NCBI GenBank assembly: GCA_002718655.1
Contig: PBFM01000006.1
Span: 1 to 61,310 of the forward strand
Direction of reading: 5' to 3'
Source of the DNA: Fidelibacterota bacterium
GTDB lineage: Bacteria; Fidelibacterota; Marinisomatia; Marinisomatales; UBA1611
Length of the DNA: 61,310 nt
Part shown: one piece after another, positions 1 to 61,310 of the stretch
How the letters are laid out: each line of letters starts with the position of its first letter
Position numbering within the stretch: the stretch's first letter is position 1
Program-made: the position numbers and the translations under genes
Notes under the pieces: generated by a model
What the model was told of the DNA's origin: nothing
The model's input: only the letters and a program-made list of their open reading frames with translations
Database searches by the model: none

Positions 1-1109
1 AGGCTTTGGTTGAAACGAAGTCTTTCGGACAAAATCCATTCGTGGGTAAGTGTAGTAGATATGCGACTAATATCTGTGGTGTTTGAAGATAATTCGTAGC
101 CAGTACTCAATAAATCTCTACCAATATCGTTCTGCCCAAAATAATCAAGCATCAAACTAAATTGGTCCTTCTCACTTTTGGATACCCAATACATCTCAGT
201 GTTTAAATTTAATTTTCTTATTTCGTCTTTATTTAAGGGGGTAATTGATGACTGGTTTAATAAATCCTGTAATTGTCCAGACGTACCCCAACTAAAGTTT
301 CCAAACTTTTTGGATATATTAAATGAGGCAATGTTTCCTGATGAGTTATTTCTACTATTGTCAGTACCTATATCAAACATTGTTCTTCTATATTTTAAAC
401 TTAATCTAGAATCTTCTGGCGTTTCTGCGGTTATAATATTTATTACCCCTCCAATTGCATCTGATCCATGGAGCGAGGAACCAGGACCTTTAATTATTTC
501 AATCTTATCAACATTACTAACTAATATTTGATCAAGGTCAATCATATCTTGAAATTTGCCATTGATAGGTTTACCATTTTTCATTACCAAGATATATTTT
601 GATTCCAAACCCATCAAATTGTAATCAAACATGCCATGGGCATCATATTTCTTTGAAATACCTAATTGCTGTTCAAGAACTTCAGCAATGGAAACATTTC
701 CTGCCTCAACTATTTTACTTTTTCCAATTACTTCGGAGTACACAGGAACATTAGATAATGCATATTCACATTTCATGCTTGAAACAATTACATCATCCAA
801 CATCAAAAAAACTTCTTTCATTTTTACATCTATTAAATTTCCTGGTACTGTTTTGATCAATCTGTTTTCATAGGCTATGTGGCTAAACTCAATGGAATAT
901 GAAGAATCCTCCTCAAGAAATAGTTCAAAGTTTCCAGAAGCATCTGACGTTGTGCCTCTTTTTTGATCTTTTACATATATATTTACATTTTGAATTGGCT
1001 TGTTGCTTTTAGTACTTATTACTCTACCATTTATTTTAGTATCAGATAATAAATAGCTACTTATTACAAAGGGTAAAAAGAGGAGAGGACTTAGCTTTTT
1101 GGTTCTCAT
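1..1109 (-). CDS. TonB-dependent outer-membrane receptor, N-terminal part (3' end runs off the window start)
   Basis: Absent from the ORF track because it is open at the window edge. My translation of the minus strand from ATG 1109..1107 gives MRTKKLSPLLFLPFVISSYLLSDTKINGRVISTKSNKPIQNVNIYVKDQKRGTTSDASGNFEL (carboxypeptidase-regulatory-like domain). A plug-like segment follows: VDKIEIIKGPGSSLHGSDAIGGVINIIT. The + ORFs 178..531 and 631..873 are antisense shadows. Confidence 0.8.
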   Translation of the reverse strand, partial: MRTKKLSPLLFLPFVISSYLLSDTKINGRVISTKSNKPIQNVNIYVKDQKRGTTSDASGNFELFLEEDSSYSIEFSHIAYENRLIKTVPGNLIDVKMKEVFLMLDDVIVSSMKCEYALSNVPVYSEVIGKSKIVEAGNVSIAEVLEQQLGISKKYDAHGMFDYNLMGLESKYILVMKNGKPINGKFQDMIDLDQILVSNVDKIEIIKGPGSSLHGSDAIGGVINIITAETPEDSRLSLKYRRTMFDIGTDNSRNNSSGNIASFNISKKFGNFSWGTSGQLQDLLNQSSITPLNKDEIRKLNLNTEMYWVSKSEKDQFSLMLDYFGQNDIGRDLLSTGYELSSNTTDISRISTTLTHEWILSERLRFNQS

Positions 1110-1123
1110 TTTCAAATTGATAC

Positions 1124-1855
1124 CTATAGCTCGAAGCTTCTATACTCTTTTGCAAGGTCGATCAGCATATCCTTGAACTTTTTCATTGTAAAACATGGTT
1201 CACTAAATTGGATAAAATGTAAACCCTTTTTGGAATCAATATAATAACCGTCAATACTAATAAATGCCATTCTTGCACTTTTATCTTTTATCCCATGTTG
1301 AGCATGAAGCGCTGAAAAAATGGTGTTGCCATGATCTTCATTCATGTGATCTATGATTTTACTTTCCCCGCCATGCCAATCAGGAGTTTTATAAGACCAG
1401 TTTTCTTTATCTAACCACGCAATTTTTCCAAAACCCCCAATCCATCTCACGTGTTTAATCCTTAACTCGTAAAACTTAAAATCATGCATTTCAGAGTATT
1501 TTTTACTTTCTGGAAATATTGAATGAAATCTCATTTTACAATCAGCTAGGTCTTCTTCAATTACAGCTCCTAAATCGCCTACTAATGTTAGTCTTTCACT
1601 ATTTTGAATATCTCCAGAATTATTTGGCTTAGAGATGGTTATGCTAGACTTAGAATTATAGTGTAAATTTTCTGTGTGTTCCGCAAGATCACTTAGGTAT
1701 AAATAAGCTGTTCTACATTTTGAAGGAACATATGTTACAAAGCTTCCAAATGGATAATCATTATGCTCCTTTGAAACGGTGGAAAGGATTCCATGTAATC
1801 TATTGCGATACAATTTTGTAGCATTATAATCCATTTTAGCTAAACTCTTTTTCAT
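1124..1855 (-). CDS. HugZ-like heme utilisation / heme oxygenase family protein (PNPOx-like split barrel + DUF2470-like C-terminus)
   Basis: 243 aa. N-terminal GILSTVSKEHNDYPFGSFVTYV-type FMN-binding-like fold and C-terminal IIDHMNEDHGNTI motif. Sits between a TonB receptor and a heme-type ABC importer. Confidence 0.65.
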   Translation of the reverse strand: MKKSLAKMDYNATKLYRNRLHGILSTVSKEHNDYPFGSFVTYVPSKCRTAYLYLSDLAEHTENLHYNSKSSITISKPNNSGDIQNSERLTLVGDLGAVIEEDLADCKMRFHSIFPESKKYSEMHDFKFYELRIKHVRWIGGFGKIAWLDKENWSYKTPDWHGGESKIIDHMNEDHGNTIFSALHAQHGIKDKSARMAFISIDGYYIDSKKGLHFIQFSEPCFTMKKFKDMLIDLAKEYRSFEL

Positions 1856-1871
1856 TTTAAAATCCTATTTA

Positions 1872-2642
1872 TTAATAATATCTTATTCTGCCGATATCTT
1901 TGTCGAAATAAACTGGCACCTCATAAATTTCAGAAAGTATTTCATCATCGAAAACATCATTTGGATCTCCCATTTTACTAATTTTACCATCCTTGATTAA
2001 TACAATCCTATCTGAGAAATTATAGGCAAGATTCAGATCGTGGAGTACGATAAAGATTCCATATCCTTCTTTTGCTTTTTTTCTTATTAAATTTAAAATA
2101 TTTAATTCTCTCTTAATATCCAGATTTGCTGTAGGTTCGTCAAAAAAAATATACTTTTGTAAATTTTCCTTTAATCCATTCGATTGTAATAATGTTCTTG
2201 CAAAATGGACCATGCGTTGTTCGCCTCCAGAGAGACTATTATACTTTCTTTTTAATAAATGATCAATGCCACATTCATTGCTAATTAATGTGAGAATATT
2301 TTCAAAATGACCGTTTGGTTGATCAACTGAAGATTCAATCCAGCCCATTTCAACGATTTCTCTCACATCAAAATCGTAAACTATATTTTGAGCCTGAGAC
2401 ATCATGCTACGTACCATGGCTAGTGATGATATTTCAATATCATTTAAATTTGTACCATTGATAACTACTGAACCGCTATTTGGGTTGATATCTCCCGCTA
2501 AAACTTTCATTAAGGTTGACTTACCAGAGCCATTAGGACCCAAGACACTTAATATTTCTCCGCCCCTGATTTCTAAAGATATATCTTTTAAAATAGAAAA
2601 ATTATTGATCCCATATGATATTTTATTTACCTTGATACTCAT
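1872..2642 (-). CDS. hmuV: Heme/iron-siderophore-type ABC transporter ATP-binding protein
   Basis: Walker A GPNGSGKST, ABC signature LSGGEQ, Walker B IFFDEP. 4-nt overlap with the upstream permease gene. Confidence 0.8.
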   Translation of the reverse strand: MSIKVNKISYGINNFSILKDISLEIRGGEILSVLGPNGSGKSTLMKVLAGDINPNSGSVVINGTNLNDIEISSLAMVRSMMSQAQNIVYDFDVREIVEMGWIESSVDQPNGHFENILTLISNECGIDHLLKRKYNSLSGGEQRMVHFARTLLQSNGLKENLQKYIFFDEPTANLDIKRELNILNLIRKKAKEGYGIFIVLHDLNLAYNFSDRIVLIKDGKISKMGDPNDVFDDEILSEIYEVPVYFDKDIGRIRYY

Positions 2643-3646
2643 AATTTTCTAATCCTAAAAATAAGCCAAAGAAAAAAAGGGGAACCAATTGCACTAGTGA
2701 TAAGTCCAACAGGCAATTCAGCAGGTTTTATCATAGTTCGAGCAAGTAAATCAGCAAGGACCATTAGAATGGCTCCTATTAGGGCAGAACTTGGTAAAAG
2801 AAAACCATGATTAACTCCGCCCAAGATTCTTGAAAGATGCGGGACTACTAGCCCAACAAATCCTATCATCCCAGATAATGATACGCTAATACCAACAATT
2901 ATTGCCGACGAAACGATAACGCTAAACCTCAGCTTTTTTATATCTATGCCTAATCGGTAAGCTTCGGATTCACCAAGCTGAAGAATATCTAATTTCCTTG
3001 ATTCTCTAAATATCCAAATAAACGATATAAGGATAAAAAATAATGCAGGTGCAATCATTGATATGGTAGCTCCGCCAAAGCTGCCCATGGTCCAAAAAGT
3101 AAGACCTCTTAATTCTGAATCGGTACTTATATATGTTAAAATCCCTATTCCAACGCCTGCAAAGGCATTTACAGCAATTCCTGCAAGCAGTAAATATGTT
3201 ATGCCTTCTTTTCCAAAACCTTTTGTAATAAAAAATAACGCAGATATAACAAATGCTGAACCGAAAATAGATGAAATGGGCAACAGATATGGATTTGTTA
3301 TTGAACCCTGCATAAAGCTAGAACCTAATACGATGAATGAAGTTGCACCAAGTGCTGCACCTGCGGAAACCCCAATGAGACCTGGATCTGCTAAAGGATT
3401 TCTAAATAGTCCTTGGAGGCACGCTCCAGATGTGGCCAATGAGGCACCTACAAAGGCAGATAGCAAGACTCTCGGGAAACGAATTTTAGTAAAAACAGAC
3501 TCCTGAATTTTGCTCATATCGCTGTAAAGATAATCAATAAATGTTACTTTGTAGCTGCCAAACGATAAAGCAAGCCCTAGGACAATGAGTAAAATAAATA
3601 GGGAAGAATAAATTATAAAAATTTGATAAGGGTTAACATATTTCAT
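2639..3646 (-). CDS. hmuU: FecCD-family ABC transporter permease (heme type)
   Basis: 335 aa, polytopic and Gly/Ala-rich. Typical FecCD/BtuC-like sequence (GASLATSGACLQGLFRNPLADPGLIGVSAGAALG). Confidence 0.8.
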   Translation of the reverse strand: MKYVNPYQIFIIYSSLFILLIVLGLALSFGSYKVTFIDYLYSDMSKIQESVFTKIRFPRVLLSAFVGASLATSGACLQGLFRNPLADPGLIGVSAGAALGATSFIVLGSSFMQGSITNPYLLPISSIFGSAFVISALFFITKGFGKEGITYLLLAGIAVNAFAGVGIGILTYISTDSELRGLTFWTMGSFGGATISMIAPALFFILISFIWIFRESRKLDILQLGESEAYRLGIDIKKLRFSVIVSSAIIVGISVSLSGMIGFVGLVVPHLSRILGGVNHGFLLPSSALIGAILMVLADLLARTMIKPAELPVGLITSAIGSPFFLWLIFRIRKL

Positions 3647-3660
3647 CTTTCAATCGGGGT

Positions 3661-4539
3661 TCAATCTTGTTGATACATTTCTTTTGCTATTTTTAGTGCG
3701 GTAAATATTGTTCTAGGTCCAAACCCTAGCATTGACATTGAATCTTCAAAAATAAAATTTTCTTCATATCCCGCTTTTGTATTTTTAAAAATAGGATTAG
3801 ACGTTAAAGACTTAACATCAGAATTTTTATGCATGTCTCTGCTAGGAATTATAAAATAGTCCGGGTCACTTTCTATTATTGCCTCTTCGGATACGGGCTT
3901 CCAACCTTCGAAGGACTCAAATACATTAATTGCGCCAGTCATTTTAATAAAACCATCGCCTGATGTTCCTAACCCTGCAACAATTGGTGAAGTTCCTTGC
4001 ATGCTTAATATCAGTATGACTCGTTTTTTTTGAGAATCTCTAAAATTTTGAAAGATCTTAAGATCATTTACGCTTGGCATAAGATCATCTTTTATTTTTT
4101 CTTGGGCTCTATCTTGGCTCCCAATGATAGATGCTATACAGTATATTTTATCTATTATACCCATAGCAGTTTGTTCTTCAGGAATTATCCTTAAATCTAC
4201 TCCAACTTCATTTATTTGATCTAAGACTAATGGAGGTCCCATATCATTTTCGCCTAAAATCAGCTTCGGGTTTAGTGAAAGTATGCCTTCCGTTGACAAA
4301 CTTCTAACGTACCCAATAGATGGTAATTCGCTTGTTTCTTTTGGAAAATTTGAAGTTACGTCGACACCAAGAATTCTGTCTTCCTCATTGAGAAAATATA
4401 ATATTTCAGTAATTGAACCACCCGCTACAACAATATCATTGGTATTGTTTGCAATATTACAATCTGATACAGGGGGAGTCTTTGCCAGCACTAAACTGAC
4501 AAATAAAAATAGTAGTAATACTAATATTCTAACATACAT
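3661..4539 (-). CDS. hmuT: Periplasmic substrate-binding protein of the heme/B12 class (HmuT/BtuF-like)
   Basis: 292 aa with an N-terminal signal sequence. Has ILGVDVTSNFPKE...PSIGYVRSLSTEGILSLNPKLILG, typical of cluster A-2 binding proteins. First gene of the hmuTUV-hugZ-receptor string. Confidence 0.7.
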   Translation of the reverse strand: MYVRILVLLLFLFVSLVLAKTPPVSDCNIANNTNDIVVAGGSITEILYFLNEEDRILGVDVTSNFPKETSELPSIGYVRSLSTEGILSLNPKLILGENDMGPPLVLDQINEVGVDLRIIPEEQTAMGIIDKIYCIASIIGSQDRAQEKIKDDLMPSVNDLKIFQNFRDSQKKRVILILSMQGTSPIVAGLGTSGDGFIKMTGAINVFESFEGWKPVSEEAIIESDPDYFIIPSRDMHKNSDVKSLTSNPIFKNTKAGYEENFIFEDSMSMLGFGPRTIFTALKIAKEMYQQD

Positions 4540-4576
4540 AATAAAAAGTTTAATAATGTTTTTAGAAACTAAATAT

Positions 4577-4595
4577 AATGAGACTCAGTCTCATT
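4577..4595. repeat. Perfect 9-1-9 inverted repeat AATGAGACT-C-AGTCTCATT between the amidohydrolase operon end and the hmuT start
   Basis: Read directly from the sequence. Lies about 40 nt upstream of the hmuT start (4539, minus) and about 90 nt downstream of the stop of the gene ending at 4686. Could be a terminator hairpin or an operator. Confidence 0.4.
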
Positions 4596-4685
4596 TAAAA
4601 TGTTATATTTTACTTTCTATAAGTAAGACTATGACAGAATATATTTTAAAAAGAGGGGGTAATTATTAATGTGGAATGATGTTAG

Positions 4686-6002
4686 TTAATCATCAAGGTT
4701 CCCTAAACGACGATACTTTTCTTTATATTTTTCCCATAAATTTTTTTGTCTATCTGATAGGTCTAGTTCTCTTCCCTGGATGAAGGCTTTTACAGGGTTT
4801 GTTGTTTGGGTCAAGGGTTCACTATTTGAGATGAAGAAAGTCGCATCTTTCCCAGGCTCAAGTGAGCCAACTCGATCATCAATTCCTAAAATTTCAGCTG
4901 CAGAGAGAGTAATGGATTTTAAAGCTTGGTTTTTTGGTAGACCCCAAGTAACAGCACGCATAACTTCATCAGGTAATGTTCTAACGTGTCCATCCATGGG
5001 ATAACCAGGATCCAGCGATATGCAGAAATGTACTCCCGCTTCAAATAGTATTGCAGGCATTTTATATGTTATATGAATTGGTTCAAATCTACGTCTGGGT
5101 GTAACCTGCACACCTAATATAATGACAGGTACGTTATTTTTTACAAACAACTCTGGATTAATCCAAGCATCTCTTGCACCAATTATGGTTATGTCTAGTT
5201 TATGTTTTTTAGACCAATCAATAGCTGCTTCGATCTGTCTTATGTCATTTGCCTTAATATGAACTGGTTCATTATGAATGATGAATGGTATCATAGACTC
5301 TAAACGTAGGTCAGTTTTTTGCTTATGTTCGGCCTTTCTTTCTTTAGCATTTTTCCGGTGATAGTATGCACGAACATTTAGCACTAATTCATCCAACTCT
5401 CTAACCTTTTTATTGTATTCATCTCGCTGCTTTTTTTCATTATTTTTTTTATCGCTATAATCAATGTACATACTAGGCCAATTTATATTTAGTGCTGCTG
5501 GATGCTTTATTGTAGCATCTTCCCAAGTCCAACCATCTAATTCCATTATGGATGATTGTCCAGGTATTCTTCCAGAAGATGGGGTAGAATTAACTATTAA
5601 TACTCCGTTTGATCTAGTAACTGGAATCAGATCTGAATCAGGGTTATAAGCAACATTAGCCCTAACATTCGGATTTATTTCTCCAATTTCAGAATGGTCA
5701 TTAGTTTGCTTTACGGCAGAAATTTCTGTAAGGCCAATCCTTGTGTAAGCAGCGATGAAACCTGGTACAACATGTTTTCCATATATTTCATAAACATCTG
5801 TTTCGGGTGATGGTTGAATTTGCATGTCAATTGTTACTATTCTCCCCTCAGCAAATAGTATGTCATACTCTTCAAGAATATCACCTGAAACGGTATGAAG
5901 AATTCCACCCTTTAGCAAGATGGGCCTCTTTTGATCCATCCCAGGTATCTGATTATTTGAAAATAAAAGCGATGAAAAAACAATTAGGGAAAAGAACCTC
6001 AT
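4686..6002 (-). CDS. Secreted amidohydrolase-fold protein with degenerate metal site
   Basis: 438 aa, signal peptide MRFFSLIVFSSLLFS. Amidohydrolase-type ends (ILLKGGILHTVSG... and GSLEPGKDATFFISN). The position of the HxH motif reads VVPGFIAAYTRIG. Confidence 0.6.
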   Translation of the reverse strand: MRFFSLIVFSSLLFSNNQIPGMDQKRPILLKGGILHTVSGDILEEYDILFAEGRIVTIDMQIQPSPETDVYEIYGKHVVPGFIAAYTRIGLTEISAVKQTNDHSEIGEINPNVRANVAYNPDSDLIPVTRSNGVLIVNSTPSSGRIPGQSSIMELDGWTWEDATIKHPAALNINWPSMYIDYSDKKNNEKKQRDEYNKKVRELDELVLNVRAYYHRKNAKERKAEHKQKTDLRLESMIPFIIHNEPVHIKANDIRQIEAAIDWSKKHKLDITIIGARDAWINPELFVKNNVPVIILGVQVTPRRRFEPIHITYKMPAILFEAGVHFCISLDPGYPMDGHVRTLPDEVMRAVTWGLPKNQALKSITLSAAEILGIDDRVGSLEPGKDATFFISNSEPLTQTTNPVKAFIQGRELDLSDRQKNLWEKYKEKYRRLGNLDD

Positions 6003-6003
6003 T

Positions 6004-9000
6004 CTATTGATTTCCCATTAATTGATAATCATCTATTCTACAATTATGATTATGGTTAGGAGTTTCACTATTTGGCTTCATTACTTTACCAGATAATTTT
6101 GAGCTAGTAGATAAGATTTTTTGAATAAGTGATTCTCTTTCTAGTTTGTCTCTTTCTTCAAGCCTTTTGTTCTCATCTACTGACCAATAACGAGTTCCTT
6201 CAATCCATGTCTCTTGAACCTTAGAATATATAGAAAGTGGAGGTCCATCCCATATGACAAAGTCTGCATCTTTTCCTTCTTCTAAAGACCCAACCCATTG
6301 ATCTATGCCTAGTTGCTTTGCTGGATTTATGGTAACAAATTTCAATGCCTCTTCTTCTGAAAGGCCACCATATTTTACAGCTTTCATTGCCTCAGTATTC
6401 AGCCGTCTTGCAAGTTCAGCATCATCGGAATTGAATGATACAAGTACATTGTTATTTGCCATTAGAGTACCATTGTAGGGAATTGCATCAATCACTTCAT
6501 ATTTGTATTGCCACCAATCAGAAAAAGTGGATGCTCCAGCGCCATGTTCTGCAATTCTCTCTGCAACTTTATAACCTTCAAGAACATGTTGGAAAGTTGC
6601 TATTTTAAATCCAAAATCTTCTGCAATTCTTGTTAGCATCCATATCTCATCTTGTCTGTAAGAATGACAGTGTAATAACCTTGTTCCCTCTAATATCTCT
6701 GCTAATGCTTCTAGCTCAAGATCAATTCTTGGAGGAATGATTTTCTTTTTTGCTTTAGAATTTCGATTATATGTCTTATGCCTGTGTCTATAATCTTGAG
6801 CAGCTCTAAATGCATCCCTAATGACTTGTTCTACTCCCATTCTTGTTTGTGGATATCTACCATTTCCTACCCAATTCGCCTGTTTAACATTCTCTCCAAG
6901 AGCAAACTTGATACCTTGAGGAGCGTTCTTATATATCAAATCATTAGGCTTTGAGCCCCATTTAAGTTTAATGACCGCATTTTGACCACCAATTGGATTT
7001 GCGGATCCGTGTAAAATATTGGCTATTGTTAGACCTCCACCAAGTTGCCTATAAATATTTATGTCATCTGAGTACAAAACATCACGTATCCTAACCTCTG
7101 CCGTAACCGCTTGTGCTCCTTCATTAATTGATGAAGCTGCTGAATGGCTATGACAATCTATCAGGCCAGGGGTTACATATTTACCTGTGGCATCAATGAT
7201 GAGAGCACTACCCATAGGCACGCTAATGTCAGGAGCAATTTTATCAATTTTACCATTAACAAATAGTATGTCCCAATCCTCAACAATTCCCATGGGTCCA
7301 CATGTCCAAATGGTTGCATTATCAATTAACACTGCATTAGGCGATAATAGATCTCTATCTAGACCATATACACCTTCTGGATAATAAAGTGCCAATTCAC
7401 TGTTTACTGCTTTTTGTCTAGACTTATCTTTTAACTTAAGTGTTCTTTTTGCATTAAAATCATATTTATTGGCACCATCGTATGCCGTACCCGTAATCTT
7501 ATCTTTAACTATCATACCTTTGAATGCTAAAGTTGCGTTTATTTCTAAAAGAGTACCATCAACACTGAATTCAATATTTTGATCATATAGTTTGATTTCT
7601 TTCAAGGTTATTGATTCATTTTCAATATGGATTTTACCTTCAAGTTTTCTTTTTGAAATTGCGGATTTACTACTCTTTCCTTTTTGTCCAGATTTAGGTC
7701 TGGTGAATTCTATTTCGTAACTATTGTTTTTTATTTGCATATCCCAGTTGCCTACTAGGTTTATTTTGTGACGATCTGAAATAAAATGTTTTTTCCCAGA
7801 TATCCATAAAGAAGTGACCCTTGATTTAGGATTAAAATAATTTCCATCAGTGACGACTAAATTTGCAATGTATCCAGGTTGAATTTTACCCAATATTTTT
7901 TCCAGACCCATAGCCTTTGCCGGATATGTAGTGAGTGCTGCTAAGGCAACATCCTGTGGCAACCCACGATCAATAATCTTTTGAAGGTTTTTTCGGAAAT
8001 CTGGTTTTTTCTTTAATGTGCTTGATGTGAAGCTGAACCTGATACCTGCATCAAAAAGTTTTTTAATATTATCTGGTGCCATATCCCAATGTTTTAATTG
8101 TTCATTTGAATATTGCATTGCAATATATGGGTCATTGACCTTTGGTTTTTCAGGAAAATCAAGTGGAATGATGATAAATGGACCTTGTTCCTTTATTTCT
8201 CTTATTCTTCTGTACTCATATCCACTAGCTAATAGCCATGGATTTAAATTGAATTCTTTACAAATCGAAAGTGCTCGCATTGCCGCATGTTCTTCTTTTG
8301 TCATAAAAAGCATTGGGCGTTGATTAATTTTAAAATCTGCAATTTCTTGCAATGGATTATTTATAGGAATAGGTTCGTTTTCTTGAGGATATTTTTTCAA
8401 TATTCTCATTGAATTGTCATACCACTCTGCATCTAACATGGTCTGTCTAATTACGGCTATGACACCAAGTAAAGAATTTGGATAACCTCTTTCTGACCAT
8501 CTTGAAGCTTTAAACTCAATTACTTGGGAAATATTTTTTGAAAGGGACAACATTTCCTCATCAAGATTTATTAGGTCTGACTTACCTTTAAAAATGCCCT
8601 TTTCAGGAACTATATGTGCTGCTGTCATTCCGATTTCGTGAAGAGCCCTAAGCTCCTTATCCTTAAACTTAGCATCATCTTTTGCTCGATATTCAGGCCT
8701 TATCTTTTTATTCCAGTGGCTGTCGGGGCTTGTTGTTTTTTCGTCCTGTTTTACTTGCGACCAGGCATCAATGAAACCTGAATAGATGTGTGCTCCTTCC
8801 ATGTCAATTTCATAAGCATCTAACGGAATCTGGATATAACGACCTATTTTATCTATCTTACCATCTCTAATTACTAAGGTTGCGTCTTTAATGGAATCAC
8901 CTGGTTCCGTATGGATCATTGCGTTTGTCAATGCCCATACTCTTGGGTTATTTTGGTGTATGTCTTTTACAGGCTCAGTCTGAGAAATCAATATGGCACT

Positions 9001-9027
9001 TGAAAAAAATAATATTGTACGTGTCAA
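6004..9027 (-). CDS. Secreted two-module amidohydrolase family protein (degenerate N-terminal module + intact C-terminal module)
   Basis: 1007 aa with a signal peptide. The N-terminal module has GFIDAWSQV in place of HxH. The C-terminal module has GLIDCHSHSAASS, ILHGSANP, LLHCHSY, FNSDD and GSLEEGKDADFVIWDG. Confidence 0.75.
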   Translation of the reverse strand: MTRTILFFSSAILISQTEPVKDIHQNNPRVWALTNAMIHTEPGDSIKDATLVIRDGKIDKIGRYIQIPLDAYEIDMEGAHIYSGFIDAWSQVKQDEKTTSPDSHWNKKIRPEYRAKDDAKFKDKELRALHEIGMTAAHIVPEKGIFKGKSDLINLDEEMLSLSKNISQVIEFKASRWSERGYPNSLLGVIAVIRQTMLDAEWYDNSMRILKKYPQENEPIPINNPLQEIADFKINQRPMLFMTKEEHAAMRALSICKEFNLNPWLLASGYEYRRIREIKEQGPFIIIPLDFPEKPKVNDPYIAMQYSNEQLKHWDMAPDNIKKLFDAGIRFSFTSSTLKKKPDFRKNLQKIIDRGLPQDVALAALTTYPAKAMGLEKILGKIQPGYIANLVVTDGNYFNPKSRVTSLWISGKKHFISDRHKINLVGNWDMQIKNNSYEIEFTRPKSGQKGKSSKSAISKRKLEGKIHIENESITLKEIKLYDQNIEFSVDGTLLEINATLAFKGMIVKDKITGTAYDGANKYDFNAKRTLKLKDKSRQKAVNSELALYYPEGVYGLDRDLLSPNAVLIDNATIWTCGPMGIVEDWDILFVNGKIDKIAPDISVPMGSALIIDATGKYVTPGLIDCHSHSAASSINEGAQAVTAEVRIRDVLYSDDINIYRQLGGGLTIANILHGSANPIGGQNAVIKLKWGSKPNDLIYKNAPQGIKFALGENVKQANWVGNGRYPQTRMGVEQVIRDAFRAAQDYRHRHKTYNRNSKAKKKIIPPRIDLELEALAEILEGTRLLHCHSYRQDEIWMLTRIAEDFGFKIATFQHVLEGYKVAERIAEHGAGASTFSDWWQYKYEVIDAIPYNGTLMANNNVLVSFNSDDAELARRLNTEAMKAVKYGGLSEEEALKFVTINPAKQLGIDQWVGSLEEGKDADFVIWDGPPLSIYSKVQETWIEGTRYWSVDENKRLEERDKLERESLIQKILSTSSKLSGKVMKPNSETPNHNHNCRIDDYQLMGNQ

Positions 9028-9836
9028 AAGTTAGGTCCCTTTAATTCATTATTTTTTAGGAAACTAGTTACATAATGGAAAGTATCATTAATATCATCAG
9101 ATATGTGAAAAAGATTCAAGTCTTCTGACGATATGGTTCCGATTTCTGCTAAATAATTCCAGTTTACCACATTTTCCCAGAATTCTTTTCCATATAATAC
9201 TATCGGCAGTTTCTTTTTTATTTTTCCCGTTTGTATTAGTGTTAGTAACTCCATTATTTCATCTAGTGTTCCAAAGCCACCTGGCCATACGACCAAAGCT
9301 TTTGCAAGATATAGAAACCAAAACTTACGCATAAAAAAGTAATGAAATTTCATATTGAGGTCATCAGATATCCATTTATTCCCCGATGATTCAAAAGGAA
9401 GAGAGATTGTCAGGCCAATATTAACTCCACCTGCCTCAGAAGCACCTCGATTTGATGCCTCCATAATTCCAGGGCCACCTCCAGAACAAATAATATATCT
9501 ATTTTTACTTCCTTTAAGATTTTTACTCCATTTGGTAAGTTTTTTTGAAAGCAATCTAGCATCTTCATAATAACGACTCATTTTTAAATCCATTTTGAGA
9601 CGATTTATTTTTTTTTCATCCATATTTTCTGAGACTTTAGACAAGGCTTCTTTGGCCTTACTTGGAGAAACAGTTCTAGCGGATCCAAAAAAAACAATTG
9701 TATCGGAAATGTTGTTTCTTTTTAATCTTTGAAGTGGTCCATAGTATTCTGCTAAAATTCTTATTGATCTACCTGACGGACTACCTAAAAAATCTGTGTC
9801 GTAATAAAATCGATTTTTTTTATCAGCTTTTGACAT
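9024..9836 (-). CDS. LOG family / TIGR00730-type Rossmann-fold nucleotide-binding protein (nucleoside 5'-monophosphate phosphoribohydrolase-like)
   Basis: Motifs ICSGGGPGIMEA and VVWPGGFGTLDEIME. 4-nt overlap with the downstream amidohydrolase gene. Confidence 0.8.
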   Translation of the reverse strand: MSKADKKNRFYYDTDFLGSPSGRSIRILAEYYGPLQRLKRNNISDTIVFFGSARTVSPSKAKEALSKVSENMDEKKINRLKMDLKMSRYYEDARLLSKKLTKWSKNLKGSKNRYIICSGGGPGIMEASNRGASEAGGVNIGLTISLPFESSGNKWISDDLNMKFHYFFMRKFWFLYLAKALVVWPGGFGTLDEIMELLTLIQTGKIKKKLPIVLYGKEFWENVVNWNYLAEIGTISSEDLNLFHISDDINDTFHYVTSFLKNNELKGPNF

Positions 9837-9958
9837 GGTGTTTAATCCTTTGTTGCTTTAAAGCATAAAGTAATGATTTTTCTAATTTAAAAATAGTTAT
9901 GTTTGAAATTTGATATATTATATTGATTGAACAAATTTAATCTAGGTATTTTCTAGTA

Positions 9959-10303
9959 ATGTATTATCGCATATTTATCATATTACTGCTTTTTTCTTGC
10001 GCATCTAAATCAATACCAAAAATTTCTGTGGATCTTCCACCTACCAAAAACATGTCTCTTCAACCAATGGCTGAAACAGTTTATACATTAGGATATTTGT
10101 CAGAGTATGACATATGGGAATTCCTAAAAGGTAATCCTTCACAGAAAGATGTATTGGAAACATTTGGTTTTCCTGATTCAGTTTGGTTAGATGATCAAGA
10201 ATCAACTAAATATCTATATTATTACATTTCAAAAATTAGGGATTATAATACCATCGAGATTAGTGCTAAAACTGATAGTGTATCAGGTTTTGAATGGGAT
10301 TAA
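9959..10303 (+). CDS. Small hypothetical lipoprotein
   Basis: 114 aa. N-terminal MYYRIFIILLLFSCASKS has a lipobox-like LFSC. No recognisable domain. Confidence 0.45.
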   Translation: MYYRIFIILLLFSCASKSIPKISVDLPPTKNMSLQPMAETVYTLGYLSEYDIWEFLKGNPSQKDVLETFGFPDSVWLDDQESTKYLYYYISKIRDYNTIEISAKTDSVSGFEWD

Positions 10304-10318
10304 AGGGAAAATAAAGAA

Positions 10319-11398
10319 ATGAAACCATTAAACTATAGTGAATATTTGGGATTAGAGAATATCTTAAATAATCAAAAACTTAAAAGCGAAGAAAGGGGTT
10401 CTGCCGCACATGATGAGATGCTATTTATTATCATTCATCAAATTTACGAATTGTGGTTCAAACAAATTATCTATGAGCTAAATTCAATATTGAGAATTTT
10501 CAGTAAGGATTCTGTAATTGAATCCGATGTTAGTCTCGCTGTAATCAGATTGGATAGAATCATTGAAATCCAGAAAATTCTTATTGACCAAATAAGAGTT
10601 CTTGAAACCATGACAGCAATGGATTTCTTAGAATTCAGGGATGACCTTTTTCCTTCTTCAGGATTTCAAAGTTCTCAATTCAGAGAAATAGAAAATAAAT
10701 TGGGTCTCAAAATTGGCAATAGAATTAATTATGGAGGTAAAGACTACAAGAAAGTGATTTTAGATAAAGAGCAAAAAAAGGTTAAACGTTCAGAAGAAGA
10801 AAATTCTTTATTTGATCTACTTGAAAAATGGTTAGAAAGAACACCATTTTTATCTTTTGAAGGATTTGACTTTTGGGAACAATATAGTATTGCGGTTAAA
10901 AGAATCCTCAATAATGAAGAGCAAATTATAAGAAACAACCCTAATTATTCATTGGATGAGGTCAGTTATCATCTTAAAGAACATGAAAGAGCAGTATCTT
11001 CATTTGAAGCAATGATTAATCCTGAAAAGCACCTTGAATTAATCAAGAAAAATAAAAAACGTTTATCACACACTGCTACTCAAGCAGCGCTGCTAATTTT
11101 CCTTTATAGAGATGAGCCCATCCTTCATTCTCCATTCAACTTTTTATCTCGACTTATCGACGTTGATGAGTTACTCACTACTTGGAGGCAGAGGCATGCT
11201 CTAATGGTAAGAAGAATGATTGGAGCAAAGATAGGAACTGGTGGTTCATCAGGTCATGCATATCTAAAGGCTACAGCTGAGAATCACAAAATATTTTCTG
11301 AATTAGCAGATCTTTCAACTTTTTTCATTCAACGCTCTGCGCTTCCAAAATTACCTGAACATATAAAACGAAGCTTAGGATATCATTTTAAATTATGA
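10319..11398 (+). CDS. kynA: Tryptophan 2,3-dioxygenase
   Basis: 359 aa. Has YSEYLGLENILNNQ...HDEMLFIIIHQIYELWFKQ and C-terminal GTGGSSGHAYL, both typical of TDO. First gene of the kynurenine operon. Confidence 0.85.
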   Translation: MKPLNYSEYLGLENILNNQKLKSEERGSAAHDEMLFIIIHQIYELWFKQIIYELNSILRIFSKDSVIESDVSLAVIRLDRIIEIQKILIDQIRVLETMTAMDFLEFRDDLFPSSGFQSSQFREIENKLGLKIGNRINYGGKDYKKVILDKEQKKVKRSEEENSLFDLLEKWLERTPFLSFEGFDFWEQYSIAVKRILNNEEQIIRNNPNYSLDEVSYHLKEHERAVSSFEAMINPEKHLELIKKNKKRLSHTATQAALLIFLYRDEPILHSPFNFLSRLIDVDELLTTWRQRHALMVRRMIGAKIGTGGSSGHAYLKATAENHKIFSELADLSTFFIQRSALPKLPEHIKRSLGYHFKL

Positions 11399-12183
11399 AA
11401 TTTTCATTTGAGAATAAACGCGCCATAGTTTGCGGTGGTACTGATGGCATTGGAAAAGAAACTGCTCATATTTTAGCCAATCTTGGATGCGAAATTACTT
11501 TAGCAGCGCGTGATGTTAAAAAGTTGAATAACACGATATCAAATTTGGCAGATAATCACGGCCAATCTCATAATGTTATATGTGCAGATTTTAATAATGC
11601 AGAACAACTTGAGGAGAAAGTTCATTCACACTTGGAAAGTATTGGGAAAACTGTTGACATATTAATAAACAATTCAGGTGGGCCTCATGGGGGCCCAATT
11701 ATTCAGGCTAATGAAAATGAATTTCGCGTTGCTTTTGAACGACTACTTATAGCAAACCAAATTATGGCGAAAGCTGTTTTTCCTGGAATGAAAAAAAAAG
11801 GTTCTGGACGGATAATTAATATAATATCAACCTCAGTAAGACAGGTAATACCTGGCTTAGGTGTCTCCAATACCATTAGAGGAAGCGTGGCTCAATGGGG
11901 TAAAACGCTTGCACTAGAATTGGGTGAGTATGGAATCTGCGTTAATAATGTGTTGCCAGGATATACTGCAACTAGTAGACTAAAAGAATTAGCAAAAAAT
12001 AAGTCAAAATTATTAGGGATTAGCATTGATGAAGTTTATGCTCAATGGGAAAATAATACCTCACTAAGGCGCCTAGGAACTCCACAGGAGATTGCAAATA
12101 TAATAGTATTTTTGGCTTCTGATGCCTCTAGCTATGTTACTGGTCATAATTTTTCTGTTGATGGTGGCCGTTTTGGTGCCTGA
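11395..12183 (+). CDS. Atypical short-chain dehydrogenase/reductase family protein (catalytic Tyr/Lys positions substituted)
   Basis: Rossmann motif CGGTDGIGKE and NNSGG. By alignment from memory with E. coli FabG, the YxxxK position reads S-N-T-I-R (GVSNTIRGSVAQWGK). Start overlaps the kynA stop by 4 nt. Confidence 0.7.
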   Translation: MKFSFENKRAIVCGGTDGIGKETAHILANLGCEITLAARDVKKLNNTISNLADNHGQSHNVICADFNNAEQLEEKVHSHLESIGKTVDILINNSGGPHGGPIIQANENEFRVAFERLLIANQIMAKAVFPGMKKKGSGRIINIISTSVRQVIPGLGVSNTIRGSVAQWGKTLALELGEYGICVNNVLPGYTATSRLKELAKNKSKLLGISIDEVYAQWENNTSLRRLGTPQEIANIIVFLASDASSYVTGHNFSVDGGRFGA

Positions 12184-12272
12184 AATAAATTCTTTTAAAT
12201 AATGAATGATAATGGAGGGATTAAAGTCAATTTACACCAAAATTATGTTTGTTTTTTGCACCTAATAATCTT

Positions 12273-13718
12273 ATGAAGTTGATTCAAAACTATGTTAACG
12301 GGGAATATGTGAGTGGAACTTCAGCACATCGAATCGATTTATTTGATCCTGCAATAGGTCGTCCGTATGGCCAATTGATTGATTCAAGCATAAAGGATGT
12401 TAATGATGCAATAAACTCCTCCAAGATTGCGTTTCCACTATGGTCTTCAATGAAATTGAATAATAGAGCTAAATATCTAAATGCAATTGCAGATGAAATT
12501 GAATCTCGGGCAAATGAGTTTTCAGAAATCGAGTCAATGGATACCGGAAAGCCTATCTCCCTAGCAAATTCTTTAGATATACCAAGAGCAATTTCAAACT
12601 TTAGATTTTTTGCTGAGTATGCAAAAAAATTTGAATATATTTCAAATCTTAACGATGAAATTTCAAAAAATGAAATATCAAGAAATCCTCTTGGCGTAGT
12701 GTGTTGCATATCGCCTTGGAACCTGCCTCTTTATCTTTTTACATGGAAGATAGCCCCAGCATTGATTACGGGGAACACTGTTATAGCGAAACCATCTGAA
12801 ATCACTCCATATACTGCATACTTGCTTGGAGAAGTATGTACCAAGGTTGGATTACCCCCAGGAGTTTTGAATATCATACAAGGAAGAGGTTCAACTACTG
12901 GAGATTTCATTGTAAAAAATGAATTTATTAAAGCAATTTCATTTACCGGTGGAAGTGAAACTGGAAAGACCATTTATAAAAATGCATCCAACACATTTAA
13001 AAAATTATCCTTAGAGATGGGAGGTAAAAACCCTGCAATAATATTCCAAGACTGCGATTATAATGACACACTAGATTCAATTACTAGGTCCTCATTTCTT
13101 AATCAGGGTCAGATATGTTTATGCAGTTCCCGTCTTTTAATAGAAGAATCAATATATGATCGATTCAAAAAGGATTTCTGTGATAGAGTATCAAATTTAA
13201 AAATTGGAGACCCAATGGAGCTTGATACTCAATTTGGAGCAATATCATCTGAAGAACATTTTACCAAAATAAATAATTATATTAAATTGGCAAAAGATGA
13301 AGGGGCAAATATTCTGACTGGAGGGATAGTTGAAAGATTAAATGGAAGATGCGCTGATGGATGGTTCATAAGGCCAACTGTATTAGAAGGGTTAAGTAAT
13401 TCTTCAAGATTGAATCAGGAAGAGATTTTTGGCCCAGTTGTTACATTACAATCTTTTAATTCAGAATCAAACGCAATTAAGATGGCCAACGATACTGTCT
13501 ACGGTTTATCTGCAACGATATGGACCAAGGATAATAAAAAGGGGAAAAAAATATCAAGAAAAATTGATGCTGGAGTAATTTGGGTCAATTGTTGGTTGGT
13601 TAGAAATCTAAACACACCATTTGGTGGAATGAAACAATCTGGATTAGGACGTGAGGGTGGTAATGATGCAATCCAATTTTTTACTGAACAAAAGAATATC
13701 TGTTTATCAACAAGGTGA
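12273..13718 (+). CDS. nbaE: Aldehyde dehydrogenase, probably 2-aminomuconic semialdehyde dehydrogenase
   Basis: ALDH motifs SLEMGGKNPAIIF and catalytic-Cys region NQGQICLCSSR. Operon context with ACMSD and a RidA-type deaminase. I prefer ATG 12273 (MKLIQNYVNGEYV) to the track's TTG at 12249. Confidence 0.75.
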   Translation: MKLIQNYVNGEYVSGTSAHRIDLFDPAIGRPYGQLIDSSIKDVNDAINSSKIAFPLWSSMKLNNRAKYLNAIADEIESRANEFSEIESMDTGKPISLANSLDIPRAISNFRFFAEYAKKFEYISNLNDEISKNEISRNPLGVVCCISPWNLPLYLFTWKIAPALITGNTVIAKPSEITPYTAYLLGEVCTKVGLPPGVLNIIQGRGSTTGDFIVKNEFIKAISFTGGSETGKTIYKNASNTFKKLSLEMGGKNPAIIFQDCDYNDTLDSITRSSFLNQGQICLCSSRLLIEESIYDRFKKDFCDRVSNLKIGDPMELDTQFGAISSEEHFTKINNYIKLAKDEGANILTGGIVERLNGRCADGWFIRPTVLEGLSNSSRLNQEEIFGPVVTLQSFNSESNAIKMANDTVYGLSATIWTKDNKKGKKISRKIDAGVIWVNCWLVRNLNTPFGGMKQSGLGREGGNDAIQFFTEQKNICLSTR

Positions 13719-14074
13719 GTATAAAATACCAAAAACACATTTTTATATGCATAAATGAACGCTCTGTTCAAAATCCAAGAGGTGATTGTTTTAGGTGTGG
13801 CGGAATGGATGTAAGAATGAGGTTTGTCCAGCTAATTAATCAAAACGGATTAAAAGGTAAGGTACGTGCAAATAAAAGTGGATGCTTGGATGCCTGTGAA
13901 TTAGGTCCCGTAATTGTTATATATCCAGATAATATTTGGTATGCTAAGGTAAGAGTTGAGGATGTTGATGAGATTTTTAAGACATCTATTTTAAATAATG
14001 GAATTGTTGATAGACTGCATGTAAAAAAAGATACATGGTATTCACAAAAAAAAATGAGAGAATCAAAAAAATGA
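13715..14074 (+). CDS. Thioredoxin-like [2Fe-2S] ferredoxin
   Basis: 119 aa, GTG start inside a GTGA overlap. Cys pattern C-x12-C...C-x3-C (FICINER...GDCFRC...SGCLDACELGP) and PVIVIYPDNIWY, typical of thioredoxin-like ferredoxins. Confidence 0.7.
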   Translation: MSIKYQKHIFICINERSVQNPRGDCFRCGGMDVRMRFVQLINQNGLKGKVRANKSGCLDACELGPVIVIYPDNIWYAKVRVEDVDEIFKTSILNNGIVDRLHVKKDTWYSQKKMRESKK

Positions 14075-14484
14075 GTGACGTGATAAATGCAACTAATGCA
14101 CCCATTCCTGTTGGGAAATATCCTCATGCTAGGAAGGTTGGCAATTTACTTTTTTTATCTGGTGTTGGACCAAGAAAGCCTGGAACAAACACAATCCCAG
14201 GAGTTATGATGGACGGACAAGGTAACGTAATTGGACACGATATCGAGGCACAGTGTCACTCGGTTTTTGAAAATGTGAAAATTATTTTAGATGAATCAGG
14301 TAGTAGTTGGGATAATCTGGTGGATATAACTGTGTTTTTGACAAATATGAAAAGAGACTTTGATATTTTTAACAAGATCTATGGTGATTATTTTATCAAT
14401 AATCAACCTTGTAGGACAACTTTAGAGGTAAGATCTCTTCCTACACCAATCGCCATCGAATTGAAATGTATAGCAACAGTTTGA
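14071..14484 (+). CDS. nbaF: RidA/YjgF family deaminase, probably 2-aminomuconate deaminase
   Basis: MSDVINATNAPIPVGKYPHARKVGNLLFLSGVGPR... is RidA-like. ATG 14071 forms an ATGA overlap with the ferredoxin stop; the track's start at 14035 is an upstream extension. Confidence 0.7.
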   Translation: MSDVINATNAPIPVGKYPHARKVGNLLFLSGVGPRKPGTNTIPGVMMDGQGNVIGHDIEAQCHSVFENVKIILDESGSSWDNLVDITVFLTNMKRDFDIFNKIYGDYFINNQPCRTTLEVRSLPTPIAIELKCIATV

Positions 14485-14486
14485 GA

Positions 14487-15005
14487 ATGATGAGATTATC
14501 ACCGCCTATAGATTTTATGAAGTGGATAGATAATAATCGCCATTTACTTAAGCCTCCAGTTGGAAACAAAATCATCTATGAGGATGGGGATTTTATGATT
14601 ATGGTAATAGGAGGGCCTAATTCAAGAAAAGATTATCATGTGGATCCGGTTGAAGAATTCTTTTATCAATTGGAAGGAGATATGGTTTTGAAAATAATTG
14701 AAGATGGTAAGCGGGTTGACATACCAATCAAACAAGGTGAAATATTTTTACTTCCAAAGAAAGTACCTCATTCTCCTCAAAGAAATGATAATACAGTAGG
14801 ACTAGTTATCGAATATAAAAGAGATGAGGGAGAGTTAGATTATTTTCAATGGTACTGCGATAATTGTGATGCTTTACTTCATGAGATTAGTCTTGATCTC
14901 GAGGATATTGTTTCTCAACTGCCTCCACTCTTTAAAAAATATTGGGACGATTTAGCTTTGAGGACATGTGATCAATGTGGTGCAATCCAAGATCCACCAG
15001 AATAA
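14487..15005 (+). CDS. nbaC: 3-hydroxyanthranilate 3,4-dioxygenase
   Basis: Cupin with DYHVDPVEEFFYQLEGDM and VPHSPQR. C-terminal rubredoxin-like CDNCD...CDQCG site. ATG 14487 lies 2 nt after the RidA stop; the track's start at 14466 overlaps RidA. Confidence 0.85.
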   Translation: MMRLSPPIDFMKWIDNNRHLLKPPVGNKIIYEDGDFMIMVIGGPNSRKDYHVDPVEEFFYQLEGDMVLKIIEDGKRVDIPIKQGEIFLLPKKVPHSPQRNDNTVGLVIEYKRDEGELDYFQWYCDNCDALLHEISLDLEDIVSQLPPLFKKYWDDLALRTCDQCGAIQDPPE

Positions 15006-15012
15006 TATAATT

Positions 15013-16020
15013 TTGAAAATCGACATACACACACACATTTTACCAAAAACATGGCCAGATCTTGAGAAGAAATTTGGCTACGGAGGATGGATCAGTTTAG
15101 AGCACCATACCAAAGACTATGCCAAAATGATGAAAAATAATGAATGTTTCAGGATAATTGAATGTAATTGTTGGGATCCAGTAACTCGGATTAATGAATG
15201 TGATGAAAACAGTGTTGATTTACAGGTTCTTTCAACAGTCCCAGCAATGTTTAATTATTGGGCGAAACCAGATCATACATTATTTGTCTCAAAAATAATT
15301 AATGACCATATTGCAAAGTTAGTTGATGACTATCCAAAAAGGTTCCTTGGTTTGGGGACAATACCGATGCAGGATGGTAAACTAGCAATAAAAGAGTTAG
15401 AAAGATGTATCAAAGACTTAGGTATCTCTGGTGTTCAAATAGGCTCAAACATAAATGGTGTGAACCTTAGTGATGAATCTATTTTTCAAGTATTTGAAGC
15501 AGCCGAAGATCTTGGTGCGTCAATATTCATACACCCTTGGGATATAATGGGGAGAAATGAAACAAAAAAGTACTGGCTACCATGGCTAGTTGGTATGCCT
15601 GCTGAAACTAGTAGAGCAATTTGTTCAATGATTTTTGGTGGAGTATTTGAAAGATTACCTAATCTAAGGGTCGCTTTTGCGCATGGTGGCGGAGCATTTC
15701 CTGCGACAATTGGAAGAATACAACATGGATTTGATGTAAGACCTGATCTTTGTGCAATTGATAATGATACCCCTCCCATCGATTATTTAGGAAAATTCTG
15801 GGTAGACTCATTAGTTCACGATATTGAAATCCTTGATTATATAATCAAAAAAATAGGTGATGAAAAAATTGTTTTAGGCTCGGACTATCCATTTCCACTT
15901 GGTGAAGATAACCCTGGAATTATGATAAAAAACTCTAATCTTCCAGAAATAACAAAAGAAAAGATTTTTCATAAGAATGCATTGGACTGGTTAGGAATTG
16001 AACACAATTCGTCAGAATGA
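15013..16020 (+). CDS. nbaD: 2-amino-3-carboxymuconate-6-semialdehyde decarboxylase (ACMSD)
   Basis: KIDIHTHILPKTWPDL, FAHGGGAFP and GSDYPFPLGE motifs. An in-frame TTG at 15013 gives the canonical MKIDIHTH N-terminus and avoids the 38-nt overlap implied by ATG 14968. Confidence 0.85.
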   Translation: MKIDIHTHILPKTWPDLEKKFGYGGWISLEHHTKDYAKMMKNNECFRIIECNCWDPVTRINECDENSVDLQVLSTVPAMFNYWAKPDHTLFVSKIINDHIAKLVDDYPKRFLGLGTIPMQDGKLAIKELERCIKDLGISGVQIGSNINGVNLSDESIFQVFEAAEDLGASIFIHPWDIMGRNETKKYWLPWLVGMPAETSRAICSMIFGGVFERLPNLRVAFAHGGGAFPATIGRIQHGFDVRPDLCAIDNDTPPIDYLGKFWVDSLVHDIEILDYIIKKIGDEKIVLGSDYPFPLGEDNPGIMIKNSNLPEITKEKIFHKNALDWLGIEHNSSE

Positions 16021-17264
16021 TACATAATAAATCAAGAACTTATGCAGAGTTGATGGATCAAAGAGATAGTCTAAATGGATACCGTAATCTATTTAATTAT
16101 CCAAAAAATAATACTGGTGACCCCTTGATATATTTCTGTGGCAATTCTCTAGGACTGCAACCAAAAGCAGCATTTTCACAAATAAAAAAAGAATTCTCTG
16201 TTTGGTCAAATAAAGGCGTTTTAGGGCAGGATAGCAGATGGATTCCTTACCACGAGAGAATGACCAAGACTTCTGCAAAATTAGTTGGTGCAAAAGAAAC
16301 TGAAGTTGTTGTAATGAATGCATTAACTGTGAATATTCATTTATTACTAATATCATTTTATCAGCCTAGTAAAAAAAGACATAAAGTAATAATGGAGAAA
16401 GATGCTTTTCCATCCGATCAATATGCGATAAAAAGCCAGGTTGAATTACATGGCTATGATCCCAAAAATTCAATTATTGAAATCTCACCAAGGGATAAAG
16501 AGAAAATAATCAGAGAAAAAGATATTATTAGTTCAATTATTGAAAATAGAGATGAACTAGCACTGATATATATTGGGGGTGTTAATTATTATACTGGACA
16601 AGTATTTAATATGGAAAAAATATCTAAGGTAGCTAAGGAAAATAATATTACAATCGGTTTCAACCTTGCTCATGCAGCCGGGAATATTCCACTTTCTTTA
16701 CATGACTGGGAGGTTGATTTTTCATCATGGTGTACTTATAAGTATCTATGCGGTGGTCCAGGTTCACCTGCAGGAACTTTCATACATGAAAATCACCATG
16801 ATTGGAAAGGACCTAGATTAACAGGTTGGTGGGGACATAACAAAAAATCAAGATTTGAAATGCCTTCATCATTCGATCCAATACCTACATCTGAAGCATG
16901 GCAGATAAGTAATGCTCCAATTATGGGCATGGCTCCATTAATTGTTGCAATGGATATGTTTGACAAGGTTGGAATGGATAATATCCGTGAAAAAAGTATT
17001 CAATTAACCTCCTATTTGCAGTATTTAATTGAATGTTTTCTACCCTCCGTTAAAATCATTACACCAGATTCTAGAGGCTGTCAGTTATCAATTATTGTTC
17101 CAAACGGGAGAAAAATTTTCAATTTTCTCAATCAAAATGATGTGGTGTGTGATTGGAGAAATCCTGATGTGATTCGCGTTGCACCACATCCCCTATTCAA
17201 TACCTATGTTGAGGTTTATGAATTTATACAAATAATGAAAAAAGCAATTGAACAAGAAACATAA
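16017..17264 (+). CDS. kynU: Kynureninase
   Basis: 415 aa. FCGNSLGLQPK, PLP-Lys region WCTYKYLCGGPGS, RLTGWWGH. ATGA overlap with the ACMSD stop. Confidence 0.9.
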   Translation: MIHNKSRTYAELMDQRDSLNGYRNLFNYPKNNTGDPLIYFCGNSLGLQPKAAFSQIKKEFSVWSNKGVLGQDSRWIPYHERMTKTSAKLVGAKETEVVVMNALTVNIHLLLISFYQPSKKRHKVIMEKDAFPSDQYAIKSQVELHGYDPKNSIIEISPRDKEKIIREKDIISSIIENRDELALIYIGGVNYYTGQVFNMEKISKVAKENNITIGFNLAHAAGNIPLSLHDWEVDFSSWCTYKYLCGGPGSPAGTFIHENHHDWKGPRLTGWWGHNKKSRFEMPSSFDPIPTSEAWQISNAPIMGMAPLIVAMDMFDKVGMDNIREKSIQLTSYLQYLIECFLPSVKIITPDSRGCQLSIIVPNGRKIFNFLNQNDVVCDWRNPDVIRVAPHPLFNTYVEVYEFIQIMKKAIEQET

Positions 17265-18579
17265 AATTACAATCATAGGTTCTGGTTTAGCTGGACCATT
17301 GATGGCATCATATTTATCACAGAGAGGTTATGAAGTAAACATTTATGAGAAACGTCAAGATATGCGTATTCATAAACAATCTGCTGGGCGTTCAATAAAT
17401 CTCGCACTTTCGAAAAGAGGTATAGATTCCTTAAAGGATATTGGCTTGTATGATAAGGTTCGGTCAAAGATGTTACCAATGGCTGGGCGTATGATACATG
17501 ATATTGATGGTAAACAACACATGCAAAGATATGGTCAAAAAAATAATGAGGTTATTTACTCCATATCTAGATCATTTCTGAATAAAGTTCTCATTGACCA
17601 TGCTGAAAGCAAACCTAATGTTCAAATATTTTTCAATCAAAAATTGATTGAAGTTGAACTAAATAAATCTAAACTAATTTTTAATGAGGAAAGAAAAATT
17701 GTACCTTTTGAAATATTATTTGGGAGTGATGGATCTGCATCACCAGTAAGAAATTCAATGGAGGAAATTTCTTCAATAAATTTTAGAAAAATTCCACTTG
17801 ATCACGGATACAAAGAAATAAACATGCCACCAGATCTGGCAGGGAATTATCGTATGAATCCCAATGCATTGCATATATGGCCAAGAGGAAATTTCATGTT
17901 GATTGCACTACCAAACACTGACCATAGTTTTACATGTACTTTATTTTTTCCAATGCTAGGTGAATTAAGTTTTTCTTCAATAGATTCAGAAAATAAAATT
18001 ATAGAATTTTTCAAAATGCAATTTCCTGACATTATCGAAATGTTACCTAATCTTGTAGAAGATTATAAAAACAATCCTACAGGCAAACTTGCAACAGTAT
18101 ATTGTGATAAATGGAATTACAAAGGTAAGGCTCTAATATTTGGTGATGCAGCCCACGCAATAGTACCATTTTTTGGACAAGGCATGAATGCTTCTTTTCA
18201 AGATTGTAAAGTAATTGATCAAATGATTGAAAAGTATGAAGGGGACTGGAATGAGGTTTTCTCAAACTTTACCAAGAACCACAAACCTAATGGGCATGCG
18301 ATTGCTAATATGGCACTTGAGAATTATATAGAAATGAGAGGCTTGGTTAATGATGAAGGCTATATCAAAAAAAGGGAACTTGAGCTTAAACTTGAACTAG
18401 AATTTCCAAATAGATTTTTACCTAGATATTCTATGGTCTCATTTCATTCCTTACCTTATTCGGAGGTCTACAAAAGGGGAGAGATACAATCGAAATTAAT
18501 GGATGAATTCTTAGCGGGAAAAATCAATCAACAAGAATTGAAAGGCAAAATATTAAAAAAATTGGAAACCATTCTTTGA
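17248..18579 (+). CDS. kmo: Kynurenine 3-monooxygenase
   Basis: FAD fold KITIIGSGLAGPLMASYLSQRGYEVNIYEKR and FGDAAHAIVPFFGQGMN. TTG start overlapping the kynU end. Confidence 0.85.
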   Translation: MNKKHKITIIGSGLAGPLMASYLSQRGYEVNIYEKRQDMRIHKQSAGRSINLALSKRGIDSLKDIGLYDKVRSKMLPMAGRMIHDIDGKQHMQRYGQKNNEVIYSISRSFLNKVLIDHAESKPNVQIFFNQKLIEVELNKSKLIFNEERKIVPFEILFGSDGSASPVRNSMEEISSINFRKIPLDHGYKEINMPPDLAGNYRMNPNALHIWPRGNFMLIALPNTDHSFTCTLFFPMLGELSFSSIDSENKIIEFFKMQFPDIIEMLPNLVEDYKNNPTGKLATVYCDKWNYKGKALIFGDAAHAIVPFFGQGMNASFQDCKVIDQMIEKYEGDWNEVFSNFTKNHKPNGHAIANMALENYIEMRGLVNDEGYIKKRELELKLELEFPNRFLPRYSMVSFHSLPYSEVYKRGEIQSKLMDEFLAGKINQQELKGKILKKLETIL

Positions 18580-19757
18580 AAAAGTTTAAAATCATTTTTT
18601 CAACATTTATTTTATTACTAGCTATGTCATGTGAAAAAGATTCAATGAGTATTCATGATAAAGCTTTTGTTGTTGATACACATAATGATGTACTACTTCG
18701 TTCACTGACAGGGCGTGACATTCTTAAAAATCTACCTGAGAGCCATTCAGACTTACCAAAATTTAGGCAGGGAGGCATAGATCTTCAGGTGTTCTCAATT
18801 TGGGTGTCTCCGACAGAATTCAAAGATGCATATTATGCTCGCGCAAACTATATTATATCTCAACTAGAATTTCTTTGTTCAAGAGTTCCAGATAAATGGT
18901 CTATCCCGCATAATTACCAAGATATTATTTACAATGAACAACGAGGTGTACTTTCATGCATGATTGGTGTAGAGGGAGGCCATGTAATAGAAAATGATTT
19001 AAATAAAATTGATGAATTGCATAAAAGAGGCATGAGATATTTGGGTGTGACCTGGAATAATTCTAATGAATGGGCAACATCAGCAAAAGATGAGACTCAA
19101 GCTAAACAATCCTTAGATTTCATTGGACTAACTGAATTTGGGGAGAAAGTGATTCAAAGGTGTAATAAGCTTGGGGTAATCGTAGATATTTCGCACGCTG
19201 GTGAGCAAACTGTCAGTGATATTTTAAGGGTAACTGAAAAGCCAATCATAGCTTCGCATTCTTCAGTGTATGATTTATGCCCTCATTATAGAAATCTAAA
19301 AGATGATCAATTATTAGCCATTAGGGAAAATGGTGGTGTTGTATTTGTAAACTTTTACCCTGGATATATTGATTCCACATTTGAAAATAAAGCAAGAAAT
19401 ATACGTCAATTAAATAGTTCATCTTTAGACTCCATATCAAAACTATATAAGCAAGATTCTGATTCTCATTGGTACAAAACTAATGAAATATTAGCACCTC
19501 ACCTTCAAAAAGTTGCTCCTGGGATTGATGATGTTGTTAAACATATTGATTACATAGTCGATCTAATTGGCATAGATCATGTTGGCATTGGTGGTGATTG
19601 GGATGGAGTGGAAATCTTGCCTTCAGGGATAGAGCACATTGGAAAAATGCCGCTTTTAACAAAAAAACTTCTTAATAGGGGTTACTCGATAAGTGATTTG
19701 AAAAAAATTCTAGGAGGGAATTTTAAAAGAGTTTTTAAAGAGGTCAATCATCTGTGA
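18576..19757 (+). CDS. Membrane dipeptidase (peptidase M19, renal dipeptidase family), lipoprotein
   Basis: Signal/lipobox LLLAMSC, then VVDTHNDVL, VDISHAG and GIGGDWDG motifs. TTG start in a TTGA overlap with the kmo stop. Confidence 0.8.
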   Translation: MKKFKIIFSTFILLLAMSCEKDSMSIHDKAFVVDTHNDVLLRSLTGRDILKNLPESHSDLPKFRQGGIDLQVFSIWVSPTEFKDAYYARANYIISQLEFLCSRVPDKWSIPHNYQDIIYNEQRGVLSCMIGVEGGHVIENDLNKIDELHKRGMRYLGVTWNNSNEWATSAKDETQAKQSLDFIGLTEFGEKVIQRCNKLGVIVDISHAGEQTVSDILRVTEKPIIASHSSVYDLCPHYRNLKDDQLLAIRENGGVVFVNFYPGYIDSTFENKARNIRQLNSSSLDSISKLYKQDSDSHWYKTNEILAPHLQKVAPGIDDVVKHIDYIVDLIGIDHVGIGGDWDGVEILPSGIEHIGKMPLLTKKLLNRGYSISDLKKILGGNFKRVFKEVNHL

Positions 19758-19781
19758 TTATTCATAAATTAAACTATCATA

Positions 19782-20459
19782 ATGATAAAACAATTTAAAC
19801 TGGCCCCATCAATATTATCAGCAGACTTTTCTGATTTAAGCTTAGCACTTAAAATTTGTGAAGATGGTGGAGCGCACTGGATACATGTTGATGTGATGGA
19901 TAATCAGTTTGTTCCTAACCTTACCATTGGTCCTTGCGTTGTTGATTCTATAAGGCCAAAAACAAAAAAGTTCATCGATGTTCATATGATGGTTGTAAGG
20001 CCTGAAGAATTGGTAGAGCCTTTCGCAAGGGCCGGAGCAGATAATATCACATTTCACATAGAAGCGACCAATAACCCTAGCAAAATTATCAATCTTATTA
20101 GGTCATGCGGTTGCAAGGCTGGAATCTCCCTCAAACCACAAACACCATTAGACTCTATTTACCCTTATTTAGATGAAATTGATATCGTTTTGATAATGAG
20201 CGTTGAACCTGGGTTTGGTGGTCAAGGTTTTTTACCTGAGACAAGGGATAGAATATCCAAGCTTAAGAATTTTCTTTCAGATAATTGTCTGGAGAGAGTG
20301 ATGATTGAGGTGGATGGTGGAATCAAACTTCACAATGCTAAAGAGGTTATCAATGCTGGTGCTGATGTTCTTGTCGCTGGTTCAGAGGTTTTCGACTCAC
20401 AAGACCCCGAGAAAAGAATTAAAGATTTTTATCAAGTATTTAATAATGAATTAAGATGA
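19782..20459 (+). CDS. rpe: Ribulose-phosphate 3-epimerase
   Basis: LAPSILSADF, HVDVMDNQFVPNLT, MSVEPGFGGQ and VDGGI motifs. Confidence 0.9.
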   Translation: MIKQFKLAPSILSADFSDLSLALKICEDGGAHWIHVDVMDNQFVPNLTIGPCVVDSIRPKTKKFIDVHMMVVRPEELVEPFARAGADNITFHIEATNNPSKIINLIRSCGCKAGISLKPQTPLDSIYPYLDEIDIVLIMSVEPGFGGQGFLPETRDRISKLKNFLSDNCLERVMIEVDGGIKLHNAKEVINAGADVLVAGSEVFDSQDPEKRIKDFYQVFNNELR

Positions 20460-20530
20460 AATTGAATATTAATTATTGTAATTATTACTAAATTAAATTT
20501 AGTTATTTTCTAAAAATCAATAACCATTTT

Positions 20531-22561
20531 ATGAACACATTTCAAAATATATCTAATTTTAATTCCTGGACAAATATTGAAAAAGACCGATATGCAGTTT
20601 CGGTAATTAAAGGTTTGGTAATGGATGCAACTAGACAGGCAAATAGTGGACACCCAGGTGGTCCAATGTCTTGTGCTGATTTTGCCTATGTACTTTTTTC
20701 TAATCATTTACAATTTAACCCAAGCAATGCTCAGTGGTTTAATCGAGATAGGTTTATTCTTTCGGGAGGACATATGTCAATGCTACAGTATTCATTGTTA
20801 TTGATGATTGGATGGTTGGATATTAAGGATATAAGAAATTTTCGTCAATTTGGTAGCAGAACACCAGGACATCCTGAGGTAGAGATTCCAGGTGTTGAGT
20901 GTACAACGGGTCCGCTCGGTCAAGGATTTGCTATGGGAGTGGGTATGGCCCATGCTGAGGCATACCTTAGGAATTTATTTTTGCAAAAAAAAAATAACCA
21001 CTCAGATAAAATCATTAATCACTTTACCTATGTGCTTGCAAGCGATGGTGACCTTCAGGAACCAGTAACACTGGGATCTGCATCATTGGCAGGTCATCTC
21101 GGTCTTTCAAAATTAATTGTTTTTTATGATGCTAACTCTGTCCAAATATCAGGAAAAACTTCTAGATCTGATTCCACTGATTATGTTAAAGTATTTGATG
21201 GATTTAATTGGCATGTACAAGTTATTGATGGTCATGATCATGATAGTTTAAATGATGCCATTAGAAAAGCAAAGGAGTCAGATAAACCAAGCCTAATAGT
21301 TGGTAATACTATAATGGCAAAAGGTACTGCTACAATGGAAGGAGACCATAATACACACGGTGCTCCATTACCTGAAGAAGAAATAATTGCAACAAAAATG
21401 AAACTTGGCCTTCCACCAGAGGAATTTTATTTTCCAAGAGAAGTTCAGAAACATTTTCAAAAACATTTTAATATTATGAAAGAGAAAGCTAATGAATGGG
21501 ACCTGAATAAAAAACATGCTTGTTCTTCAAATGAAATGAAGGCATTGATTTCTCTTTGTATAAATGATGAACTTAGAGATACGGAATATCCAGAATTCAA
21601 ATTTGGAGAGTCAATTGCAACCAGAAAAGCTTTTGGAGCAACTTTAGATAAATTTTCAGAAGCAATACCAAATCTGATAGGTGGTTCAGCTGATTTAGAG
21701 CCTTCAAATTATACAGGAAATTTTGCAAAGAAATATCATGATTTTACAGCAGGTCACCAATCAGGAAGAAATATACCTTTTGGTGTTCGTGAATTTCCAA
21801 TGGCAGCAATGTTAAATGGTATGGCACTACACGGAGGCATCATACCTTTTGGAGGTACTTTTTTAGTCTTTTCTGATTATGAGAGGCCAGCATTGCGATT
21901 AGGTGCAATTCAAAATGCTAGGGTTATACATGAATTTACGCATGATTCATTTTATGTTGGAGAGGATGGTCCTACACATCAGCCAATTGAGCATGCTATG
22001 TCATTAAGATCAATACCAAATCTTAATGTTTTTCGTCCTGCAGATGCAAAAGAAACTGCAATATGTTTTAAAATAGCAATAGAGGAAAAGCACACTCCGA
22101 GTTCTCTTCTATTGACAAGACAGGGTGTGCCAGTTCTTGAACAGAATTATGATGAAATTGAAAAAGGTGTCCGTAAAGGTGCGTATATTGTAAAAGATTG
22201 TGATGAGCCTCCAGAACTTGTTTTTATCGCAACTGGGTCTGAGGTATCTCTGGCGATAGCTTCATCAAATCTGTTTTCTGAAAAAAATATCCGTATAGTG
22301 AGTATGCCCTGCATGGAGATATTTGATAAACAGACTCTTGATTATAAAAGAAAAATTATCCCGCATCGCCGATGTCTAAAAGTCACAATAGAAGCCGGAG
22401 TTACGCAAGGGTGGGAAAAATTTTCAGGGGTGAATGGGTTGAATATTGGAATTGATCATTATGGCGCTTCAGCTCCAGGTAAAATATTAGCAAAAGAATT
22501 TGGTTTCACGCCTAAGAAAATAGAAAAAAAGATAAGAAATCATTTGAAAAACTTATTATGA
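20531..22561 (+). CDS. tkt: Transketolase
   Basis: 676 aa. ANSGHPGGPMS, GPLGQG, ASDGDLQEP, GEDGPTHQP. Confidence 0.9.
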   Translation: MNTFQNISNFNSWTNIEKDRYAVSVIKGLVMDATRQANSGHPGGPMSCADFAYVLFSNHLQFNPSNAQWFNRDRFILSGGHMSMLQYSLLLMIGWLDIKDIRNFRQFGSRTPGHPEVEIPGVECTTGPLGQGFAMGVGMAHAEAYLRNLFLQKKNNHSDKIINHFTYVLASDGDLQEPVTLGSASLAGHLGLSKLIVFYDANSVQISGKTSRSDSTDYVKVFDGFNWHVQVIDGHDHDSLNDAIRKAKESDKPSLIVGNTIMAKGTATMEGDHNTHGAPLPEEEIIATKMKLGLPPEEFYFPREVQKHFQKHFNIMKEKANEWDLNKKHACSSNEMKALISLCINDELRDTEYPEFKFGESIATRKAFGATLDKFSEAIPNLIGGSADLEPSNYTGNFAKKYHDFTAGHQSGRNIPFGVREFPMAAMLNGMALHGGIIPFGGTFLVFSDYERPALRLGAIQNARVIHEFTHDSFYVGEDGPTHQPIEHAMSLRSIPNLNVFRPADAKETAICFKIAIEEKHTPSSLLLTRQGVPVLEQNYDEIEKGVRKGAYIVKDCDEPPELVFIATGSEVSLAIASSNLFSEKNIRIVSMPCMEIFDKQTLDYKRKIIPHRRCLKVTIEAGVTQGWEKFSGVNGLNIGIDHYGASAPGKILAKEFGFTPKKIEKKIRNHLKNLL

Positions 22562-22995
22562 AAATCCATATGGCTACAGATCATGCTGGACTTGAATTGA
22601 AAGAAAATATCAAAATTCATCTATTAAATGATGGATATGATATTGAAGATCACGGTGCCTACGAGTATGATGCACTTGATGATTACCCTGACTTTATTTT
22701 CCCTTGTGCTATCGCTGTTGCATCTGATCAAGAAAGCCGTGGAATTATTTTAGGAGGTTCTGGTCAGGGTGAGGCTATGGCAGCAAATAGGATAAAAGGC
22801 GTAAGAGCTGCGGTTTATTACGATGGCCCTGTTGAGATCATTAAACTTTCAAGAGAACATAACAACGCAAACATATTATCCATTGGTGCACGTTTCATGA
22901 GTAAAAATAAAATTTATGATATTATAGAGTTTTGGTTAAAAGAGCCATTTGAAGGTGGTAGGCACCAAAAGCGCATAGAAAAATTAGATAATTAA
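22558..22995 (+). CDS. rpiB: Ribose-5-phosphate isomerase B
   Basis: 145 aa. MKIHMATDHAGLELKE and GGSGQGEAMAANR motifs. 4-nt overlap with tkt. Confidence 0.85.
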   Translation: MKIHMATDHAGLELKENIKIHLLNDGYDIEDHGAYEYDALDDYPDFIFPCAIAVASDQESRGIILGGSGQGEAMAANRIKGVRAAVYYDGPVEIIKLSREHNNANILSIGARFMSKNKIYDIIEFWLKEPFEGGRHQKRIEKLDN

Positions 22996-23002
22996 ATATG
23001 AT

Positions 23003-23533
23003 TTAGCAGATGATTCCATTAATACTATGGAACTTTAATTGTTTTCTCTCCACCTTACCTTTTTCAATATCATATATATCACAAGCATCATATGGCTTAG
23101 CATAAACATGTAAGCTTGAGGCAAATTCATCGGAAAGATTCTCGACTGAATGAATGTCTGCTGGGCCATCAAGAAAACCAGGCTCACAATTAAATTCTTG
23201 TATTTTGTTCAATCTTAAAGGATCTGCAGAAACTTGTTCATAATTACAAATTTTTAGTTTTCCCGTTTGCACCCTTGCCCAACATTTTTCACCTTCATGT
23301 CCATGTATCGGTGCTGATGCCATAGGGGGCCAGCAAATAATCATTATCTCAAAATCCGTTTCTTTATGAATAAGGTTTCTTGTATAAGTACTATCTTCAG
23401 TAAGGTGATATTTTTTTAGTATGCTCTCATTTAGTTTTAAGCTTGAAAGGTATGATGTAACATTTGGTACCGGAAAATCATATTCAGCAAAATCTTGTAA
23501 TTTTTGGATAATCTGATTTATCATATGCGACAT
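23003..23533 (-). CDS. Cupin-fold thiol dioxygenase, cysteine dioxygenase type I-like
   Basis: 176 aa. CWPPMASAPIHGHEGEKCWARVQTGKL and a later ADIHSVEN give a 3-His cupin pattern like CDO / 3-mercaptopropionate dioxygenase. Overlaps the 3' end of mobA by 13 nt. Confidence 0.6.
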   Translation of the reverse strand: MSHMINQIIQKLQDFAEYDFPVPNVTSYLSSLKLNESILKKYHLTEDSTYTRNLIHKETDFEIMIICWPPMASAPIHGHEGEKCWARVQTGKLKICNYEQVSADPLRLNKIQEFNCEPGFLDGPADIHSVENLSDEFASSLHVYAKPYDACDIYDIEKGKVERKQLKFHSINGIIC

Positions 23534-24114
23534 TTTTTGTTAGATGTAAGTTCTAATTTTTGTTTTACTAAATCCAAATCTTTTTTTGTGTTCATGTTCG
23601 AAAAGGAATCAATCAGTTTATTGCAGTCTACTTTCTGAAATTTAGTACATCTCACTAATTCATTTAGTCCAAAATTACTATCTTTTATCTGCTGAGTACA
23701 TATTTTGTGGACTCTTTTATGATAAAATGCACACATTGGTTGTAATTTTTTTTGTGTCATTGGTATAACTATGTCTGCCTTTTTATGTGAATGAGACCAC
23801 AAATGAAGAATAGATTCCTGACTGATTAAAGGCATGTCACATGATATTATGAAGTTCCATTCAGTCTGAGAATGATCTAATGCTGTGTATAGACCATTTA
23901 TTGGTGCACTCAGATTCAGTAGGTCTTTTATATATGGATATTTTAATTTTCTTGGTTTCTCCTTTCCAATTAAAAATTTTTTCTCAAAAATACTGCATGT
24001 ATCCCAAATCCTATCAAGAACCGTTTTGTCACCAATGGTGGTTTCCCATTTTGAAGACCCAAACCGCTTACTCTTTCCCCCTATTAGTATGTATGCTGTA
24101 GCAGATAAAATAAT
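23521..24114 (-). CDS. mobA: Molybdenum cofactor guanylyltransferase, apparently using a non-canonical (ATT) start
   Basis: The track reports only the C-terminal 104 aa, from an internal ATG. The frame stays open upstream to a TAA at 24159..24157. That stretch encodes AYILIGGKSKRFGSSKWETTIGDKTVLDRIWD...NGLYTALDHSQTEWNFIISCDMPLIS (the MobA nucleotide-binding N-terminus). No ATG/GTG/TTG is available. AGGAG (24124..24120) precedes two ATT codons at 24114 and 24111. Confidence 0.6.
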   Translation of the reverse strand: MILSATAYILIGGKSKRFGSSKWETTIGDKTVLDRIWDTCSIFEKKFLIGKEKPRKLKYPYIKDLLNLSAPINGLYTALDHSQTEWNFIISCDMPLISQESILHLWSHSHKKADIVIPMTQKKLQPMCAFYHKRVHKICTQQIKDSNFGLNELVRCTKFQKVDCNKLIDSFSNMNTKKDLDLVKQKLELTSNKKCRI

Positions 24115-24188
24115 AAATTCTCCTATATAATGATTAAAAAAATACCATATGATATATTATTTTCACACATTATCATAGGTAAAAAAAC

Positions 24189-25799
24189 ATGAATTATGGG
24201 TTTGTAATTGATAATCGATTATGCATCGGTTGTCATGCATGCACCGTTGCTTGTAAAAGTGAGCATGACGTTCCAATTGGAGTTAATCGTACTCATGTCA
24301 AATATATTGAAAAAGGAATTTTCCCAAATAGTTCTAGAGAATTCTCCGTGCATCGTTGTAATCATTGCTCCGATGCCCCTTGTGTTGAGATATGTCCTAC
24401 CACAGCATTATATACACGTACTGATGGCATAGTAGACTTTGATAATGACCGTTGCATTGGTTGTAAATCCTGTATGCAAGCCTGTCCCTATGATGCTCTA
24501 TACATCGATCCTGAAACTAATACTGCTGCAAAATGTAATTATTGCGCTCATAGAATTGATGGAGGATATGAACCTGCTTGTGTTATAGTATGTCCAGTTG
24601 AAGCAATTATATCAGGGGATGTAAATGATTCCAATTCAAAGATATCAAACCTTTTATCGAATGAAGAGACAATGGTCAGAAAACCAGAAAAGCAAACAGT
24701 TCCAAACCTTTATTACATTAATGGAAGTGATGAAATGTTGAATCCGAATCTTTCTGATGCAAATAAAGACTATGTTTGGTCAGGCCAATCAACTGGTGTT
24801 GGACACTATGCAAAATTTTCAGATAATCGTTTGTCTCAGTCTGATTCCGAAAATCTGCTCATACAACTAGCGATGGAAAATTCAGTAAGGTCAGGTAATC
24901 AAATTGACCAGCGTGCAGTTGACAATGTTGCAAAAGAAATTCAAAATGACATAGATTCAAAAGGGGTTCGTAGAGTTTATGATTCACCAAGCAAAGGTGT
25001 CTTATGGGGGTGGGAGGTCACGGGTTATGTTTGGACTAAAGCAATTGCAACAGGAACATTTCTTATGGCTGCGATGAGTAAATTTTTGAGCTTTGGAATA
25101 GATAAAATCTCTGAGATAAACAGTCTATTTATTACATTGTTTTTTATGTTGCTGACAGGTGCATTACTTGTCAAAGATCTTGATAGACCAGATAGATTTT
25201 TATATGTTCTACTGCGGCCACAATGGAAATCATGGTTAGTAAAAGGTGCTTATATCATATCCATATTTGGTGGCATTGTTACATTGTTGATAGCAGACTA
25301 TTATTATCTTAATATGAGAATACAATTTTTGTGGGTTTTTGGTGTGCTTTTTTCAGTCTTAGGTGCTGTCTATACCGCATTTCTTTTCAATCAAGCCCGA
25401 GCAAGAGATCTATGGCAATCTCCTTGGACTAGCTCATTACATATGTTGATACACGCTATAATGGCAGGAGCAGTTGCAATGATTTATTTATCTCCAGTCA
25501 CAATGCCTAAAATGATTTATGTATTAAAATATGCAATTATTGTAAATCTGGTTCTAATTGCAAAAGAATTAATTTTAAATGATGATAAAGGCGATATGAA
25601 AAAATCAATAAACATGATTATGAATGGATATTATTCAAGATACTTCTGGACTGGTATTCTCCTTGGTAACATACTACCATTTTGTCTGTTTTATTTATAT
25701 CCTGAATATGCATTATATGCTGGTACGTTGGTCCTATTAGGTAGTTATCTCACGGAATTTGTTAGAATTCGAGTTCCTCAAATGATTCCTTTGAGTTGA
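24189..25799 (+). CDS. Fused 4x[4Fe-4S] ferredoxin subunit (PsrB/DmsB/NrfC-like) and NrfD/PsrC-like quinone-interacting membrane subunit
   Basis: 536 aa. The N-terminal part has CIGCHACTVAC, CNHCSDAPC, CIGCKSCMQAC and CNYCAHR...CVIVCP. The C-terminal part has about eight hydrophobic helices. It starts directly with MNYGFVIDNRLC, with no twin-arginine leader. Confidence 0.8.
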   Translation: MNYGFVIDNRLCIGCHACTVACKSEHDVPIGVNRTHVKYIEKGIFPNSSREFSVHRCNHCSDAPCVEICPTTALYTRTDGIVDFDNDRCIGCKSCMQACPYDALYIDPETNTAAKCNYCAHRIDGGYEPACVIVCPVEAIISGDVNDSNSKISNLLSNEETMVRKPEKQTVPNLYYINGSDEMLNPNLSDANKDYVWSGQSTGVGHYAKFSDNRLSQSDSENLLIQLAMENSVRSGNQIDQRAVDNVAKEIQNDIDSKGVRRVYDSPSKGVLWGWEVTGYVWTKAIATGTFLMAAMSKFLSFGIDKISEINSLFITLFFMLLTGALLVKDLDRPDRFLYVLLRPQWKSWLVKGAYIISIFGGIVTLLIADYYYLNMRIQFLWVFGVLFSVLGAVYTAFLFNQARARDLWQSPWTSSLHMLIHAIMAGAVAMIYLSPVTMPKMIYVLKYAIIVNLVLIAKELILNDDKGDMKKSINMIMNGYYSRYFWTGILLGNILPFCLFYLYPEYALYAGTLVLLGSYLTEFVRIRVPQMIPLS

Positions 25800-28663
25800 C
25801 GATGAAACGGAGTTGGATCGAAACTTTCGCAGAAGGAATAGGCATCATACCTAAAATCTCAGACAGAGATGATGTTTCTGAAGAAACTGAAATAGTAGGT
25901 CCACGTGAATTATATAAATATCCAAAACCAAGTGAGTGGAATGATTTTGTTGAATTAGATGCTTTAGCGTGGCCTGAAAAAATAAAGAAACATTATTCCA
26001 TAGTCCCTACTACTTGCTTTAATTGCGAATCAGCCTGTGGACTTTTGGCTTACATTGATAAAGATTCTAATAAAGTCAGAAAATTTGAGGGTAATCCTTA
26101 TCACCCTGGTAGTAGAGGACGTAATTGTGCTAAAGGTCCAGCGACAATAAATCAGATCAATGATACTGAACGAATTCTTTATCCATTGAAAAGAGTAGGT
26201 AAAAGAGGTGAGGGTAAATGGGCACGAATTAGCTGGAGCGAAGCAATAGGTGAAATTTCAGAAAAGATTGCAAAGTCATTAAGAAAAAGGAAAGATGGTG
26301 TTGTCTATCACGTAGGCAGACCTGGCCATGAGGGTTATGCAGAACGTGTATTAAAAGCTTGGGGAGTTGATGGTCACAATTCTCATACCAATATTTGTTC
26401 TGCTGGTGCGAGAACAGGATATGCACTGTGGCATAAATACGATCGCCCTAGTCCTGACCATACGAATGCAGAAGTTATTCTTCTGGCATCTTCTCATCTT
26501 GAAACGGGTCATTATTTTAATCCTCACGCTCAAAGAATAATGGAAGGTATGATGAAAGGAGCAAAATTAATTGTGCTTGATCCACGACTTTCAAATACTG
26601 CATCAATGGCAGATGAATGGTTACCAACTTATCCTGGAAGTGAGACTGCAGTTTTTATGGCCATAGCAAAAATCATAGTTGAAGAAGGATTATACGATCG
26701 AAAATATTTGAAAGATTGGGTTAATTGGCAGGATTATCTTATAAAATTACACCCGAATGATCCAGTTGATTTTAATCAATTCATATACCGATTAAATGAA
26801 GAATGGAAAGAATACAGTCCCGAATTTGCTGCGGAAGAAGCACAAGTTGATAAAGAGCAAATAATACGTATAGCGAAATTAATAGGAAAAGCGGGAAGCA
26901 AATTTTCTTCACATGTATGGCGTGGACCATCAATTGGGAATCTAGGTGGGTGGCAGGTGTCTCGTGCCTTGCACCTTATTAACGTACTAACTGGGTCTGT
27001 CGGTACAAAGGGAGGAACATCGCCAAGCGCGTGGAATAAATTTCATCCAAAATTTTTTAATATTCCACCTGACCCAGATGCATGGAATGAACTTAATTGG
27101 CCTCCTGAGTATACGCTTTCCCATTATGAAATGAGCCAAATCCTACCTCATATGTTAAAAGATGATAGAGGTTCTTTAGATGTTTACTTTACCCGCGTTT
27201 TTAATCCTGTGTGGACTTATCCTGATGGTTTTACATGGATTGAGATGTTGTCCGATATGGAGAAGGTTGGTTGCCATGTTGCCTTAACGCCTACTTGGAA
27301 TGAGACTGCATTTTTTGCTGACTACGTTTTGCCGATGGGGCATGCATCTGAGCGACACGATCTTAACTCATATGAGACTCAGGCTGGCATTTGGATCGCA
27401 TTTCGCCAGCCGGTAATGCGAGAAAAAGCCCGTAGAGATGGTAAAGAGGTTGAATTTACGCACGAGGTCAACCCAGGAGAAGTATGGGAAGAAGATGAAT
27501 TCTGGATAGAGCTTTCATGGGAGATTGATAAAAATCAGGACTTGGGAATTCGAAAACATTTCATGAGTCCCTACAGAAAAGGAAAAAAAATCAACATTGA
27601 TGAGTACTATCAATATATATTTGAAAACACTAAAGGGTTACCAGAAAAGGCAAATGAGGAAGGAATAACTCCTTTGGATTATATGAGAAAATATGGAGCA
27701 TTTTTAGTTGACGATAACATTTACAATAATAATGAAAAAAAAATAGAGTCTAATGGACCAATAGAAATAAATGATTACAACCAAATCAGAAAGGACGGGA
27801 AGATCATTGGTTTAAAAGTGGATGATAAAATGCTTTCAGGATACCCTACCCCCTCAAAAAAACAAGAAATATATTCTCAAACCATGGTTGATTTTGGATA
27901 TCCCGACCATGCTACGCCTGGCTACAGGATAAGGAGCCACGTTCACCCTGATAAAATAGATAAGAATAAAAATGAATGTATCCTGTTACCAAATTTTAGA
28001 CTACCTACCCATATACATTCCCGTTCAGCCAATGCAAAATGGCTGACAGAAATCGCTCATAGAAATCCCATTTGGATACATGCAAATGATGCAAAAAGAG
28101 TGGGTGTAAATGATGGTGATTTGATTAAAGTTACAACAGAGATTGGATGGTTTGTTGATAAGGTATGGATTACTGAAGCGATTAAACCAGGTATTGTAGC
28201 TTGTTCCCATCATATTGGCAGATGGAGGAGAAAACAAGATGAGGGAAACCGATTTATGACCAATACGGTTAACATTCTAAGTATGGGAAATGGAAAATGG
28301 AAAATGGAAACTATTGAGGGAGTTCGTTCTTGGAAGACAAAAGACCCTGATACTAATAGGATTTGGTGGAGAGATGGAGGAGTGCATCAAAATATTACCC
28401 ATCCTGCAAATCCAGATCCAATTTCAGGTGCACACTGTTGGTTACAGAAAGTTCGAATATCAAAACCCAAGGCAAATGAGAATTATGGTGATATATTTGT
28501 TGACACGAATAAATCTTTTGAGCATTACAAGAAATGGAACCAGTGGGCGAAGGATAAAGAAGTTCATCCCAATGGATTAAGAAGACCACTTTGGATGGGT
28601 AGACCTTTATTGCCACAAAAAGAACAATTTTTTATAAAAAACTTATTTGATAACAATTCCTAA
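25796..28663 (+). CDS. Molybdopterin (bis-MGD) oxidoreductase catalytic subunit, no Tat signal; SoeA-like candidate
   Basis: 955 aa. FS0 motif CFNCESACGLLAY...RNCAKG, probable Mo-ligand Cys in NSHTNICSAGAR, C-terminal PDPISGAHCWLQKVRISK. The N-terminus MTMKRSWIETFAEG lacks an RR motif and a hydrophobic h-region. TTGA overlap with the upstream gene (alternative ATG at 25802). Confidence 0.8.
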   Translation: MTMKRSWIETFAEGIGIIPKISDRDDVSEETEIVGPRELYKYPKPSEWNDFVELDALAWPEKIKKHYSIVPTTCFNCESACGLLAYIDKDSNKVRKFEGNPYHPGSRGRNCAKGPATINQINDTERILYPLKRVGKRGEGKWARISWSEAIGEISEKIAKSLRKRKDGVVYHVGRPGHEGYAERVLKAWGVDGHNSHTNICSAGARTGYALWHKYDRPSPDHTNAEVILLASSHLETGHYFNPHAQRIMEGMMKGAKLIVLDPRLSNTASMADEWLPTYPGSETAVFMAIAKIIVEEGLYDRKYLKDWVNWQDYLIKLHPNDPVDFNQFIYRLNEEWKEYSPEFAAEEAQVDKEQIIRIAKLIGKAGSKFSSHVWRGPSIGNLGGWQVSRALHLINVLTGSVGTKGGTSPSAWNKFHPKFFNIPPDPDAWNELNWPPEYTLSHYEMSQILPHMLKDDRGSLDVYFTRVFNPVWTYPDGFTWIEMLSDMEKVGCHVALTPTWNETAFFADYVLPMGHASERHDLNSYETQAGIWIAFRQPVMREKARRDGKEVEFTHEVNPGEVWEEDEFWIELSWEIDKNQDLGIRKHFMSPYRKGKKINIDEYYQYIFENTKGLPEKANEEGITPLDYMRKYGAFLVDDNIYNNNEKKIESNGPIEINDYNQIRKDGKIIGLKVDDKMLSGYPTPSKKQEIYSQTMVDFGYPDHATPGYRIRSHVHPDKIDKNKNECILLPNFRLPTHIHSRSANAKWLTEIAHRNPIWIHANDAKRVGVNDGDLIKVTTEIGWFVDKVWITEAIKPGIVACSHHIGRWRRKQDEGNRFMTNTVNILSMGNGKWKMETIEGVRSWKTKDPDTNRIWWRDGGVHQNITHPANPDPISGAHCWLQKVRISKPKANENYGDIFVDTNKSFEHYKKWNQWAKDKEVHPNGLRRPLWMGRPLLPQKEQFFIKNLFDNNS

Positions 28664-28681
28664 TTTTTTGCAAATTTTCGT

Positions 28682-29257
28682 TTGAAAAAAGGTCTATTTC
28701 CATTGTACAAACGTTCAAGATTTCTAATTGGATTTTCCATATTCCTATTATGTTGCGAATCAAATGAGCACATACGTAAATATCGTTTACCAAAAAACAC
28801 AATGGAGGGAAAAAACAAAAGCCAAAAAATCCCTATTGAATTTCAAATAGGGTGGATAAAACCGAAGTCATGGAAAGAGGTTAAAGGTCATGCAATGAGG
28901 TATGCGAGTTTTAACGCGCCCTATGTTGATGGAAATGCTGACATATCTATAACTACATTCGAGGGTAATAGTGGTGGTATTGTTCCTAATGTCAATAGAT
29001 GGTTAGGGCAAATTGGTATAGAACCATATTCCAGCGATAAAATTTTGAATATTGAAGAAAAGATGAAAAGTAAATTAGGTGAATATTCTTATTTTAAGTT
29101 GATCAATGAAAAAAATAATGAAACTGCAATCCTTGCTGCAATATTTGAACTTAAAAATAGAACCCTTTTTATAAAACTATCGTCTACTTTGAAAGGTCTA
29201 AGAAGTATTGAAACAGAATTCATTGGATTCTGTTCATCGATTTTCATAAAAGGTTAG
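28682..29257 (+). CDS. Hypothetical lipoprotein
   Basis: 191 aa from a TTG start, giving a signal/lipobox-like FSIFLLCC. No recognisable domain. Ends 2 nt before the ResB-like gene. Confidence 0.45.
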   Translation: MKKGLFPLYKRSRFLIGFSIFLLCCESNEHIRKYRLPKNTMEGKNKSQKIPIEFQIGWIKPKSWKEVKGHAMRYASFNAPYVDGNADISITTFEGNSGGIVPNVNRWLGQIGIEPYSSDKILNIEEKMKSKLGEYSYFKLINEKNNETAILAAIFELKNRTLFIKLSSTLKGLRSIETEFIGFCSSIFIKG

Positions 29258-29259
29258 AG

Positions 29260-30381
29260 ATGCTGGACCTTATCACCAAATTATTAAGCAGTCCTAGAAT
29301 ATTTTCATACACTGTTTTGTGGATGATAGTGCTTGTGTTTTTTGGCACTTTAGCACAAAAAGATATTGGATTATATGCCTCTCAAATGAAATACTTTTCA
29401 TCATACTATTTTACAGTAGGTGGTTTCATACCTGTTCCCGGTGGCAGATCTGTTCTTCTGCTAATGACTATCAACCTCGCGTTTAGTTTATTTAAGAAAA
29501 ATTTATGGAAAATGAAAAAAGTAGGTATAATTATTGTTCATGTTGGGGGATTACTATTATTACTTGGTGGAGGTATAACAGCTCAATTTAGCTCAGAAGG
29601 GAATATGGTAATTTCTGAAGGTGAGACAATAAATTATGTTGATGATTATTTTGACATGGAATTAGTATTTGTCAATACCTCACTTCAAGATAGTCTCGAA
29701 TATACTGTTTTTGATGAACCTTTATTAGAAAATGGAACCAAAATCATTTACGATGAACTTAATCTACAAATAGATATTATAGACCACATAAAGAATGTGA
29801 GAATTGAACAACGCATTTCCACTGCTGACACTATTTACAAGGGATTTTTAAATGAATTCATACTTTTACCAAAAAAACCTGAAAAGGAAGCGACACAAAA
29901 CAGACCAGGGATAGTAATTAAATTATCTGGGCTCAATAATTCGCAGGATGGTATTTACGGAATTTTTCTTGGTCAAAAAACGCCTGATACATTTCAAATC
30001 AATGGCAATCTATTTTTTATTGAATTTAGGAGAAAACGTACTTATATACCATTTTCCATTAATCTTTTAGATTTTGAAAAAGTTATGCATCCCGGGACCA
30101 ATGTTGCAAAAAGCTATAGCTCAGAAATCAATCTTATTGAGGATGCCATCTCAAGAAGAATCTTAATAAAAATGAATGAACCATTGAGGCATGCGGGTTA
30201 TACATTTTATCAGGCATCCTTCGTTGACGGCCTAGATAAAGAGACTAGTGTTTTGGCGGCCGTAAAAAATTATGGAAGACTTTTTCCGTATATATCAAGC
30301 ATTATAATGAGTATAGGCCTCTTAATACACCTTCTAATACATCTTCCGAAAATGCTGGAGAGGAGGAGCAATACTATTTAA
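29260..30381 (+). CDS. resB: ResB/Ccs1-like cytochrome c biogenesis protein (System II)
   Basis: 373 aa. N-terminal TM with FFGTLAQKDIG, TM His in IIIVHVGGLLLLLGG, C-terminal ...AGYTFYQASF...TM. Immediately upstream of ccsA. Confidence 0.65.
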   Translation: MLDLITKLLSSPRIFSYTVLWMIVLVFFGTLAQKDIGLYASQMKYFSSYYFTVGGFIPVPGGRSVLLLMTINLAFSLFKKNLWKMKKVGIIIVHVGGLLLLLGGGITAQFSSEGNMVISEGETINYVDDYFDMELVFVNTSLQDSLEYTVFDEPLLENGTKIIYDELNLQIDIIDHIKNVRIEQRISTADTIYKGFLNEFILLPKKPEKEATQNRPGIVIKLSGLNNSQDGIYGIFLGQKTPDTFQINGNLFFIEFRRKRTYIPFSINLLDFEKVMHPGTNVAKSYSSEINLIEDAISRRILIKMNEPLRHAGYTFYQASFVDGLDKETSVLAAVKNYGRLFPYISSIIMSIGLLIHLLIHLPKMLERRSNTI

Positions 30382-30383
30382 AG

Positions 30384-32003
30384 ATGAGAAATTATTTAAT
30401 TTGTATATTGCTTTGCATTAGTACTCAACTTCTAGGATTTGGTATTGGTGACATACCCATTCAGGATGAAGGAAGAATAAAACCACTAGATACTTTTGCG
30501 CGTAACCATCTACTAGCTTTTTATGGAAAACGTACGCTTACCAACATCAATCTAAGTGCAACTGATTGGCTACTAGATTTGATACTTAATCCTAAATCTG
30601 GTAGAGATCAAAAGATATTCAATATCAGAAATCCAGAAGTTGCCTCTAGTCTCTTTCTTGTCTGGACATCAGAACATAAATATAGCTTCAATGAAATAGC
30701 TCCAGGGCTACGTGAACAAGCCTCACTTATTTCAGTCATTGATCAGAAAAATAATGAAGACAGAAGTATTTTTGAAAAGCAATTGTTTGAGCTAAGTAAA
30801 AACATTCTCCGATTTGAAGAATTGAGTTATCTCAAGGCAATCAAACTTATTCCTCCTAGTAATGGAAGTGAAAACAGTGAGTGGTTCTCTCCTTTTGATT
30901 TTATAGTTAAAAGAGTACCTTCAGACAACAACCAAAATGAAATACTGAGCTCAATACAATTATATCTTGCTGGACGTATGAGCAAAGATGAGGCACAGAT
31001 GGATTCCGCTCTTTATAATTACGAAACAGCGCTTGCTTCCTTTGTCGACCAAGATATAAATATACCAGTTTTAGAAAAAGAATCTTGGATGAATAAAGCA
31101 CGTCTTTTTCAAATGAGTTTAGGCTTTTATTTGGCTGCATTCGTTTTTTTAGCATTTAGTTGGATGATAAAACCCATATTGTTAAACAAGCTATCATACG
31201 TATTGTTGGCTCTTGGAACATTGGTACATGGATATGCAATATTAGTTAGAATGTATATAATGGGTCGTCCGCCTGTTACAACATTATATGAATCTGTTAT
31301 TTTTGTTTCCTTTATTATTGTACTATTATCTATAGTATTAGAACGATTTAGAAGAGATGGACTTGGAGTATTTGTGGGTTCTGTGAGTGGTGCCATTCTC
31401 CATTTCATTGGATTTAGCTATGCCTCAGATGGGGATACTCTTGGAATGCTCGTCGCAGTTTTAAATTCGAATTTTTGGCTTGCAACGCATGTAACTACTA
31501 TCACTATTGGTTATGGTGCATCATTAATGGCTGGGCTTGTTGGACACCTATATCTGATATTTCTAGTAAAGAAAGAAAAAAATGAAACGGTTTTGAATAG
31601 TATATTCAAAAATTTATTTGGAATTACATTAATAGCACTGTTTTTTACTTTATTTGGTACTATTCTTGGGGGTATTTGGGCTGATCAATCGTGGGGAAGA
31701 TTCTGGGGGTGGGATCCAAAAGAAAATGGTGCTCTTTTAATTGTATTGTGGCAATTAATGATGATTCATATGAGGTTATCAGGTCTAGCTAAACCTGCAG
31801 AGTTTGCTTTAGGGATGGGACTGAATAATATCATTGTCGCTTTAGCATGGTTTGGGGTGAATCTTTTACAGGTTGGGTTACATAGCTATGGTTTCGATGA
31901 TGGAGTTGCTAGAAACTTATATGTTTTTATTGTTTTAGAGTTATTTTTCTGTTTAGGATTGTATTTTTTTCAAAAATACAAAGTTAAAATTAACTTAGCC
32001 TAA
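30384..32003 (+). CDS. ccsA: Cytochrome c assembly protein CcsA/ResC (System II heme handling)
   Basis: 539 aa. Trp-rich heme-binding WWD region GGIWADQSWGRFWGWDPKENGALL followed by a conserved His (MMIHMR). Multiple TM helices. Confidence 0.8.
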   Translation: MRNYLICILLCISTQLLGFGIGDIPIQDEGRIKPLDTFARNHLLAFYGKRTLTNINLSATDWLLDLILNPKSGRDQKIFNIRNPEVASSLFLVWTSEHKYSFNEIAPGLREQASLISVIDQKNNEDRSIFEKQLFELSKNILRFEELSYLKAIKLIPPSNGSENSEWFSPFDFIVKRVPSDNNQNEILSSIQLYLAGRMSKDEAQMDSALYNYETALASFVDQDINIPVLEKESWMNKARLFQMSLGFYLAAFVFLAFSWMIKPILLNKLSYVLLALGTLVHGYAILVRMYIMGRPPVTTLYESVIFVSFIIVLLSIVLERFRRDGLGVFVGSVSGAILHFIGFSYASDGDTLGMLVAVLNSNFWLATHVTTITIGYGASLMAGLVGHLYLIFLVKKEKNETVLNSIFKNLFGITLIALFFTLFGTILGGIWADQSWGRFWGWDPKENGALLIVLWQLMMIHMRLSGLAKPAEFALGMGLNNIIVALAWFGVNLLQVGLHSYGFDDGVARNLYVFIVLELFFCLGLYFFQKYKVKINLA

Positions 32004-32007
32004 TTTC

Positions 32008-33774
32008 TTGAATTTTAGACAATGTAAATCAGTTTTTCTTTTCATTTTAATGGTTGTTTTTACATATGCTCAACAGGGTAAATACGAAAGAAAATCCATT
32101 AGTTCCTTAGGGTTGATATGGGAAGATGGTAAACTAAAAGACATTGATGAAAATTACAAAACCTATATTCAGAACTATATTGAGATACCGAGATTTGATT
32201 ACAACATTCTTCCAGAAAAATTAATAAAGGAGTTTTCATCTTCAATTAAATCAGGTGATGATATCGGTAAGGTTGAAGAAAAACTTGAGCGCATAATAAT
32301 CAGAAAAATTGTAGAAATACTTAGTGACCCAGAGATACAAAAAAATAGGGCACTTGCGCTTAAGGATGATTTCTCTTTTCAGCTTTTTGCAGCAACAAAA
32401 GCTAAATCATTGGGGATTACTATTGAAGAATTGAAAATTGTGATGAATTCAGCATACATTTATCTTCCATACATAACTAAATCTAAATTAAAGAGATTAT
32501 TACTTGTACCCATAATCAATGATAGACTAATCCATAAGATTGAGGGTGGAATAATTTGGTGGAACATAAGAATTGATTCTAATGGAAATCCTGTCATTAG
32601 AAGAGTAATGTCTCATAGTGCTGAAGGTGTTGATGCTAAAGATATTGGGATTAGAAAATTATTTCATATTGCAAATCCTTTTATTTTTAAATACGATAGA
32701 AAAAAAATCGAAGAGGATTTATATAATTCTGCTTCCATGGCTTTTATAAGAAGTCTTAGCATAAAATCAAAACAGATACCTGAATTTAATCTATCCGCGC
32801 AAATCATTGAAACTGAAGGAAAAAATCATAAAATAGCGTTAGGTAAAAAAGAAGGTGTCAGATTAGATGATGGATTTCGCATTGTTGAATTTTATGAGGA
32901 AACGGGAGGTCAGTTAAAAATAAGAAATATAGGTTTTGGCCGTACTATAAAAACAGGGAACAATATTTACGAATCAAATAGTCTATCAATCATCAGACAG
33001 AGCATCGGAAAGAGAGCTGGTATCGGTAGTGTTTTGATGGAACACCCACGATCCAATTTTGTAGTTGAATTTAAGTTTGGCCAATCATCAATATTTATTC
33101 CGAAGACAATTTTCAACCCAATTAGTCAATATGGTCTAAATAATTTAGAAGTGATTAATGATGATGTTAATACTGCAACAAATTTTTCTTTTACGACATC
33201 ATTAAATATTGCGTCTATCATTAATAGTACACAGACTTTCTTATATTTTGAATATGCTAATAGAATAGTAGATGAATCTGTTTTTAATGATGAGGTCGTT
33301 GGAGATAACGTTTTTTCCATAACATTACCATCTCTTTATTTAGGCTTTATGAAAAAAGCTGGTTTCGGACGCTCAAACTTTGGTATTGGAGTAGGAATTG
33401 GAGCGGATAATGTGAATATGAATGGTGAAATTATTTTAGAAACTAATGTAGATATTCCGAATTCAGGATATTATGGCTTTAGTTTTATAGATTCATATTA
33501 TGGTGCAAAATTATCCTCGAATTATGAATTTATCATAACTCCTGATATATCTCTAAATATTGATTTCAGCTTCAAGAGTGCATTTAGAGATAGTTTACCT
33601 GTAATTGATATTACAAATGAAGATGGTTCAACTACCTGGGATGTCGATTCGGGCAATTTAGATGATTGGCCAAACTTCGTTGATGGTTATACAATGAATA
33701 TTGGTGTTTCTTACTGTCCCAAAACCATTCCTTTCAAATGGGGTGGTAAACTAGATAGATATAGAAAATATTGA
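32008..33774 (+). CDS. Hypothetical secreted / possible outer-membrane protein
   Basis: 588 aa, TTG start, signal peptide VFLFILMVVFTYAQQ. The C-terminal third has alternating Gly/aromatic-rich segments and ends in an aromatic residue (RKY). No recognised domain. Confidence 0.4.
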   Translation: MNFRQCKSVFLFILMVVFTYAQQGKYERKSISSLGLIWEDGKLKDIDENYKTYIQNYIEIPRFDYNILPEKLIKEFSSSIKSGDDIGKVEEKLERIIIRKIVEILSDPEIQKNRALALKDDFSFQLFAATKAKSLGITIEELKIVMNSAYIYLPYITKSKLKRLLLVPIINDRLIHKIEGGIIWWNIRIDSNGNPVIRRVMSHSAEGVDAKDIGIRKLFHIANPFIFKYDRKKIEEDLYNSASMAFIRSLSIKSKQIPEFNLSAQIIETEGKNHKIALGKKEGVRLDDGFRIVEFYEETGGQLKIRNIGFGRTIKTGNNIYESNSLSIIRQSIGKRAGIGSVLMEHPRSNFVVEFKFGQSSIFIPKTIFNPISQYGLNNLEVINDDVNTATNFSFTTSLNIASIINSTQTFLYFEYANRIVDESVFNDEVVGDNVFSITLPSLYLGFMKKAGFGRSNFGIGVGIGADNVNMNGEIILETNVDIPNSGYYGFSFIDSYYGAKLSSNYEFIITPDISLNIDFSFKSAFRDSLPVIDITNEDGSTTWDVDSGNLDDWPNFVDGYTMNIGVSYCPKTIPFKWGGKLDRYRKY

Positions 33775-33805
33775 TTCTAATTTATTTAACAGTTAATAAT
33801 TAAAA

Positions 33806-34474
33806 ATGAGAAAATGGAGTTTAATTTTAGATTTTGATAGCACCATTATCACTAAAGAGTCATTCGATGTTTTATCAGAGATAATTCTATCTAAGAATCT
33901 CAATTCAGATAAAATCACTTATAAAATAAAAGAACTAACTAGACTTGGAATGGAGGGTGAAATTACTTTTCAAGAGTCACTAACAAGGAGATTAGAATTA
34001 TTAAATTTAACACAAGAATATATTGCTGAACTTAGTAGATTAGTTTTAACTATGGTATCACCCTCATTTTGTAATAAGGAGAAATGGTTTAGAGAAAATG
34101 CGGATGACATTTTTATTTTTTCTGGGGGTTTCAGAGATGTGGTTACACCTGTTGCAAAGATATTAGGTATGCGATCTGAAAATATATACGCTAATGATTT
34201 GATTTTTAAAGATGGTAATTTTCAAGGTATTGATGACAACAATCCTTTAAGCAAATCTTGTGGGAAGCTAAACCTGGCTAAACTACTTAAACTAAATACT
34301 GAAATAATTATGGTTGGTGATGGAATTACTGATGCAGAGGTTAAACAATTAGATAAGGAGGTTACTTTTTTTGCTTTTACGGAAAATGTGCACAGAGAAA
34401 CAGTAATAAATATTGCAGATTATGTTGCTGATGATTTTAATGACATTTTAGTTTTTATAGATAATCTGAAATAA
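33806..34474 (+). CDS. HAD-IB family hydrolase, phosphoserine phosphatase-like
   Basis: Motif I LILDFDSTII, motif IV MVGDGITDAE. Confidence 0.65.
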   Translation: MRKWSLILDFDSTIITKESFDVLSEIILSKNLNSDKITYKIKELTRLGMEGEITFQESLTRRLELLNLTQEYIAELSRLVLTMVSPSFCNKEKWFRENADDIFIFSGGFRDVVTPVAKILGMRSENIYANDLIFKDGNFQGIDDNNPLSKSCGKLNLAKLLKLNTEIIMVGDGITDAEVKQLDKEVTFFAFTENVHRETVINIADYVADDFNDILVFIDNLK

Positions 34475-34643
34475 ATTTTTCTTCAAATATACAACTGTAT
34501 AAATACTCTAAATTGCGATGTGAATTATAACTATATATATTCTTTCGCTTGTATATTAGCAAAATTTTGATTTATCTTGTGGTGTCCTATGTGATGTTTT
34601 TAGGACAGAAATCCACCTACCAAATAAAGTTTTTTAAAAACTG

Positions 34644-34673
34644 AACCAAATATTCTGGGATAAATATTTGGTT
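34644..34673 (+). promoter_or_regulatory. 11-bp-stem hairpin (AACCAAATATT / AATATTTGGTT, 8-nt loop) followed by a T-run in the coxM leader; terminator/attenuator-like
   Basis: Read directly. Lies about 35 nt upstream of the coxM ATG and about 170 nt downstream of the previous gene. A second hairpin, TGTCCTA...TAGGACA, is at 34583..34607. Confidence 0.35.
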
Positions 34674-34708
34674 TTTAATATTACAAATAGCCACTTAAGG
34701 AGTACAAT

Positions 34709-35584
34709 ATGATACCTGGTGCATTTGATTATCATTCGCCTAAGACTTTAGACGAAGCAATTAATTTATTAAACGACCTTGGTGAGGATGCTAAGATTCT
34801 TGCTGGGGGTCATAGCCTATTGCCAATGATGAAATGGAGACTTGCAGAGCCTGCTCACCTTGTAGACATAAGTCGCTTATCTGACCTTGATTACATTAAG
34901 GAGGAAAATGGATTTCTATGTTTAGGCGCAATGGTCACAGAATCAGGTTTGGAAAATTCAGAGTTGATTGCTGAAAAATATCCTATTCTTAAAGATACCT
35001 CTGAGGTTATAGCTGATCCTCTAGTTCGTAACTTGGCATCGATTGGTGGGAATATTGCACATGGTGATCCTGCCAATGATCATCCTGCAACAATGTTAGC
35101 TCTCAATGCAATTGTGGTGGTTTGTGGTCCAAACGGTTCCAAAAGAGAGATTAACATAGATGAATTTTTTCTTGGTCCGTTATGGACTGCACTGGGGGAA
35201 AATGAAATCTTAACTGAGATTAAAATACCTATGCCTAAACAGCAATCTGGAGGTTGCTATATAAAACTTGAGAGGAAAGTAGGAGATTATGCCATTGCAG
35301 CTTCTGCCGTCACCTTAGATTTTGAAAATGGAAAGTGTAGCTCCTCAGGAATAGCTTTGACAAATGTAGGCCCCACTCCCGTACGTGCTAAGGATGCACA
35401 GGATGTTCTTATTGGAACAGATGTATCTAATGAAGTCATAGAGCAAGCTAGTAATTTGGCTGCAGAAGCATCTCAGCCTGTTGGAGATCATCGCGGATCG
35501 GAAGAGTATAAGCGTGGTGTGGTGAAAACATTGACAGGTCGTGCTATTCTGAAAGCAAAAAATAGAGCAATGGGAGGTAATTAA
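34709..35584 (+). CDS. coxM: Aerobic CO dehydrogenase medium (FAD-binding) subunit
   Basis: 291 aa. [14 protein letters not shown] and [16 protein letters not shown] motifs. M-S-L gene order. Confidence 0.85.
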
Positions 35585-35585
35585 A

Positions 35586-36077
35586 ATGGAAAAAAAATCA
35601 ATTACAATAAATATTAATGGTAGTCCAAGAACGGGAGAGGTAGAAGATCGACTTCTTCTAGTCCACTTTATAAGAGATGATTGCGCATTAACTGGTACGC
35701 ATATTGGATGCGATTCTACACATTGCGGTGCTTGTACGGTTTTACTTGATGGTACGGCAGTAAAGTCTTGTACTGTCTTAGCAGTGCAAGCAGATGGAAG
35801 AGAAGTTGCAACGATTGAGGGAATGGAAGGTGAAGCTTTACATCCTCTTCAAGAAGGCTTTTTTGAAGAACATGGTTTACAGTGTGGTTTTTGCACTCCC
35901 GGTATGATCATGTCAGCAAAACATTTACTGGATAATAATCCAAAACCGAGCGAGGAGGAGATTAGATGTGGTATATCAGGAAATCTTTGTAGATGTACTG
36001 GATATCAAAACATTGTAAAATCGGTGCAATATGCATCAAATAAACTTCAATCGTCTGAATCAGCAGGAGGCAAATAA
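35586..36077 (+). CDS. coxS: Aerobic CO dehydrogenase small ([2Fe-2S]) subunit
   Basis: [26 protein letters not shown] and NLCRCTGY motifs. Confidence 0.9.
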
Positions 36078-38443
36078 TGTCAAAATGTAAAACATCGCCT
36101 GAAGTAGGAGGAATGGGTCACTCCGTAAAAAGAAAAGAAGATGCTAGATTTATTAGAGGACAAGGAACTTACGTCGATGATGTAGTTCGTCCAGGAATGG
36201 TTTATATGGATATTGTAAGAAGTCCATATGCTCATGCAAAAATCAAAAGTATTAATACAGAGAAGGCACTTGCTCATCCAGGAGTTGCTGCCGTGATAAC
36301 TGGTGAAACTCTTAAAGAATATAATTTACATATGATGCCAACGCTTATGTCTGATACTCAAATGGTTCTTCCCATTGACAAGGTATGTTATCAATCTCAA
36401 GAAGTTGCTGCAGTCATTGGCACTGACAGATATAGTGTGGCAGATGGTATTGAACTTGTAGAAGTAGAGTACGAACCATTACCGGTAGTTGTTGACCCTT
36501 TCAAGGCAACAGATTCAGATGCTCCAATTATTAGAGATGATAAGGAAGGACAAGAATCAAATCATATTTGGCATTGGGAAGAGGGAGATAAAGCTGCAAC
36601 AGAAGAGATATTTAATAATTCTGATGTTGTTGTAAAAGAACGTATTTATATACCGAGAATTCATGTAGCATCAATAGAAACATGTGGTTGTGTATCTGAG
36701 TTCGATAAAGCAACTGGACAATTAACTGTTTGGATGACCACTCAAGCACCACATGCCATACGTACTGTTTTGGCATTAGTTGCTGGACATGTTGGTTTGC
36801 AAGAAGATAAAATACGAGTTATTTCTCCAGATATTGGTGGTGGATTTGGTGGAAAAGTGCCCGTATATCCTGGATATGTTATAGCCATAGCTGCGTCTGT
36901 TGTGACAGGATTACCTGTCAAATGGATAGAAGACCGCCGTGAAAACCTTCAGGCCGATTCATTTGCAAGAGATTATCATATGGATTGTGAGATAGCTGCA
37001 GATAAAGATGGCACATTAAATGGCTTAAGAATAAAAACCCTTGCCGATAATGGATATGCTGATGCAGCTGCGAATCCTTCAAAATATCCTGCTGGAATGT
37101 TCTCCATATGTACTGGGTCCTATGATTTTAAAAATGCATTTGTTGAGGTTGATGGTGTTTATACTAATAAACCACCTGGCGGTGTTGCATATCGTTGTTC
37201 TTTTCGCGTTACAGAAGCAGTTCATGCGATTGAAAGAATGGTAGATATGGTTGCAGATGAGATAATGATGGATGCAGCTGAATTAAGAATGAAAAATTTC
37301 ATTCCAAAAGATGCTTTCCCCTATCATTCACCAACAGGATGGGAATACGATAGTGGTGATTATCATGCCGCACTGCAACTTGCAATGGATAACATTGGCT
37401 ATGATGAATTGTTAAAAGAACAAAAAGAAAAACGTGAACGTGGTGAATTTATGGGTATTGGTATTTGCTCATTTACTGAAGTTGTTGGTGCAGGCCCTTC
37501 AAAAGATTTTGATATATTAGGCATCAAAATGTTTGATAGCTCTGAGATACGAATTCACCCTACTGGAAAAGCCATCGCACGCTTTGGAACTAAATCGCAG
37601 GGTCAGGGACATGAGACAACATATGCCCAGATTATTGCAGAGGAGCTAGGTATTCCTTTTACGGATGTTTCAGTTGAAGAAGGAGATACAGACACGGCGC
37701 CATATGGTTTAGGTACTTATGCTAGCAGGTCTACTCCCACGGCTGGAGCTGCTGCGGCAATGGCATGTAGAAAAATTAAAGCAAAAGCGAAAAAAATTGC
37801 AGCACATTTACTAGAAACATCTGAAGAAGATCTAGAATGGGAAGTTGGTAAATTCTCAGTGAAAGGGGTTCCGGACAAGGCAGTTACAATACAGGACATA
37901 GCTTTTGCAGCATATACTAATCATCCACAAGGATTAGAAGCTGGTCTTGAAGCAACCCATTACTATGATCCTCCTAATTTGACTTTTCCCTTTGGTAGCT
38001 ATATTGCTGTAGTCGATATTGATTCAGGCACTGGTGAGGTAAAAGTTCGTAGGTTTATGGCAGTAGATGACTGTGGGAATATCATCAATCCTATGATTGT
38101 GGAGGGACAAATACATGGAGGATTGACTCAAGGACTTGCTCCTGCACTTTATGAAGAAATAAGTTATGATGATGAAGGGAATATAACTGGAGGTAGCTTT
38201 ATGGAATACCTTGTGCCTACCGCAGTCGAGACACCTCACTGGGAGACAGATAAGACCATCACTCCATCACCCCATCACCCCATCGGTGCTAAGGGAGTTG
38301 GTGAATCTCCTACAGTAGGCGCTCCACCTGCAATTGTTAATGCGGTCGTAGATGCTTTATCGCATCTAGGAGTAAAGCATATAGATATACCTATAACTCC
38401 AGAAAAAGTCTGGAGAGCCATACATAAAAATGAGGTGGCTTGA
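36077..38443 (+). CDS. coxL: Aerobic CO dehydrogenase large (molybdopterin) subunit, form I
   Basis: 788 aa. N-terminal GMGHSVKRKEDARFIRGQGTYVDD. Active-site loop GGVAYRCSFR (37184..37207) matches the form I AYXCSFR signature rather than the form II AYRGAGR. Confidence 0.9.
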   Translation: MSKCKTSPEVGGMGHSVKRKEDARFIRGQGTYVDDVVRPGMVYMDIVRSPYAHAKIKSINTEKALAHPGVAAVITGETLKEYNLHMMPTLMSDTQMVLPIDKVCYQSQEVAAVIGTDRYSVADGIELVEVEYEPLPVVVDPFKATDSDAPIIRDDKEGQESNHIWHWEEGDKAATEEIFNNSDVVVKERIYIPRIHVASIETCGCVSEFDKATGQLTVWMTTQAPHAIRTVLALVAGHVGLQEDKIRVISPDIGGGFGGKVPVYPGYVIAIAASVVTGLPVKWIEDRRENLQADSFARDYHMDCEIAADKDGTLNGLRIKTLADNGYADAAANPSKYPAGMFSICTGSYDFKNAFVEVDGVYTNKPPGGVAYRCSFRVTEAVHAIERMVDMVADEIMMDAAELRMKNFIPKDAFPYHSPTGWEYDSGDYHAALQLAMDNIGYDELLKEQKEKRERGEFMGIGICSFTEVVGAGPSKDFDILGIKMFDSSEIRIHPTGKAIARFGTKSQGQGHETTYAQIIAEELGIPFTDVSVEEGDTDTAPYGLGTYASRSTPTAGAAAAMACRKIKAKAKKIAAHLLETSEEDLEWEVGKFSVKGVPDKAVTIQDIAFAAYTNHPQGLEAGLEATHYYDPPNLTFPFGSYIAVVDIDSGTGEVKVRRFMAVDDCGNIINPMIVEGQIHGGLTQGLAPALYEEISYDDEGNITGGSFMEYLVPTAVETPHWETDKTITPSPHHPIGAKGVGESPTVGAPPAIVNAVVDALSHLGVKHIDIPITPEKVWRAIHKNEVA

Positions 38444-38465
38444 AAAGCAATTTGAGGATTAAAGA

Positions 38466-39044
38466 ATGAAAGTTGAAATATCAAAAACATTTGACGTTAA
38501 TGCACCCTCAAAGGATGTTTGGGATTTTATGACCGATGTAAAGAAGGTATCTACGTGCATTCCAGGTGCAGAGTACCTAGAGGATTTAGGTGATAATCGA
38601 CATTCTGTATTACTTGTTGTTAAAGTTGGTCCAATAAAATCTAAATACCGTGGCGAAGTGTATCTAAAGAATATTGATGAAGAAAAACAGATTATTGAAA
38701 TTGAAGGTAAAGGTACAGATATTAAAGGTAAGGGTGGAGCGAATATGGAATTAAACGGTGCTATAGTTGCAAAAGAAGATAATCTAACAGAGGTCGTCGG
38801 AGATTCTACAGTTACCATCCAAGGAATGTTAGCACAATTCGGGTCAAGAATGGTTGAAGATGTTTCTAATCAACTATTTTTACAGTTTACCAAATCCTTA
38901 TCATCAAAACTTGAAGGAACTGAAGAAAATAAAGACGTAAATGATTCAGAAGATAACACCTTAAGTGGGATGGCTGTTGCTTCTGCTGCCTTGAGGGGAG
39001 TTTCAGGTAGATTGATGGACAAGATAAAGGGTAAAGACGAATAA
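38466..39044 (+). CDS. coxG: CoxG-like SRPBCC family protein
   Basis: 192 aa. MKVEISKTFDVNAPSKDVWDFMTDVKKVSTCIPGAE is typical of CO dehydrogenase subunit G. Position directly after coxL. Confidence 0.75.
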   Translation: MKVEISKTFDVNAPSKDVWDFMTDVKKVSTCIPGAEYLEDLGDNRHSVLLVVKVGPIKSKYRGEVYLKNIDEEKQIIEIEGKGTDIKGKGGANMELNGAIVAKEDNLTEVVGDSTVTIQGMLAQFGSRMVEDVSNQLFLQFTKSLSSKLEGTEENKDVNDSEDNTLSGMAVASAALRGVSGRLMDKIKGKDE

Positions 39045-39066
39045 TCAAGGTTTCTCTATATCCCAA

Positions 39067-40014
39067 ATGACATTTGATTGGATTAAACGAGCATCTCAGC
39101 TTCAAGAGGATGGTCATCCTTTTGCAATTGCGACTGTAATTAACACGGTTGCACCTACCTCAGCTAAGCCAATGTCAAAGGCAATAATACATGATGACGG
39201 AAAGCTTGAGGGTTGGATAGGAGGTGGCTGCTCCATAAATACGGTTATCAGTGAGGGTTTGAAATGTATAAAAAGTGGAAAATCTATCATTTTAAGACTG
39301 AGTCCTGAAAAAATATCTGATGATAAAATCACTTATAAAAAAGAAGTTTTCTTAACATGTGAAAGTGGAGGAACCCTTGAATTTCATATTGAACCAGTTT
39401 TACCTATGACAAAATTGATAATTTATGGTAATACTCCAACTGCCCATGCACTTGCAAATATGGGTAGTTTTTTAAATTATGAATGCAACCTATGTTCACC
39501 TGGGATTAGTTCAGATATTGACTTATCTAGGAATATAAAAATTCATAATAGTTATAAAACTTTTTCAGGTAACTGTGTTATAGTTGTTGCTAGTCAAGGT
39601 GAAAATGACATTCAAGCACTCAAGTCTGCTATCGGATCTAAACCAAAATATGTTTCTATGATCATAAGTAAGAAAAAAGCCTCCAGTATCATGAAGCAGT
39701 TAGAAAAGAATGGACTTAATAAAGAAGAAATATCAAAAGTCAAATTTCCAGCAGGGGTTGATATTAATGCTAAAACGCCAGAAGAGATTGCTATTTCAAT
39801 TTTAGCAGAGCTAATCAATGATAGAAACTCAGAAGATGATCATGAGGCCGTAATTTTGGAAGTCAATGACAGCGAAATAGATCCAATCTGTAAGATGAAT
39901 GTTGACCCAAAAAATGCTGCAGATTCATATAAGTTTGATGGGAATATGTATTACTTTTGTTGTTCGGGTTGTAAAGAAAAATTCGCATTAGAACCTCTTG
40001 TCTATATAGATTGA
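39067..40014 (+). CDS. XdhC/CoxF/CoxI-family maturation protein with C-terminal YHS (TRASH-like) metal-binding domain
   Basis: N-terminal XdhC_CoxI-type FAIATVINTVAPTSAKPMSKAII...GWIGGGC, a Rossmann-like middle, and a C-terminal DPICKMNVDPKNAADSYKFDGNMYYFCCSGCKEKF (about 39880..40014). Confidence 0.75.
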   Translation: MTFDWIKRASQLQEDGHPFAIATVINTVAPTSAKPMSKAIIHDDGKLEGWIGGGCSINTVISEGLKCIKSGKSIILRLSPEKISDDKITYKKEVFLTCESGGTLEFHIEPVLPMTKLIIYGNTPTAHALANMGSFLNYECNLCSPGISSDIDLSRNIKIHNSYKTFSGNCVIVVASQGENDIQALKSAIGSKPKYVSMIISKKKASSIMKQLEKNGLNKEEISKVKFPAGVDINAKTPEEIAISILAELINDRNSEDDHEAVILEVNDSEIDPICKMNVDPKNAADSYKFDGNMYYFCCSGCKEKFALEPLVYID

Positions 40015-40048
40015 AAATTAAATATTCATAATCTTCGGGTAATTCATA

Positions 40049-40963
40049 ATGAAAAATATTGATTTTAAACGAGTCGATGATGTACAACATCATTTAGATG
40101 AACAGCAATATATTGCTAATAGGGAATTAAGTACATCTCTATTTTTAGCATTAAAAATGAAAAAACCTATTTTCCTTGAAGGAGAGCCAGGTGTAGGGAA
40201 GACGGAAATAGCAAAAGTTTTATCTAAAATCATGGATACTAAGCTTATTAGGTTACAGTGCTATGAGGGTTTAGATGTTCATAATGCAATATATGAGTGG
40301 AATTATTCTAGACAAATACTACAAATTAGGATGATGGAGGTTGAAGGTAATCACGATAAAGAAAAAATATCAAATGAGATTTTTGGATCAGAATTTTTAA
40401 TTAAACGACCTTTATTTGAAGCCATAGACTTTGGGAATGATTCTACACCTGTTTTATTAATCGATGAATTAGATAGGGCTGATGAGGAGTTTGAAGCATT
40501 TTTATTAGAAATATTATCAGATTACCAAATTTCAATTCCTGAGATTGGTACCATAAAAGCTGATAATCCACCAATTGTTGTAATAACTTCAAATCGTACA
40601 CGTGAAGTACATGATGCTTTAAAAAGAAGATGTCTCTACCATTGGATAGGATATCCTTCATCTAAACAAGAATTTGAGATAATTAAGCGACGAATACCAG
40701 AACTCAGTGAGAAATTGGGTAAGCAGATTATTTCCTTTGTACAAGCTTTAAGACAAAAAGAATTTTATAAATTACCAGGTATTGCTGAAACACTAGACTG
40801 GGCAACTGCATTATTGAAATTAGGTACCACAGAATTATCTGAGGAGATCACCAAAGATACTTTAGGGACATTGTTAAAGTATCAAGATGACATAGAACGG
40901 ATGGACAGTCAAATGACACACGGGCTGGTCCAAAAAGCTATTTCAGATGTTAATTTAATTTAA
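40049..40963 (+). CDS. coxD: MoxR-like AAA+ ATPase CoxD
   Basis: Walker A GEPGVGKTEIAK, Walker B LLIDELDRA. 304 aa. Followed by a VWA protein. Confidence 0.85.
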   Translation: MKNIDFKRVDDVQHHLDEQQYIANRELSTSLFLALKMKKPIFLEGEPGVGKTEIAKVLSKIMDTKLIRLQCYEGLDVHNAIYEWNYSRQILQIRMMEVEGNHDKEKISNEIFGSEFLIKRPLFEAIDFGNDSTPVLLIDELDRADEEFEAFLLEILSDYQISIPEIGTIKADNPPIVVITSNRTREVHDALKRRCLYHWIGYPSSKQEFEIIKRRIPELSEKLGKQIISFVQALRQKEFYKLPGIAETLDWATALLKLGTTELSEEITKDTLGTLLKYQDDIERMDSQMTHGLVQKAISDVNLI

Positions 40964-40970
40964 TTATAAT

Positions 40971-42173
40971 TTGAATTATAACATTTCACCTAAGCTAGAA
41001 AATGCTATTACAGTTTTCGGTCGTTTCCTTAGGCAAGCAGGTTGTTCGCTAGGGACAGGACAAATAATGGAATCTATAAGAGCTGTCAGTTTCATAGAGA
41101 TTGAAGCAAGAGAAGATTTTCGCCAAGCTTTGAAATCATGTTTGATTAGTGATTATAAATTGACACCCTTGTTTGATCAATTATTTGATATCTATTGGCG
41201 TAACCCAGATAAGATTGAGAATGTATCCAATATGTTAAAAAGATTAAATGAATCTAATTCAAAAGAATATAAAAAAGATTTCATTAGAGAAAATATTGAA
41301 GATATTTACAAGAAGAAATACCTTGAAAATTCTGACTCAAATCAAATAGAAAATAGCTCGGATGATGTTGATGTTCATTTATTTAGCCCTTTTGAGCAGT
41401 TAAAGGAAAAAAGATTTGATCATTATTCAGATGAAGAACTTGACCAAGCAAAAAAAATCTTACAGAGGAGGAACTGGTCGATTCCTACGCGAAAATTAAG
41501 AAGATACAGGCCGGGAAAATTTTCAAATAAAATTGACATAAGAAATACAATAAGGGATAATATCTTTCCTTCTCAGGACTTCATTTGTTTAAGCTGGAAG
41601 CAATTCAAGGTGAAAGAGAGACCTCTGGTTGTTTTAATGGATATAAGTGCCTCAATGGATATGTATACGAGGGTTCTTATTCATTTTATTCATGTTTTGT
41701 ATTCAAGTGGAAAAAAAATAGAATCATTCACATTTGGAACAAGACTTACCAGAATTACTCAACATCTTAGATATAAAAATGTAAATGATTCAATTAAAAT
41801 CATAAATAGTTTAGTAAAAGACTGGTCTGGTGGAACAAAGATAGGAGAAACAATAGGACAATTCAACCTTCAATGGGCTCGAAGAGTGTTGGGCAATGGT
41901 GCTATTGTGTTAATAATTACTGATGGATGGGATACAGGAAATAATCAGCTGTTGGATAGAGAATTTGGTCGTTTGCATAGAAGCTGTCGAAAATTAATAT
42001 GGTTAAATCCAAATCTTGGTTATCAAGATTTTGAACCAATCACATCAGGCGTGCAGATCATAATGAAGCACATAGATGAATTTTTACCTATCCATAATCT
42101 TAAATGTTTGGAAGATTTGGATGATGTATTTGCATCATTTAAGAGTCCAAAAAAAGTTTGGCCCTCTGCATGA
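40971..42173 (+). CDS. coxE: VWA-domain protein CoxE
   Basis: 400 aa, TTG start. MIDAS-like VVLMDISASM, C-terminal ITDGWDTG...LIWLNP. Confidence 0.8.
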   Translation: MNYNISPKLENAITVFGRFLRQAGCSLGTGQIMESIRAVSFIEIEAREDFRQALKSCLISDYKLTPLFDQLFDIYWRNPDKIENVSNMLKRLNESNSKEYKKDFIRENIEDIYKKKYLENSDSNQIENSSDDVDVHLFSPFEQLKEKRFDHYSDEELDQAKKILQRRNWSIPTRKLRRYRPGKFSNKIDIRNTIRDNIFPSQDFICLSWKQFKVKERPLVVLMDISASMDMYTRVLIHFIHVLYSSGKKIESFTFGTRLTRITQHLRYKNVNDSIKIINSLVKDWSGGTKIGETIGQFNLQWARRVLGNGAIVLIITDGWDTGNNQLLDREFGRLHRSCRKLIWLNPNLGYQDFEPITSGVQIIMKHIDEFLPIHNLKCLEDLDDVFASFKSPKKVWPSA

Positions 42174-42781
42174 AAGTATCCGCAACCATATTAGCAGCAG
42201 GTGGTTCAAAGAGGATGGGCAATGATAACAAATTATTACTTTTAGTTAATGAAAAACCTATCATTTATAAAGTCTGCAACGTGGTTTTAGAATCAAATTT
42301 TAATCAGGTAATCTTAGTGACAGGATATCAAAGTCATAAACTAGTAAAAGTCTTACCAAAAGGAATAAAAAATATTGTTTATAATGAAAATTGGGAGGAT
42401 GGTATGATGAGTTCCATTAATATTGGAATGTCAAAATTGGATGATGAGATTGATGGTAATATGATAATACTGGGGGATATGCCATTAATTCAGACTTCAA
42501 CAATAAATAAATTAATAGATCAATTCAAAATATATGATGGCAACCATATTATATATCCCTTATATAATGGTAAACAGGCTAACCCTGTACTATTTCCAAA
42601 AAAATACTTTTCTAAAATTTTGAATTCCACTGGTCAAAAAGGATGTAAGAAAGTTTTAAAAAAATATCCTGAGGACGCTGTTGGTATTCAATGTAATTCA
42701 GATGAAGTCATAGTTGATTGCGACAATAGAGATGATTATTTTTCAATCAAGAAGAAATTATTAAATAATGTCCAGACATAA
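42170..42781 (+). CDS. mocA: Molybdenum cofactor cytidylyltransferase-like nucleotidyltransferase
   Basis: MKVSATILAAGGSKRMG N-terminus from ATG 42170, which forms an ATGA overlap with the coxE stop. ILGDMPLI motif. The track's start at 42158 is a short TTG extension. Confidence 0.75.
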   Translation: MKVSATILAAGGSKRMGNDNKLLLLVNEKPIIYKVCNVVLESNFNQVILVTGYQSHKLVKVLPKGIKNIVYNENWEDGMMSSINIGMSKLDDEIDGNMIILGDMPLIQTSTINKLIDQFKIYDGNHIIYPLYNGKQANPVLFPKKYFSKILNSTGQKGCKKVLKKYPEDAVGIQCNSDEVIVDCDNRDDYFSIKKKLLNNVQT

Positions 42782-43559
42782 AGATTTGTTTCAGACCATA
42801 GCTCAATTAGAACTTGAGGAGACACCCTATGCAATAGCTTCTGTCTTTCAAGTAAATGGATCATCATCAGGTAAAGTAGGCGATAAAGCTATATTTAATG
42901 AAAATGGTAAAAGAATCATTGGTTATATTGGTGGTGGCTGCATAGAAAATCGTGTAGCGGCTACGGCCAAGGAATCATTGATTGATGGGTTACCTAAAAC
43001 CATAGAAATAGACTTAGATAGTGACGAGATGGAAATGGGTATACCTTGCGGAGGATATATGTCAGTAATTGTAGAACCCCAAATGGTTAATAAAACTCTT
43101 TTTATTCGTGGGATGGGTAGTCTAACCGAAACTCTATGTGAAATGGCTTTCCAGTTAAAGTATAAGGTTATTGTACAAACTTCGAATGAAGAGAAAGAAC
43201 GATATCCTAATGCATCTGAGGTCATTACAGATTCACTTGAAATGGATGATATTGATTTTCCAATCGATTATTTTATACTCGCTACCCACCATCGTAATGA
43301 CGACAGAATTAGTTTAGAGGCATTACAAAAGGGAATAAAGTACGTTGGTGTAGTTGCAAGTGCAAAAAAGACAGGAATAATACTAGAATATTTACGTAAG
43401 AATGGATTAACCGAAAAAGAATTAAATCATTTCTATTCTCCAACTGGTCTTGAACTTAATGCGAAAACTCCAGAGCAAATCGCACTTAGCATATTATCAG
43501 AAATGGTTATGTTGGAAAATGGAGGTTCTGGATCACAAAAGAAACAAATTACTGATTAA
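42768..43559 (+). CDS. XdhC/CoxF-family molybdoenzyme maturation protein
   Basis: 263 aa. YAIASVFQVNGSSSGKVGDKAIF...GYIGGGCIENRV and a Rossmann-like second half. Confidence 0.75.
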   Translation: MSRHKDLFQTIAQLELEETPYAIASVFQVNGSSSGKVGDKAIFNENGKRIIGYIGGGCIENRVAATAKESLIDGLPKTIEIDLDSDEMEMGIPCGGYMSVIVEPQMVNKTLFIRGMGSLTETLCEMAFQLKYKVIVQTSNEEKERYPNASEVITDSLEMDDIDFPIDYFILATHHRNDDRISLEALQKGIKYVGVVASAKKTGIILEYLRKNGLTEKELNHFYSPTGLELNAKTPEQIALSILSEMVMLENGGSGSQKKQITD

Positions 43560-43569
43560 AATTGATTTT

Positions 43570-44751
43570 ATGGTCAAACCAATTTATTTGGATAATCAAG
43601 CAACTACACCAATCGATCCGGAGGTAATGGATGCAATGTTGCCTTATTTTAATGAAAAATTTGGTAATTCATCCAGCGTGCATCATTCATATGGTTCTGA
43701 ATCTAATGAGGCAGTAGAAAAAGCTCGTACGATTTTAGCTTCAACTATAAATGCTCAAACAAGGGAAATTATTTTCACTAGTGGAGCAACAGAATCAATT
43801 AATCTTGCAATAAAAGGAGTAGCTGGTAATTATGAACAAAAATACCATATTATTACACAAGCTACTGAACATAGCGCTGTATTAGATACTTATAGAGCGA
43901 TTGAAAAAAAAGGATGGGAGATTACTATCCTTCCTGTTAAATCAAATGGTATGGTTGAACCAAATTTAGTTCGTGACGCGATTCAGAGTGATACTGTATT
44001 GGTTTCTGTAATGCATGCCAACAATGAAATAGGTACTATACAGCCTCTTAAAAAGATTGGGGACATATGTAAAAGAAATAAGATTTTATTTTTTGTAGAT
44101 GCGTGTCAATCCTTTGGGAAATTAAATATAGATGTTAGAGAGATGAATATAGATCTATTGGCAGCTACGGCACACAAGTTATATGGGCCAAAAGGTATTG
44201 GATTTCTCTATGCGAGACAAACTAATCCTAGAGTAAACTTGGAAATGCAGATTGATGGTGGAGGTCATGAGAGAGGTTTTAGATCAGGTACCTTACCAGT
44301 GCCATTAATAGTAGGTTTTGGAAAAGCCATTGATATCAGTTTAAAAACAATGAAAACGGAATATCAATTCTTAAGGAAACTTCGAGATTTATTATATGAT
44401 GGAATTGTCAGCAAGCATTCGGACATAATTTTAAATGGTAGTTTTGAAAATGGTCTACCAAACAATCTAAATCTATGTTTCCCTGAATTAGATTCAGAGA
44501 CAATGATTATGAAAATGAAGGGAATTGCTTGTTCAGCAGGATCAGCCTGTAGCAGTGCGAATTTAGAACCTTCACATGTCATAAAAGCTTTAGGTCGACC
44601 TAATGAATTAGCACTTTCTGCAATTCGTTTTAGCCTTGGAAGATTTAATACAGAAAGAGAAGTTGAAACAGCTATCAAAGAAATAAATCGAGTTGCAGAA
44701 ACCTTAAAATTGAAAAAAATAAAACGAAAAAATAAAAAGATAAACCATTAA
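43570..44751 (+). CDS. Cysteine desulfurase (NifS/IscS class)
   Basis: From ATG 43570: MVKPIYLDNQATTPIDPEVMDAM. PLP-Lys region ATAHKLYGPKGIG, active-site Cys in SAGSACSS. The track's 43450 start is an extension overlapping the previous gene. Confidence 0.85.
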   Translation: MVKPIYLDNQATTPIDPEVMDAMLPYFNEKFGNSSSVHHSYGSESNEAVEKARTILASTINAQTREIIFTSGATESINLAIKGVAGNYEQKYHIITQATEHSAVLDTYRAIEKKGWEITILPVKSNGMVEPNLVRDAIQSDTVLVSVMHANNEIGTIQPLKKIGDICKRNKILFFVDACQSFGKLNIDVREMNIDLLAATAHKLYGPKGIGFLYARQTNPRVNLEMQIDGGGHERGFRSGTLPVPLIVGFGKAIDISLKTMKTEYQFLRKLRDLLYDGIVSKHSDIILNGSFENGLPNNLNLCFPELDSETMIMKMKGIACSAGSACSSANLEPSHVIKALGRPNELALSAIRFSLGRFNTEREVETAIKEINRVAETLKLKKIKRKNKKINH

Positions 44752-44794
44752 ATTAATTCAGAAAACTAAAAAGATTAATTAAAGCAAACATCTT

Positions 44795-44895
44795 TAAGCC
44801 AAAGAGCCTAAGCTATTTCTAATAGTAAGGTTTTAGGCCGATACGGTTTTGATGGAAACATTGGAATCAGCTCCCGATTTCTACCAAAGTGTGGA
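44795..44895 (+). promoter_or_regulatory. Candidate molybdenum-cofactor (Moco) riboswitch in the moaA leader
   Basis: The 160-nt gap before moaA is structured. GCCTAAG...CTATT-tct-AATAG...TTTTAGGC forms a nested hairpin. GATACGG (44840..44846) is partly complementary to CCGATTTC. CTCCCG (44871..44876) and CCAAAGTGT (44884..44892) resemble segments I recall from the E. coli moaA Moco RNA. Not verified by a covariance model. Confidence 0.4.
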
Positions 44896-44911
44896 ATGAA
44901 TTGGAAAAAGA

Positions 44912-45940
44912 ATGAAAAAAACAATTTATAATAGCGCAGAGGCTATCCATATAGATAGGCCTATTACTGATCAATATGGTAGAACATTTAACTATCTAAG
45001 ATTGGCAGTAAATGAACATTGCAATTTACGTTGTATTTATTGCATGCCTGAAGAAGGCGTACCATTCAAACCTAAAGACAGACTATTGTCAAAGGATGAG
45101 ATTTGTAAAATTATAAAATTAATGGTAGAAATGGGCCTGGAAAAGATTCGTTTTACAGGTGGCGAGCCTCTTCTAAGGAATGACCTTGTTGAGATCATTC
45201 ATTTTGCTACCCAGATTGATTTAATAAAGGAAGTACATCTTACAACAAACGGACTTCTATTGCCTAAATATATTGATCAATTACTTGATGTCAACATTAC
45301 AGGTATAAATATTAGTCTTGACACTTTGAAAGAAGACAGGTTTAAACAAATAACAAGAAGAGTTGGTTTAAATCAGGTTTTAGAAGGGTTAAAACTTGCT
45401 GTCAGTTCTAATTTAAAATCAGTCAAGCTGAATGTTGTAGCAATGAAAGAATTCAATGATGATGAGATTCTTGATTTTGTGGATTTAACAAAAGAAAACA
45501 ATATAACTGTAAGGTTTATTGAGCTAATGCCTTTTGACTCACGTCAAATATGGAAAACTGGTAAGTTCTACAAGTCAGATCAAATCATAAGTGATATAAA
45601 ATCACATTTCAATAATATCAAAGTTGTTACAGGTTCCAAGACAGAACATAAAATTTTCAAAATAGATGGTTACAAAGGAAAAGTCGCAGTAATTCCTTCA
45701 TATACAAGAAGCTTATGCGGTAATTGTAATCGAATAAGGATAACTGCTGATGGTAAAATTTTAAACTGCCTTTATAGTCAAAGAGAAACGAATCTTAGGG
45801 ACGCTATGCGAAAAAGAATGCCAAACGAAAAAATAAAGAATGTCATTAGAAGAGCAATGCATATGAAATTAAAAGATGGTTGGGCTGCTCAGACTGAAGG
45901 CAAAGAGCGAAGAGAATCTATGACACAAATAGGAGGATGA
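44912..45940 (+). CDS. moaA: GTP 3',8-cyclase
   Basis: Radical-SAM CNLRCIYCMP, FTGGEPLLR, C-terminal cluster CGNCNRIRITADGKILNC, terminal GG. Confidence 0.9.
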   Translation: MKKTIYNSAEAIHIDRPITDQYGRTFNYLRLAVNEHCNLRCIYCMPEEGVPFKPKDRLLSKDEICKIIKLMVEMGLEKIRFTGGEPLLRNDLVEIIHFATQIDLIKEVHLTTNGLLLPKYIDQLLDVNITGINISLDTLKEDRFKQITRRVGLNQVLEGLKLAVSSNLKSVKLNVVAMKEFNDDEILDFVDLTKENNITVRFIELMPFDSRQIWKTGKFYKSDQIISDIKSHFNNIKVVTGSKTEHKIFKIDGYKGKVAVIPSYTRSLCGNCNRIRITADGKILNCLYSQRETNLRDAMRKRMPNEKIKNVIRRAMHMKLKDGWAAQTEGKERRESMTQIGG

Positions 45941-46884
45941 GCATGGATGAATTTTCCCATTTAGATGATATGGGTAACATCAAAATGGTTGATGTGACGA
46001 ATAAACTATCAACAGTAAGAATTGCAAAAGCATCAGGAAAAGTGAATATGGATTCAAAGACTATTCTTGCAATTAATAATGATGAAGTTCCAAAAGGTAA
46101 TGTTCTTACTGCCGCTAAGATTTCAGGAATTAATGGTGCTAAAAAAACAGCAGATTTTATTCCTTTATGTCATCAAATCAATTTATCATTCATAGATGTA
46201 AAATTTGAGATTGATACTAGCTCAATATTGATAAGGTCAATTGTAAAAACTAAAGAATCAACAGGTGTTGAAATGGAAGCTTTGTCAGCAGTATCTAGCG
46301 CTGCATTAACAATTTATGACATGTGCAAAGCCATAGATAAAACAATGAGCATTTCTAGTATAAAATTAGAAAAGAAAGTTGGAGGGAAAACTGATCATGC
46401 TACAGGATATAGACCAACTGTTGGCGTGATAACATTAAGTGATGGCGTAAAAAGTGGAGATCGTGAGGATATATCTGGTAAAATATTGGTTGATGGTTTT
46501 CGTGAATCTGGATGTAAAGTTGAACATCAAGCGATACTAGAAGATGGTTCTAATGATTTGGTTCCAACTATTCAAAATTGGGTTGGTACTGGTGTAGAAC
46601 TTATATTGACAACAGGTGGTACTGGTCTGGGACCTAGAGACCTCACGATTGAGACAGTAGAAGAAATTTTTGATTCAAAAATACCAGGGATTGAACAGGC
46701 ACTCCATTCATATGGAAGAGGTATGATAAAGACTGCGATGCTTTCCAGATTAACAGCAGGAATTACCAAAGAATCCATCATTATTTGTTTACCAGGAAGT
46801 CCTGGTGCTGTAAAAGATGCACTTATTGTTTTAATTCCAACAATATTTCATTCGTTTCATATGATGAAAGGTGAGAAACATTAA
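45937..46884 (+). CDS. moaC: Bifunctional cyclic pyranopterin monophosphate synthase MoaC / MoaB-Mog-like domain fusion
   Basis: N-terminal FSHLDDMGNIKMVDVTNK...IPLCHQ is MoaC. C-terminal VGVITLSDGV...LILTTGGTGLGPRDLT is MoaB/MogA. Confidence 0.85.
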   Translation: MSMDEFSHLDDMGNIKMVDVTNKLSTVRIAKASGKVNMDSKTILAINNDEVPKGNVLTAAKISGINGAKKTADFIPLCHQINLSFIDVKFEIDTSSILIRSIVKTKESTGVEMEALSAVSSAALTIYDMCKAIDKTMSISSIKLEKKVGGKTDHATGYRPTVGVITLSDGVKSGDREDISGKILVDGFRESGCKVEHQAILEDGSNDLVPTIQNWVGTGVELILTTGGTGLGPRDLTIETVEEIFDSKIPGIEQALHSYGRGMIKTAMLSRLTAGITKESIIICLPGSPGAVKDALIVLIPTIFHSFHMMKGEKH

Positions 46885-47622
46885 ATGGAGTTTTTTCTTC
46901 CAATCGTATTTGTTATCATTTCTTTTATCTATTCATCAATTGGATTAGGAGGTGGTTCATCTTACACTGCGTTAATGGCAATTACAGGTGTCAGCTATAA
47001 ACTAATCCCTACTACTTCACTTGCGCTTAATTTATTTGTAACATTTATTGGCATGTTGAATTTTTGGAAATCTGGTCATGGAAGATTAGACTTAATTGGT
47101 CCGTTTTTAATCACATCAATCCCAATGGCATATTTCGCTGGATCTTTAGATTTACGCGAGGAAGTCTTTCAAATAATCCTCACTGCGAGTTTGATTTTAA
47201 TAGCAATAAGAATATATATATACGACAACCTAACAATAATTTATCAATTATCTGTTTTCAAGAGGTGGATTGTAATTGTTTTCCTCGGTCTTGGGCTAGG
47301 TTTTATTTCAGGAGCAGTAGGTATTGGTGGAGGGATTTATCTTGTACCACTAATTATTATGTTTGGTTTGGGTTCACCTAAAGAAGCATCAGCGGCAGGT
47401 GCAATGTTCATTTGGGCTAACTCACTTGCTGGATTTATTGCAAGATATAATATGAATACATTTGATGCAAACTTCATATTTCCGCTGATAATTGCGGTAA
47501 TAGTTGGTGGGTTTTTAGGCTCATATTTTGGATCAATGAGATATACTGCCAAAACAATGGAAAAAATAATGGGCGCTGTTATCATTTTGGCAGTAGTCTT
47601 AATGTTGAGGAATATGTTATGA
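46885..47622 (+). CDS. TauE/SafE (DUF81) family anion permease
   Basis: 245 aa, polytopic. Duplicated GLGGGS / GIGGGIYLVPL motifs typical of sulfite-exporter TauE/SafE family proteins. Abuts moaC-moaB with no gap and overlaps moeA by 4 nt. Confidence 0.7.
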   Translation: MEFFLPIVFVIISFIYSSIGLGGGSSYTALMAITGVSYKLIPTTSLALNLFVTFIGMLNFWKSGHGRLDLIGPFLITSIPMAYFAGSLDLREEVFQIILTASLILIAIRIYIYDNLTIIYQLSVFKRWIVIVFLGLGLGFISGAVGIGGGIYLVPLIIMFGLGSPKEASAAGAMFIWANSLAGFIARYNMNTFDANFIFPLIIAVIVGGFLGSYFGSMRYTAKTMEKIMGAVIILAVVLMLRNML

Positions 47623-48842
47623 TTTCATTTCAAAAAGCAAAATCAATTATTAATGAACATATGTTTGAACTTTCGAAAGAGACAGTACCATTGGATGAAT
47701 CAATTGGACGAGTCTTGGCAGATAATTTAGTCGCACCATTCTCATCTCCAAGGTTTGATAATTCGGCGATGGATGGATTTGCCGTATGTTCTTCAGATAC
47801 ATTAAGAGCTTCAAAAAAGATACCTATCGAACTAAAAATGGTTGGTATTAGTTCAGCAGGGTCCCCTTATCATTCAAAGATTAAGTCTAGAGAATGTGTT
47901 CAATGTATGACTGGTGCAATTATTCCAGAGGGGGCAGATTCGGTTGTAATGGTTGAAGATACAAGCGGGTTTTCAGATAGTAAAATTGTAAAAGTAATGA
48001 TTGAAACTTATCCAGGTAAACATATTCGAATGAAAGGAGAAGAAGTAAACAAAGGTGATATTCTAATTAATCGAGGAACTACCATAACTACAAATGAATT
48101 GGGTGTATTTGCTACATTTGGATATGGAAAATTAAATGTTTCAAAGCGTCCAAAAATTTCAATTTTTGGAACAGGTGATGAGCTTGTAGATCCAGGGCAG
48201 AAATTAAAAGAGGGACAGATTTATAATTCTAATCTTTACGTTTTCTCAGATTTAACTGAAAAGGCAGGGGCTGAGGTTATCAATAGAGATGTAATCAAGG
48301 ATGATGAAACATCTTTAAAGTTATTTTTAAAAGAGGCATTATTGCATTCAGATGTAATAATTTCATCTGGTGGGGTATCAATGGGCCGTTATGATTATGT
48401 AAGGAAAGTTTTTATCGAACTTGGTGTAAAAGAACATTTTTGGAAAGTAGCGCAAAAACCAGGGAAACCACTATTCTTTGGTACGAAAGATAATAAGTTG
48501 ATTTTTGGTCTTCCTGGAAATCCAGTATCATCTTTTATTGGTTACATGGAATGGGTATGGCCTGTATTGAAACATATGCTTGGGGAACAACAAAAGAATA
48601 ATTTAATAGGTGTTTTAGATCAGCCTTTTCCCTTAGAAAAAGCTAAACATAGATTTTTATTTGGTAAGGTTAAAAATAAGAATGGCAAATTAATATGTAG
48701 TCCTACAAACTTAGTTGGGTCACATATGCTCTCATCAGCATTAGATGCCAATTGCATATTGAACTCTAGCCCTGGGACTGGTTCCTTAGATGTAGGAAAA
48801 ACAATCAATTTTAATCTATTGCCCTGGAAGACCATAGAATGA
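47619..48842 (+). CDS. moeA: Molybdopterin molybdotransferase
   Basis: FDNSAMDGFAV, ISIFGTGDELV, SSGGVSMGRYDYV and GLPGNPVSS motifs. Confidence 0.9.
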   Translation: MISFQKAKSIINEHMFELSKETVPLDESIGRVLADNLVAPFSSPRFDNSAMDGFAVCSSDTLRASKKIPIELKMVGISSAGSPYHSKIKSRECVQCMTGAIIPEGADSVVMVEDTSGFSDSKIVKVMIETYPGKHIRMKGEEVNKGDILINRGTTITTNELGVFATFGYGKLNVSKRPKISIFGTGDELVDPGQKLKEGQIYNSNLYVFSDLTEKAGAEVINRDVIKDDETSLKLFLKEALLHSDVIISSGGVSMGRYDYVRKVFIELGVKEHFWKVAQKPGKPLFFGTKDNKLIFGLPGNPVSSFIGYMEWVWPVLKHMLGEQQKNNLIGVLDQPFPLEKAKHRFLFGKVKNKNGKLICSPTNLVGSHMLSSALDANCILNSSPGTGSLDVGKTINFNLLPWKTIE

Positions 48843-49813
48843 TTATTACCCCAAAAGAATTGCAATCTTGGATAAAACAAGGTAAAAACTTTACAGTTTT
48901 TGATGTAAGACCTAAAAAAGAGATAAAAAAAAATCCTCTATCCAAGCTAGATAGTATTGCTGGTGAATTAGAGGAATATAAGGAAATCAAAGGAATAGTG
49001 GTTCTGGTTTGTCAAATTGGTTTGGTAACAGAGAGTATGATAATTCAAAATGAACTTTTTGATACATACAGTTTATTAGGCGGCGTGGAGGCTTGGACTA
49101 ATTTCATAAAAGAGAAAAATGATTTAAGCAGATGGTCACGCCAAACAATTTTAGATGAAATTGGGTTTGAAGGTCAAAAAAAAATAATGAATTCAAATGT
49201 CACAATAATTGGGATGGGTGGGCTTGGCTGTCCTGCAGCTTGTTCTTTGGTTGCTAGTGGGTTGGGTGCCCTTAAAATCATCGACGGAGATGAAATTGAA
49301 GTTTCAAATCTTCATAGGCAGCATTTATTTCGTGAAAGAGATATTGGTAAAAAAAAGGTTTTAAGTGCAAAGAAACGATTAGAATCTTTATCAGAACATG
49401 TTTCAATATCTGCAAAAGACATTTACCTTAATGAAGAAAATGGCTATGATTTAATTAAAAATTCAGATATTATTATTGATGCATCAGACAACATCGCTAC
49501 TAGGTTCATAATTGACAAATTATCAAAAAAGAAAAATATCCCATTGGTATATGGTGCACTTTATAAGTTCGAAGGTTATGTAAGTATTTTCAACGTGAAT
49601 GGTTCAAAAGGTTACTCTGAATTGTTTCCTGGTACAGCCATTAGTTCAGAGACTTGTAATGATGCCGGGATATTGGGAATGATGCCTAGTATCATCGGCA
49701 ATATGCAAGCCTTGGAAACCATAAAGTTAATAGTTGGTATTCAACCTAATTTAGTTGGCAAACTTATGCTTTATAATGGCCTCCTTAATACAACGCAGAT
49801 AATTGAATTATGA
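48839..49813 (+). CDS. moeB: Molybdopterin-synthase adenylyltransferase with N-terminal rhodanese domain
   Basis: The first ~95 aa are rhodanese-like with a Cys loop (VVLVCQIGLVTES). A ThiF/MoeB fold follows (IIGMGGLGCPAACSLVASGLG, DGDEIEVSNLHRQ). Confidence 0.8.
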   Translation: MIITPKELQSWIKQGKNFTVFDVRPKKEIKKNPLSKLDSIAGELEEYKEIKGIVVLVCQIGLVTESMIIQNELFDTYSLLGGVEAWTNFIKEKNDLSRWSRQTILDEIGFEGQKKIMNSNVTIIGMGGLGCPAACSLVASGLGALKIIDGDEIEVSNLHRQHLFRERDIGKKKVLSAKKRLESLSEHVSISAKDIYLNEENGYDLIKNSDIIIDASDNIATRFIIDKLSKKKNIPLVYGALYKFEGYVSIFNVNGSKGYSELFPGTAISSETCNDAGILGMMPSIIGNMQALETIKLIVGIQPNLVGKLMLYNGLLNTTQIIEL

Positions 49814-50055
49814 TAAAAATAAAAATAAAATGTTTTTCACAGGTCAGATATGCTTTAGGAAAAGACGAAATAGCTCTTGAATTAGATGAAGGTACAACTT
49901 CAGATGATTTGGAAAAAATGATTCGTGAAAAAGCGCTAGGTAAATTAGAAAATGTGACTCTAGGCATTGCAATAAATAAGAAATATGTTCTCGATGACAC
50001 CAAGCTAAATGATGGGGATGAAATAGCCTTCATTCCGCCAGTTCAAGGAGGGTAA
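49810..50055 (+). CDS. moaD: Molybdopterin synthase sulfur-carrier subunit
   Basis: 81 aa, ubiquitin-like, ends in PPVQGG. Confidence 0.85.
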   Translation: MIKIKIKCFSQVRYALGKDEIALELDEGTTSDDLEKMIREKALGKLENVTLGIAINKKYVLDDTKLNDGDEIAFIPPVQGG

Positions 50056-50472
50056 TTGATAGTAGTTGAACTAGTTGAATCACCCATCATTCCATTTCAA
50101 TCAAGTAATGATCATAAAGAAAAAGGATCAGAGCTAATATTTAATGGTAGAGTAAGAGAAACAGAGCATGGAGAAAAAATTACGTGTTTAGAGTATGAGC
50201 AATATGAGGGTATGGCAGAAAAAGAGTTGCAAAATATTGCGAATGAAACACAAAATAAATTCCCTGTAGATGATATTTTTTGTCGACACAGAATTGGTGT
50301 TGTTGAGGTAGGAGAAGCCAGTTTACATGTGTCAATATGGTCCAAGCATCGTAAAGAGGGACTTGATGCTATGTCATATTTTATTATTGAGTTAAAAAAG
50401 AGAGTGCCTATTTGGAAGTGGGCAATTTTAGATAGTGGAAAAAAAATTCCAAGTGAATGTAAACATGAATAG
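50056..50472 (+). CDS. moaE: Molybdopterin synthase catalytic subunit
   Basis: 138 aa, TTG start directly after the moaD stop. GELIFNGRVRE...YEGMAEKEL...HRIGVVEVGEASLHVSIWSKHRKE...ELKKRVPIWK. Confidence 0.85.
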   Translation: MIVVELVESPIIPFQSSNDHKEKGSELIFNGRVRETEHGEKITCLEYEQYEGMAEKELQNIANETQNKFPVDDIFCRHRIGVVEVGEASLHVSIWSKHRKEGLDAMSYFIIELKKRVPIWKWAILDSGKKIPSECKHE

Positions 50473-50497
50473 CATTAATTAATTATCCATATTTTCA

Positions 50498-51913
50498 ATG
50501 TTTGGATTTTCAGAACGTTCTGTTTTAAACATACTATTTTGGGTCACTCGAAAAAAATGGCTCATTCTTTCTTTTTTACTTAGCATTTCATTTTTTTATA
50601 TACCTTCGCCGGATGGGCTATCACCTGAAGGTCATCGAACCCTTATTATTGTAAGTGTCGCACTAATACTTATAATTAGCGAATCAATACCTTTGCCAGC
50701 CGTAGCTATTTTAATTTTGATTATGGAAGTGATTCTTGGTGTAGATACTGCGGATGGTGTTGCCTCTTCTTTTATGAGTGATGCTGTATTTTTCATAATG
50801 GGTTCTTTAATGCTTGCTGTATCAATTGTTAACCAAGGACTCGATAAACGGCTTGCTTTAGGTGTGATAAATATTACAGGAAATAAAACTTGGAGAATAG
50901 TATTGGGATTTATCACTATCTCCGCTATTCTATCATCCTTCATTGGTGAACATACTGTAGGTGCAATGATGTTGCCTGTTGCATTAGCTCTAATTCGTAA
51001 CTCTGGTACAGAAACCATAAAATCAGATAATTTATCAACGATTCTTCTTTTCTCAATTGCTTATGGTTGTGCCATCGGTTCTATTGGAACTCCATCTGGA
51101 GGAGGAAGAAACGTAATAATGATTGGCTACTTATCTGAGTTTGGAATAGGGAATGTGTCCTATGTTGATTGGATGAAATTCACCTACCCCATGCTGTTAA
51201 TTCAAATACCCGTTGTTTTCCTGATTCTATGGCATACTTTTACACCATCTCAAAGGAAAATGGATTCTGCTGTTAGAAAACTTAAAATCAAAGTAGCAAA
51301 AAACGGGAAAATGACCCCGCACCAAATTTTAGCGATCGCTATATTTTTATCGGTATTCTTTGGCTGGATCTTTTTAAGTCCAAGAATTGGACTTGGGATT
51401 GTTGCATTAAGTGGCGTTTTTTTATATCTCTCTTTTCGTCTTGTTGACTGGCAGGATATAAGTAAGAATACTAATTGGGGTGTCATCCTTTTATTTGGGT
51501 CTGCAATATCCTTAGGTATTCAAATGAAGGAGACTGGAGCCGCACTTTGGACCGCAGAACACATTTTAAATTTTCTTGAAATCATTTTCGGTGATATGGC
51601 TATTGTACGTTGGTTTGTTGCAGTTGTGGTAACAGGTGTTCTGACTAATCTACTTAGTAGTGCTGCTACTGTTGCTGTACTTGGTCCAATCATATTAGAT
51701 ATGGGTGGTAATGAAATTGTTATGGGAATAATGACATCCATTGCATCTGCGTTTGCTTATTTAACTGTTGTAGCATCGCCTACTATTATGATTATACATT
51801 CCACCGGGCTAATTTCATCGAGTGATTATTTTAAAGCAGGATGGAAGCTGTTTTTATTATCAATAATCCTTCTCTTTATTATCTCTAGAATTTATTGGCC
51901 TTCCTTATTATGA
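50498..51913 (+). CDS. DASS/SLC13-type (ArsB/NhaD superfamily) anion permease
   Basis: 471 aa, polytopic. Repeated SIGTPSGGGRNV / ...ASPT hairpin-like motifs typical of divalent anion:Na+ symporters. Confidence 0.65.
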   Translation: MFGFSERSVLNILFWVTRKKWLILSFLLSISFFYIPSPDGLSPEGHRTLIIVSVALILIISESIPLPAVAILILIMEVILGVDTADGVASSFMSDAVFFIMGSLMLAVSIVNQGLDKRLALGVINITGNKTWRIVLGFITISAILSSFIGEHTVGAMMLPVALALIRNSGTETIKSDNLSTILLFSIAYGCAIGSIGTPSGGGRNVIMIGYLSEFGIGNVSYVDWMKFTYPMLLIQIPVVFLILWHTFTPSQRKMDSAVRKLKIKVAKNGKMTPHQILAIAIFLSVFFGWIFLSPRIGLGIVALSGVFLYLSFRLVDWQDISKNTNWGVILLFGSAISLGIQMKETGAALWTAEHILNFLEIIFGDMAIVRWFVAVVVTGVLTNLLSSAATVAVLGPIILDMGGNEIVMGIMTSIASAFAYLTVVASPTIMIIHSTGLISSSDYFKAGWKLFLLSIILLFIISRIYWPSLL

Positions 51914-52794
51914 AAATATTAATTGCAATAAGTAGTAAAGAATATTCAGCGCCTACATTGGATGTAGGGATGAAAATTGCACGTTTATTGAATGCTTCAA
52001 CAACTATCGTTGACGTAGGGGAAAAAATAAATGAGTTCAGTATTAAGGATATAAATTTAGCAAATGAGCTAATGGAAACATGGGATATGGATAGGCCAGG
52101 TGTAGATGTCCTTGAATGGGCATACAAATACCTAGAAAAAAATAATTTTATTAATACAAAACATATTGGTGAAGGTTTCCCAAAGCATTCTTTGATTGAC
52201 AGTGGTACTGGAAGAGCTGAAATTTTATTGAAAGGTTCAACAATTAGTAATCTAAATCTAATTTTGAGAAATGGTGATATTATTGAAGAGCTACGTAATG
52301 AGATTCAAGTCCATGATTATGATCTTACAATCATTGGTGGTAGCGGCAGGCGTAATATGGCTCATGATCTTGTTCAATACATTGATAGTTCAATTTTTAT
52401 TGTAAATAGTTTTGATTCAAACAAAAAATATAAAATTTTATTAGCAGTTGATGATTCTCCTGGAACTGGTAAAGCCGTTAAATATGCAGTAAGAGTTGCA
52501 CAGGCATTCGATATTAATGTTGATTTGATAACAGTAAGCAAGGATAATCATTTTGGAGAAGGATGCAAGAGAGCATCAGAAAAATCACAGAAAATGTTGA
52601 GAAGAAGCGGTATAGATTACATTGTTCACTTTAAAAAAGGTAACCCAGTTGACACTATTGTAAAAACTGCTGGTTCTAATCATATAATTATAATGGGGGC
52701 CTCCACGCAATCACCTCTCACAAAATTTTTTATGGGAAGCAAACCACTTAATGTAATTAAAGCCTCAGATTGTCCTGTAATAATAGTAAAATAA
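51910..52794 (+). CDS. Tandem universal stress protein (UspA family)
   Basis: MKILIAISSKEY from ATG 51910, which forms an ATGA overlap with the permease stop. Second repeat KILLAVDDSPG...IIMGASTQSP...PVIIVK. Confidence 0.7.
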   Translation: MKILIAISSKEYSAPTLDVGMKIARLLNASTTIVDVGEKINEFSIKDINLANELMETWDMDRPGVDVLEWAYKYLEKNNFINTKHIGEGFPKHSLIDSGTGRAEILLKGSTISNLNLILRNGDIIEELRNEIQVHDYDLTIIGGSGRRNMAHDLVQYIDSSIFIVNSFDSNKKYKILLAVDDSPGTGKAVKYAVRVAQAFDINVDLITVSKDNHFGEGCKRASEKSQKMLRRSGIDYIVHFKKGNPVDTIVKTAGSNHIIIMGASTQSPLTKFFMGSKPLNVIKASDCPVIIVK

Positions 52795-52909
52795 TCTCAA
52801 TAAAAAACTCTCTAAATGGAATCATTCGAATGCTAAATGTTAGGTTTTTTGTTAATTAAATGATAATTAGATTCTGAAGTCATAACTTTTTATATTAAAC
52901 GGAGTAATT

Positions 52910-54142
52910 ATGTCATCAAGTACAGATCCAACTTCATCAGCGTATGATGCTGCTGTAAAAAACTTAGGTTTAAAACCAAATATTGCCAAAGCACTTGAAA
53001 TCCCTGACCGTGAATTGACGGTTGAAGTTCCATTTAGAAAAGATAATGGTGAATTAGAAAGTGTGATAGGATTTAGGGTGCAACATAATAATACAAGAGG
53101 TCCATTTAAAGGAGGGATTAGATACCATCAACATGTAGATATTGATGAAGTAAGGTCACTTGCCACCTTAATGACTTGGAAAACATCATTACTAGACATC
53201 CCTTATGGTGGTGGGAAAGGCGGTATTGGAGTCAATCCTAATAATTATACCAAAACGGAATTAGAAAGAATGTCTAGAAGATTTTTTCGAGCAATAGATC
53301 CAGTAATAGGTGTAAATGTTGATATCCCAGCTCCTGATGTAAATACAAATGCACAAGTAATGAGTTGGTTTATGGATGAGTATAGTCAGATTCATGGATA
53401 TTCTCCTGGAATTGTTACTGGAAAGCCGTTAGAGCTAGGAGGTTCAGAAGGACGTGAGGCAGCTACCGGAAGGGGTACTGCTGTCATTACACGTGAAACA
53501 TCTGAAAAGTGGGGAATAAATTTAAAAAATTGTAAAGTGGTTATTCAAGGTTTTGGCAATGTAGGTTCATATGCAGCAAAATTTCTTCATGAGTATGGTT
53601 GCAAGATAATTGCAGTTAGCGATGTTACTGGAGGTCTATTTGATATTGATGGATTAGATATCCCTTCACTTTTTGATTATAATTATGAGCATAGAACAAT
53701 CGATGGTTTTGAGCAGGGGAAAAAGATAACAAATGAAGAATTACTTTCATTAGAATGTGATTTTCTTATTCCTGCTGCACTTGGAAGTGCAATAAATACA
53801 TCTAATGTAGATTCTTTAAATTGCAAAGTTATTGTAGAAGCGGCTAATGGCCCAGTTACTGGTGACGCTGCTGAAAAGCTTTGGGATAAGAAAATTGCTA
53901 TCATACCTGACATCTTAACAAATGCAGGTGGTGTAACCGTATCTTATTTTGAGTGGGTTCAAAATCTTCAACAGTTCAAATGGACTGAGGATGAGGTAAA
54001 CTCCAAACTTGAAAAAAAGATGGTAAATGCATTTGATGAGGTCTACGCAATCAAGAAAGAACGGAGTGTACCAATGAGAATTGCGTCATTTATGGTAGCT
54101 ATTGACAGAGTACATAATGCCTATAAACTAAGAGAGGGATAG
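52910..54142 (+). CDS. gdhA: Glutamate dehydrogenase (Glu/Leu/Phe/Val dehydrogenase family)
   Basis: 410 aa. GPFKGGIRYH, PYGGGKGGIGVNP, VIQGFGNVGS. Confidence 0.9.
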   Translation: MSSSTDPTSSAYDAAVKNLGLKPNIAKALEIPDRELTVEVPFRKDNGELESVIGFRVQHNNTRGPFKGGIRYHQHVDIDEVRSLATLMTWKTSLLDIPYGGGKGGIGVNPNNYTKTELERMSRRFFRAIDPVIGVNVDIPAPDVNTNAQVMSWFMDEYSQIHGYSPGIVTGKPLELGGSEGREAATGRGTAVITRETSEKWGINLKNCKVVIQGFGNVGSYAAKFLHEYGCKIIAVSDVTGGLFDIDGLDIPSLFDYNYEHRTIDGFEQGKKITNEELLSLECDFLIPAALGSAINTSNVDSLNCKVIVEAANGPVTGDAAEKLWDKKIAIIPDILTNAGGVTVSYFEWVQNLQQFKWTEDEVNSKLEKKMVNAFDEVYAIKKERSVPMRIASFMVAIDRVHNAYKLREG

Positions 54143-54208
54143 ACTTTTTTCTAAATGAAAAAACTTTTTTAAATTAAAACAATTAATAAAGAGGAACTAA
54201 AAATAATC

Positions 54209-54991
54209 ATGGAATTAATTCATCCGATTTTTAAATGGCTACATGTTGTAGCAGGGGTTATGTGGATTGGCCTTTTATATTTCTTTAATTTTATAAATAC
54301 TGCATTTGCACCAACAATGGATGGTGACACTAAGAAAAAAGTTGTTCCAGAATTGATGCCTCGCACTCTTTATTGGTTCAGATGGGGTGCTGCTTGGACA
54401 TGGGCAACAGGGGTAATACTTCTCTTAGTCGTCTATTATCATGGAGGTCTTACATTCGATGATCCAGAATCTAGTGGATATGGTATTGAATTTTTTTCAA
54501 TGGTTGGCATTACGTTTTTAGGTGTTTTCGCATATGACGCTCTATACAAATCTCCCATTGCATCAAACGTAAGGTTAGCAACTATTGTAAGTTTTGTTTT
54601 ATTGACAATAGTTATAATAGTGATGAAAGAGTGGGCTGGATTTAGTTATAGAGCTTTTAACATGCATCTTGGCGCACTTTTTGGTACAAATATGGCGTTT
54701 AATGTTTGGTTCAGAATATGGCCCGCGCAACAAAAAATCATTACTTCAATAAAAAATGGGGAAGCTCCCGATGGTGAGCTCCTTGCTTTAGCTGGATTAA
54801 GATCAAAACATAACACATATATGTCTGTTCCCTTGATATGGACAATGCATAATCAACATCATGTAACTGTACCTACCGCTTTGGGATTGCCAGCTGAATT
54901 TTCTTGGTTGGTTCCTATGGTGATGGTCATTTTGGGATGGCACATAGTATGGCAACTGTATAAAAAATCGGGCACAATCAAAGGGTTTTAA
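54209..54991 (+). CDS. Integral membrane protein of unknown function (resembles the N-terminal membrane domain of urate hydroxylase PuuD)
   Basis: 260 aa, about 6 TM. WLHVVAGVMWIGLLYFFNFINT is reminiscent of that domain family as I recall it. No cytochrome c (CxxCH) domain is present. Confidence 0.35.
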   Translation: MELIHPIFKWLHVVAGVMWIGLLYFFNFINTAFAPTMDGDTKKKVVPELMPRTLYWFRWGAAWTWATGVILLLVVYYHGGLTFDDPESSGYGIEFFSMVGITFLGVFAYDALYKSPIASNVRLATIVSFVLLTIVIIVMKEWAGFSYRAFNMHLGALFGTNMAFNVWFRIWPAQQKIITSIKNGEAPDGELLALAGLRSKHNTYMSVPLIWTMHNQHHVTVPTALGLPAEFSWLVPMVMVILGWHIVWQLYKKSGTIKGF

Positions 54992-55045
54992 AATTACTAA
55001 TAGAATATTGGATAAAATTTGCTTTATGGGAAATTAATTTAAACT

Positions 55046-56335
55046 ATGTACTCATATAGATCATTAGTGATTTTCTTTTTGCTAGCAGCCGTAACCTTAG
55101 GTCAGCAGTCATTCGAAGATTTTATGCGCTCACAGCAAAAAGATTTTGATGAATATAAAAAATCACTTGATGAGGAGTATGCAGATTATAAGGCGAAGGA
55201 AGAAGCGGCTTTTAAAAAATTTAAGAAAGATGTAGAGCTGCAATGGCAAGAATTCAAGGGATCAACATCAAAAATGTATGTTTCTTATGATAAGGATCTT
55301 CAATCTCGAGGAGCTATTGATTATGATCATGGTGAAGTTGTTATAGAGGTAATCATAAATAATGATGAGCTTGATGATGAGTCATTAAATTACAAAGATT
55401 CTGCGTTAGACCGTTTTGTATCCAATGGTCATTCTCCTTTTAAGGGTTATTTATTTATCCTCAAATCATTCTTTTTTCCAATGAGTCCACAGACAGCAGA
55501 CCATATAGATAAACAATTTGGGCTTTCAAATAAAGACCCTGTTCTCCAAAAGGTTGCACAGAACAAACTATTTTTAAAGCTTGTAGATCTACTCTCTGAA
55601 AAAGATGAATCAGGTAACTCGCTTTTGGAAAATCAATTTTTTGATAAAAATGGTAAGCCGGTTAAGGACGGTGTTAATTCAAAAGGTTTTGCAGCAGAGA
55701 AAGTTATTAAATCCGATAAGAATGTTAAAACCTATGTTGGAAAGGATGGTAAAAATCGTACATCTGTTTCTTTAAAAGTACCTCTTCGTTTAGACCACAA
55801 GAAGGTAAGGTCAAATAAATATGGTAAAGAGATTTTAAAACAATCCAAACGTTTTAACATCGACCCATCAATTGCGATGGCGATAGCTGAAACCGAATCC
55901 GCATTCAATCCAAAGGCAACCTCTCATATCCCTGCGTATGGACTAATGCAGTTAGTACCTTCATCTGGAGGACGAGATGCATATCAATATGTATATGGCA
56001 AAGATAAATTTCTTGATAAGAACTATCTTTATAAACCTAATAATAATATTGAATTAGGATGTGCGTACCTTGGGAAAATTCTTCACCAGTATTTTAAAGG
56101 TGTAAGGAATCAAGAAATGGCATATATGTGTACTGTTGCCGCTTATAATACAGGAGCAGGGAATGTATCAAAAGCATTAACGAATGATACAAAATTAAGA
56201 CCTGCAATTAGTAAGGTAAATCGAATGTCTTCAGGATCAGAATTATATAATACTCTCATAAATGATCTTGAGTATGATGAAACACGAAATTATTTGAAGA
56301 AAGTATGGGAAAGAAAAAATAAATACAGATCCTAA
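55046..56335 (+). CDS. Lytic murein transglycosylase, MltC-like (SLT domain)
   Basis: Signal peptide. C-terminal AIAETESAFNPKATSHIPAYGLMQLVP...AYNTGAGNV catalytic SLT motifs. Confidence 0.8.
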   Translation: MYSYRSLVIFFLLAAVTLGQQSFEDFMRSQQKDFDEYKKSLDEEYADYKAKEEAAFKKFKKDVELQWQEFKGSTSKMYVSYDKDLQSRGAIDYDHGEVVIEVIINNDELDDESLNYKDSALDRFVSNGHSPFKGYLFILKSFFFPMSPQTADHIDKQFGLSNKDPVLQKVAQNKLFLKLVDLLSEKDESGNSLLENQFFDKNGKPVKDGVNSKGFAAEKVIKSDKNVKTYVGKDGKNRTSVSLKVPLRLDHKKVRSNKYGKEILKQSKRFNIDPSIAMAIAETESAFNPKATSHIPAYGLMQLVPSSGGRDAYQYVYGKDKFLDKNYLYKPNNNIELGCAYLGKILHQYFKGVRNQEMAYMCTVAAYNTGAGNVSKALTNDTKLRPAISKVNRMSSGSELYNTLINDLEYDETRNYLKKVWERKNKYRS

Positions 56336-56412
56336 GTTGAAAAATTTCATTTGTTAATTAGAAACTTTTTTGTGTATTTACTGTTAATTTTTGGATTCTA
56401 GGCTGAAATATA

Positions 56413-56883
56413 ATGAAAGTAGATTCCAAATTCACATCACACTGGAAAGATTATGTAAAGCAGAGTTGTTATGCAGCAATAACAGTTTTCTTTATTACTA
56501 TTTTATTATCAGATAATCCAGTAGTGATTGCTAGTATCGGTGCAACCTCCTTCATTGTATTTACAATGCCAAATAATATTTCTGCTGAACCAAAAAGAAT
56601 AATAGGTGGTCATTTCGTTGGGTTTTTTGTTGGTGTTTGTTTTGCTGTATTCCCATTTATGGATATTATTTTTTTCAAAGCATTGTGGTTCTCTGCATCC
56701 GTAGGACTTACGATTTTAATTATGGTCACTTTAGATTTGGAGCATCCTCCTGCTGCTGGAACCGCGTTGGGGATGACACTGGTTGGGTATACAAGTTCCT
56801 CTGCAACTGCCATAATCATCAGCGTCACAATTCTGGCATTGATTGGCGTCCTTTCAAAACCATTTCTTAGAGATTTAATTTGA
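56413..56883 (+). CDS. HPP family membrane protein
   Basis: 156 aa, 4 TM, LDLEHPPAAGTALG motif. Confidence 0.75.
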   Translation: MKVDSKFTSHWKDYVKQSCYAAITVFFITILLSDNPVVIASIGATSFIVFTMPNNISAEPKRIIGGHFVGFFVGVCFAVFPFMDIIFFKALWFSASVGLTILIMVTLDLEHPPAAGTALGMTLVGYTSSSATAIIISVTILALIGVLSKPFLRDLI

Positions 56884-57701
56884 AAAGAACAAGTGCCATT
56901 GCCCTTTTAATTCTTACTGGAATCATATGGAGTATAGGCGGATTTATGATCAAATTGATTCCTTGGTCGGCATTGGCAATTGCAGGAATACGGAGTGGTT
57001 TATCATCAATTGTAATTATTGCTTATAGTAAACCTAAAAGGTTTCATTTTAACAAATATGTTTGGTTAGGAGCGTTATGTTATGCTTTGATGGTAATATC
57101 TTTTGTAATTGGGAATAAATTAACATCTGCAGGAAATGTAATATTGATACAATATGCTGCCCCAGTTTATGTGGCTTTTTTTGGTATGTCTTTTTTAGGT
57201 GAGCATGCAAGAAAAATTGATTGGGTGGCAATTATTATTATCCTTATTGGACTGGCTTGTTTTTTCATCGATGAACTTAGTTTCAATGAATTATGGGGAA
57301 ATATATTTGCATTATTTTCAGGAATTGGATTTGCAGGGCTAACTCTATTTATGCGCAAACAGAAAAATGGTAACCCAGTTGATTCTGTTTTGCTTGGTAA
57401 CCTATTAACTTTTTTCCTATGTACGCCATTTTACTGGAACTTAACACACACGTTTAATTCTTGGATCTACATTAGTATTTTAGGTTTTTTTCAACTTGGC
57501 ATAGCTTATGTATTTTACAGTATTGCTATTAAACATGTATCCGCCCTTGATGCAATCATCTATCCAGTGATAGAGCCAATATCAAACCCATTACTCGCAT
57601 TTGTTTTTCTAGATGAAAAAATTAGCATGAACGCAATTATAGGAGGATTATTGGTTGTCATTGGTGTAGTAGGGCGTGGTATATTAAAAGATGATTTATA
57701 A
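56880..57701 (+). CDS. EamA/DMT family transporter
   Basis: 273 aa, about 10 TM in two repeats. TTG start in a TTGA overlap with the HPP gene stop. Confidence 0.7.
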   Translation: MKRTSAIALLILTGIIWSIGGFMIKLIPWSALAIAGIRSGLSSIVIIAYSKPKRFHFNKYVWLGALCYALMVISFVIGNKLTSAGNVILIQYAAPVYVAFFGMSFLGEHARKIDWVAIIIILIGLACFFIDELSFNELWGNIFALFSGIGFAGLTLFMRKQKNGNPVDSVLLGNLLTFFLCTPFYWNLTHTFNSWIYISILGFFQLGIAYVFYSIAIKHVSALDAIIYPVIEPISNPLLAFVFLDEKISMNAIIGGLLVVIGVVGRGILKDDL

Positions 57702-57708
57702 GATAAAG

Positions 57709-57733
57709 AAAAACCCCTCATTGAGAGGTTTTT
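57709..57733. terminator. Bidirectional intrinsic terminator between convergent genes
   Basis: AAAAACCCCTC-ATT-GAGAGGTTTTT: GC core stem with one mismatch, flanked by A5/T5 tracts. Lies between the EamA stop (57701) and the peroxiredoxin stop (57746). Confidence 0.55.
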
Positions 57734-57745
57734 CTTTAATTTAAT

Positions 57746-58213
57746 TTAAAGGCTCTTTAGTGTCGATTTTATTTCATTGTAATCTGGCTCGACACCTGGA
57801 TTTGGTTTTGCTTCCCAGTTATATTTAATTATACCATTTTTTACTATGTACACTGCTCTATTTGCACATGTGTAACCTTCTATCCCACCTAACCCTTCAA
57901 AGACAACGTCATAATCTTTAGTAACCTTTCTGTCAAGATCGGATAAAAGATTAAATTCTAGATTATATTTGTTTGAAAATGCTCCATTCGCCCATGGTGA
58001 ATCAACACTTATGCCTAAAACTACAGCATCAAGTTCATTAAAGGTATTTAGGTTATCTTGAAGAGTACACATTTCTGTATCACAAACACCAGTGAAAGCA
58101 CCAGGGTAGAATGCCATTACAACTATTTTGTCATTGTAATTAGATAAAGATACATCTTCTTTATCTGTATTTTTCAAAGTGAAATCAGGTGCAGTATCAT
58201 TTACATTTAACAT
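57746..58213 (-). CDS. Peroxiredoxin (AhpC/TSA-redoxin family, Prx5/PrxQ-like)
   Basis: 155 aa. FYPGAFTGVCDTEMC peroxidatic/resolving Cys region. Confidence 0.8.
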   Translation of the reverse strand: MLNVNDTAPDFTLKNTDKEDVSLSNYNDKIVVMAFYPGAFTGVCDTEMCTLQDNLNTFNELDAVVLGISVDSPWANGAFSNKYNLEFNLLSDLDRKVTKDYDVVFEGLGGIEGYTCANRAVYIVKNGIIKYNWEAKPNPGVEPDYNEIKSTLKSL

Positions 58214-58263
58214 TTATTAGTTCCTTCGCATTTTAGTTGATTTTATCTGTTAAAGTTAACTAG

Positions 58264-58312
58264 TAATAATTATATATATCTTAGTATTTTCATTTAGTAC
58301 TAATAATTATTA
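58264..58312. promoter_or_regulatory. Two Fur/PerR-box-like AT-rich inverted repeats in the divergent prx / perR-ahpCF promoter region
   Basis: Perfect 12-bp palindrome TAATAATTATTA at 58301..58312. A 10/12 copy, TAATAATTATAT, is at 58264..58275. Confidence 0.4.
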
Positions 58313-58328
58313 CTATTTAAATTTTTTT

Positions 58329-58697
58329 ATGCGTTTTAGCCAACAAAGACAGATTATAAAGGAAATTATATTTTCTACGAATTCACATCCGACAGCAGAC
58401 TGGGTATATACAAAGGCAAAGACTATCCTTCCAAATATTAGTTTAGGAACAGTTTATAGAAATTTAAAACAGTTAGAAAAAAATGGGATTATAAGAATTG
58501 TCTATGATGGTTCGTTGGCAAGATACGACTGGAATACAAAACCGCATAATCATTTAAAATGTCAAATTTGTGGTGAAATGATTGATGCGCATTTAAATAA
58601 AAATAATCTAATTAAAGATGGAAAGGCTAATTATGATTTTGAGGTATCCGATGTGGAAATTACTCTCATTGGAAAATGCAGTAAACATAACAAATAA
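58329..58697 (+). CDS. Fur-family transcriptional regulator, PerR-like
   Basis: 122 aa. Winged-helix LGTVYRNLKQLEKNGII, HNHLKCQICG metal motif. The C-terminal GKCSKH replaces the usual second CxxC. Confidence 0.75.
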   Translation: MRFSQQRQIIKEIIFSTNSHPTADWVYTKAKTILPNISLGTVYRNLKQLEKNGIIRIVYDGSLARYDWNTKPHNHLKCQICGEMIDAHLNKNNLIKDGKANYDFEVSDVEITLIGKCSKHNK

Positions 58698-58715
58698 AAA
58701 TAAAAGGAGTAGTAA

Positions 58716-59285
58716 ATGGCATTAGTAGATAAAAAGATGAAATCTTTTGAATTGAACGCTTTTAAACCTGGGGAAGATGATTTTGTTACAGTATCAAGCA
58801 GTGATTTATCAGGTAAATGGTCAGTATTTTTTTTCTATCCAGCTGATTTTACTTTTGTATGTCCTACGGAATTAGGAGATCTAGCTAATCACTATGATGA
58901 ATTTCAAAAACTTGGTGTTGATATCTATGCAGTTTCAACTGATACACATTGGACACACAAGGCATGGCATGAGTCTTCAGATGTTGTATCCAAGGTTCAG
59001 TACACAATGCTTAGTGATGATCAATTTAAATTATCCAAGCAATTTAAAGTTTTAAGAAAAGGTGAGGGTCGAGCTGATCGTGGTACATTTATTGTAGATC
59101 CAAATGGCGTTATCCAAGCATATGAGATTACTGCTGAAGGTATTGGAAGAGATGCGCAAGATCTTCTTAGAAAGGTAAAGGCTGCTCAATATGTTCACAA
59201 TAACCCAGATGAGGTCTGTCCTGCAAAATGGCAAGAAGGCGAAGATACATTAACACCGTCACTTGATCTTTCAGGAAAAATATAA
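58716..59285 (+). CDS. ahpC: Alkyl hydroperoxide reductase subunit C (typical 2-Cys peroxiredoxin)
   Basis: FFFYPADFTFVCPTEL and C-terminal EVCPAKW. Confidence 0.9.
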   Translation: MALVDKKMKSFELNAFKPGEDDFVTVSSSDLSGKWSVFFFYPADFTFVCPTELGDLANHYDEFQKLGVDIYAVSTDTHWTHKAWHESSDVVSKVQYTMLSDDQFKLSKQFKVLRKGEGRADRGTFIVDPNGVIQAYEITAEGIGRDAQDLLRKVKAAQYVHNNPDEVCPAKWQEGEDTLTPSLDLSGKI

Positions 59286-59303
59286 TAACTACTTTTTCTT
59301 TTT

Positions 59304-60857
59304 ATGAGACTTACAAATCAAATAAGAAAGTCTTTAAGTGGTTACATGGAAAATTTGGAGGACGAAATTACCATCGTCCTCCAAACTGGTGAACATCAAA
59401 AACGTAATGATTTAGTATCTTTTTTGAATGATGTATGCAATACCTCAGAGAAACTAAGGTTTAAAGAACAAGACATGGGTCAGAAACTAAAAAGCCCCAT
59501 AACTTTTTTTCTTGAGAAAAACAATATTGATTCGGGAATCTGTTTTTCTGGAATACCTGGTGGTCACGAGTTTAATTCATTTATTCTTTCTATATTGCAA
59601 TTAGGTGGATCTGATTTGAAACTTGATTCTGGTATCAGATCTATGATTGCTGATATTAATGAAAAATTAAATTTTGAAATATTTATTAGTCTTGATTGTC
59701 ATATTTGCCCTGATGTTGTTCAGTCTTTAAATAAATTTGCGATAATAAACGATAATATTAGCTGTGAAATGATAGATGGTGGTTTGTTCCCCGATAAAGT
59801 AGAAGAAAGAGGTGTTCAGGGAGTTCCAACAATCTTTTTAAATGGAGAATTTTTATCTTCTGGAAGGACAAACATCTCTAAAATACTTAACAAACTAAAA
59901 GAAAAAAACTCTAAGATTAGTAGTGAAGAAAAAATTCATTTACCTTTGCAGGATACAGTGATTATCGGCGGTGGACCTGCAGGAATCAGTTCAGCGATAT
60001 ATACTGCGAGAAAAGGTTTAAAGGTCACTCTTGTTTCAGAAAATATTGGAGGCCAAGTAAAAGAGACTCTAGGAATTGAAAATTTAATTTCAGTTATTGA
60101 GACTACTGGGGAAAAATTGACGGGGAATATGCATTCTCATCTTAAAGAGCATGATGTGACTATCAAAGAGCATTTGCGAGTTGAAAATATTGAAATAGGC
60201 GCAAATAAATCAGTAATGCTATCATCTGGAGAAATTATAAATACAAAAACAATAATTATTGCAACTGGTGCAAACTGGAGAGAGTTAGGTGTTCCTGGTG
60301 AAAAAGAGAACCTTGGGAATGGTGTAGCGTATTGTCCACATTGTGATGGTCCTTTTTTCAAAGGAAAAGATGTAGCTGTTGTTGGTGGTGGCAATTCAGG
60401 GATTGAGGCTGCGCTTGATCTTTCGGGAATAGTTAATAATGTAACGGTTTTAGAGTTCATGCCAGATTTAAAAGCCGACAAAATTTTGATAGATAAAGCA
60501 CTAGAAAAAGAAAATATTGAAATATTGACAAATGTTGAAATAAAGAAGATTCTATCGGATGCGGGGAAGGTGAGCGGTATGGAATACGTTGATAAAGAAT
60601 TAAACTTAAAAAAAGTAATTTATCTTCAGGGTGTATTTGTACAAATAGGGTTAGTACCGAATAGTCAGTTTCTTAAAGGCATTGTTAATCTTACTAGCTA
60701 TGGAGAAATAGTGGTAAATAATCTTGGCGAGACATCAGAAAAAGGAATTTATGCTTGTGGTGATGTTACGACGATTCCATATAAACAAATTATTACCTCA
60801 ATGGGTGATGGAGCAAAAACTGCATTAAGTGTTTCTGAATATCTTATGAAAACATAA
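59304..60857 (+). CDS. ahpF: Alkyl hydroperoxide reductase subunit F
   Basis: 517 aa. N-terminal CHICPD, FAD motif [14 protein letters not shown], redox centre [18 protein letters not shown]. Confidence 0.9.
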
Positions 60858-61069
60858 CATTCTGACATGTTTTTAAAAAAGGTTAACTCCTAGGAGCATT
60901 TATTTTTTAATCGGTTGCGAATATGTTAAGCATCAATAATAATATTGAGCTTTGCTCATTAGATATTATTTATATGAAATCGAACCATTTACAAATATAT
61001 TGAAAAATTTAATTTTCTTTTTTGAAGTTATTAAATGTTTTACTTTGGGATGAGTATTTTAAACAATCA

Positions 61070-61310
61070 ATGAAAATTTATATTAGTGCGGATATGGAAG
61101 GAGTTACCGGCGTTACTCATTGGGATGAAGTTGATCACAATAAAACAGCATCTTACGCTCAATTTCAAAATCGAATGACTCTTGAAGTATTTGCTGCCTG
61201 TGAGGGTGCAAATAGTGCTGGTGCAAAAGAGATTTGGGTTAAGGATGCACATTATTCTGGCCGCAATATATTAGCCGAAAATTTACCTTCTAATGTTAAA
61301 TTAATTCGTG
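61070..61310 (+). CDS. D-aminopeptidase DppA-like (peptidase M55), 5' part (runs off the window end)
   Basis: My translation from ATG 61070: MKIYISADMEGVTGVTHWDEVDHNKTASYAQFQNRMTLEVFAACEGANSAGAKEIWVKDAHYSG. Open at the window edge, so not in the track. Confidence 0.65.
   Translation, partial: MKIYISADMEGVTGVTHWDEVDHNKTASYAQFQNRMTLEVFAACEGANSAGAKEIWVKDAHYSGRNILAENLPSNVKLIR

Follow-up and report, generated by a model that had tools for sequence, protein, structure and literature searches.

The window, the whole stretch of 61,310 nucleotides that was analyzed, belongs to an uncultured marine Marinimicrobia (SAR406) MAG (G000) with a completeness of 80%. At positions 10319-19757, it carries a chain of plus-strand genes that, judged from sequence, is almost certainly a real, animal-like kynurenine (tryptophan-breakdown) operon. 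The gene identities and coordinates given in an earlier note on this DNA hold against profile and PDB-sequence matches, and the genes are joined by overlaps of 4 nt or separated by gaps of at most ~90 nt. An assembly artefact can be dismissed as the source of this arrangement, since one contig of run X1 covers positions 9327-20239 and the KMO/M19 junction is bridged by a contig from a different study (X6).

The first gene encodes a long, eukaryote-type tryptophan 2,3-dioxygenase (TDO; 10319..11398; PF03301, 348 bits) that matches the Drosophila and human enzymes over its full length at ~300 bits, whereas matches to bacterial TDO reach 95-99 bits and cover the N-terminus only. It is followed by an atypical SDR (11395..12183) and by 2-aminomuconate-6-semialdehyde dehydrogenase (AMSDH; 12273..13718). 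The ORF of the latter (12249-13718) is open from a TTG at 12249, although comparison of orthologue N-termini favors the ATG at 12273 as the likely start; AMSDH is its best PDB match class (4u3w, 7bzv, 4i1w; ~430 bits). A thioredoxin-like [2Fe-2S] ferredoxin (13715..14074) is recognizable by its Cys pattern and by a match to NF041612 of 79 bits, which is below the cut-off. The RidA-family gene (14071..14484; PF01042) is open from 14035, and its likely true start at 14071 forms an ATGA overlap with the ferredoxin stop. Next are 3-hydroxyanthranilate 3,4-dioxygenase (3-HAO; 14466..15005; NF009763, 265 bits with a cut-off of 220; TIGR03037, 244 bits with a cut-off of 146) and ACMS decarboxylase (ACMSD; 15013..16020). 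The ACMSD ORF is open from a GTG at 14968, its alignments begin at ORF residue 16, and 15013 is the likely true start; it scores 451 bits against the human enzyme (2wm1/4ofc) versus 225 bits against Pseudomonas fluorescens ACMSD. Kynureninase (16017..17264; TIGR01814, 423 bits, cut-off 246) and kynurenine 3-monooxygenase (KMO; 17248..18579) complete the set; the latter matches Pseudomonas fluorescens KMO and other solved KMOs at 312-334 bits and further KMO entries at ~239 bits, with the next family at only ~73 bits. The earlier description of a eukaryote-like operon leading from kynurenine to 2-aminomuconate is thereby supported.

Homology and gene context indicate that TDO yields N-formylkynurenine and that KMO, kynureninase, HAO, ACMSD and AMSDH take the carbon to 2-aminomuconate, with release of alanine, formate and CO2. 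The RidA-family protein is the probable 2-aminomuconate deaminase, which would convert 2-aminomuconate to 2-oxohex-3-enedioate. The clusters of relatives likewise have it between AMSDH/ferredoxin and HAO, and it matches the 2-aminomuconate deaminase 6izh at 77 bits, the same level as generic RidA proteins. The ferredoxin is present in L003-L005, L010 and L014-L017 and absent from L007, L009, L012 and every Bacteroidota locus inspected; this putative accessory gene is restricted to Marinimicrobia versions of the cluster.

The cassette is set into a chromosomal frame. Upstream of TDO, a small lipoprotein of 114 aa (9959..10303; no Pfam match, signal peptide and Cys visible) stays in place in relatives whether or not they have kynurenine genes, and is a conserved frame gene rather than a pathway enzyme. 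Downstream, the rpe-tkt-rpiB trio (19782..22995; Pfam matches) comes after KMO or M19 in every family member inspected and delimits the kynurenine cassette on this side. The M19 dipeptidase (18576..19757; PF01244, 335 bits) overlaps KMO by 4 nt and is a co-transcribed neighbor, and its N-terminus, KKFKIIFSTFILLLAMSC, bears out the lipoprotein signal claimed for it earlier. It is absent from the same-genus operons of G004, G005 and G008, is inserted between KMO and rpe in some genomes only, and adjoins rpe in G006 and G020, which have no KMO. Because it is missing from same-genus operons and kept where the kynurenine genes are gone, M19 is not a pathway enzyme but very likely an exported lipoprotein of the frame, unrelated to the pathway. 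The pathway unit therefore comprises nine genes rather than the ten first proposed, and the puzzle that had been seen in its only hydrolase dissolves, leaving no step for M19. That M19 is itself the missing formamidase, through an internal start without the signal peptide or by acting on exported N-formylkynurenine, is scarcely credible. The 4-nt overlap at the KMO stop implies that the two genes are co-translated, the M19 family consists of binuclear-metal amidohydrolases, and internal ATG codons lie at 18624 and 18645; however, no M19 gene turned up in 11 relatives that have KMO (among them same-genus G005, 93% complete), and 8 relatives without KMO do carry one. Nine of ten orthologues inspected keep both signal peptide and lipobox Cys (the Cys is missing in the G010 copy). 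The formamidase step is, moreover, already covered by a KynB homologue.

Neither kynB nor genes for 4-oxalocrotonate decarboxylase (4-OD), hydratase or aldolase occur within the operon or the window. The earlier claim that formamidase is lacking is true of the window only: the genome-wide search for kynB, which had been set beforehand as a refuting test, found a KynB-family gene on contig C42 (G000:C42:14916-15668, minus strand) that co-varies with KMO. It is the sole PF04199 gene of the genome by profile search. Its only PDB sequence matches are KynB 4cz1 and 4co9, with the metal ligands aligned, and the best fold matches of its model (pLDDT 93) are the kynurenine formamidases 4co9, 4cog and 4cob (TM 0.82-0.83), compared with TM 0.58-0.61 for isatin hydrolases. 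Residues H71, H76, E78, H82, H203 and E215 do not vary among 26 homologues. JGI names homologues arylformamidase or kynurenine formamidase, and no signal peptide was found in the C42 protein. The protein is a divergent family member: its score with TIGR03035, the curated arylformamidase model, is 32 bits (cut-off 223), and its metal motif is one residue longer through an insertion and has Glu in place of the Asp of KynB. This type of KynB is shared by 19 of 20 KMO-positive relatives, and 17 of 21 KMO-negative ones lack it; the four remaining KMO-negative relatives, one of them 97% complete, still have the same cyclase-family gene, which counts against the assignment. At least six relatives (G010, G012, G014, G024, G032, G039) and three Flavobacteriales MAGs have the gene embedded in their kynurenine cluster. 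Sequence, model and distribution thus indicate that the C42 gene is very probably the formamidase, and this unlinked arylformamidase would remove the formyl group from N-formylkynurenine.

The absence of the Burkholderia-type lower pathway (4-OD, hydratase and aldolase), also noted earlier, is supported in this genome and in 39 of 40 relatives. TIGR03218 and PF07836 (4-OD/hydratase and DmpG aldolase) are absent from those 39, including genomes that are 93-99% complete, and the tautomerase family was not found. The one exception, G024, has a whole meta-cleavage cassette spliced into its kynurenine cluster, and its 4-OD, hydratase, aldolase and acetaldehyde-dehydrogenase proteins gave no tblastn match in G000. 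TIGR03218 is likewise missing from ten Flavobacteriales genomes that carry this SDR cluster, and the five of these that were tested lack DmpG. In our view, the canonical lower pathway is quite likely genuinely missing, and the lineage would do without the 4-oxalocrotonate route. The completeness of 80% and the ability of the lineage to host the G024 cassette speak for a pathway hidden in the unassembled 20% of the MAG, but this is highly unlikely, as the genes are also missing from same-genus G005 (93%) and G008 (96%) and from G013 and G016 (both 95%) and G032 (97%), and the G024 cassette sits within the kynurenine cluster, where the contig of this genome is continuous. Canonical genes consequently leave the fate of the C6 diacid unassigned.

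The SDR is the one operon enzyme without an assigned step. It carries S158-x3-R162 instead of Y-x3-K, and this S-x3-R motif is invariant in 22 orthologues. By sequence and fold, its top match is AerF (6jh7/6jha/6jhb; TM 0.91), with YwfH/BacG also listed; the catalytic positions of AerF are S/N, whereas those of the operon SDR are S/R. PMC13256417, together with Qiu 2020 as cited in PMC10143770, describes AerF as an NADPH-dependent alkenal C=C reductase, and BacG reduces H2HPP to H4HPP (PMC9147277). Since its nearest characterized relatives reduce the C=C of unsaturated 2-oxo acids, we propose that the SDR would reduce the conjugated C=C of the deaminated product with NAD(P)H. It is the best candidate for making 2-oxoadipate, an assignment held tentatively at slightly below even odds. 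2-Oxoadipate would then pass via a housekeeping 2-oxoacid dehydrogenase and glutaryl-CoA dehydrogenase to acetyl-CoA. A glutaryl-CoA dehydrogenase (GCDH) gene lies on G000:C7, but the enzyme is universal across the group and so is permissive, not diagnostic. The best explanation as a whole would combine a nine-gene cytoplasmic cassette (TDO, Tyr-less SDR, AMSDH, [2Fe-2S] ferredoxin, RidA-type deaminase, 3-HAO, ACMSD, kynureninase, KMO), an unlinked KynB and SDR-dependent formation of 2-oxoadipate, to which we assign a probability of about 0.6.

The distribution of the SDR bears on this proposal in both directions. Kynurenine genes lie beside it in 49 of 80 homologous loci, around which no other conserved neighbor was found; the other 31 have none within 10 kb. 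Orthologues persist without HAO and AMSDH in G006 and G020 (P5CR-SDR-M19), G019 (TDO-SDR-ferredoxin) and G031 (KYNU-nadC-SDR), so the role of the SDR is not exclusively downstream of 2-aminomuconate, and the same S-x3-R is found in solved relatives without assigned function (TM1169 1o5i; Burkholderia 5va8). These observations would speak for a pathway that goes no further than 2-aminomuconate or 2-oxohex-3-enedioate, or that leaks into picolinate/quinolinate, so that the cell gains alanine, formate, ammonia and NADH only, while the SDR detoxifies reactive quinone-imine/enone by-products or serves outside tryptophan. We regard such an ending as unlikely, given the relatedness to C=C reductases and because a streamlined genome would hardly retain ACMSD, AMSDH and a deaminase to make a dead-end product. 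In a co-occurrence survey of 151 Flavobacteriales genomes, moreover, the SDR tracks AMSDH (70/72 AMSDH-positive genomes) more tightly than HAO (72/88 HAO-positive genomes): 70 genomes have both SDR and AMSDH, 8 the SDR only and 2 AMSDH only, and fourteen HAO-positive genomes lack both. Against the proposed role, G024 retains the SDR alongside its full meta-cleavage cassette.

Rather improbable is a reduction of 2-aminomuconate itself, in the manner of metazoan ASPDH/AMR, to 2-aminohex-3-enedioate or 2-aminoadipate, with RidA merely scavenging imine/enamine. In Metazoa, an NAD(P)H-dependent 2-aminomuconate reductase does perform this step, and the unspecific RidA score would fit; in eukaryotes, however, deaminase and reductase are reported to be mutually exclusive (both from preprint 10.64898/2026.06.05.730449), whereas deaminase and SDR are conserved side by side here. 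The SDR is also unrelated to ASPDH, and the substrates of AerF and BacG are 2-oxo acids, not amino acids. Still more doubtful is a redox-maintenance pair of SDR and ferredoxin that keeps the TDO heme or the HAO non-heme iron ferrous and catalyzes no catabolic step. TDO and SDR are widely found adjacent, with an overlap of 4 nt, G019 (99% complete) keeps exactly TDO-SDR-ferredoxin with the rest of the cluster lost, and in G031 the ferredoxin adjoins KYNU-nadC-SDR. Against this, all Bacteroidota and several Marinimicrobia clusters with the SDR have no ferredoxin, SDRs lack any cofactor able to reduce ferredoxin, and in Flavobacteriaceae the SDR lies at a distance from TDO, with AMSDH and HAO on either side.

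None of the six genomes of its own genus yielded a nadC, so the pathway in this genus looks catabolic only, without a role in NAD synthesis; nadC has been lost from the cluster. In G007, G016, G023, G032 and G039, nadC lies inside the kynurenine cluster, and in G011 it is at a contig edge just upstream of it.

The window is the entire contig C6 of a 2.1-Mb MAG (G000) that comprises 60 contigs and is estimated to be 80% complete, and the closest public loci to it belong to Candidatus Marinimicrobia/Neomarinimicrobiota MAGs and SAGs. At 10319-19757, ten plus-strand ORFs lie in series with 4-nt overlaps or short gaps, in the order long TDO, SDR (11395-12183), 2-aminomuconate-semialdehyde dehydrogenase (AMSDH), thioredoxin-like [2Fe-2S] ferredoxin, RidA-family protein, 3-HAO, ACMSD, kynureninase, KMO and M19 dipeptidase (18576-19757). 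The gene assignments proposed for this operon in the earlier note were all confirmed by family and structure-database searches. The operon layout is no assembly artefact: a single metagenome contig spans 9327-20239, and a second contig, assembled in an unrelated study, crosses the KMO/M19 junction. A promoter and terminator scan of 9700-23200 returned counts equal to the shuffled expectation and was uninformative on operon boundaries.

Every enzyme of the upper pathway (TDO, KMO, kynureninase and 3-HAO) is recognisable by a curated model or a solved homologue. TDO matches PF03301 with 348 bits and scores ~300 bits over its full length against the solved eukaryotic enzymes of Drosophila and human, whereas its match to Xanthomonas/Ralstonia-type TDO is below 100 bits and confined to the N-terminus. 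KMO scores 334 bits against a solved KMO, kynureninase lies above the TIGR01814 cut-off, and 3-HAO lies above those of NF009763 and TIGR03037. Homologues of ACMSD, AMSDH and the RidA-type deaminase are all three adjacent in the operon. ACMSD scores 451 bits against the human enzyme versus 225 against that of Pseudomonas, AMSDH reaches ~430 bits against AMSDH structures in a PDB search, and the RidA protein scores 77 bits against the solved 2-aminomuconate deaminase 6izh, a value that generic RidA proteins equal. With TDO and ACMSD scoring higher against animal than against bacterial enzymes, the label "eukaryote-like" given to the operon was a fair one. The ferredoxin (13715-14074) overlaps its operon neighbours at GTGA and ATGA and occurs only in Marinimicrobia versions of the cluster; it could conceivably serve to re-reduce the iron of HAO or TDO.

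The animal-like upper kynurenine pathway of Flavobacteriales has been published previously (Lima et al. 2009, Mol Biol Evol 26:399; Ternes and Schoenknecht 2014, PMC4217691). Eukaryote-like kynurenine clusters are thus already known in Flavobacteriales and other bacteria, the formamidase family is already named by annotation pipelines, and the operon is an ordinary, well conserved one in a new host lineage. A literature search combining Marinimicrobia and kynurenine found nothing relevant. The Flavobacteriales clusters share TDO, KMO, kynureninase and HAO with the G000 operon, including the animal-like TDO and ACMSD, and cultured Flavobacteriaceae (Winogradskyella, Tenacibaculum, Mariniflexile and Aureibaculum) have the SDR-AMSDH-RidA-HAO-ACMSD core in common with it. 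The G000 operon differs from them in its Marinimicrobia host, its gene order, its additional thioredoxin-like ferredoxin, the loss of nadC in this genus and an unlinked formamidase gene.

As in Flavobacteriales, nadC lies within the cluster in relatives of G000, being located between SDR and AMSDH in G007, G016, G023, G032 and G039, and at a contig edge directly upstream of AMSDH in G011. All six genomes of this genus (G000-G005), one of them 93% complete, yielded no nadC, and the 80% complete G000 yielded no nadA. The kynurenine pathway of this genus looks purely catabolic and uncoupled from NAD synthesis; ACMSD and the later steps would therefore be essential to avoid dead-end quinolinate, which the loss of nadC leaves without an outlet. 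With no such outlet for their kynurenine pathway, members of the genus may be auxotrophic for niacin.

The earlier note had listed kynurenine formamidase as missing, and this gap is now closed by a gene outside the window. G000 has exactly one gene of the PF04199 cyclase family, on the minus strand of contig C42 (14916-15668), which encodes a protein of 251 aa without a signal peptide. The product scores 45 bits against PF04199 (cut-off 23) and falls below the curated arylformamidase model TIGR03035 (32 bits, cut-off 223), for which reason we file it as a divergent cyclase/arylformamidase subfamily and not as canonical KynB. Its sole matches among solved structures in a sequence search are two Bacillus anthracis kynurenine formamidase entries, with whose KynB its His/His/acid/His and later His/Glu metal ligands align. 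Three different KynB structures are among the top Foldseek matches of its AlphaFold model (pLDDT 93), which fits best to the kynurenine formamidases of Bacillus, Burkholderia and Pseudomonas (TM 0.82-0.83, versus 0.58-0.61 for isatin hydrolases). KynB and isatin hydrolases carry the motif HxGTHxDxPxH plus distal His and Glu ligands. In the C42 protein all ligand positions align and are invariant in 26 homologues, but the motif is a variant, H-C-x-G-T-H-x-E-x3-H, in which one residue is inserted, Glu replaces Asp and the Pro is lacking. Compared with KynB of B. anthracis (4co9/4cz1), Burkholderia cenocepacia (4cog) and Pseudomonas aeruginosa (4cob), it likewise has the PF04199 cyclase fold, but is ~20% identical and ~40 residues longer. 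Some of its homologues are named arylformamidase or kynurenine formamidase by JGI, and "cyclase family protein" by NCBI.

Genomic context is decisive for regarding the C42 gene as the putative formamidase gene. Among 41 related genomes, 19 have both KMO and the cyclase gene and 17 have neither; four, three of them less than 87% complete, have the cyclase gene without KMO, and the single genome with KMO and without the cyclase gene carries KMO as a contig-end fragment. Like KynB, the homologues in relatives are genomically linked to kynurenine genes, and the orthologue lies inside the kynurenine cluster in G010, G012, G014, G024, G032 and G039 as well as in three Flavobacteriales MAGs; the order in G010 is CYC-TDO-SDR-AMSDH-Fd-RidA-HAO-ACMSD-KYNU-KMO. 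From the in-cluster orthologues and the co-occurrence with KMO, we assign the formamidase step to this predicted KynB-family enzyme, whose gene is merely unlinked in this genus. On contig C17 of G032 (extracted locus L007:18751-19629), folD, for methylene-THF dehydrogenase/cyclohydrolase, adjoins the in-cluster formamidase gene; the adjacency may reflect what becomes of the released formate, or it may be coincidence.

The M19 dipeptidase had appeared puzzling as the only hydrolase of the operon. It matches PF01244 with 335 bits over positions 2-319 of 319, and the metal-ligand stretches DTHND, GVEGGH, DISHAG and ASHSS are present. The lipoprotein signal previously ascribed to it was borne out, with signal peptide and Cys conserved in nine of ten orthologues inspected. 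Only G000, G011, G013, G016 and G022 have M19 between KMO and rpe; KMO runs straight into rpe, without M19, in G004 and G005 of the same genus and also in G008. KMO is lacking in eight relatives that have M19, and an M19 orthologue in eleven that have KMO. In the KMO-less G006 and G020, the same slot holds a small lipoprotein, P5C reductase, SDR, M19, one unassigned gene, rpe, tkt and rpiB. The conserved chromosomal frame consists of M19, the small upstream lipoprotein, the divergent LOG-amidohydrolase operon and rpe-tkt-rpiB, and the kynurenine cassette is set inside this frame and is eroding there. M19 is no constant member of the cluster and is kept without KMO, which resolves the puzzle; on its distribution and conserved export signal it was rejected as the formamidase.

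Bacteria are known to end the pathway by the lower route of Burkholderia and Pseudomonas, and the tryptophan and 2-aminophenol lower pathway of the Burkholderia cenocepacia/Pseudomonas nba-amn type was reportedly described by Colabroy and Begley in 2005. The HAO, ACMSD, AMSDH and RidA-type 2-aminomuconate deaminase steps are homologous between that route and the G000 operon, in which the Tyr-less SDR stands in the cluster instead of the genes for 4-oxalocrotonate decarboxylase (4-OD), hydratase, aldolase and acetaldehyde dehydrogenase. In order to locate 4-OD, 2-oxopent-4-enoate hydratase, HOA aldolase and acylating acetaldehyde dehydrogenase, G000 was searched with TIGR03218, PF07836 and PF01361 and by tblastn with proteins of the relative G024. 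None of these gave a match in G000 (80% complete). Of 40 relatives, among them several that are 93-99% complete, 39 likewise gave none with TIGR03218 and PF07836, which bears out the reported absence of the lower-pathway genes. Ten Flavobacteriales genomes that have this SDR-containing core also gave no match to the 4-OD family (TIGR03218), and the five of them searched for DmpG (Winogradskyella jejuensis, a Tenacibaculum, Mariniflexile gromovii, Aureibaculum flavum and a Kordia genome) gave none to that either. With the canonical lower pathway missing both from almost all of the lineage and from cultured Flavobacteriaceae that have the same core, the gap after 2-aminomuconate deamination is real.

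The one exception is G024, on whose contig C14 (~19-36 kb; loci L013:14281-19804 and L107:1-12388) a whole meta-cleavage cassette lies within the kynurenine cluster, between RidA and SDR, and replaces AMSDH-Fd. It encodes a catechol 2,3-dioxygenase, an HMSD-type ALDH, a dmpH-like 4-OD, HOA aldolase, acylating acetaldehyde dehydrogenase and hydratase, together with two PEP-synthase-like proteins and an IclR regulator; the 7% contamination of G024 bears on the trust to be placed in the cassette join. PF01557 was dropped as a probe for 4-OD and hydratase, and TIGR03218 and tblastn were used instead, because it missed the real dmpH/dmpE/HpaH-type genes of G024 that TIGR03218 found; a PF01557 negative thus does not equal absence of either enzyme. 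Its only match in G000 is the fumarylacetoacetase of an HPPD operon. In relatives it detects two proteins, one FAHD-like, of ~225 aa and distributed independently of KMO, the other a hydrolase of ~280 aa within a fucose/rhamnose-type sugar-acid cluster. Such non-phosphorylative clusters, which account for the high-scoring matches in relatives, occur on contig C5 of G032 (L100:3793-8411) and contig C126 of G005 (L099) and encode L-fucose dehydrogenase, lactonase, an enolase-family dehydratase, an SDR and a didehydro-deoxy-rhamnonate hydrolase-like FAH protein. The HPPD operon itself, on contig C38 of G000 (L002:342-3579), is a tyrosine-catabolism operon; besides HPPD and the fumarylacetoacetase-family protein it encodes a homogentisate dioxygenase-like protein that is very divergent, scoring 60 bits with TIGR01015 (cut-off 511).

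Exactly one conserved operon enzyme is without an assigned step at the point of this gap, namely the SDR. It has Ser158 and Arg162 at the positions of the usual catalytic Tyr and Lys, invariant in 22 orthologues from several phyla, and the cofactor motifs TDGIG and NNSGG. Its top match is AerF both in sequence (123 bits, 31% identity) and in fold (TM 0.91, rmsd 2.0), and YwfH ranks 13th among the fold matches (TM 0.89-0.92). AerF functions in aeruginosin biosynthesis as an NADPH-dependent alkenal C=C reductase (PMC13256417; Qiu 2020, cited in PMC10143770), and BacG/YwfH reduces dihydro- to tetrahydro-hydroxyphenylpyruvate (PMC9147277). Both AerF (Microcystis aeruginosa, 6jh7/6jha/6jhb) and BacG/YwfH (Bacillus subtilis, 3u49/3u4c) are SDR-fold NADPH-dependent C=C reductases acting on prephenate-derived unsaturated 2-oxo acids. 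This chemistry at the C=C of an unsaturated 2-oxo acid is that needed to convert 2-oxohex-3-enedioate to 2-oxoadipate. We propose, at a probability of roughly 0.45, that the SDR is a bacterial 2-oxohex-3-enedioate reductase yielding 2-oxoadipate. It resembles AerF, which has Ser and Asn at the same two catalytic positions, in having Ser for the catalytic Tyr and, likewise, a conjugated 2-oxo acid as proposed substrate; it differs in having Arg, not Asn, at the Lys position, and from both AerF and BacG in its catabolic context as opposed to secondary metabolism and in an acyclic C6 dicarboxylate as proposed substrate.

The distribution of the SDR bears on this proposal from both sides. Kynurenine genes occur no farther than 10 kb from the orthologue (~50% identity) at 49 of 80 loci, in Bacteroidota, Phycisphaerales, Gemmatimonadota and Ignavibacteria, and clustering of the unassigned ORFs within 7 kb of the 80 SDR loci found no family in more than 13 loci, the top recurring families being large surface-type proteins. 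Across 151 Flavobacteriales genomes, which are mutually related so that the counts are descriptive only, SDR and AMSDH occur together in 70, SDR without AMSDH in 8, AMSDH without SDR in 2, and HAO without either in 14; its distribution therefore places the SDR with the catabolic branch and not with NAD synthesis. Against the proposed role, orthologues survive without HAO and AMSDH in G006, G020, G019 and G031, and G024 has the SDR beside its meta-cleavage cassette, so the link to the lower pathway is not absolute. These cases may be decaying or re-purposed remnants. Glutaryl-CoA dehydrogenase, encoded on contig C7 of G000 and named by PDB search but not by NCBIfam, was rejected as a discriminating marker; it is present in ten of ten relatives tested, KMO-positive and KMO-negative, and is permissive only.

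In animals the corresponding step has been assigned to ASPDH, while fungi have a RidA-type deaminase only and their later steps were left open (preprint 10.64898/2026.06.05.730449). Like the metazoan 2-aminomuconate reductase (ASPDH/AMR), the SDR is a candidate for an NAD(P)H-dependent step after AMSDH, towards 2-oxoadipate and glutaryl-CoA; unlike the SDR, ASPDH/AMR has an unrelated fold and acts on the enamine, before deamination. In eukaryotes ASPDH/AMR and the RidA-type deaminase are mutually exclusive (10.64898/2026.06.05.730449), whereas here a deaminase and a reductase candidate coexist. If the SDR is the 2-oxohex-3-enedioate reductase, the kynurenine pathway would have a third kind of ending, next to the 4-OD route of Burkholderia and Pseudomonas and the animal ASPDH/AMR, and one in use in Marinimicrobia, Bacteroidota, Phycisphaerales and others. 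Such a reductase would also close the last unassigned enzymatic step from tryptophan to glutaryl-CoA in abundant marine heterotrophs, and might point to the equivalent step in fungi, likewise with a deaminase only. The question is timely, since the animal enzyme was reported only in 2026, and with one small soluble candidate and cultivable relatives the passage of tryptophan carbon to 2-oxoadipate, a long-standing problem, is directly testable. Of the two gaps noted originally, that of the formamidase is closed, and that of the lower pathway is confirmed and now has a testable candidate. Marinimicrobia (SAR406) are abundant ocean heterotrophs, for which the operon represents a complete tryptophan-use route for alanine, ammonia and, probably, acetyl-CoA.

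Several relatives retain partial or rearranged cassettes. The chromosomal slot keeps just TDO-SDR-ferredoxin in G019 (contig C13; L112:6633-9280), P5C reductase-SDR-M19 in G006 and G020 (contig C16 of G020; L109:7370-10518; SDR 46% identity), and SDR-GMC oxidoreductase-M19-OsmC in G014 (contig C28; L117:1176-5560), while in G031 (contig C17; L113:6676-10282) the ferredoxin adjoins KYNU-nadC-SDR. The SDR is the most persistently kept gene across these partial cassettes. In G010, an SDR fragment (51% identity over ~100 aa) lies at the ancestral slot on contig C48 (L111:5748-6071) and an intact kynurenine cluster on another contig, C152, which suggests that the cassette was relocated or re-acquired.

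Follow-up and report, generated by a model that had tools for sequence, protein, structure and literature searches.

A short-chain dehydrogenase lacking the catalytic Tyr/Lys pair as a candidate 2-oxohex-3-enedioate reductase in bacterial kynurenine gene clusters

The kynurenine gene row of a Fidelibacterota (Marinimicrobia) bacterium encodes an atypical short-chain dehydrogenase/reductase (SDR) that, judged from its sequence, is a candidate NADPH-dependent ene-reductase converting 2-oxohex-3-enedioate (deaminated 2-aminomuconate) to 2-oxoadipate, a reading that we favour on balance. The row lies in the window, i.e. the whole 61,310-nucleotide stretch analysed here (contig PBFM01000006.1). A sequence-only reading of this DNA had put the SDR forward as the missing 2-aminomuconate/2-oxohexenedioate reductase; linkage of its orthologues to kynurenine genes, co-occurrence with an aldehyde dehydrogenase (ALDH) and kinship to the reductase AerF lend support to that proposal, and the SDR remains a candidate for this step. 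We describe the sequence features, family relationships, gene neighbourhood and co-occurrence that are observed, and the substrate, product, cofactor preference and residue roles that these suggest.

The SDR (262 aa) is encoded by an intact open frame, the ATG of which (11395–11397) overlaps, as ATGA, the stop codon of the gene for tryptophan 2,3-dioxygenase (TDO; TGA, 11396–11398) (Table 1). Both this overlap and the retention of the dinucleotide-binding fold (GGTDGIGKE, NNSGG) are as the sequence-only reading had described, whereas its statement that the operon lacks the decarboxylase branch has to be corrected, as an ACMSD-type gene is present. The best NCBIfam match of the ALDH is 2-hydroxymuconic semialdehyde dehydrogenase (538 bits, under the cut-off). 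The ferredoxin is a member of the operon in Marinimicrobia only.

Table 1. Kynurenine gene row of the window, with the basis of each assignment
Feature	Position	Strand	Basis or remark
Small predicted lipoprotein, 114 aa, head of gene row	9959–10303	+	No Pfam match; kept upstream of TDO or SDR in relatives
Tryptophan 2,3-dioxygenase (kynA)	10319–11398	+	PF03301 1.1e-103; stop overlaps SDR start
Tyr/Lys-less SDR (Ser158, Asn159, Arg162); candidate NADPH 2-oxohex-3-enedioate/2-aminomuconate reductase	11395–12183	+	Pfam, alignment, clade, linkage
Aldehyde dehydrogenase, assigned 2-aminomuconate-6-semialdehyde dehydrogenase	12249–13718	+	PF00171 1.2e-159; likely start ATG 12273
Thioredoxin-like 2Fe-2S ferredoxin	13715–14074	+	NF041612 2.7e-22, under cut-off
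RidA-family protein, assigned 2-aminomuconate deaminase by context	14035–14484	+	PF01042 1.6e-25
3-Hydroxyanthranilate 3,4-dioxygenase (HAO)	14466–15005	+	NF009763, 265 bits, over cut-off
ACMSD-type decarboxylase (Amidohydro_2), assigned by context	14968–16020	+	PF04909 1.4e-42
Kynureninase (KYNU)	16017–17264	+	TIGR01814, 423 bits, over cut-off
Kynurenine 3-monooxygenase-like flavoprotein	17248–18579	+	Best NCBIfam match VioC-like, under cut-off; orthologues in kynurenine clusters
M19 membrane dipeptidase, conserved downstream edge of locus	18576–19757	+	PF01244 6.6e-100

Family searches matched SDR families only (adh_short_C2, PF13561, 1.2e-44; adh_short, 6.6e-34) and did not place the protein with the ASPDH type (aspartate dehydrogenase fold). 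The glycine-rich and NNSGG cofactor motifs are those of a classical SDR, and the AF2 model (pLDDT 96.4) shows alternating beta and alpha elements. An invariant arginine, Arg39, comes after beta-2; SDRs preferring NADP bear a basic residue at the matching position, suggesting that the cofactor preference is for NADPH. A tblastn search with the SDR against its own genome returned no paralogue at E < 1e-8.

The unusual feature of the protein is its active site. When aligned with canonical YxxxK SDRs of related genomes, Ser158 occupies the Tyr position and Arg162 the Lys position, and a Leu stands at the tetrad Asn position, so that the catalytic Ser alone is retained of the classical Asn-Ser-Tyr-Lys tetrad. 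HMMER alignments to solved structures returned the same register (AerF, S...N; TM1169 and 5va8, SNxxR). The sequence-only reading had proposed Ser and Arg in place of Tyr and Lys, and in a check set beforehand neither profile nor structure-aware alignment restored a YxxxK. Nearly all of ~135 cluster representatives (50 % identity), reaching as low as ~34 % identity, carry S-N-x-x-R, and Ser158, Asn159 and Arg162 are conserved at 99–100 % in the orthologue clade (n=96), indicating that the replacement is a family trait rather than the result of chance or decay. With S-N-x-x-R, G-G-P and PG-x3-T-x-R all present, the SDR fits a Tyr-less subgroup of the TM1169/APE0912/5VA8 type.

The orthologues group in a single clade (support 100, stem 0.73), apart from other SNxxR and YxxxK SDRs, with its own specific residues (His59, Thr146, Ser147, Gly156-Val157, Thr160, Trp168 and Asn185); SNxxR paralogues from Marinimicrobia fall outside it. 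The structural-genomics SDRs TM1169 (1O5I), APE0912 (2Z1N) and Burkholderia 5VA8/5VPS/5IDX have S-N-x-x-R in common with the window's SDR (E values 1e-28 to 1e-34), and NADP(H) is bound in several of them; however, they are entries without an assigned function, lie outside the kynurenine-linked clade and lack its specific residues. No N-terminal domain could be recognised in a long form (P0127, 428 aa), which hence offers no informative fusion, and the gene context of one 50 %-identity representative (P0123), on a 1.1-kb contig, was likewise uninformative. The kynurenine-linked SDR was found in many marine and soil bacteria.

Among solved structures, AerF was the best match by sequence (phmmer; 6jh7, 1.6e-34) and by fold (Foldseek; 6jhb/6jha, TM 0.93, ranks 1–2). 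The AerF/BacG proteins are thus the closest relatives by both measures, although they lead other SDRs by small margins only and the fold ranking is weak, since all classical SDRs superpose at TM ~0.9. AerF of Microcystis aeruginosa (PDB 6JH7/6JHA/6JHB) is described as an NADPH alkenal double-bond reductase with a 2-oxo acid substrate, acting in Choi/aeruginosin biosynthesis (PMC13256417; PMC10143770, ref. 59). Like the window's SDR, it has a Ser at the catalytic Tyr position and a PG-x3-T-x-R loop, and its described substrate, in which a C=C bond is conjugated to a 2-oxo acid, matches the chemistry proposed here. However, identity is only ~31–34 %, the Lys position holds Asn in AerF (S-G-V-V-N) and Arg in the window's SDR (S-N-T-I-R), and AerF belongs to secondary metabolism, acting on a cyclic substrate without linkage to kynurenine genes. 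BacG/YwfH (PDB 3U49/3U4C), which serves bacilysin biosynthesis in Bacillus subtilis as an NADPH reductase and is described as making an H4HPP-type 2-oxo acid from an H2HPP-type intermediate (PMC9147277), is also an SDR (fold rank 5, sequence match 2e-24), but is more distant (25 % identity in the fold alignment).

We propose that the SDR acts in the catabolic kynurenine branch after the ALDH and the RidA-type deaminase, its order relative to deamination being a proposal that cannot be read from sequence. Hydride from NADPH would be delivered to C4 of 2-oxohex-3-enedioate (4-oxalocrotonate), and C3 would be protonated next to yield 2-oxoadipate. Ser145, Ser158, Asn159, Arg162 and Arg195 may hold and polarise the 2-oxo-acid end, standing in for the Tyr/Lys acid-base pair required by carbonyl reduction. 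Alternatively, the SDR could serve the pathway by other chemistry, for example reducing 2-oxoadipate or 2-oxohexenedioate to a 2-hydroxy acid or clearing a reactive by-product of the unstable semialdehydes. Carbonyl reductases do make up the majority of SDRs, and gene linkage leaves the reaction unspecified; however, loss of the tetrad, here reduced to Ser, argues against ordinary carbonyl reduction by an SDR, and the clusters show no recurrent downstream enzymes that would use a 2-hydroxy acid, so we consider such chemistry improbable.

Linkage of the orthologues to kynurenine genes in other genomes, also a preset check, was seen across phyla and in differing gene orders. Kynurenine genes (HAO, ACMSD, aminomuconate-semialdehyde dehydrogenase, RidA, KYNU or KMO) flank the SDR at 52 of the 80 orthologue loci taken from other phyla (Bacteroidota, Ignavibacteriota, Pseudomonadota and Bdellovibrionota), and these linked loci show at least four gene orders. 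Over the 80 loci, the closest neighbours are ALDH and HAO, with ALDH the most constant. No further enzyme family recurs in the SDR-bearing clusters, leaving the SDR as the sole extra recurrent enzyme. Within the same order as the window's genome, TDO lies directly upstream of the SDR in 17 of the 23 other genomes bearing an orthologue. A role for the SDR in serving TDO or ferredoxin, an idea arising from the TDO-SDR-ferredoxin arrangement of one relative (G019), was rejected as a general explanation because the 80 loci from other phyla yielded no ferredoxin homologue and have TDO near the SDR in only five cases, ALDH and HAO being the usual neighbours.

Co-occurrence across 151 Flavobacteriales genomes was close to one-to-one, with both SDR and ALDH in 70, the SDR only in 5, the ALDH only in 3 and neither in 73. 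Seventeen Flavobacteriales genomes have HAO but no SDR, and ALDH is missing as well from 14 of these, which fits an NAD-only pathway. The SDR therefore tracks the catabolic branch rather than NAD synthesis, with exceptions. A role in NAD synthesis, prompted by a QPRT gene adjoining the SDR in six relatives, was rejected, since genomes with HAO but without ALDH also lack the SDR. The same absence speaks against the clearing of by-products, as reactive intermediates arise in those genomes too.

Some genomes have kept the SDR while losing much of the pathway. Two Marinimicrobia (G006/G020, 97 % and 92 % complete) retain it without TDO, HAO, KYNU or ALDH, G019 (99 % complete) has TDO-SDR-ferredoxin only and G031 has SDR-QPRT-KYNU; Pedobacter sp. 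KBW06 and a Flavipsychrobacter MAG likewise keep an orthologue in the absence of the lower pathway. Retention alongside only TDO or KYNU could mean a broader substrate range, a point in favour of the other chemistries considered above. In addition, the SDR holds the same chromosomal slot after kynurenine gene loss in G006/G020, G014 and G019, and is unlinked, with uninformative neighbours, in Pedobacter, Flavipsychrobacter and Crocinitomicaceae; both observations would suit a reductase with a general housekeeping role, whose place beside kynurenine genes simply reflects inherited gene order. This we regard as very unlikely, given that linkage outlasts rearrangement in at least four phyla, that SDR and ALDH co-occur so closely in Flavobacteriales, that three of the five ‘unlinked’ genomes carry HAO elsewhere and that branches are longer where the pathway has been lost (G019, 0.52; G006/G020 stem, 0.43). 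The neighbours of unlinked orthologues in Pedobacter, Flavipsychrobacter and a Bacteroidetes MAG (protease, rhodanese, cytochrome c and GNAT) indicated no alternative pathway.

The neighbourhood and co-occurrence data apply equally if the SDR reduces 2-aminomuconate (as enamine/imine) before deamination, giving 2-iminoadipate, which RidA would then convert to 2-oxoadipate, or else an amino acid such as 2-aminoadipate or 2-aminohex-3-enedioate. The tightest partner of the SDR is the ALDH that produces 2-aminomuconate, and in a Bdellovibrio and an Alteromonadaceae MAG the two genes form lone pairs. Only ~20 of the linked loci gave a RidA match, and RidA proteins hydrolyse 2-imino acids. We nevertheless view this order of events as possible but unlikely, as the solved relatives use 2-oxo acids, the operon of the window has a RidA of the type assigned as 2-aminomuconate deaminase, and the clusters have no recurrent transaminase or other enzyme that would handle an amino-acid product.

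Direct reduction does have a precedent in animals, where ASPDH has been proposed for the step after 2-aminomuconate, with a product that differs from 2-oxoadipate (bioRxiv 10.64898/2026.06.05.730449); the remark in the sequence-only reading that the animal gene had not been firmly identified is thus outdated. Human ASPDH resembles the proposed SDR in carrying out an NAD(P)H-dependent reduction directly after 2-aminomuconate, and was likewise found via co-evolution with pathway genes, but it has an unrelated, aspartate dehydrogenase-family fold and yields L-2-aminohex-3-enedioate. Furthermore, ASPDH and the RidA-type deaminase are mutually exclusive in eukaryotes, whereas the operon of the window has RidA and the SDR together.

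Reduction of 2-oxohex-3-enedioate by the SDR would circumvent the steps that decarboxylase, hydratase and aldolase carry out in Burkholderia. The proposed route has its upper steps and its deaminase in common with the Burkholderia cenocepacia-type lower pathway (2-aminomuconate deaminase, 4-oxalocrotonate decarboxylase, hydratase and aldolase), but the 4-oxalocrotonate decarboxylase, the hydratase and the DmpG aldolase were not found in the genome of the window (assembly 80 % complete), nor was a 4-OT, and its sole FAA-hydrolase lies in a homogentisate cluster. DmpG was found in none of the 151 Flavobacteriales and in none of five further cluster-bearing genomes.

From 2-oxoadipate, the route would continue to glutaryl-CoA and glutaryl-CoA dehydrogenase (GCDH). 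Of the two downstream enzymes named in the sequence-only reading, GCDH was found and 2-oxoadipate dehydrogenase was not identified. GCDH is present in the window's genome, where its neighbourhood holds no pathway genes, and in four Bacteroidota; as 32 of the 41 genomes from the order have it, with or without kynurenine genes, it is a compatible rather than a diagnostic partner for the SDR. The search for a 2-oxoadipate dehydrogenase in the same 80 %-complete genome returned no OxoGdeHyase_C/sucA-type E1 and no POR_N, but just two fused E1 alpha/beta proteins.

The passage of tryptophan carbon from 2-aminomuconate through 2-oxoadipate to glutaryl-CoA is a decades-old question, and it took until a 2026 preprint for the animal step to be assigned. 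In the literature searched, which covered few subscription journals, no gene was assigned to a 2-oxohex-3-enedioate, 4-oxalocrotonate or 2-hydroxymuconate reductase; for fungi and bacteria it is only suggested that 2-oxo-3-hexenedioate ‘may’ be reduced (PMC7842363, a paper in which an SDR is also syntenic with fungal 3-HAA clusters). The SDR clade may well, as we see it with slightly more confidence than doubt, represent the first gene in any organism for conversion of 2-oxohex-3-enedioate (or 2-aminomuconate) to 2-oxoadipate, and with it a third bacterial route leading from tryptophan to glutaryl-CoA, one that is reductive and ‘eukaryote-like’. As the candidate is a near one-to-one partner of the ALDH and only 262 aa long, the question can be tested with a single recombinant enzyme.

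If the assignment is correct, the route would operate in much of the Flavobacteriales, Cytophagales, Chitinophagales and marine Marinimicrobia, and marine heterotrophs that are abundant (Flavobacteriales and SAR406/Marinimicrobia) would have their pathway reconstructions corrected. A further gain would be a small NADPH ene-reductase for 2-oxo-enoates, with possible use toward adipate precursors. For the widespread Tyr-less S-N-x-x-R SDRs, the assignment would mean a physiological role within primary metabolism for the first time, and a function for a family hitherto represented by structural-genomics entries.

The SDR of the kynurenine operon is a clear member of its superfamily (adh_short_C2 match, 1.2e-44) and retains the glycine motif, the NNSGG motif and Arg39 after beta-2. 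Alignment with canonical YxxxK SDRs of related genomes placed Ser158 at the catalytic Tyr and Arg162 at the Lys, bearing out the sequence-only reading, with Leu replacing the tetrad Asn and the catalytic Ser being the only one retained; proper alignment did not bring back a YxxxK motif, and HMMER alignments to solved structures gave the same register. S-N-x-x-R was found in almost all of ~135 full-length representatives of 50 %-identity clusters, and Ser158, Asn159, Arg162 and Arg195 are conserved at 99–100 % in the orthologue clade. The Tyr/Lys replacement is a family character. A tblastn search of its own assembly (80 % complete) with the SDR returned no other SDR at E < 1e-8, so not even FabG was detected at that cut-off; the fatty-acid synthesis genes may lie in the missing 20 %, or the lineage may be unusually SDR-poor.

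The source of the window is a 2.1-Mb, 80 % complete MAG, whose close protein relatives are named Candidatus Neomarinimicrobiota (Marinimicrobia/SAR406) at NCBI. Eleven genes, most of them overlapping, run in one direction at 9959–19757, the ATG of the SDR gene lying on the TDO stop in an ATGA overlap. An operon without the decarboxylase branch had been proposed; this holds for 4-oxalocrotonate decarboxylase, hydratase and aldolase genes, which are absent, and fails for ACMSD, since an ACMSD-type amidohydrolase is among the eleven genes. No kynurenine formamidase gene was found in the operon (10319–19757), and the sole Cyclase-family (KynB-type) ORF of the assembly is on another contig, with a weak score (44.5 bits). 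The ferredoxin gene separates the ALDH gene from the RidA gene, and any role proposed for it, such as reducing TDO haem or the HAO iron, would be a guess. It lies near SDR-QPRT-KYNU in one related genome (G031), and a set of 80 loci from other phyla yielded no homologue.

Coordinates of the operon genes, in order, and of other features (window positions unless a locus or contig is named; G000, the window's own genome)
Feature	Coordinates	Remark
Small lipoprotein		gene 1
TDO		gene 2
SDR	11395-12183 (+)	gene 3; 262 aa
Aldehyde dehydrogenase, muconic-semialdehyde type (ALDH)		gene 4
Thioredoxin-like 2Fe-2S ferredoxin	13715-14074	gene 5
RidA protein		gene 6
HAO		gene 7
ACMSD-type amidohydrolase		gene 8
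Kynureninase (KYNU)		gene 9
KMO-like flavoprotein		gene 10
M19 dipeptidase		gene 11
Cyclase-family ORF	G000:C42:15090-15473	
Two fused E1 alpha/beta proteins	L040:12040-14253; G000:C3:8972-9865	737 aa, ~672 aa
nadC of G011	L045:41-685	directly precedes ALDH
Slots without kynurenine genes	L043:8220-9029; L044:2780-4351	
TDO of G017	L128:7473-8564	53 % identity

Orthologues (at least 45 % identity) occur in 24 of 41 genomes of the same order; leaving out the window's own, 17/23 directly follow TDO, usually with ALDH downstream. The nadC (QPRT) gene lies between SDR and ALDH in six related genomes (L011, L012, L015, L016, L019 and L020) and, in G011, stands immediately ahead of ALDH. Operons of this layout supply NAD synthesis as well as catabolism; the window's own genome (80 % complete) yielded no QPRT at all. 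A wider scan (one genome per species) gave 80 loci with orthologues 45–56 % identical, from Flavobacteriaceae, Hymenobacteraceae, Chitinophagaceae, Saprospiraceae, Ignavibacteria, Methylocaldum, Alteromonadaceae, Bdellovibrio and others. Linkage to kynurenine genes was confirmed here, such genes flanking 52/80 loci in several orders: KYNU-KMO-RidA-ALDH-SDR-HAO-ACMSD (Flavobacteriaceae), ACMSD-HAO divergent from SDR-ALDH-RidA-KYNU-KMO (Chitinophagaceae), SDR-ALDH-RidA-HAO-ACMSD (Methylocaldum), TDO-SDR-x-ALDH (Ignavibacteria) and SDR-ALDH pairs alone (Bdellovibrio, Alteromonadaceae). Clustering all flanking ORFs revealed no further recurrent enzyme. Among the Flavobacteriaceae loci, 16 have an O-methyltransferase gene (PF01596) after the cluster. 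The gene in the ACMSD position of Flavobacteriaceae clusters (L049–L103) is only ~25 % identical to the window's ACMSD, the Cytophagales and Chitinophagales type ~60 %, and one slot appears to be filled by two very divergent Amidohydro_2 lineages. In a tree of 104 sequences, all these SDR orthologues form one clade (support 100, stem 0.73), set apart from other SNxxR paralogues and YxxxK SDRs.

Among 151 Flavobacteriales genomes (requested completeness at least 90 %), HAO was present in 88, an SDR orthologue in 75 and an ALDH orthologue in 73. SDR and ALDH were both present in 70 and both absent in 73, with SDR alone in five and ALDH alone in three, counts that overstate independence because the genomes are related; in the largest genomes no more than 17 SDR candidates were scored, so that some SDR absences may be false. 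ALDH was also missing from 14 of the 17 HAO-positive, SDR-negative genomes, the pattern expected of an NAD-only version of the pathway. The distribution of the SDR thus follows that of the catabolic branch. We regard it as very probably a reductase of that branch, downstream of ALDH.

Intact orthologues without the lower pathway occur in several lineages: the Marinimicrobia genomes G006 and G020 carry lipoprotein-P5C reductase-SDR-dipeptidase and lack TDO, HAO, KYNU and ALDH; G019 (99 % complete) keeps only TDO-SDR-ferredoxin, all other pathway genes having been lost; G031 has SDR-QPRT-KYNU; and Pedobacter sp. KBW06 and a Flavipsychrobacter MAG lack HAO. These orthologues show that another use of the enzyme is possible, and the longer tree branches of SDRs from pathway-lacking genomes fit relaxed or changed selection. 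Where a slot holds no kynurenine genes, a P5C-reductase-like gene flanks the SDR in G006/G020 and a GMC oxidoreductase does so in G014; the lipoprotein and M19 dipeptidase still border the locus. The lone TDO of G017 is divergent and stands in unrelated surroundings; orthologues of SDR, HAO and ALDH are absent from that genome.

No DmpG aldolase domain turned up in any of the 151 Flavobacteriales or of five further cluster-bearing genomes, and the window's genome (80 % complete) showed neither DmpG nor 4-OT; its sole FAA-hydrolase adjoins 4-HPPD in a homogentisate cluster. Of the two downstream genes that the sequence-only reading proposed to look for, the one for glutaryl-CoA dehydrogenase was found (1.7e-140 to 2EBA), and the 2-oxoadipate dehydrogenase step was not identified in the MAG. 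Glutaryl-CoA dehydrogenase also occurs in four cluster-bearing Bacteroidota and is not confined to genomes that carry kynurenine genes. Such genomes therefore produce 2-aminomuconate together with the compound formed by its deamination, lack the known route for consuming it, and hold the enzyme after 2-oxoadipate; the SDR is the sole unexplained enzyme linked to the pathway. Among 2-oxo-acid dehydrogenases, two fused E1 alpha/beta proteins were seen, and one of them, encoded at a distance of ~4 kb from glutaryl-CoA dehydrogenase, could be 2-oxoadipate dehydrogenase; no sucA-type E1 or 2-oxoacid:ferredoxin oxidoreductase was found in the window's genome.

The best four solved matches of the SDR all lack the Tyr: AerF (6JH7, 1.6e-34), TM1169, Burkholderia SDR 5VA8 and APE0912. 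BacG/YwfH, also among the matches, is a bacilysin-synthesis reductase that converts an H2HPP-type intermediate to an H4HPP-type 2-oxo acid (PMC9147277). An AlphaFold model (40-sequence alignment, pLDDT 96.4) matched NADPH- and ligand-bound AerF best (TM 0.93) and BacG fifth, a ranking that is supportive only, because all classical SDRs score near the TM of AerF. The chemistry of AerF and BacG agrees with the reaction we propose, in which hydride would pass from NADPH to C4 of 2-oxohex-3-enedioate, the enolate would be held at the 2-oxo-carboxylate end by Ser145, Ser158, Asn159 and Arg162 and stabilized also by the substrate-loop residue Arg195, and a final protonation at C3 would give 2-oxoadipate. 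Carbon protonation needs no Tyr/Lys pair, which would explain how the pair could be lost. Alternatively, the imine form of 2-aminomuconate may be reduced and then hydrolysed by RidA, giving the same product. The animal reductase gene, earlier held to lack firm identification, has since been proposed: a 2026 preprint identifies human ASPDH as a 2-aminomuconate reductase yielding L-2-aminohex-3-enedioate, a RidA-type deaminase taking its place in fungi (bioRxiv 10.64898/2026.06.05.730449). The literature searched, with most subscription journals outside its scope, names no reductase for the 2-oxohex-3-enedioate step.

Reduction of 2-oxohex-3-enedioate to 2-oxoadipate by the SDR, as the sequence-only reading suggested, is our leading hypothesis, which we favour by a modest degree. 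The SDR is an AerF-like, Tyr-less candidate enzyme recruited to primary metabolism.

What the first reader, a model, noticed from the sequence alone, without database searches (positions are those of the whole stretch)
23003..28663. Tat-less, cytoplasm-facing bis-MGD molybdoenzyme with fused FeS-NrfD subunit, paired with mobA and a cysteine-dioxygenase-like gene
One polypeptide (24189..25799) joins a four-cluster PsrB/DmsB-type ferredoxin to an eight-helix NrfD/PsrC-type membrane anchor. Its stop overlaps (TTGA) the start of a 955-aa catalytic subunit with an FS0 Cys motif and a probable Cys Mo ligand. Neither protein has a twin-arginine leader, so the active site should face the cytoplasm, unlike Psr/Phs/Ttr/Dms enzymes. 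The fusion would also fix the membrane subunit in the inverted topology. The only characterised enzymes I know with a large Tat-less catalytic subunit plus FeS and NrfD partners are the SoeABC sulfite:quinone oxidoreductases. Those have three separate genes in A-B-C order, whereas here it is (B-C fused)-A. About 75 bp away and divergent are mobA (makes the MGD cofactor form) and an overlapping cupin thiol dioxygenase, whose sulfinate product is a route to sulfite. Hypothesis: a compact thiol-to-sulfinate-to-sulfite-to-sulfate module that donates electrons to quinone.
Basis: partly seen in the sequence, partly recalled or inferred. Interest (0 to 1): 0.7.

Follow-up and report, generated by a model that had tools for sequence, protein, structure and literature searches.

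The report
Inward-facing two-gene molybdenum sulfite dehydrogenase candidate
This marine bacterium carries a widespread but unnamed two-gene, membrane-bound molybdenum enzyme whose active site faces the cell interior; it most likely burns toxic sulfite to sulfate and passes the electrons to the respiratory chain, a step that ocean gene surveys do not currently credit to these abundant microbes.

Summary
Window 24189..25799 encodes one 536-aa protein: a 16-Cys, four-cluster PsrB-like ferredoxin joined to an eight-helix NrfD/PsrC anchor. It is followed at once by a 953/955-aa Mo-bisPGD catalytic subunit with an FS0 motif and a Cys ligand. Neither protein has a Tat signal. Loop charge bias puts the ferredoxin side in the cytoplasm in 71 of 71 fused homologues. 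The bias is reversed or absent in the unfused anchors of Tat-bearing relatives.

The pair is a very conserved family. It occurs in at least 593 GTDB species at 59% identity or more, including SAR406, MGII archaea, Bacteroidota, Planctomycetota, Rhodococcus jostii, Thermomicrobium and haloarchaea. No source names it beyond generic terms.

The cdo-mobA neighbours are lineage-specific (4 and 8 of 80 loci). The commonest neighbours are rhodanese–MBL persulfide-dioxygenase-like genes, SulP sulfate permeases, YeeE/YedE, type III SQR and TauE. CsoR-, BigR- and sigma-54-type regulators sit beside the operon in single loci.

Best reading (about 0.58): a cytoplasm-facing sulfite:quinone oxidoreductase that works like SoeABC. 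Membership of the SoeABC family is not shown. The gene architecture differs, the nearest relatives are Tat-exported B-C-A enzymes, and I could not obtain a SoeA sequence.

The parts
24189..25799 (+). Fused electron-transfer and membrane-anchor subunit (536 aa). It has a PsrB-like four-[4Fe-4S] ferredoxin domain, a linker of about 95 aa, and an eight-helix NrfD/PsrC domain. There is no signal peptide.
   Evidence: ORF. Pfam Fer4_11 and NrfD. TtrB/NrfC/DsrO-like matches start after those profiles' signal regions. A fused homologue lies within three called ORFs of the catalytic gene, mostly directly upstream, in 73 of 80 genome loci.
24189..24728 (+). Ferredoxin domain (aa 1-180) with 16 Cys in four cluster motifs.
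   Evidence: Best PDB relative is PsrB 2vpw_B, E 3e-51, over aa 3-181. Cys conservation is shown.
25011..25799 (+). NrfD/PsrC-type eight-helix quinone-site domain (aa 275-536), predicted N-in and C-in. This is inverted relative to periplasm-facing Psr-type anchors.
   Evidence: Hydropathy. AF2 helices at 275-299, 306-330, 349-374, 380-405, 412-434, 436-462, 483-503 and 505-532. Foldseek top hit is 2vpw_C. K+R count is 13 on the N-terminal side against 3 on the other side; the family mean is 11.6 against 1.0, and the bias holds in 71 of 71.
25796..28663 (+). Tat-less Mo-bisPGD catalytic subunit. It is 955 aa from the TTG that overlaps the upstream stop, or more likely 953 aa from the ATG at 25802.
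   Evidence: No NCBIfam equivalog cut-off is reached; the best is PhsA at 202 bits against 694.
26015..26128 (+). FS0 [4Fe-4S] motif: C74-x2-C77-x3-C81 ... C111.
   Evidence: Invariant in alignment A1 and across the tree set.
26396..26398 (+). Codon of Cys201, the probable Mo ligand, within the invariant SHTNICSAGAR.
   Evidence: It aligns with the ArrA Cys in SHSSVCAEAHK. It is invariant in the core family.
24115..24188 (.). Short AT-rich divergent intergenic region between mobA-cdo and the BC-A operon.
   Evidence: Sequence. Promoter-like hits are no more frequent than in shuffled sequence, so no promoter is claimed.
23521..24114 (-). mobA (molybdenum cofactor guanylyltransferase) without a canonical start codon. 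It is a local accessory gene, not a conserved part of the system.
   Evidence: The frame is open to 24138, with ATT codons at 24114 and 24111 after GGAGAA. The full-length match to MobA NF001457 is 1.8e-34. It is found in 8 of 80 loci.
23003..23533 (-). Cysteine dioxygenase type I (176 aa), overlapping the mobA stop by 13 nt. It is a local, SAR406-specific source of sulfinate and hence sulfite.
   Evidence: Pfam CDO_I 4e-18. Rat CDO 2b5h E 2e-15, with equivalents of YTRNL (Arg60), His86/His88, Cys93, His140 and Tyr157. It is found in only 4 of 80 loci.

Best explanation
The two genes encode a membrane-bound complex iron-sulfur molybdoenzyme that is mounted 'inside-out' compared with polysulfide, thiosulfate, tetrathionate or DMSO reductases. 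The catalytic subunit and the ferredoxin domain stay in the cytoplasm. The NrfD domain is inserted with its N- and C-termini inside.

The most likely reaction is oxidation of cytoplasmic sulfite to sulfate at the Mo-bisPGD site. Electrons would pass through FS0 and the four clusters of the fused ferredoxin to (mena)quinone bound in the NrfD domain on the cytoplasmic side. The quinol then feeds the aerobic respiratory chain.

The sulfite would come from persulfide dioxygenase in most lineages. In this SAR406 genome it would come from cysteine, via the adjacent cysteine dioxygenase and a transaminase encoded elsewhere. Sulfate (or excess sulfite) would leave through the SulP or TauE transporters often encoded alongside.

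Shown here: the domain content, the cofactor motifs, the absence of export signals, the charge-bias topology, the conservation and the gene neighbourhoods.
Inferred: the substrate, the direction of electron flow and the quinone as acceptor.

The B-C fusion is best seen as a consequence of losing Tat export. Once the ferredoxin no longer has to cross the membrane folded, it can be translated as the N-terminal domain of the anchor.
For: Anatomy and cofactor motifs.

No Tat signal: none in 79 + 120 catalytic N-termini, and the ferredoxin starts directly at its first Cys motif.

Topology: K+R is 11.6 on the N-terminal side against 1.0 on the other side in 71 of 71 fused proteins. The homologous unfused anchors of Tat-type relatives show 4 vs 6, 4 vs 13, 2 vs 7 and 9 vs 9. 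The TM domain matches the PsrC fold.

Fusion tracks loss of Tat. All six Tat-less lineages examined have a fused BC: the core family, Rhodococcus, Thermomicrobium, Natrinema, and the P0244, P0245 and P0246 loci. All four Tat-bearing relatives have separate B and C.

Sulfur context:
- Among 61 loci with at least 4 neighbours, 39 have a sulfur-linked gene within three genes: SulP 25, rhodanese-MBL 21, YeeE/YedE 7 and 4 for the two halves, SQR-like 6, TauE 3.
- In a Pfam tally of 300 neighbour ORFs, the top families are Rhodanese (21), Lactamase_B (18), Sulfate_transp/STAS (16) and Sulf_transp (7).
- The SQR-like neighbour matches type III sulfide:quinone reductase at 4e-67.
- Rhodococcus jostii pRHL3 places the operon after DsrE and TusA and among three MBL-fold genes, with a BigR-like ArsR regulator.
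- Thermomicrobium has a CsoR-family regulator directly upstream.
- A 38%-identical Myxococcota relative has a sigma-54 activator, MBL-rhodanese and YeeE halves.
- In the window itself an Arg-type cysteine dioxygenase is adjacent.

Active site: R175, H197, T198, C201 and R206 are invariant and align with ArrA's oxyanion-pocket residues. This is weak evidence, because other Arr/Arx/Psr-like clades share them.

The only characterised NrfD-type enzyme held to face the N-side is SoeABC, a sulfite:quinone oxidoreductase (PMC8076601).
Against: - There is no biochemical or genetic evidence for any member of the family.
- Guilt by association points to 'sulfur', not uniquely to sulfite. Rhodanese-PDO fusions also make thiosulfate, and YeeE/YedE proteins are linked to thiosulfate or polysulfide transport.
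- About a third of loci with enough flanking sequence show no sulfur neighbour, among them most Poseidoniales loci.
- The closest relatives are Tat-exported enzymes of unknown function, not a characterised sulfite dehydrogenase.
- IMG gives these proteins only COG-level names where it gives Psr-like relatives a KO-style name, so they do not appear to meet its soeA criteria.
- AF2 did not model the ferredoxin domain (pLDDT about 25), so its docking onto the anchor is not shown.
Confidence: 0.58

Rival explanations
1. The architecture and orientation are the same, but the physiological substrate is a different cytoplasmic sulfur species. One option is thiosulfate or persulfide/polysulfide, the products of the neighbouring rhodanese-PDO fusion and SQR. 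Another is Phs running in reverse (sulfide + sulfite to thiosulfate), with electrons going to quinone.
For: The neighbours are rhodanese-MBL fusions, YeeE/YedE 'sulphur transport' halves, SQR, DsrE and TusA. All of these handle sulfane sulfur or thiosulfate. The best NCBIfam and PDB relatives are PhsA, PsrA and ArrA.
Against: SulP sulfate permeases are the most frequent near neighbours, and TauE 'sulfite exporter' family genes also occur. The CDO in the window yields a sulfinate and then sulfite, not sulfane sulfur. From general knowledge, quinol cannot drive thiosulfate or polysulfide reduction efficiently in aerobes, and the carriers are mostly aerobic heterotrophs.
Confidence: 0.2
2. This is a dedicated cysteine or thiol catabolic module. 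cdo, mobA and the molybdoenzyme would form one functional unit converting thiols through sulfinate and sulfite to sulfate.
For: cdo and mobA lie divergently next to the operon in the window and in its closest SAR406 relatives (L006, L008). The CDO keeps all the catalytic residues of true cysteine dioxygenases. Peptide and amino-acid catabolic genes lie upstream.
Against: cdo occurs in only 4 of 80 loci and mobA in 8 of 80. Another SAR406 relative (L010) has the rhodanese-MBL gene in the upstream position instead. No transaminase or desulfinase is present to release sulfite. The enzyme family is far wider than the cdo association.
Confidence: 0.12
3. The enzyme is a quinol-dependent cytoplasmic reductase, or an oxidase of a non-sulfur oxyanion or oxide such as arsenite, selenite, or an S- or N-oxide.
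For: The anion-pocket residues are shared with ArrA/Arx-like enzymes. A Tat-less 'Soe-like' paralogue in Thioalkalivibrio has been proposed to act on arsenite (PMC6620896).
Against: The surveyed neighbourhoods contain no arsenic, selenium or DMSO/TMAO genes. The Mo ligand is Cys, not the Ser or Asp of S-/N-oxide and nitrate reductases.
Confidence: 0.07
4. The complex is in fact periplasmic and reaches the periplasm by a cryptic or piggy-back route, so it is an ordinary Psr/Ttr-like reductase.
For: Its nearest relatives are Tat-exported enzymes with the same B-C-A gene order.
Against: No RR motif or hydrophobic region is found in about 200 N-termini. The ferredoxin is covalently N-terminal to TM1 and has no signal. 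The charge bias places that side in the cytoplasm in 71 of 71 proteins, and it differs in the Tat-type relatives. The operon has no Tat-signal-bearing partner.
Confidence: 0.03

Closest known systems
SoeABC sulfite:quinone oxidoreductase (Allochromatium vinosum, Aquifex aeolicus)
   Same: It has a large Mo-bisPGD subunit of about 109 kDa (size recalled from Dahl et al. 2013, not held), a four-cluster ferredoxin and a haem-less NrfD/PsrC anchor. No subunit has a Tat signal, so the active site is held to face the cytoplasm and the anchor to be inverted (PMC8076601, PMC5114278). It sits in a sulfur-oxidation context.
   Different: SoeABC is three separate genes in the order A-B-C. Here there are two genes in the order (B-C fused)-A. 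Kinship could not be tested because I could reach no SoeA sequence. Every Tat-less relative found among the 150 best 50%-identity representatives that I examined is of the fused type, and none is A-B-C. IMG does not name these proteins SoeA. Ocean surveys assign soeABC mainly to Alpha- and Gammaproteobacteria (PMC7565560, PMC10580873), whereas this family is in SAR406, MGII, Bacteroidota, Planctomycetota, Actinomycetota, Thermomicrobia and haloarchaea.
Unnamed Tat-dependent B-C-A molybdoenzymes of Myxococcota, Campylobacterota and Aquificota (about 1110-aa catalytic subunit; e.g. P0248; Sulfurovum mangrovi plasmid)
   Same: They are the closest sequence relatives: 43% identity, in a joint clade with 100% bootstrap. 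They share the B-C-A gene order, the N-terminal 'YPP.E.W' segment, the SHTNxC Mo-ligand motif and the anchor C-terminus ...PQ[LM][IL]PLS.
   Different: The catalytic subunit has a Tat signal. B (212 aa) and C (287 aa) are separate. A NarJ/TorD-type chaperone and a polyferredoxin follow. The anchor charge bias is opposite or neutral. The PDO/SulP context is absent in the two loci seen. Their function is also unknown.
Polysulfide reductase PsrABC of Thermus thermophilus (PDB 2VPZ/2VPW)
   Same: It is the best solved relative of the ferredoxin domain (E 3e-51) and of the anchor fold (TM-score 0.78). PsrA is the second-best solved relative of the catalytic subunit.
   Different: It is periplasmic and Tat-exported, has three separate subunits, and its catalytic subunit is about 190 aa shorter. 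Identity to the catalytic subunit is confined mostly to the N-terminal half.
Respiratory arsenate reductase ArrAB / Arx-type enzymes
   Same: ArrA is the best solved relative of the catalytic subunit (6cz7_A, E 5e-36). Its oxyanion-pocket residues have invariant counterparts here: R165/H189/S190/C193/K198 in ArrA, R175/H197/T198/C201/R206 here. The ArrA numbering is from memory and fits the chain index plus 40.
   Different: ArrAB is periplasmic and Tat-exported. No arsenic genes lie nearby here. Tyr166 of ArrA is Pro here. The pocket residues are shared by several other clades, so they are not diagnostic.

Membership tests
Mo/W-bisPGD (DMSO reductase / MopB) superfamily, complex iron-sulfur molybdoenzymes | Catalytic subunit with Molybdop_Fe4S4, Molybdopterin and Molydop_binding domains, an FS0 Cys motif and an amino-acid Mo ligand | tested here: met
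   Pfam hits. C74/C77/C81/C111 and C201 are invariant.
Mo/W-bisPGD (DMSO reductase / MopB) superfamily, complex iron-sulfur molybdoenzymes | Four-cluster ferredoxin partner and a quinone-reactive membrane anchor | tested here: met
   16 conserved Cys and a PsrB match at 3e-51. NrfD Pfam hit and PsrC fold.
SoeABC sulfite dehydrogenase (quinone) | No Tat signal on the catalytic or ferredoxin subunit; cytoplasmic orientation | tested here: met
SoeABC sulfite dehydrogenase (quinone) | Haem-less eight-helix NrfD/PsrC anchor, inverted relative to Psr-type anchors | tested here: met
   Eight helices and the PsrC fold. The positive-inside bias is on the N-terminal side in 71 of 71 fused proteins and is opposite or neutral in Tat-type relatives.
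SoeABC sulfite dehydrogenase (quinone) | Three separate subunits encoded as soeA-soeB-soeC | tested here: not met
   Two genes; B and C are one polypeptide and precede A.
SoeABC sulfite dehydrogenase (quinone) | Catalytic subunit groups phylogenetically with A. vinosum / A. aeolicus SoeA | not testable with these tools
   No SoeA sequence was available: none in PDB, NCBIfam or plasmids, and the papers are not held. Indirect signs are negative. IMG gives COG names only, and no unfused A-B-C Tat-less relative appears among those of the best 150 representatives that I examined.
SoeABC sulfite dehydrogenase (quinone) | Sulfite-dependent quinone reduction | not testable with these tools
   This needs an enzyme assay. 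Only gene-context support exists.
Periplasmic Psr/Phs/Ttr/Arr-type reductases | Twin-arginine signal on the catalytic subunit and export of the A-B dimer to the periplasm | tested here: not met
   No RR motif with a hydrophobic region. The ferredoxin is fused N-terminally to the anchor, on the K/R-rich side.
Periplasmic Psr/Phs/Ttr/Arr-type reductases | Score above the NCBIfam equivalog cut-offs (PhsA, TtrA, ArrA, DmsA) | tested here: not met
   Best is PhsA at 202 bits against a cut-off of 694. TtrB is 181 against 416.
Cysteine dioxygenase type I (neighbour gene) | Cupin fold with a 3-His iron site, a substrate-carboxylate Arg and a Tyr (with or without the Cys cross-link partner) | tested here: met
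   Pfam CDO_I scores 65.9 bits against a cut-off of 23. The alignment to rat CDO shows equivalents of YTRNL, HxH, Cys93, His140 and Tyr157.
MobA molybdenum cofactor guanylyltransferase (neighbour gene) | Full-length match to the MobA equivalog models and an intact reading frame with a start codon | tested here: inconclusive
   The match is end to end (aa 6-188 against profile 3-198/200, E 1.8e-34), but at 119 bits it is below the cut-off of 164. There is no ATG/GTG/TTG start; ATT is possible.

The most novel reading that the evidence does not exclude
The fused BC-A enzymes are not derived from SoeABC. They are an independent lineage that arose from a Tat-exported B-C-A ancestor by losing export, flipping the NrfD anchor and fusing the ferredoxin to it.

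On this reading they are the main route from sulfite to sulfate (with electrons entering the quinone pool) in some of the most abundant ocean heterotrophs: SAR406, Marine Group II archaea, and Saprospiraceae/Flavobacteriaceae. They would also serve soil and extremophile lineages. This route is invisible to KEGG soeABC-based surveys.
Probability: 0.33. Interest if true: 0.8.

Novelty: new variant of a known kind. Interest (0 to 1): 0.62.

Why it matters
Cytoplasmic sulfite is the common toxic end product of persulfide, cysteine and organosulfonate breakdown. Ocean heterotrophs turn over very large amounts of organic sulfur. Current metagenome surveys credit direct sulfite oxidation (soeABC) almost only to Alpha- and Gammaproteobacteria (PMC7565560, PMC10580873).

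If this conserved, unnamed two-gene enzyme is a sulfite:quinone oxidoreductase, several things follow:
- SAR406, MGII archaea, marine Bacteroidota and many other phyla gain an energy-yielding sulfite sink.
- Sulfur budgets based on soeABC are undercounted.
- The family offers a natural experiment in how a respiratory enzyme is turned round in the membrane: loss of Tat export, reversal of the anchor's charge bias, and gene fusion.

The idea is directly testable, because cultured carriers exist: Rhodococcus jostii RHA1, Thermomicrobium roseum, Lutibacter aestuarii, Gaetbulibacter, Flavilitoribacter and Natrinema.

Tried and rejected
**1. Obtaining a SoeA reference for a direct phylogeny.** This failed everywhere.
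- No solved structure and no NCBIfam model.
- None on PLSDB plasmids. The Azoarcus hit is Arx-like, and the Caballeronia and Enterobacteriaceae hits are unrelated or DmsA-like.
- The Dahl 2013 and Boughanemi 2020 papers are not held.
- Cluster look-ups of 20 distant representatives gave no useful names.
- The third homologue search, on the Tat-bearing sister P0248, returned only unnamed proteins.

**2. Literature.** I searched for a described FeS-NrfD-fused Soe, for PSRLC3, and for SAR406/MGII sulfite oxidation. Nothing described this family. Wells et al. 2023 (PMC10100899) describe a large, highly conserved 'bSreA/SoeA' radiation. Whether it includes this family could not be determined.

**3. 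AF2 model of the fusion.** The ferredoxin domain was not modelled (pLDDT about 25 with a shallow 30-sequence alignment), so I drew no conclusion on how it docks.

**4. Representatives P0282 and P0304.** These turned out to be frameshifted long-read contigs and were uninformative.

**5. Promoter and terminator scans.** Hits were no more frequent than in shuffled sequence, so I did not use them.

**6. Active-site comparison with ArrA.** The pocket residues are conserved but are shared by several clades. I downgraded this to weak evidence.

**7. Downstream ResB/CcsA genes and the 191-aa ORF.** These are not conserved next to the operon outside the closest relatives, so I rejected them as parts of the system.

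Full report
**What is in the window**

- 24189..25799 encodes a 536-aa protein. Its first 180 residues carry four complete Cys motifs (16 Cys) and match Fer4_11. The TtrB, NrfC and DsrO models match only after their signal regions. The best solved relative is PsrB (2vpw_B, E 3e-51).
- Residues 275-536 match NrfD and form eight hydrophobic helices.
- An AlphaFold model gives the membrane domain pLDDT mostly above 85. Its best PDB fold match is PsrC (2vpw_C, TM-score 0.78). The ferredoxin domain was not modelled.
- The next gene encodes a 955-aa protein with the three MopB Pfam domains. It has the FS0 motif C74/C77/C81/C111 and an invariant Cys201 that aligns with the Cys in the SHSSVC motif of ArrA.

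The TTGA stop/start overlap is real. However, an ATG 6 nt downstream fits the homologues' N-termini and other assemblies' gene calls better, giving 953 aa.

The window comes from a marine SAR406/Marinimicrobia genome. Identical segments occur in TARA Oceans contigs and in GCA_001757085.1.

**Orientation**

The catalytic N-terminus (MKRSWIETFAEGIGIIPK...) has no twin arginine and no hydrophobic stretch. The same holds for 79 locus-encoded and 120 database homologues. The only RR pairs sit just before FS0. The maximum 13-aa hydropathy averages about 0.8, against 1.0-2.1 in Tat-bearing relatives. The ferredoxin starts directly at its first Cys motif.

I then mapped the eight TM cores onto an alignment and counted K+R in the loops.

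| Set | K+R, N-terminal side | K+R, other side |
|---|---|---|
| 71 fused proteins (mean; bias present in 71 of 71) | 11.6 | 1.0 |
| Unfused anchor, P0248 locus (Tat-type) | 4 | 6 |
| Unfused anchor, Sulfurovum (Tat-type) | 4 | 13 |
| Unfused anchor, Azoarcus (Tat-type) | 2 | 7 |
| Unfused anchor, P0272 locus (Tat-type, poorly aligned) | 9 | 9 |

By the positive-inside rule, the ferredoxin side of the fused proteins is cytoplasmic. The anchor is therefore inverted relative to its periplasm-facing relatives. This is the same proposal made in the literature for SoeC (PMC8076601).

**How widespread and how conserved**

- The catalytic subunit has thousands of relatives in marine metagenomes. Single 90%-identity clusters hold up to about 2,600 sequences.
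The 80 best loci (59-83% identity) come from Marinimicrobia, Poseidoniales/MGII and other Thermoplasmatota, Saprospiraceae, Flavobacteriaceae, Cyclobacteriaceae, Planctomycetota, Pyrinomonadaceae, KSB1, Calditrichota and others. Cultured carriers include Flavilitoribacter nigricans, Lutibacter aestuarii and Gaetbulibacter sp..
- PLSDB adds Rhodococcus jostii RHA1 pRHL3, the Thermomicrobium roseum megaplasmid and several haloarchaeal replicons at 49-54% identity.
- Eleven members from different phyla and both domains share 76% mean column identity.
- No source names the proteins beyond 'molybdopterin-dependent oxidoreductase', '4Fe-4S dicluster domain-containing protein' or COG names.

**Relatives and the origin of the fusion**

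A search of 1.84 billion 50%-identity representatives gave two kinds of nearest non-family relative.
- Tat-less proteins, each with a fused BC gene directly upstream: P0244 (38%), P0245 (41%) and P0246 (43%).
- Tat-bearing proteins: P0248 (43%, 1115 aa), P0281, P0272, a Sulfolobaceae protein and a Sulfurovum mangrovi plasmid gene. Where the locus was read (P0248, P0272, Sulfurovum), B and C are separate genes, still in the order B-C-A. In the P0248 and Sulfurovum loci a NarJ/TorD-type chaperone and a polyferredoxin follow.

I built a neighbour-joining tree (40 sequences, 781 columns, 100 bootstraps).
- All of these group in one clade with 100% support.
- The core Tat-less family is monophyletic at 96%.
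- PhsA, DmsA, an Arx-like protein and other Tat-type representatives fall outside.

Every Tat-less lineage examined has the fusion, and every Tat-bearing one has separate B and C. My inference is that loss of export allowed, or selected for, translating the ferredoxin as the N-terminal domain of the anchor.

The Tat-bearing sister family occurs in Myxococcota, Campylobacterota and Aquificota. It is also unnamed.

**Gene neighbourhoods**

I called ORFs in the 80 loci and clustered them.
- A fused BC gene lies within three called ORFs of the catalytic gene, mostly directly upstream, in 73 of 80 loci. In most of the other seven the contig ends at or just upstream of the catalytic gene.
- The cdo-like gene is present in only 4 loci: close SAR406 relatives and one Mariniblastus locus.
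- mobA is present in 8 loci.
- The most frequent neighbours are a rhodanese + metallo-beta-lactamase-fold protein of the persulfide-dioxygenase type (32 loci, found in bacteria and archaea), SulP-STAS sulfate permeases (28), an SQR-like flavoprotein (10; type III SQR, 4e-67), the two YeeE/YedE halves (10 and 9), Crp/Fnr regulators (6), MoaD/MoaE, and TauE/SafE in archaea.
- Within three genes, 39 of 61 loci with enough flank have at least one of these sulfur genes.
- An unbiased Pfam tally of 300 neighbour ORFs is headed by Rhodanese (21), Lactamase_B (18), Sulfate_transp/STAS (16) and Sulf_transp (7).

Individual loci add detail.
- In Rhodococcus the operon follows DsrE and TusA. It lies among three MBL-fold genes, thioredoxin and a BigR-like ArsR regulator.
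- Thermomicrobium has a CsoR-family regulator directly upstream.
- The Myxococcota relative has a sigma-54 activator, MBL-rhodanese and YeeE halves.

From general knowledge, CstR (CsoR family), BigR/SqrR (ArsR family) and FisR (sigma-54) are the three known persulfide-responsive regulator types.

**Most likely mechanism**

Persulfide dioxygenase, cysteine dioxygenase followed by transamination, and sulfonate lyases all release sulfite in the cytoplasm. That is established biochemistry, not tested here. I propose the following steps.
1. The Mo-bisPGD site oxidises sulfite to sulfate.
2. [quoted passage not shown]
3. The quinol is reoxidised by the aerobic chain.
4. Sulfate or sulfite leaves through SulP or TauE.

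In this SAR406 window the adjacent gene is a true Arg-type cysteine dioxygenase, with equivalents of YTRNL, HxH, Cys93, His140 and Tyr157 of rat CDO. Peptide and amino-acid catabolic genes lie upstream. Cysteine is therefore a plausible local source of sulfite.

The anatomy, orientation, conservation and context are shown. The substrate, direction and acceptor are inferred. My confidence is about 0.58. The main rival (about 0.2) is another cytoplasmic sulfur substrate, such as thiosulfate or polysulfide.

**Comparison with what is known**

The system works like SoeABC, the only characterised NrfD-type enzyme held to face the cytoplasm (PMC8076601). It meets the Tat-less, NrfD-anchor and inverted-orientation criteria. 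It fails the three-gene A-B-C criterion.

Phylogenetic membership could not be tested, because I could reach no SoeA sequence with the tools. The indirect signs are negative.
- IMG gives only COG names, although it gives a KO-style name to Psr-like relatives.
- No unfused Tat-less A-B-C relative appears among those of the 150 best representatives that I examined.
- Ocean surveys attribute soeABC mainly to Alpha- and Gammaproteobacteria (PMC7565560, PMC10580873).

Wells et al. 2023 describe a large, highly conserved bSreA/SoeA radiation (PMC10100899). Whether it includes this family is unknown.

The orientation argument is strengthened by an independent test. The 'sulfite:quinone, Soe-like' idea gains family-wide context support.

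The specific cdo-mobA module is not conserved, so it is at most a local arrangement. The Tat-less family is sister to periplasmic enzymes, not nested among them with a hidden signal.

**Novelty and score**

I file this as a new variant of a known kind: a two-gene, BC-fused, inward-facing complex iron-sulfur molybdoenzyme. It is widespread, uncharacterised, and testable in cultured hosts. Interest is 0.62.

It would rise to about 0.8 if the family proves independent of SoeABC and is the main sulfite sink of SAR406, MGII and marine Bacteroidota.

Noticed in passing
window 23521..24138 (-): mobA has an open frame back to 24138 but no ATG/GTG/TTG before the conserved YILIGGKSKRFG motif. Only ATT codons at 24114 and 24111 follow a GGAGAA. 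Gene callers on identical TARA contigs call just the 104-aa C-terminal half, whereas SAR406 relatives (L006, L007) start with ATG at the equivalent place. It is either a rare ATT start or a decaying gene.
   Followed up: partly
window 23003..23533 (-): The bacterial cysteine dioxygenase keeps both partners of the eukaryote-type Cys93-Tyr157 cross-link as well as Arg60 and the 3-His site. It is closer to mammalian CDO (E 2e-15) than to the solved bacterial CDOs (E about 1e-7).
   Followed up: partly
L096 (P0248 locus), L098, L087 (Sulfurovum mangrovi plasmid), and proteins P0405-P0523: A Tat-exported sister family is also unnamed in all sources. It has a catalytic subunit of about 1110 aa, separate B and C genes in the order B-C-A, then a NarJ/TorD-type chaperone and a 359-aa polyferredoxin, with a cytochrome c upstream. 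It occurs in Myxococcota, Sulfurimonas/Nitrosophilus/Thiovulum and Persephonella/Hydrogenothermus.
   Followed up: partly
L088 (Rhodococcus jostii pRHL3) 10799..11968; L090 (Natrinema halophilum) 11011..12171: An Mrp/NBP35-family ATPase (an Fe-S cluster carrier type) lies immediately downstream of the catalytic gene and overlaps it, in an actinobacterium and in a haloarchaeon. It may be a dedicated maturation factor.
   Followed up: no
proteins P0041, P0048, P0073; loci L012-L021: Marine Group II archaeal (Poseidoniales) copies are 65-70% identical to the SAR406 protein. They branch inside the bacterial sequences in the NJ tree, which suggests transfer between domains among co-occurring plankton.
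   Followed up: partly
window about 14189..18579 (+): There is a run of tryptophan/kynurenine-pathway genes: RidA, 3-hydroxyanthranilate dioxygenase, an ACMSD-like amidohydrolase, kynureninase and a KMO-like flavoprotein. A membrane dipeptidase, rpe, tkt and rpiB follow. This fits a peptide- and amino-acid-degrading lifestyle.
   Followed up: no
window 28682..32003 (+); also about 34864..35900 and 49831..50439: Downstream of the operon are a small putative lipoprotein and the ResB/CcsA system II cytochrome c biogenesis genes. They are conserved only in the closest relatives. Further on lie a xanthine-dehydrogenase-family flavoprotein/[2Fe-2S] pair and moaD/moaE.
   Followed up: partly
proteins P0244 and P0245 (loci L091, L101): Two divergent Tat-less relatives with fused BC partners seem to lack the Mo-ligand Cys in my alignment. 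P0245 also lacks two of the FS0 cysteines. This could be misalignment, assembly error or cofactor-less paralogues.
   Followed up: no
window 23885..24130 (+) and 28290..28580 (+): The 81-aa and 96-aa ORFs in the mechanical ORF list lie antisense to mobA and inside the catalytic gene respectively. They are most likely spurious.
   Followed up: no
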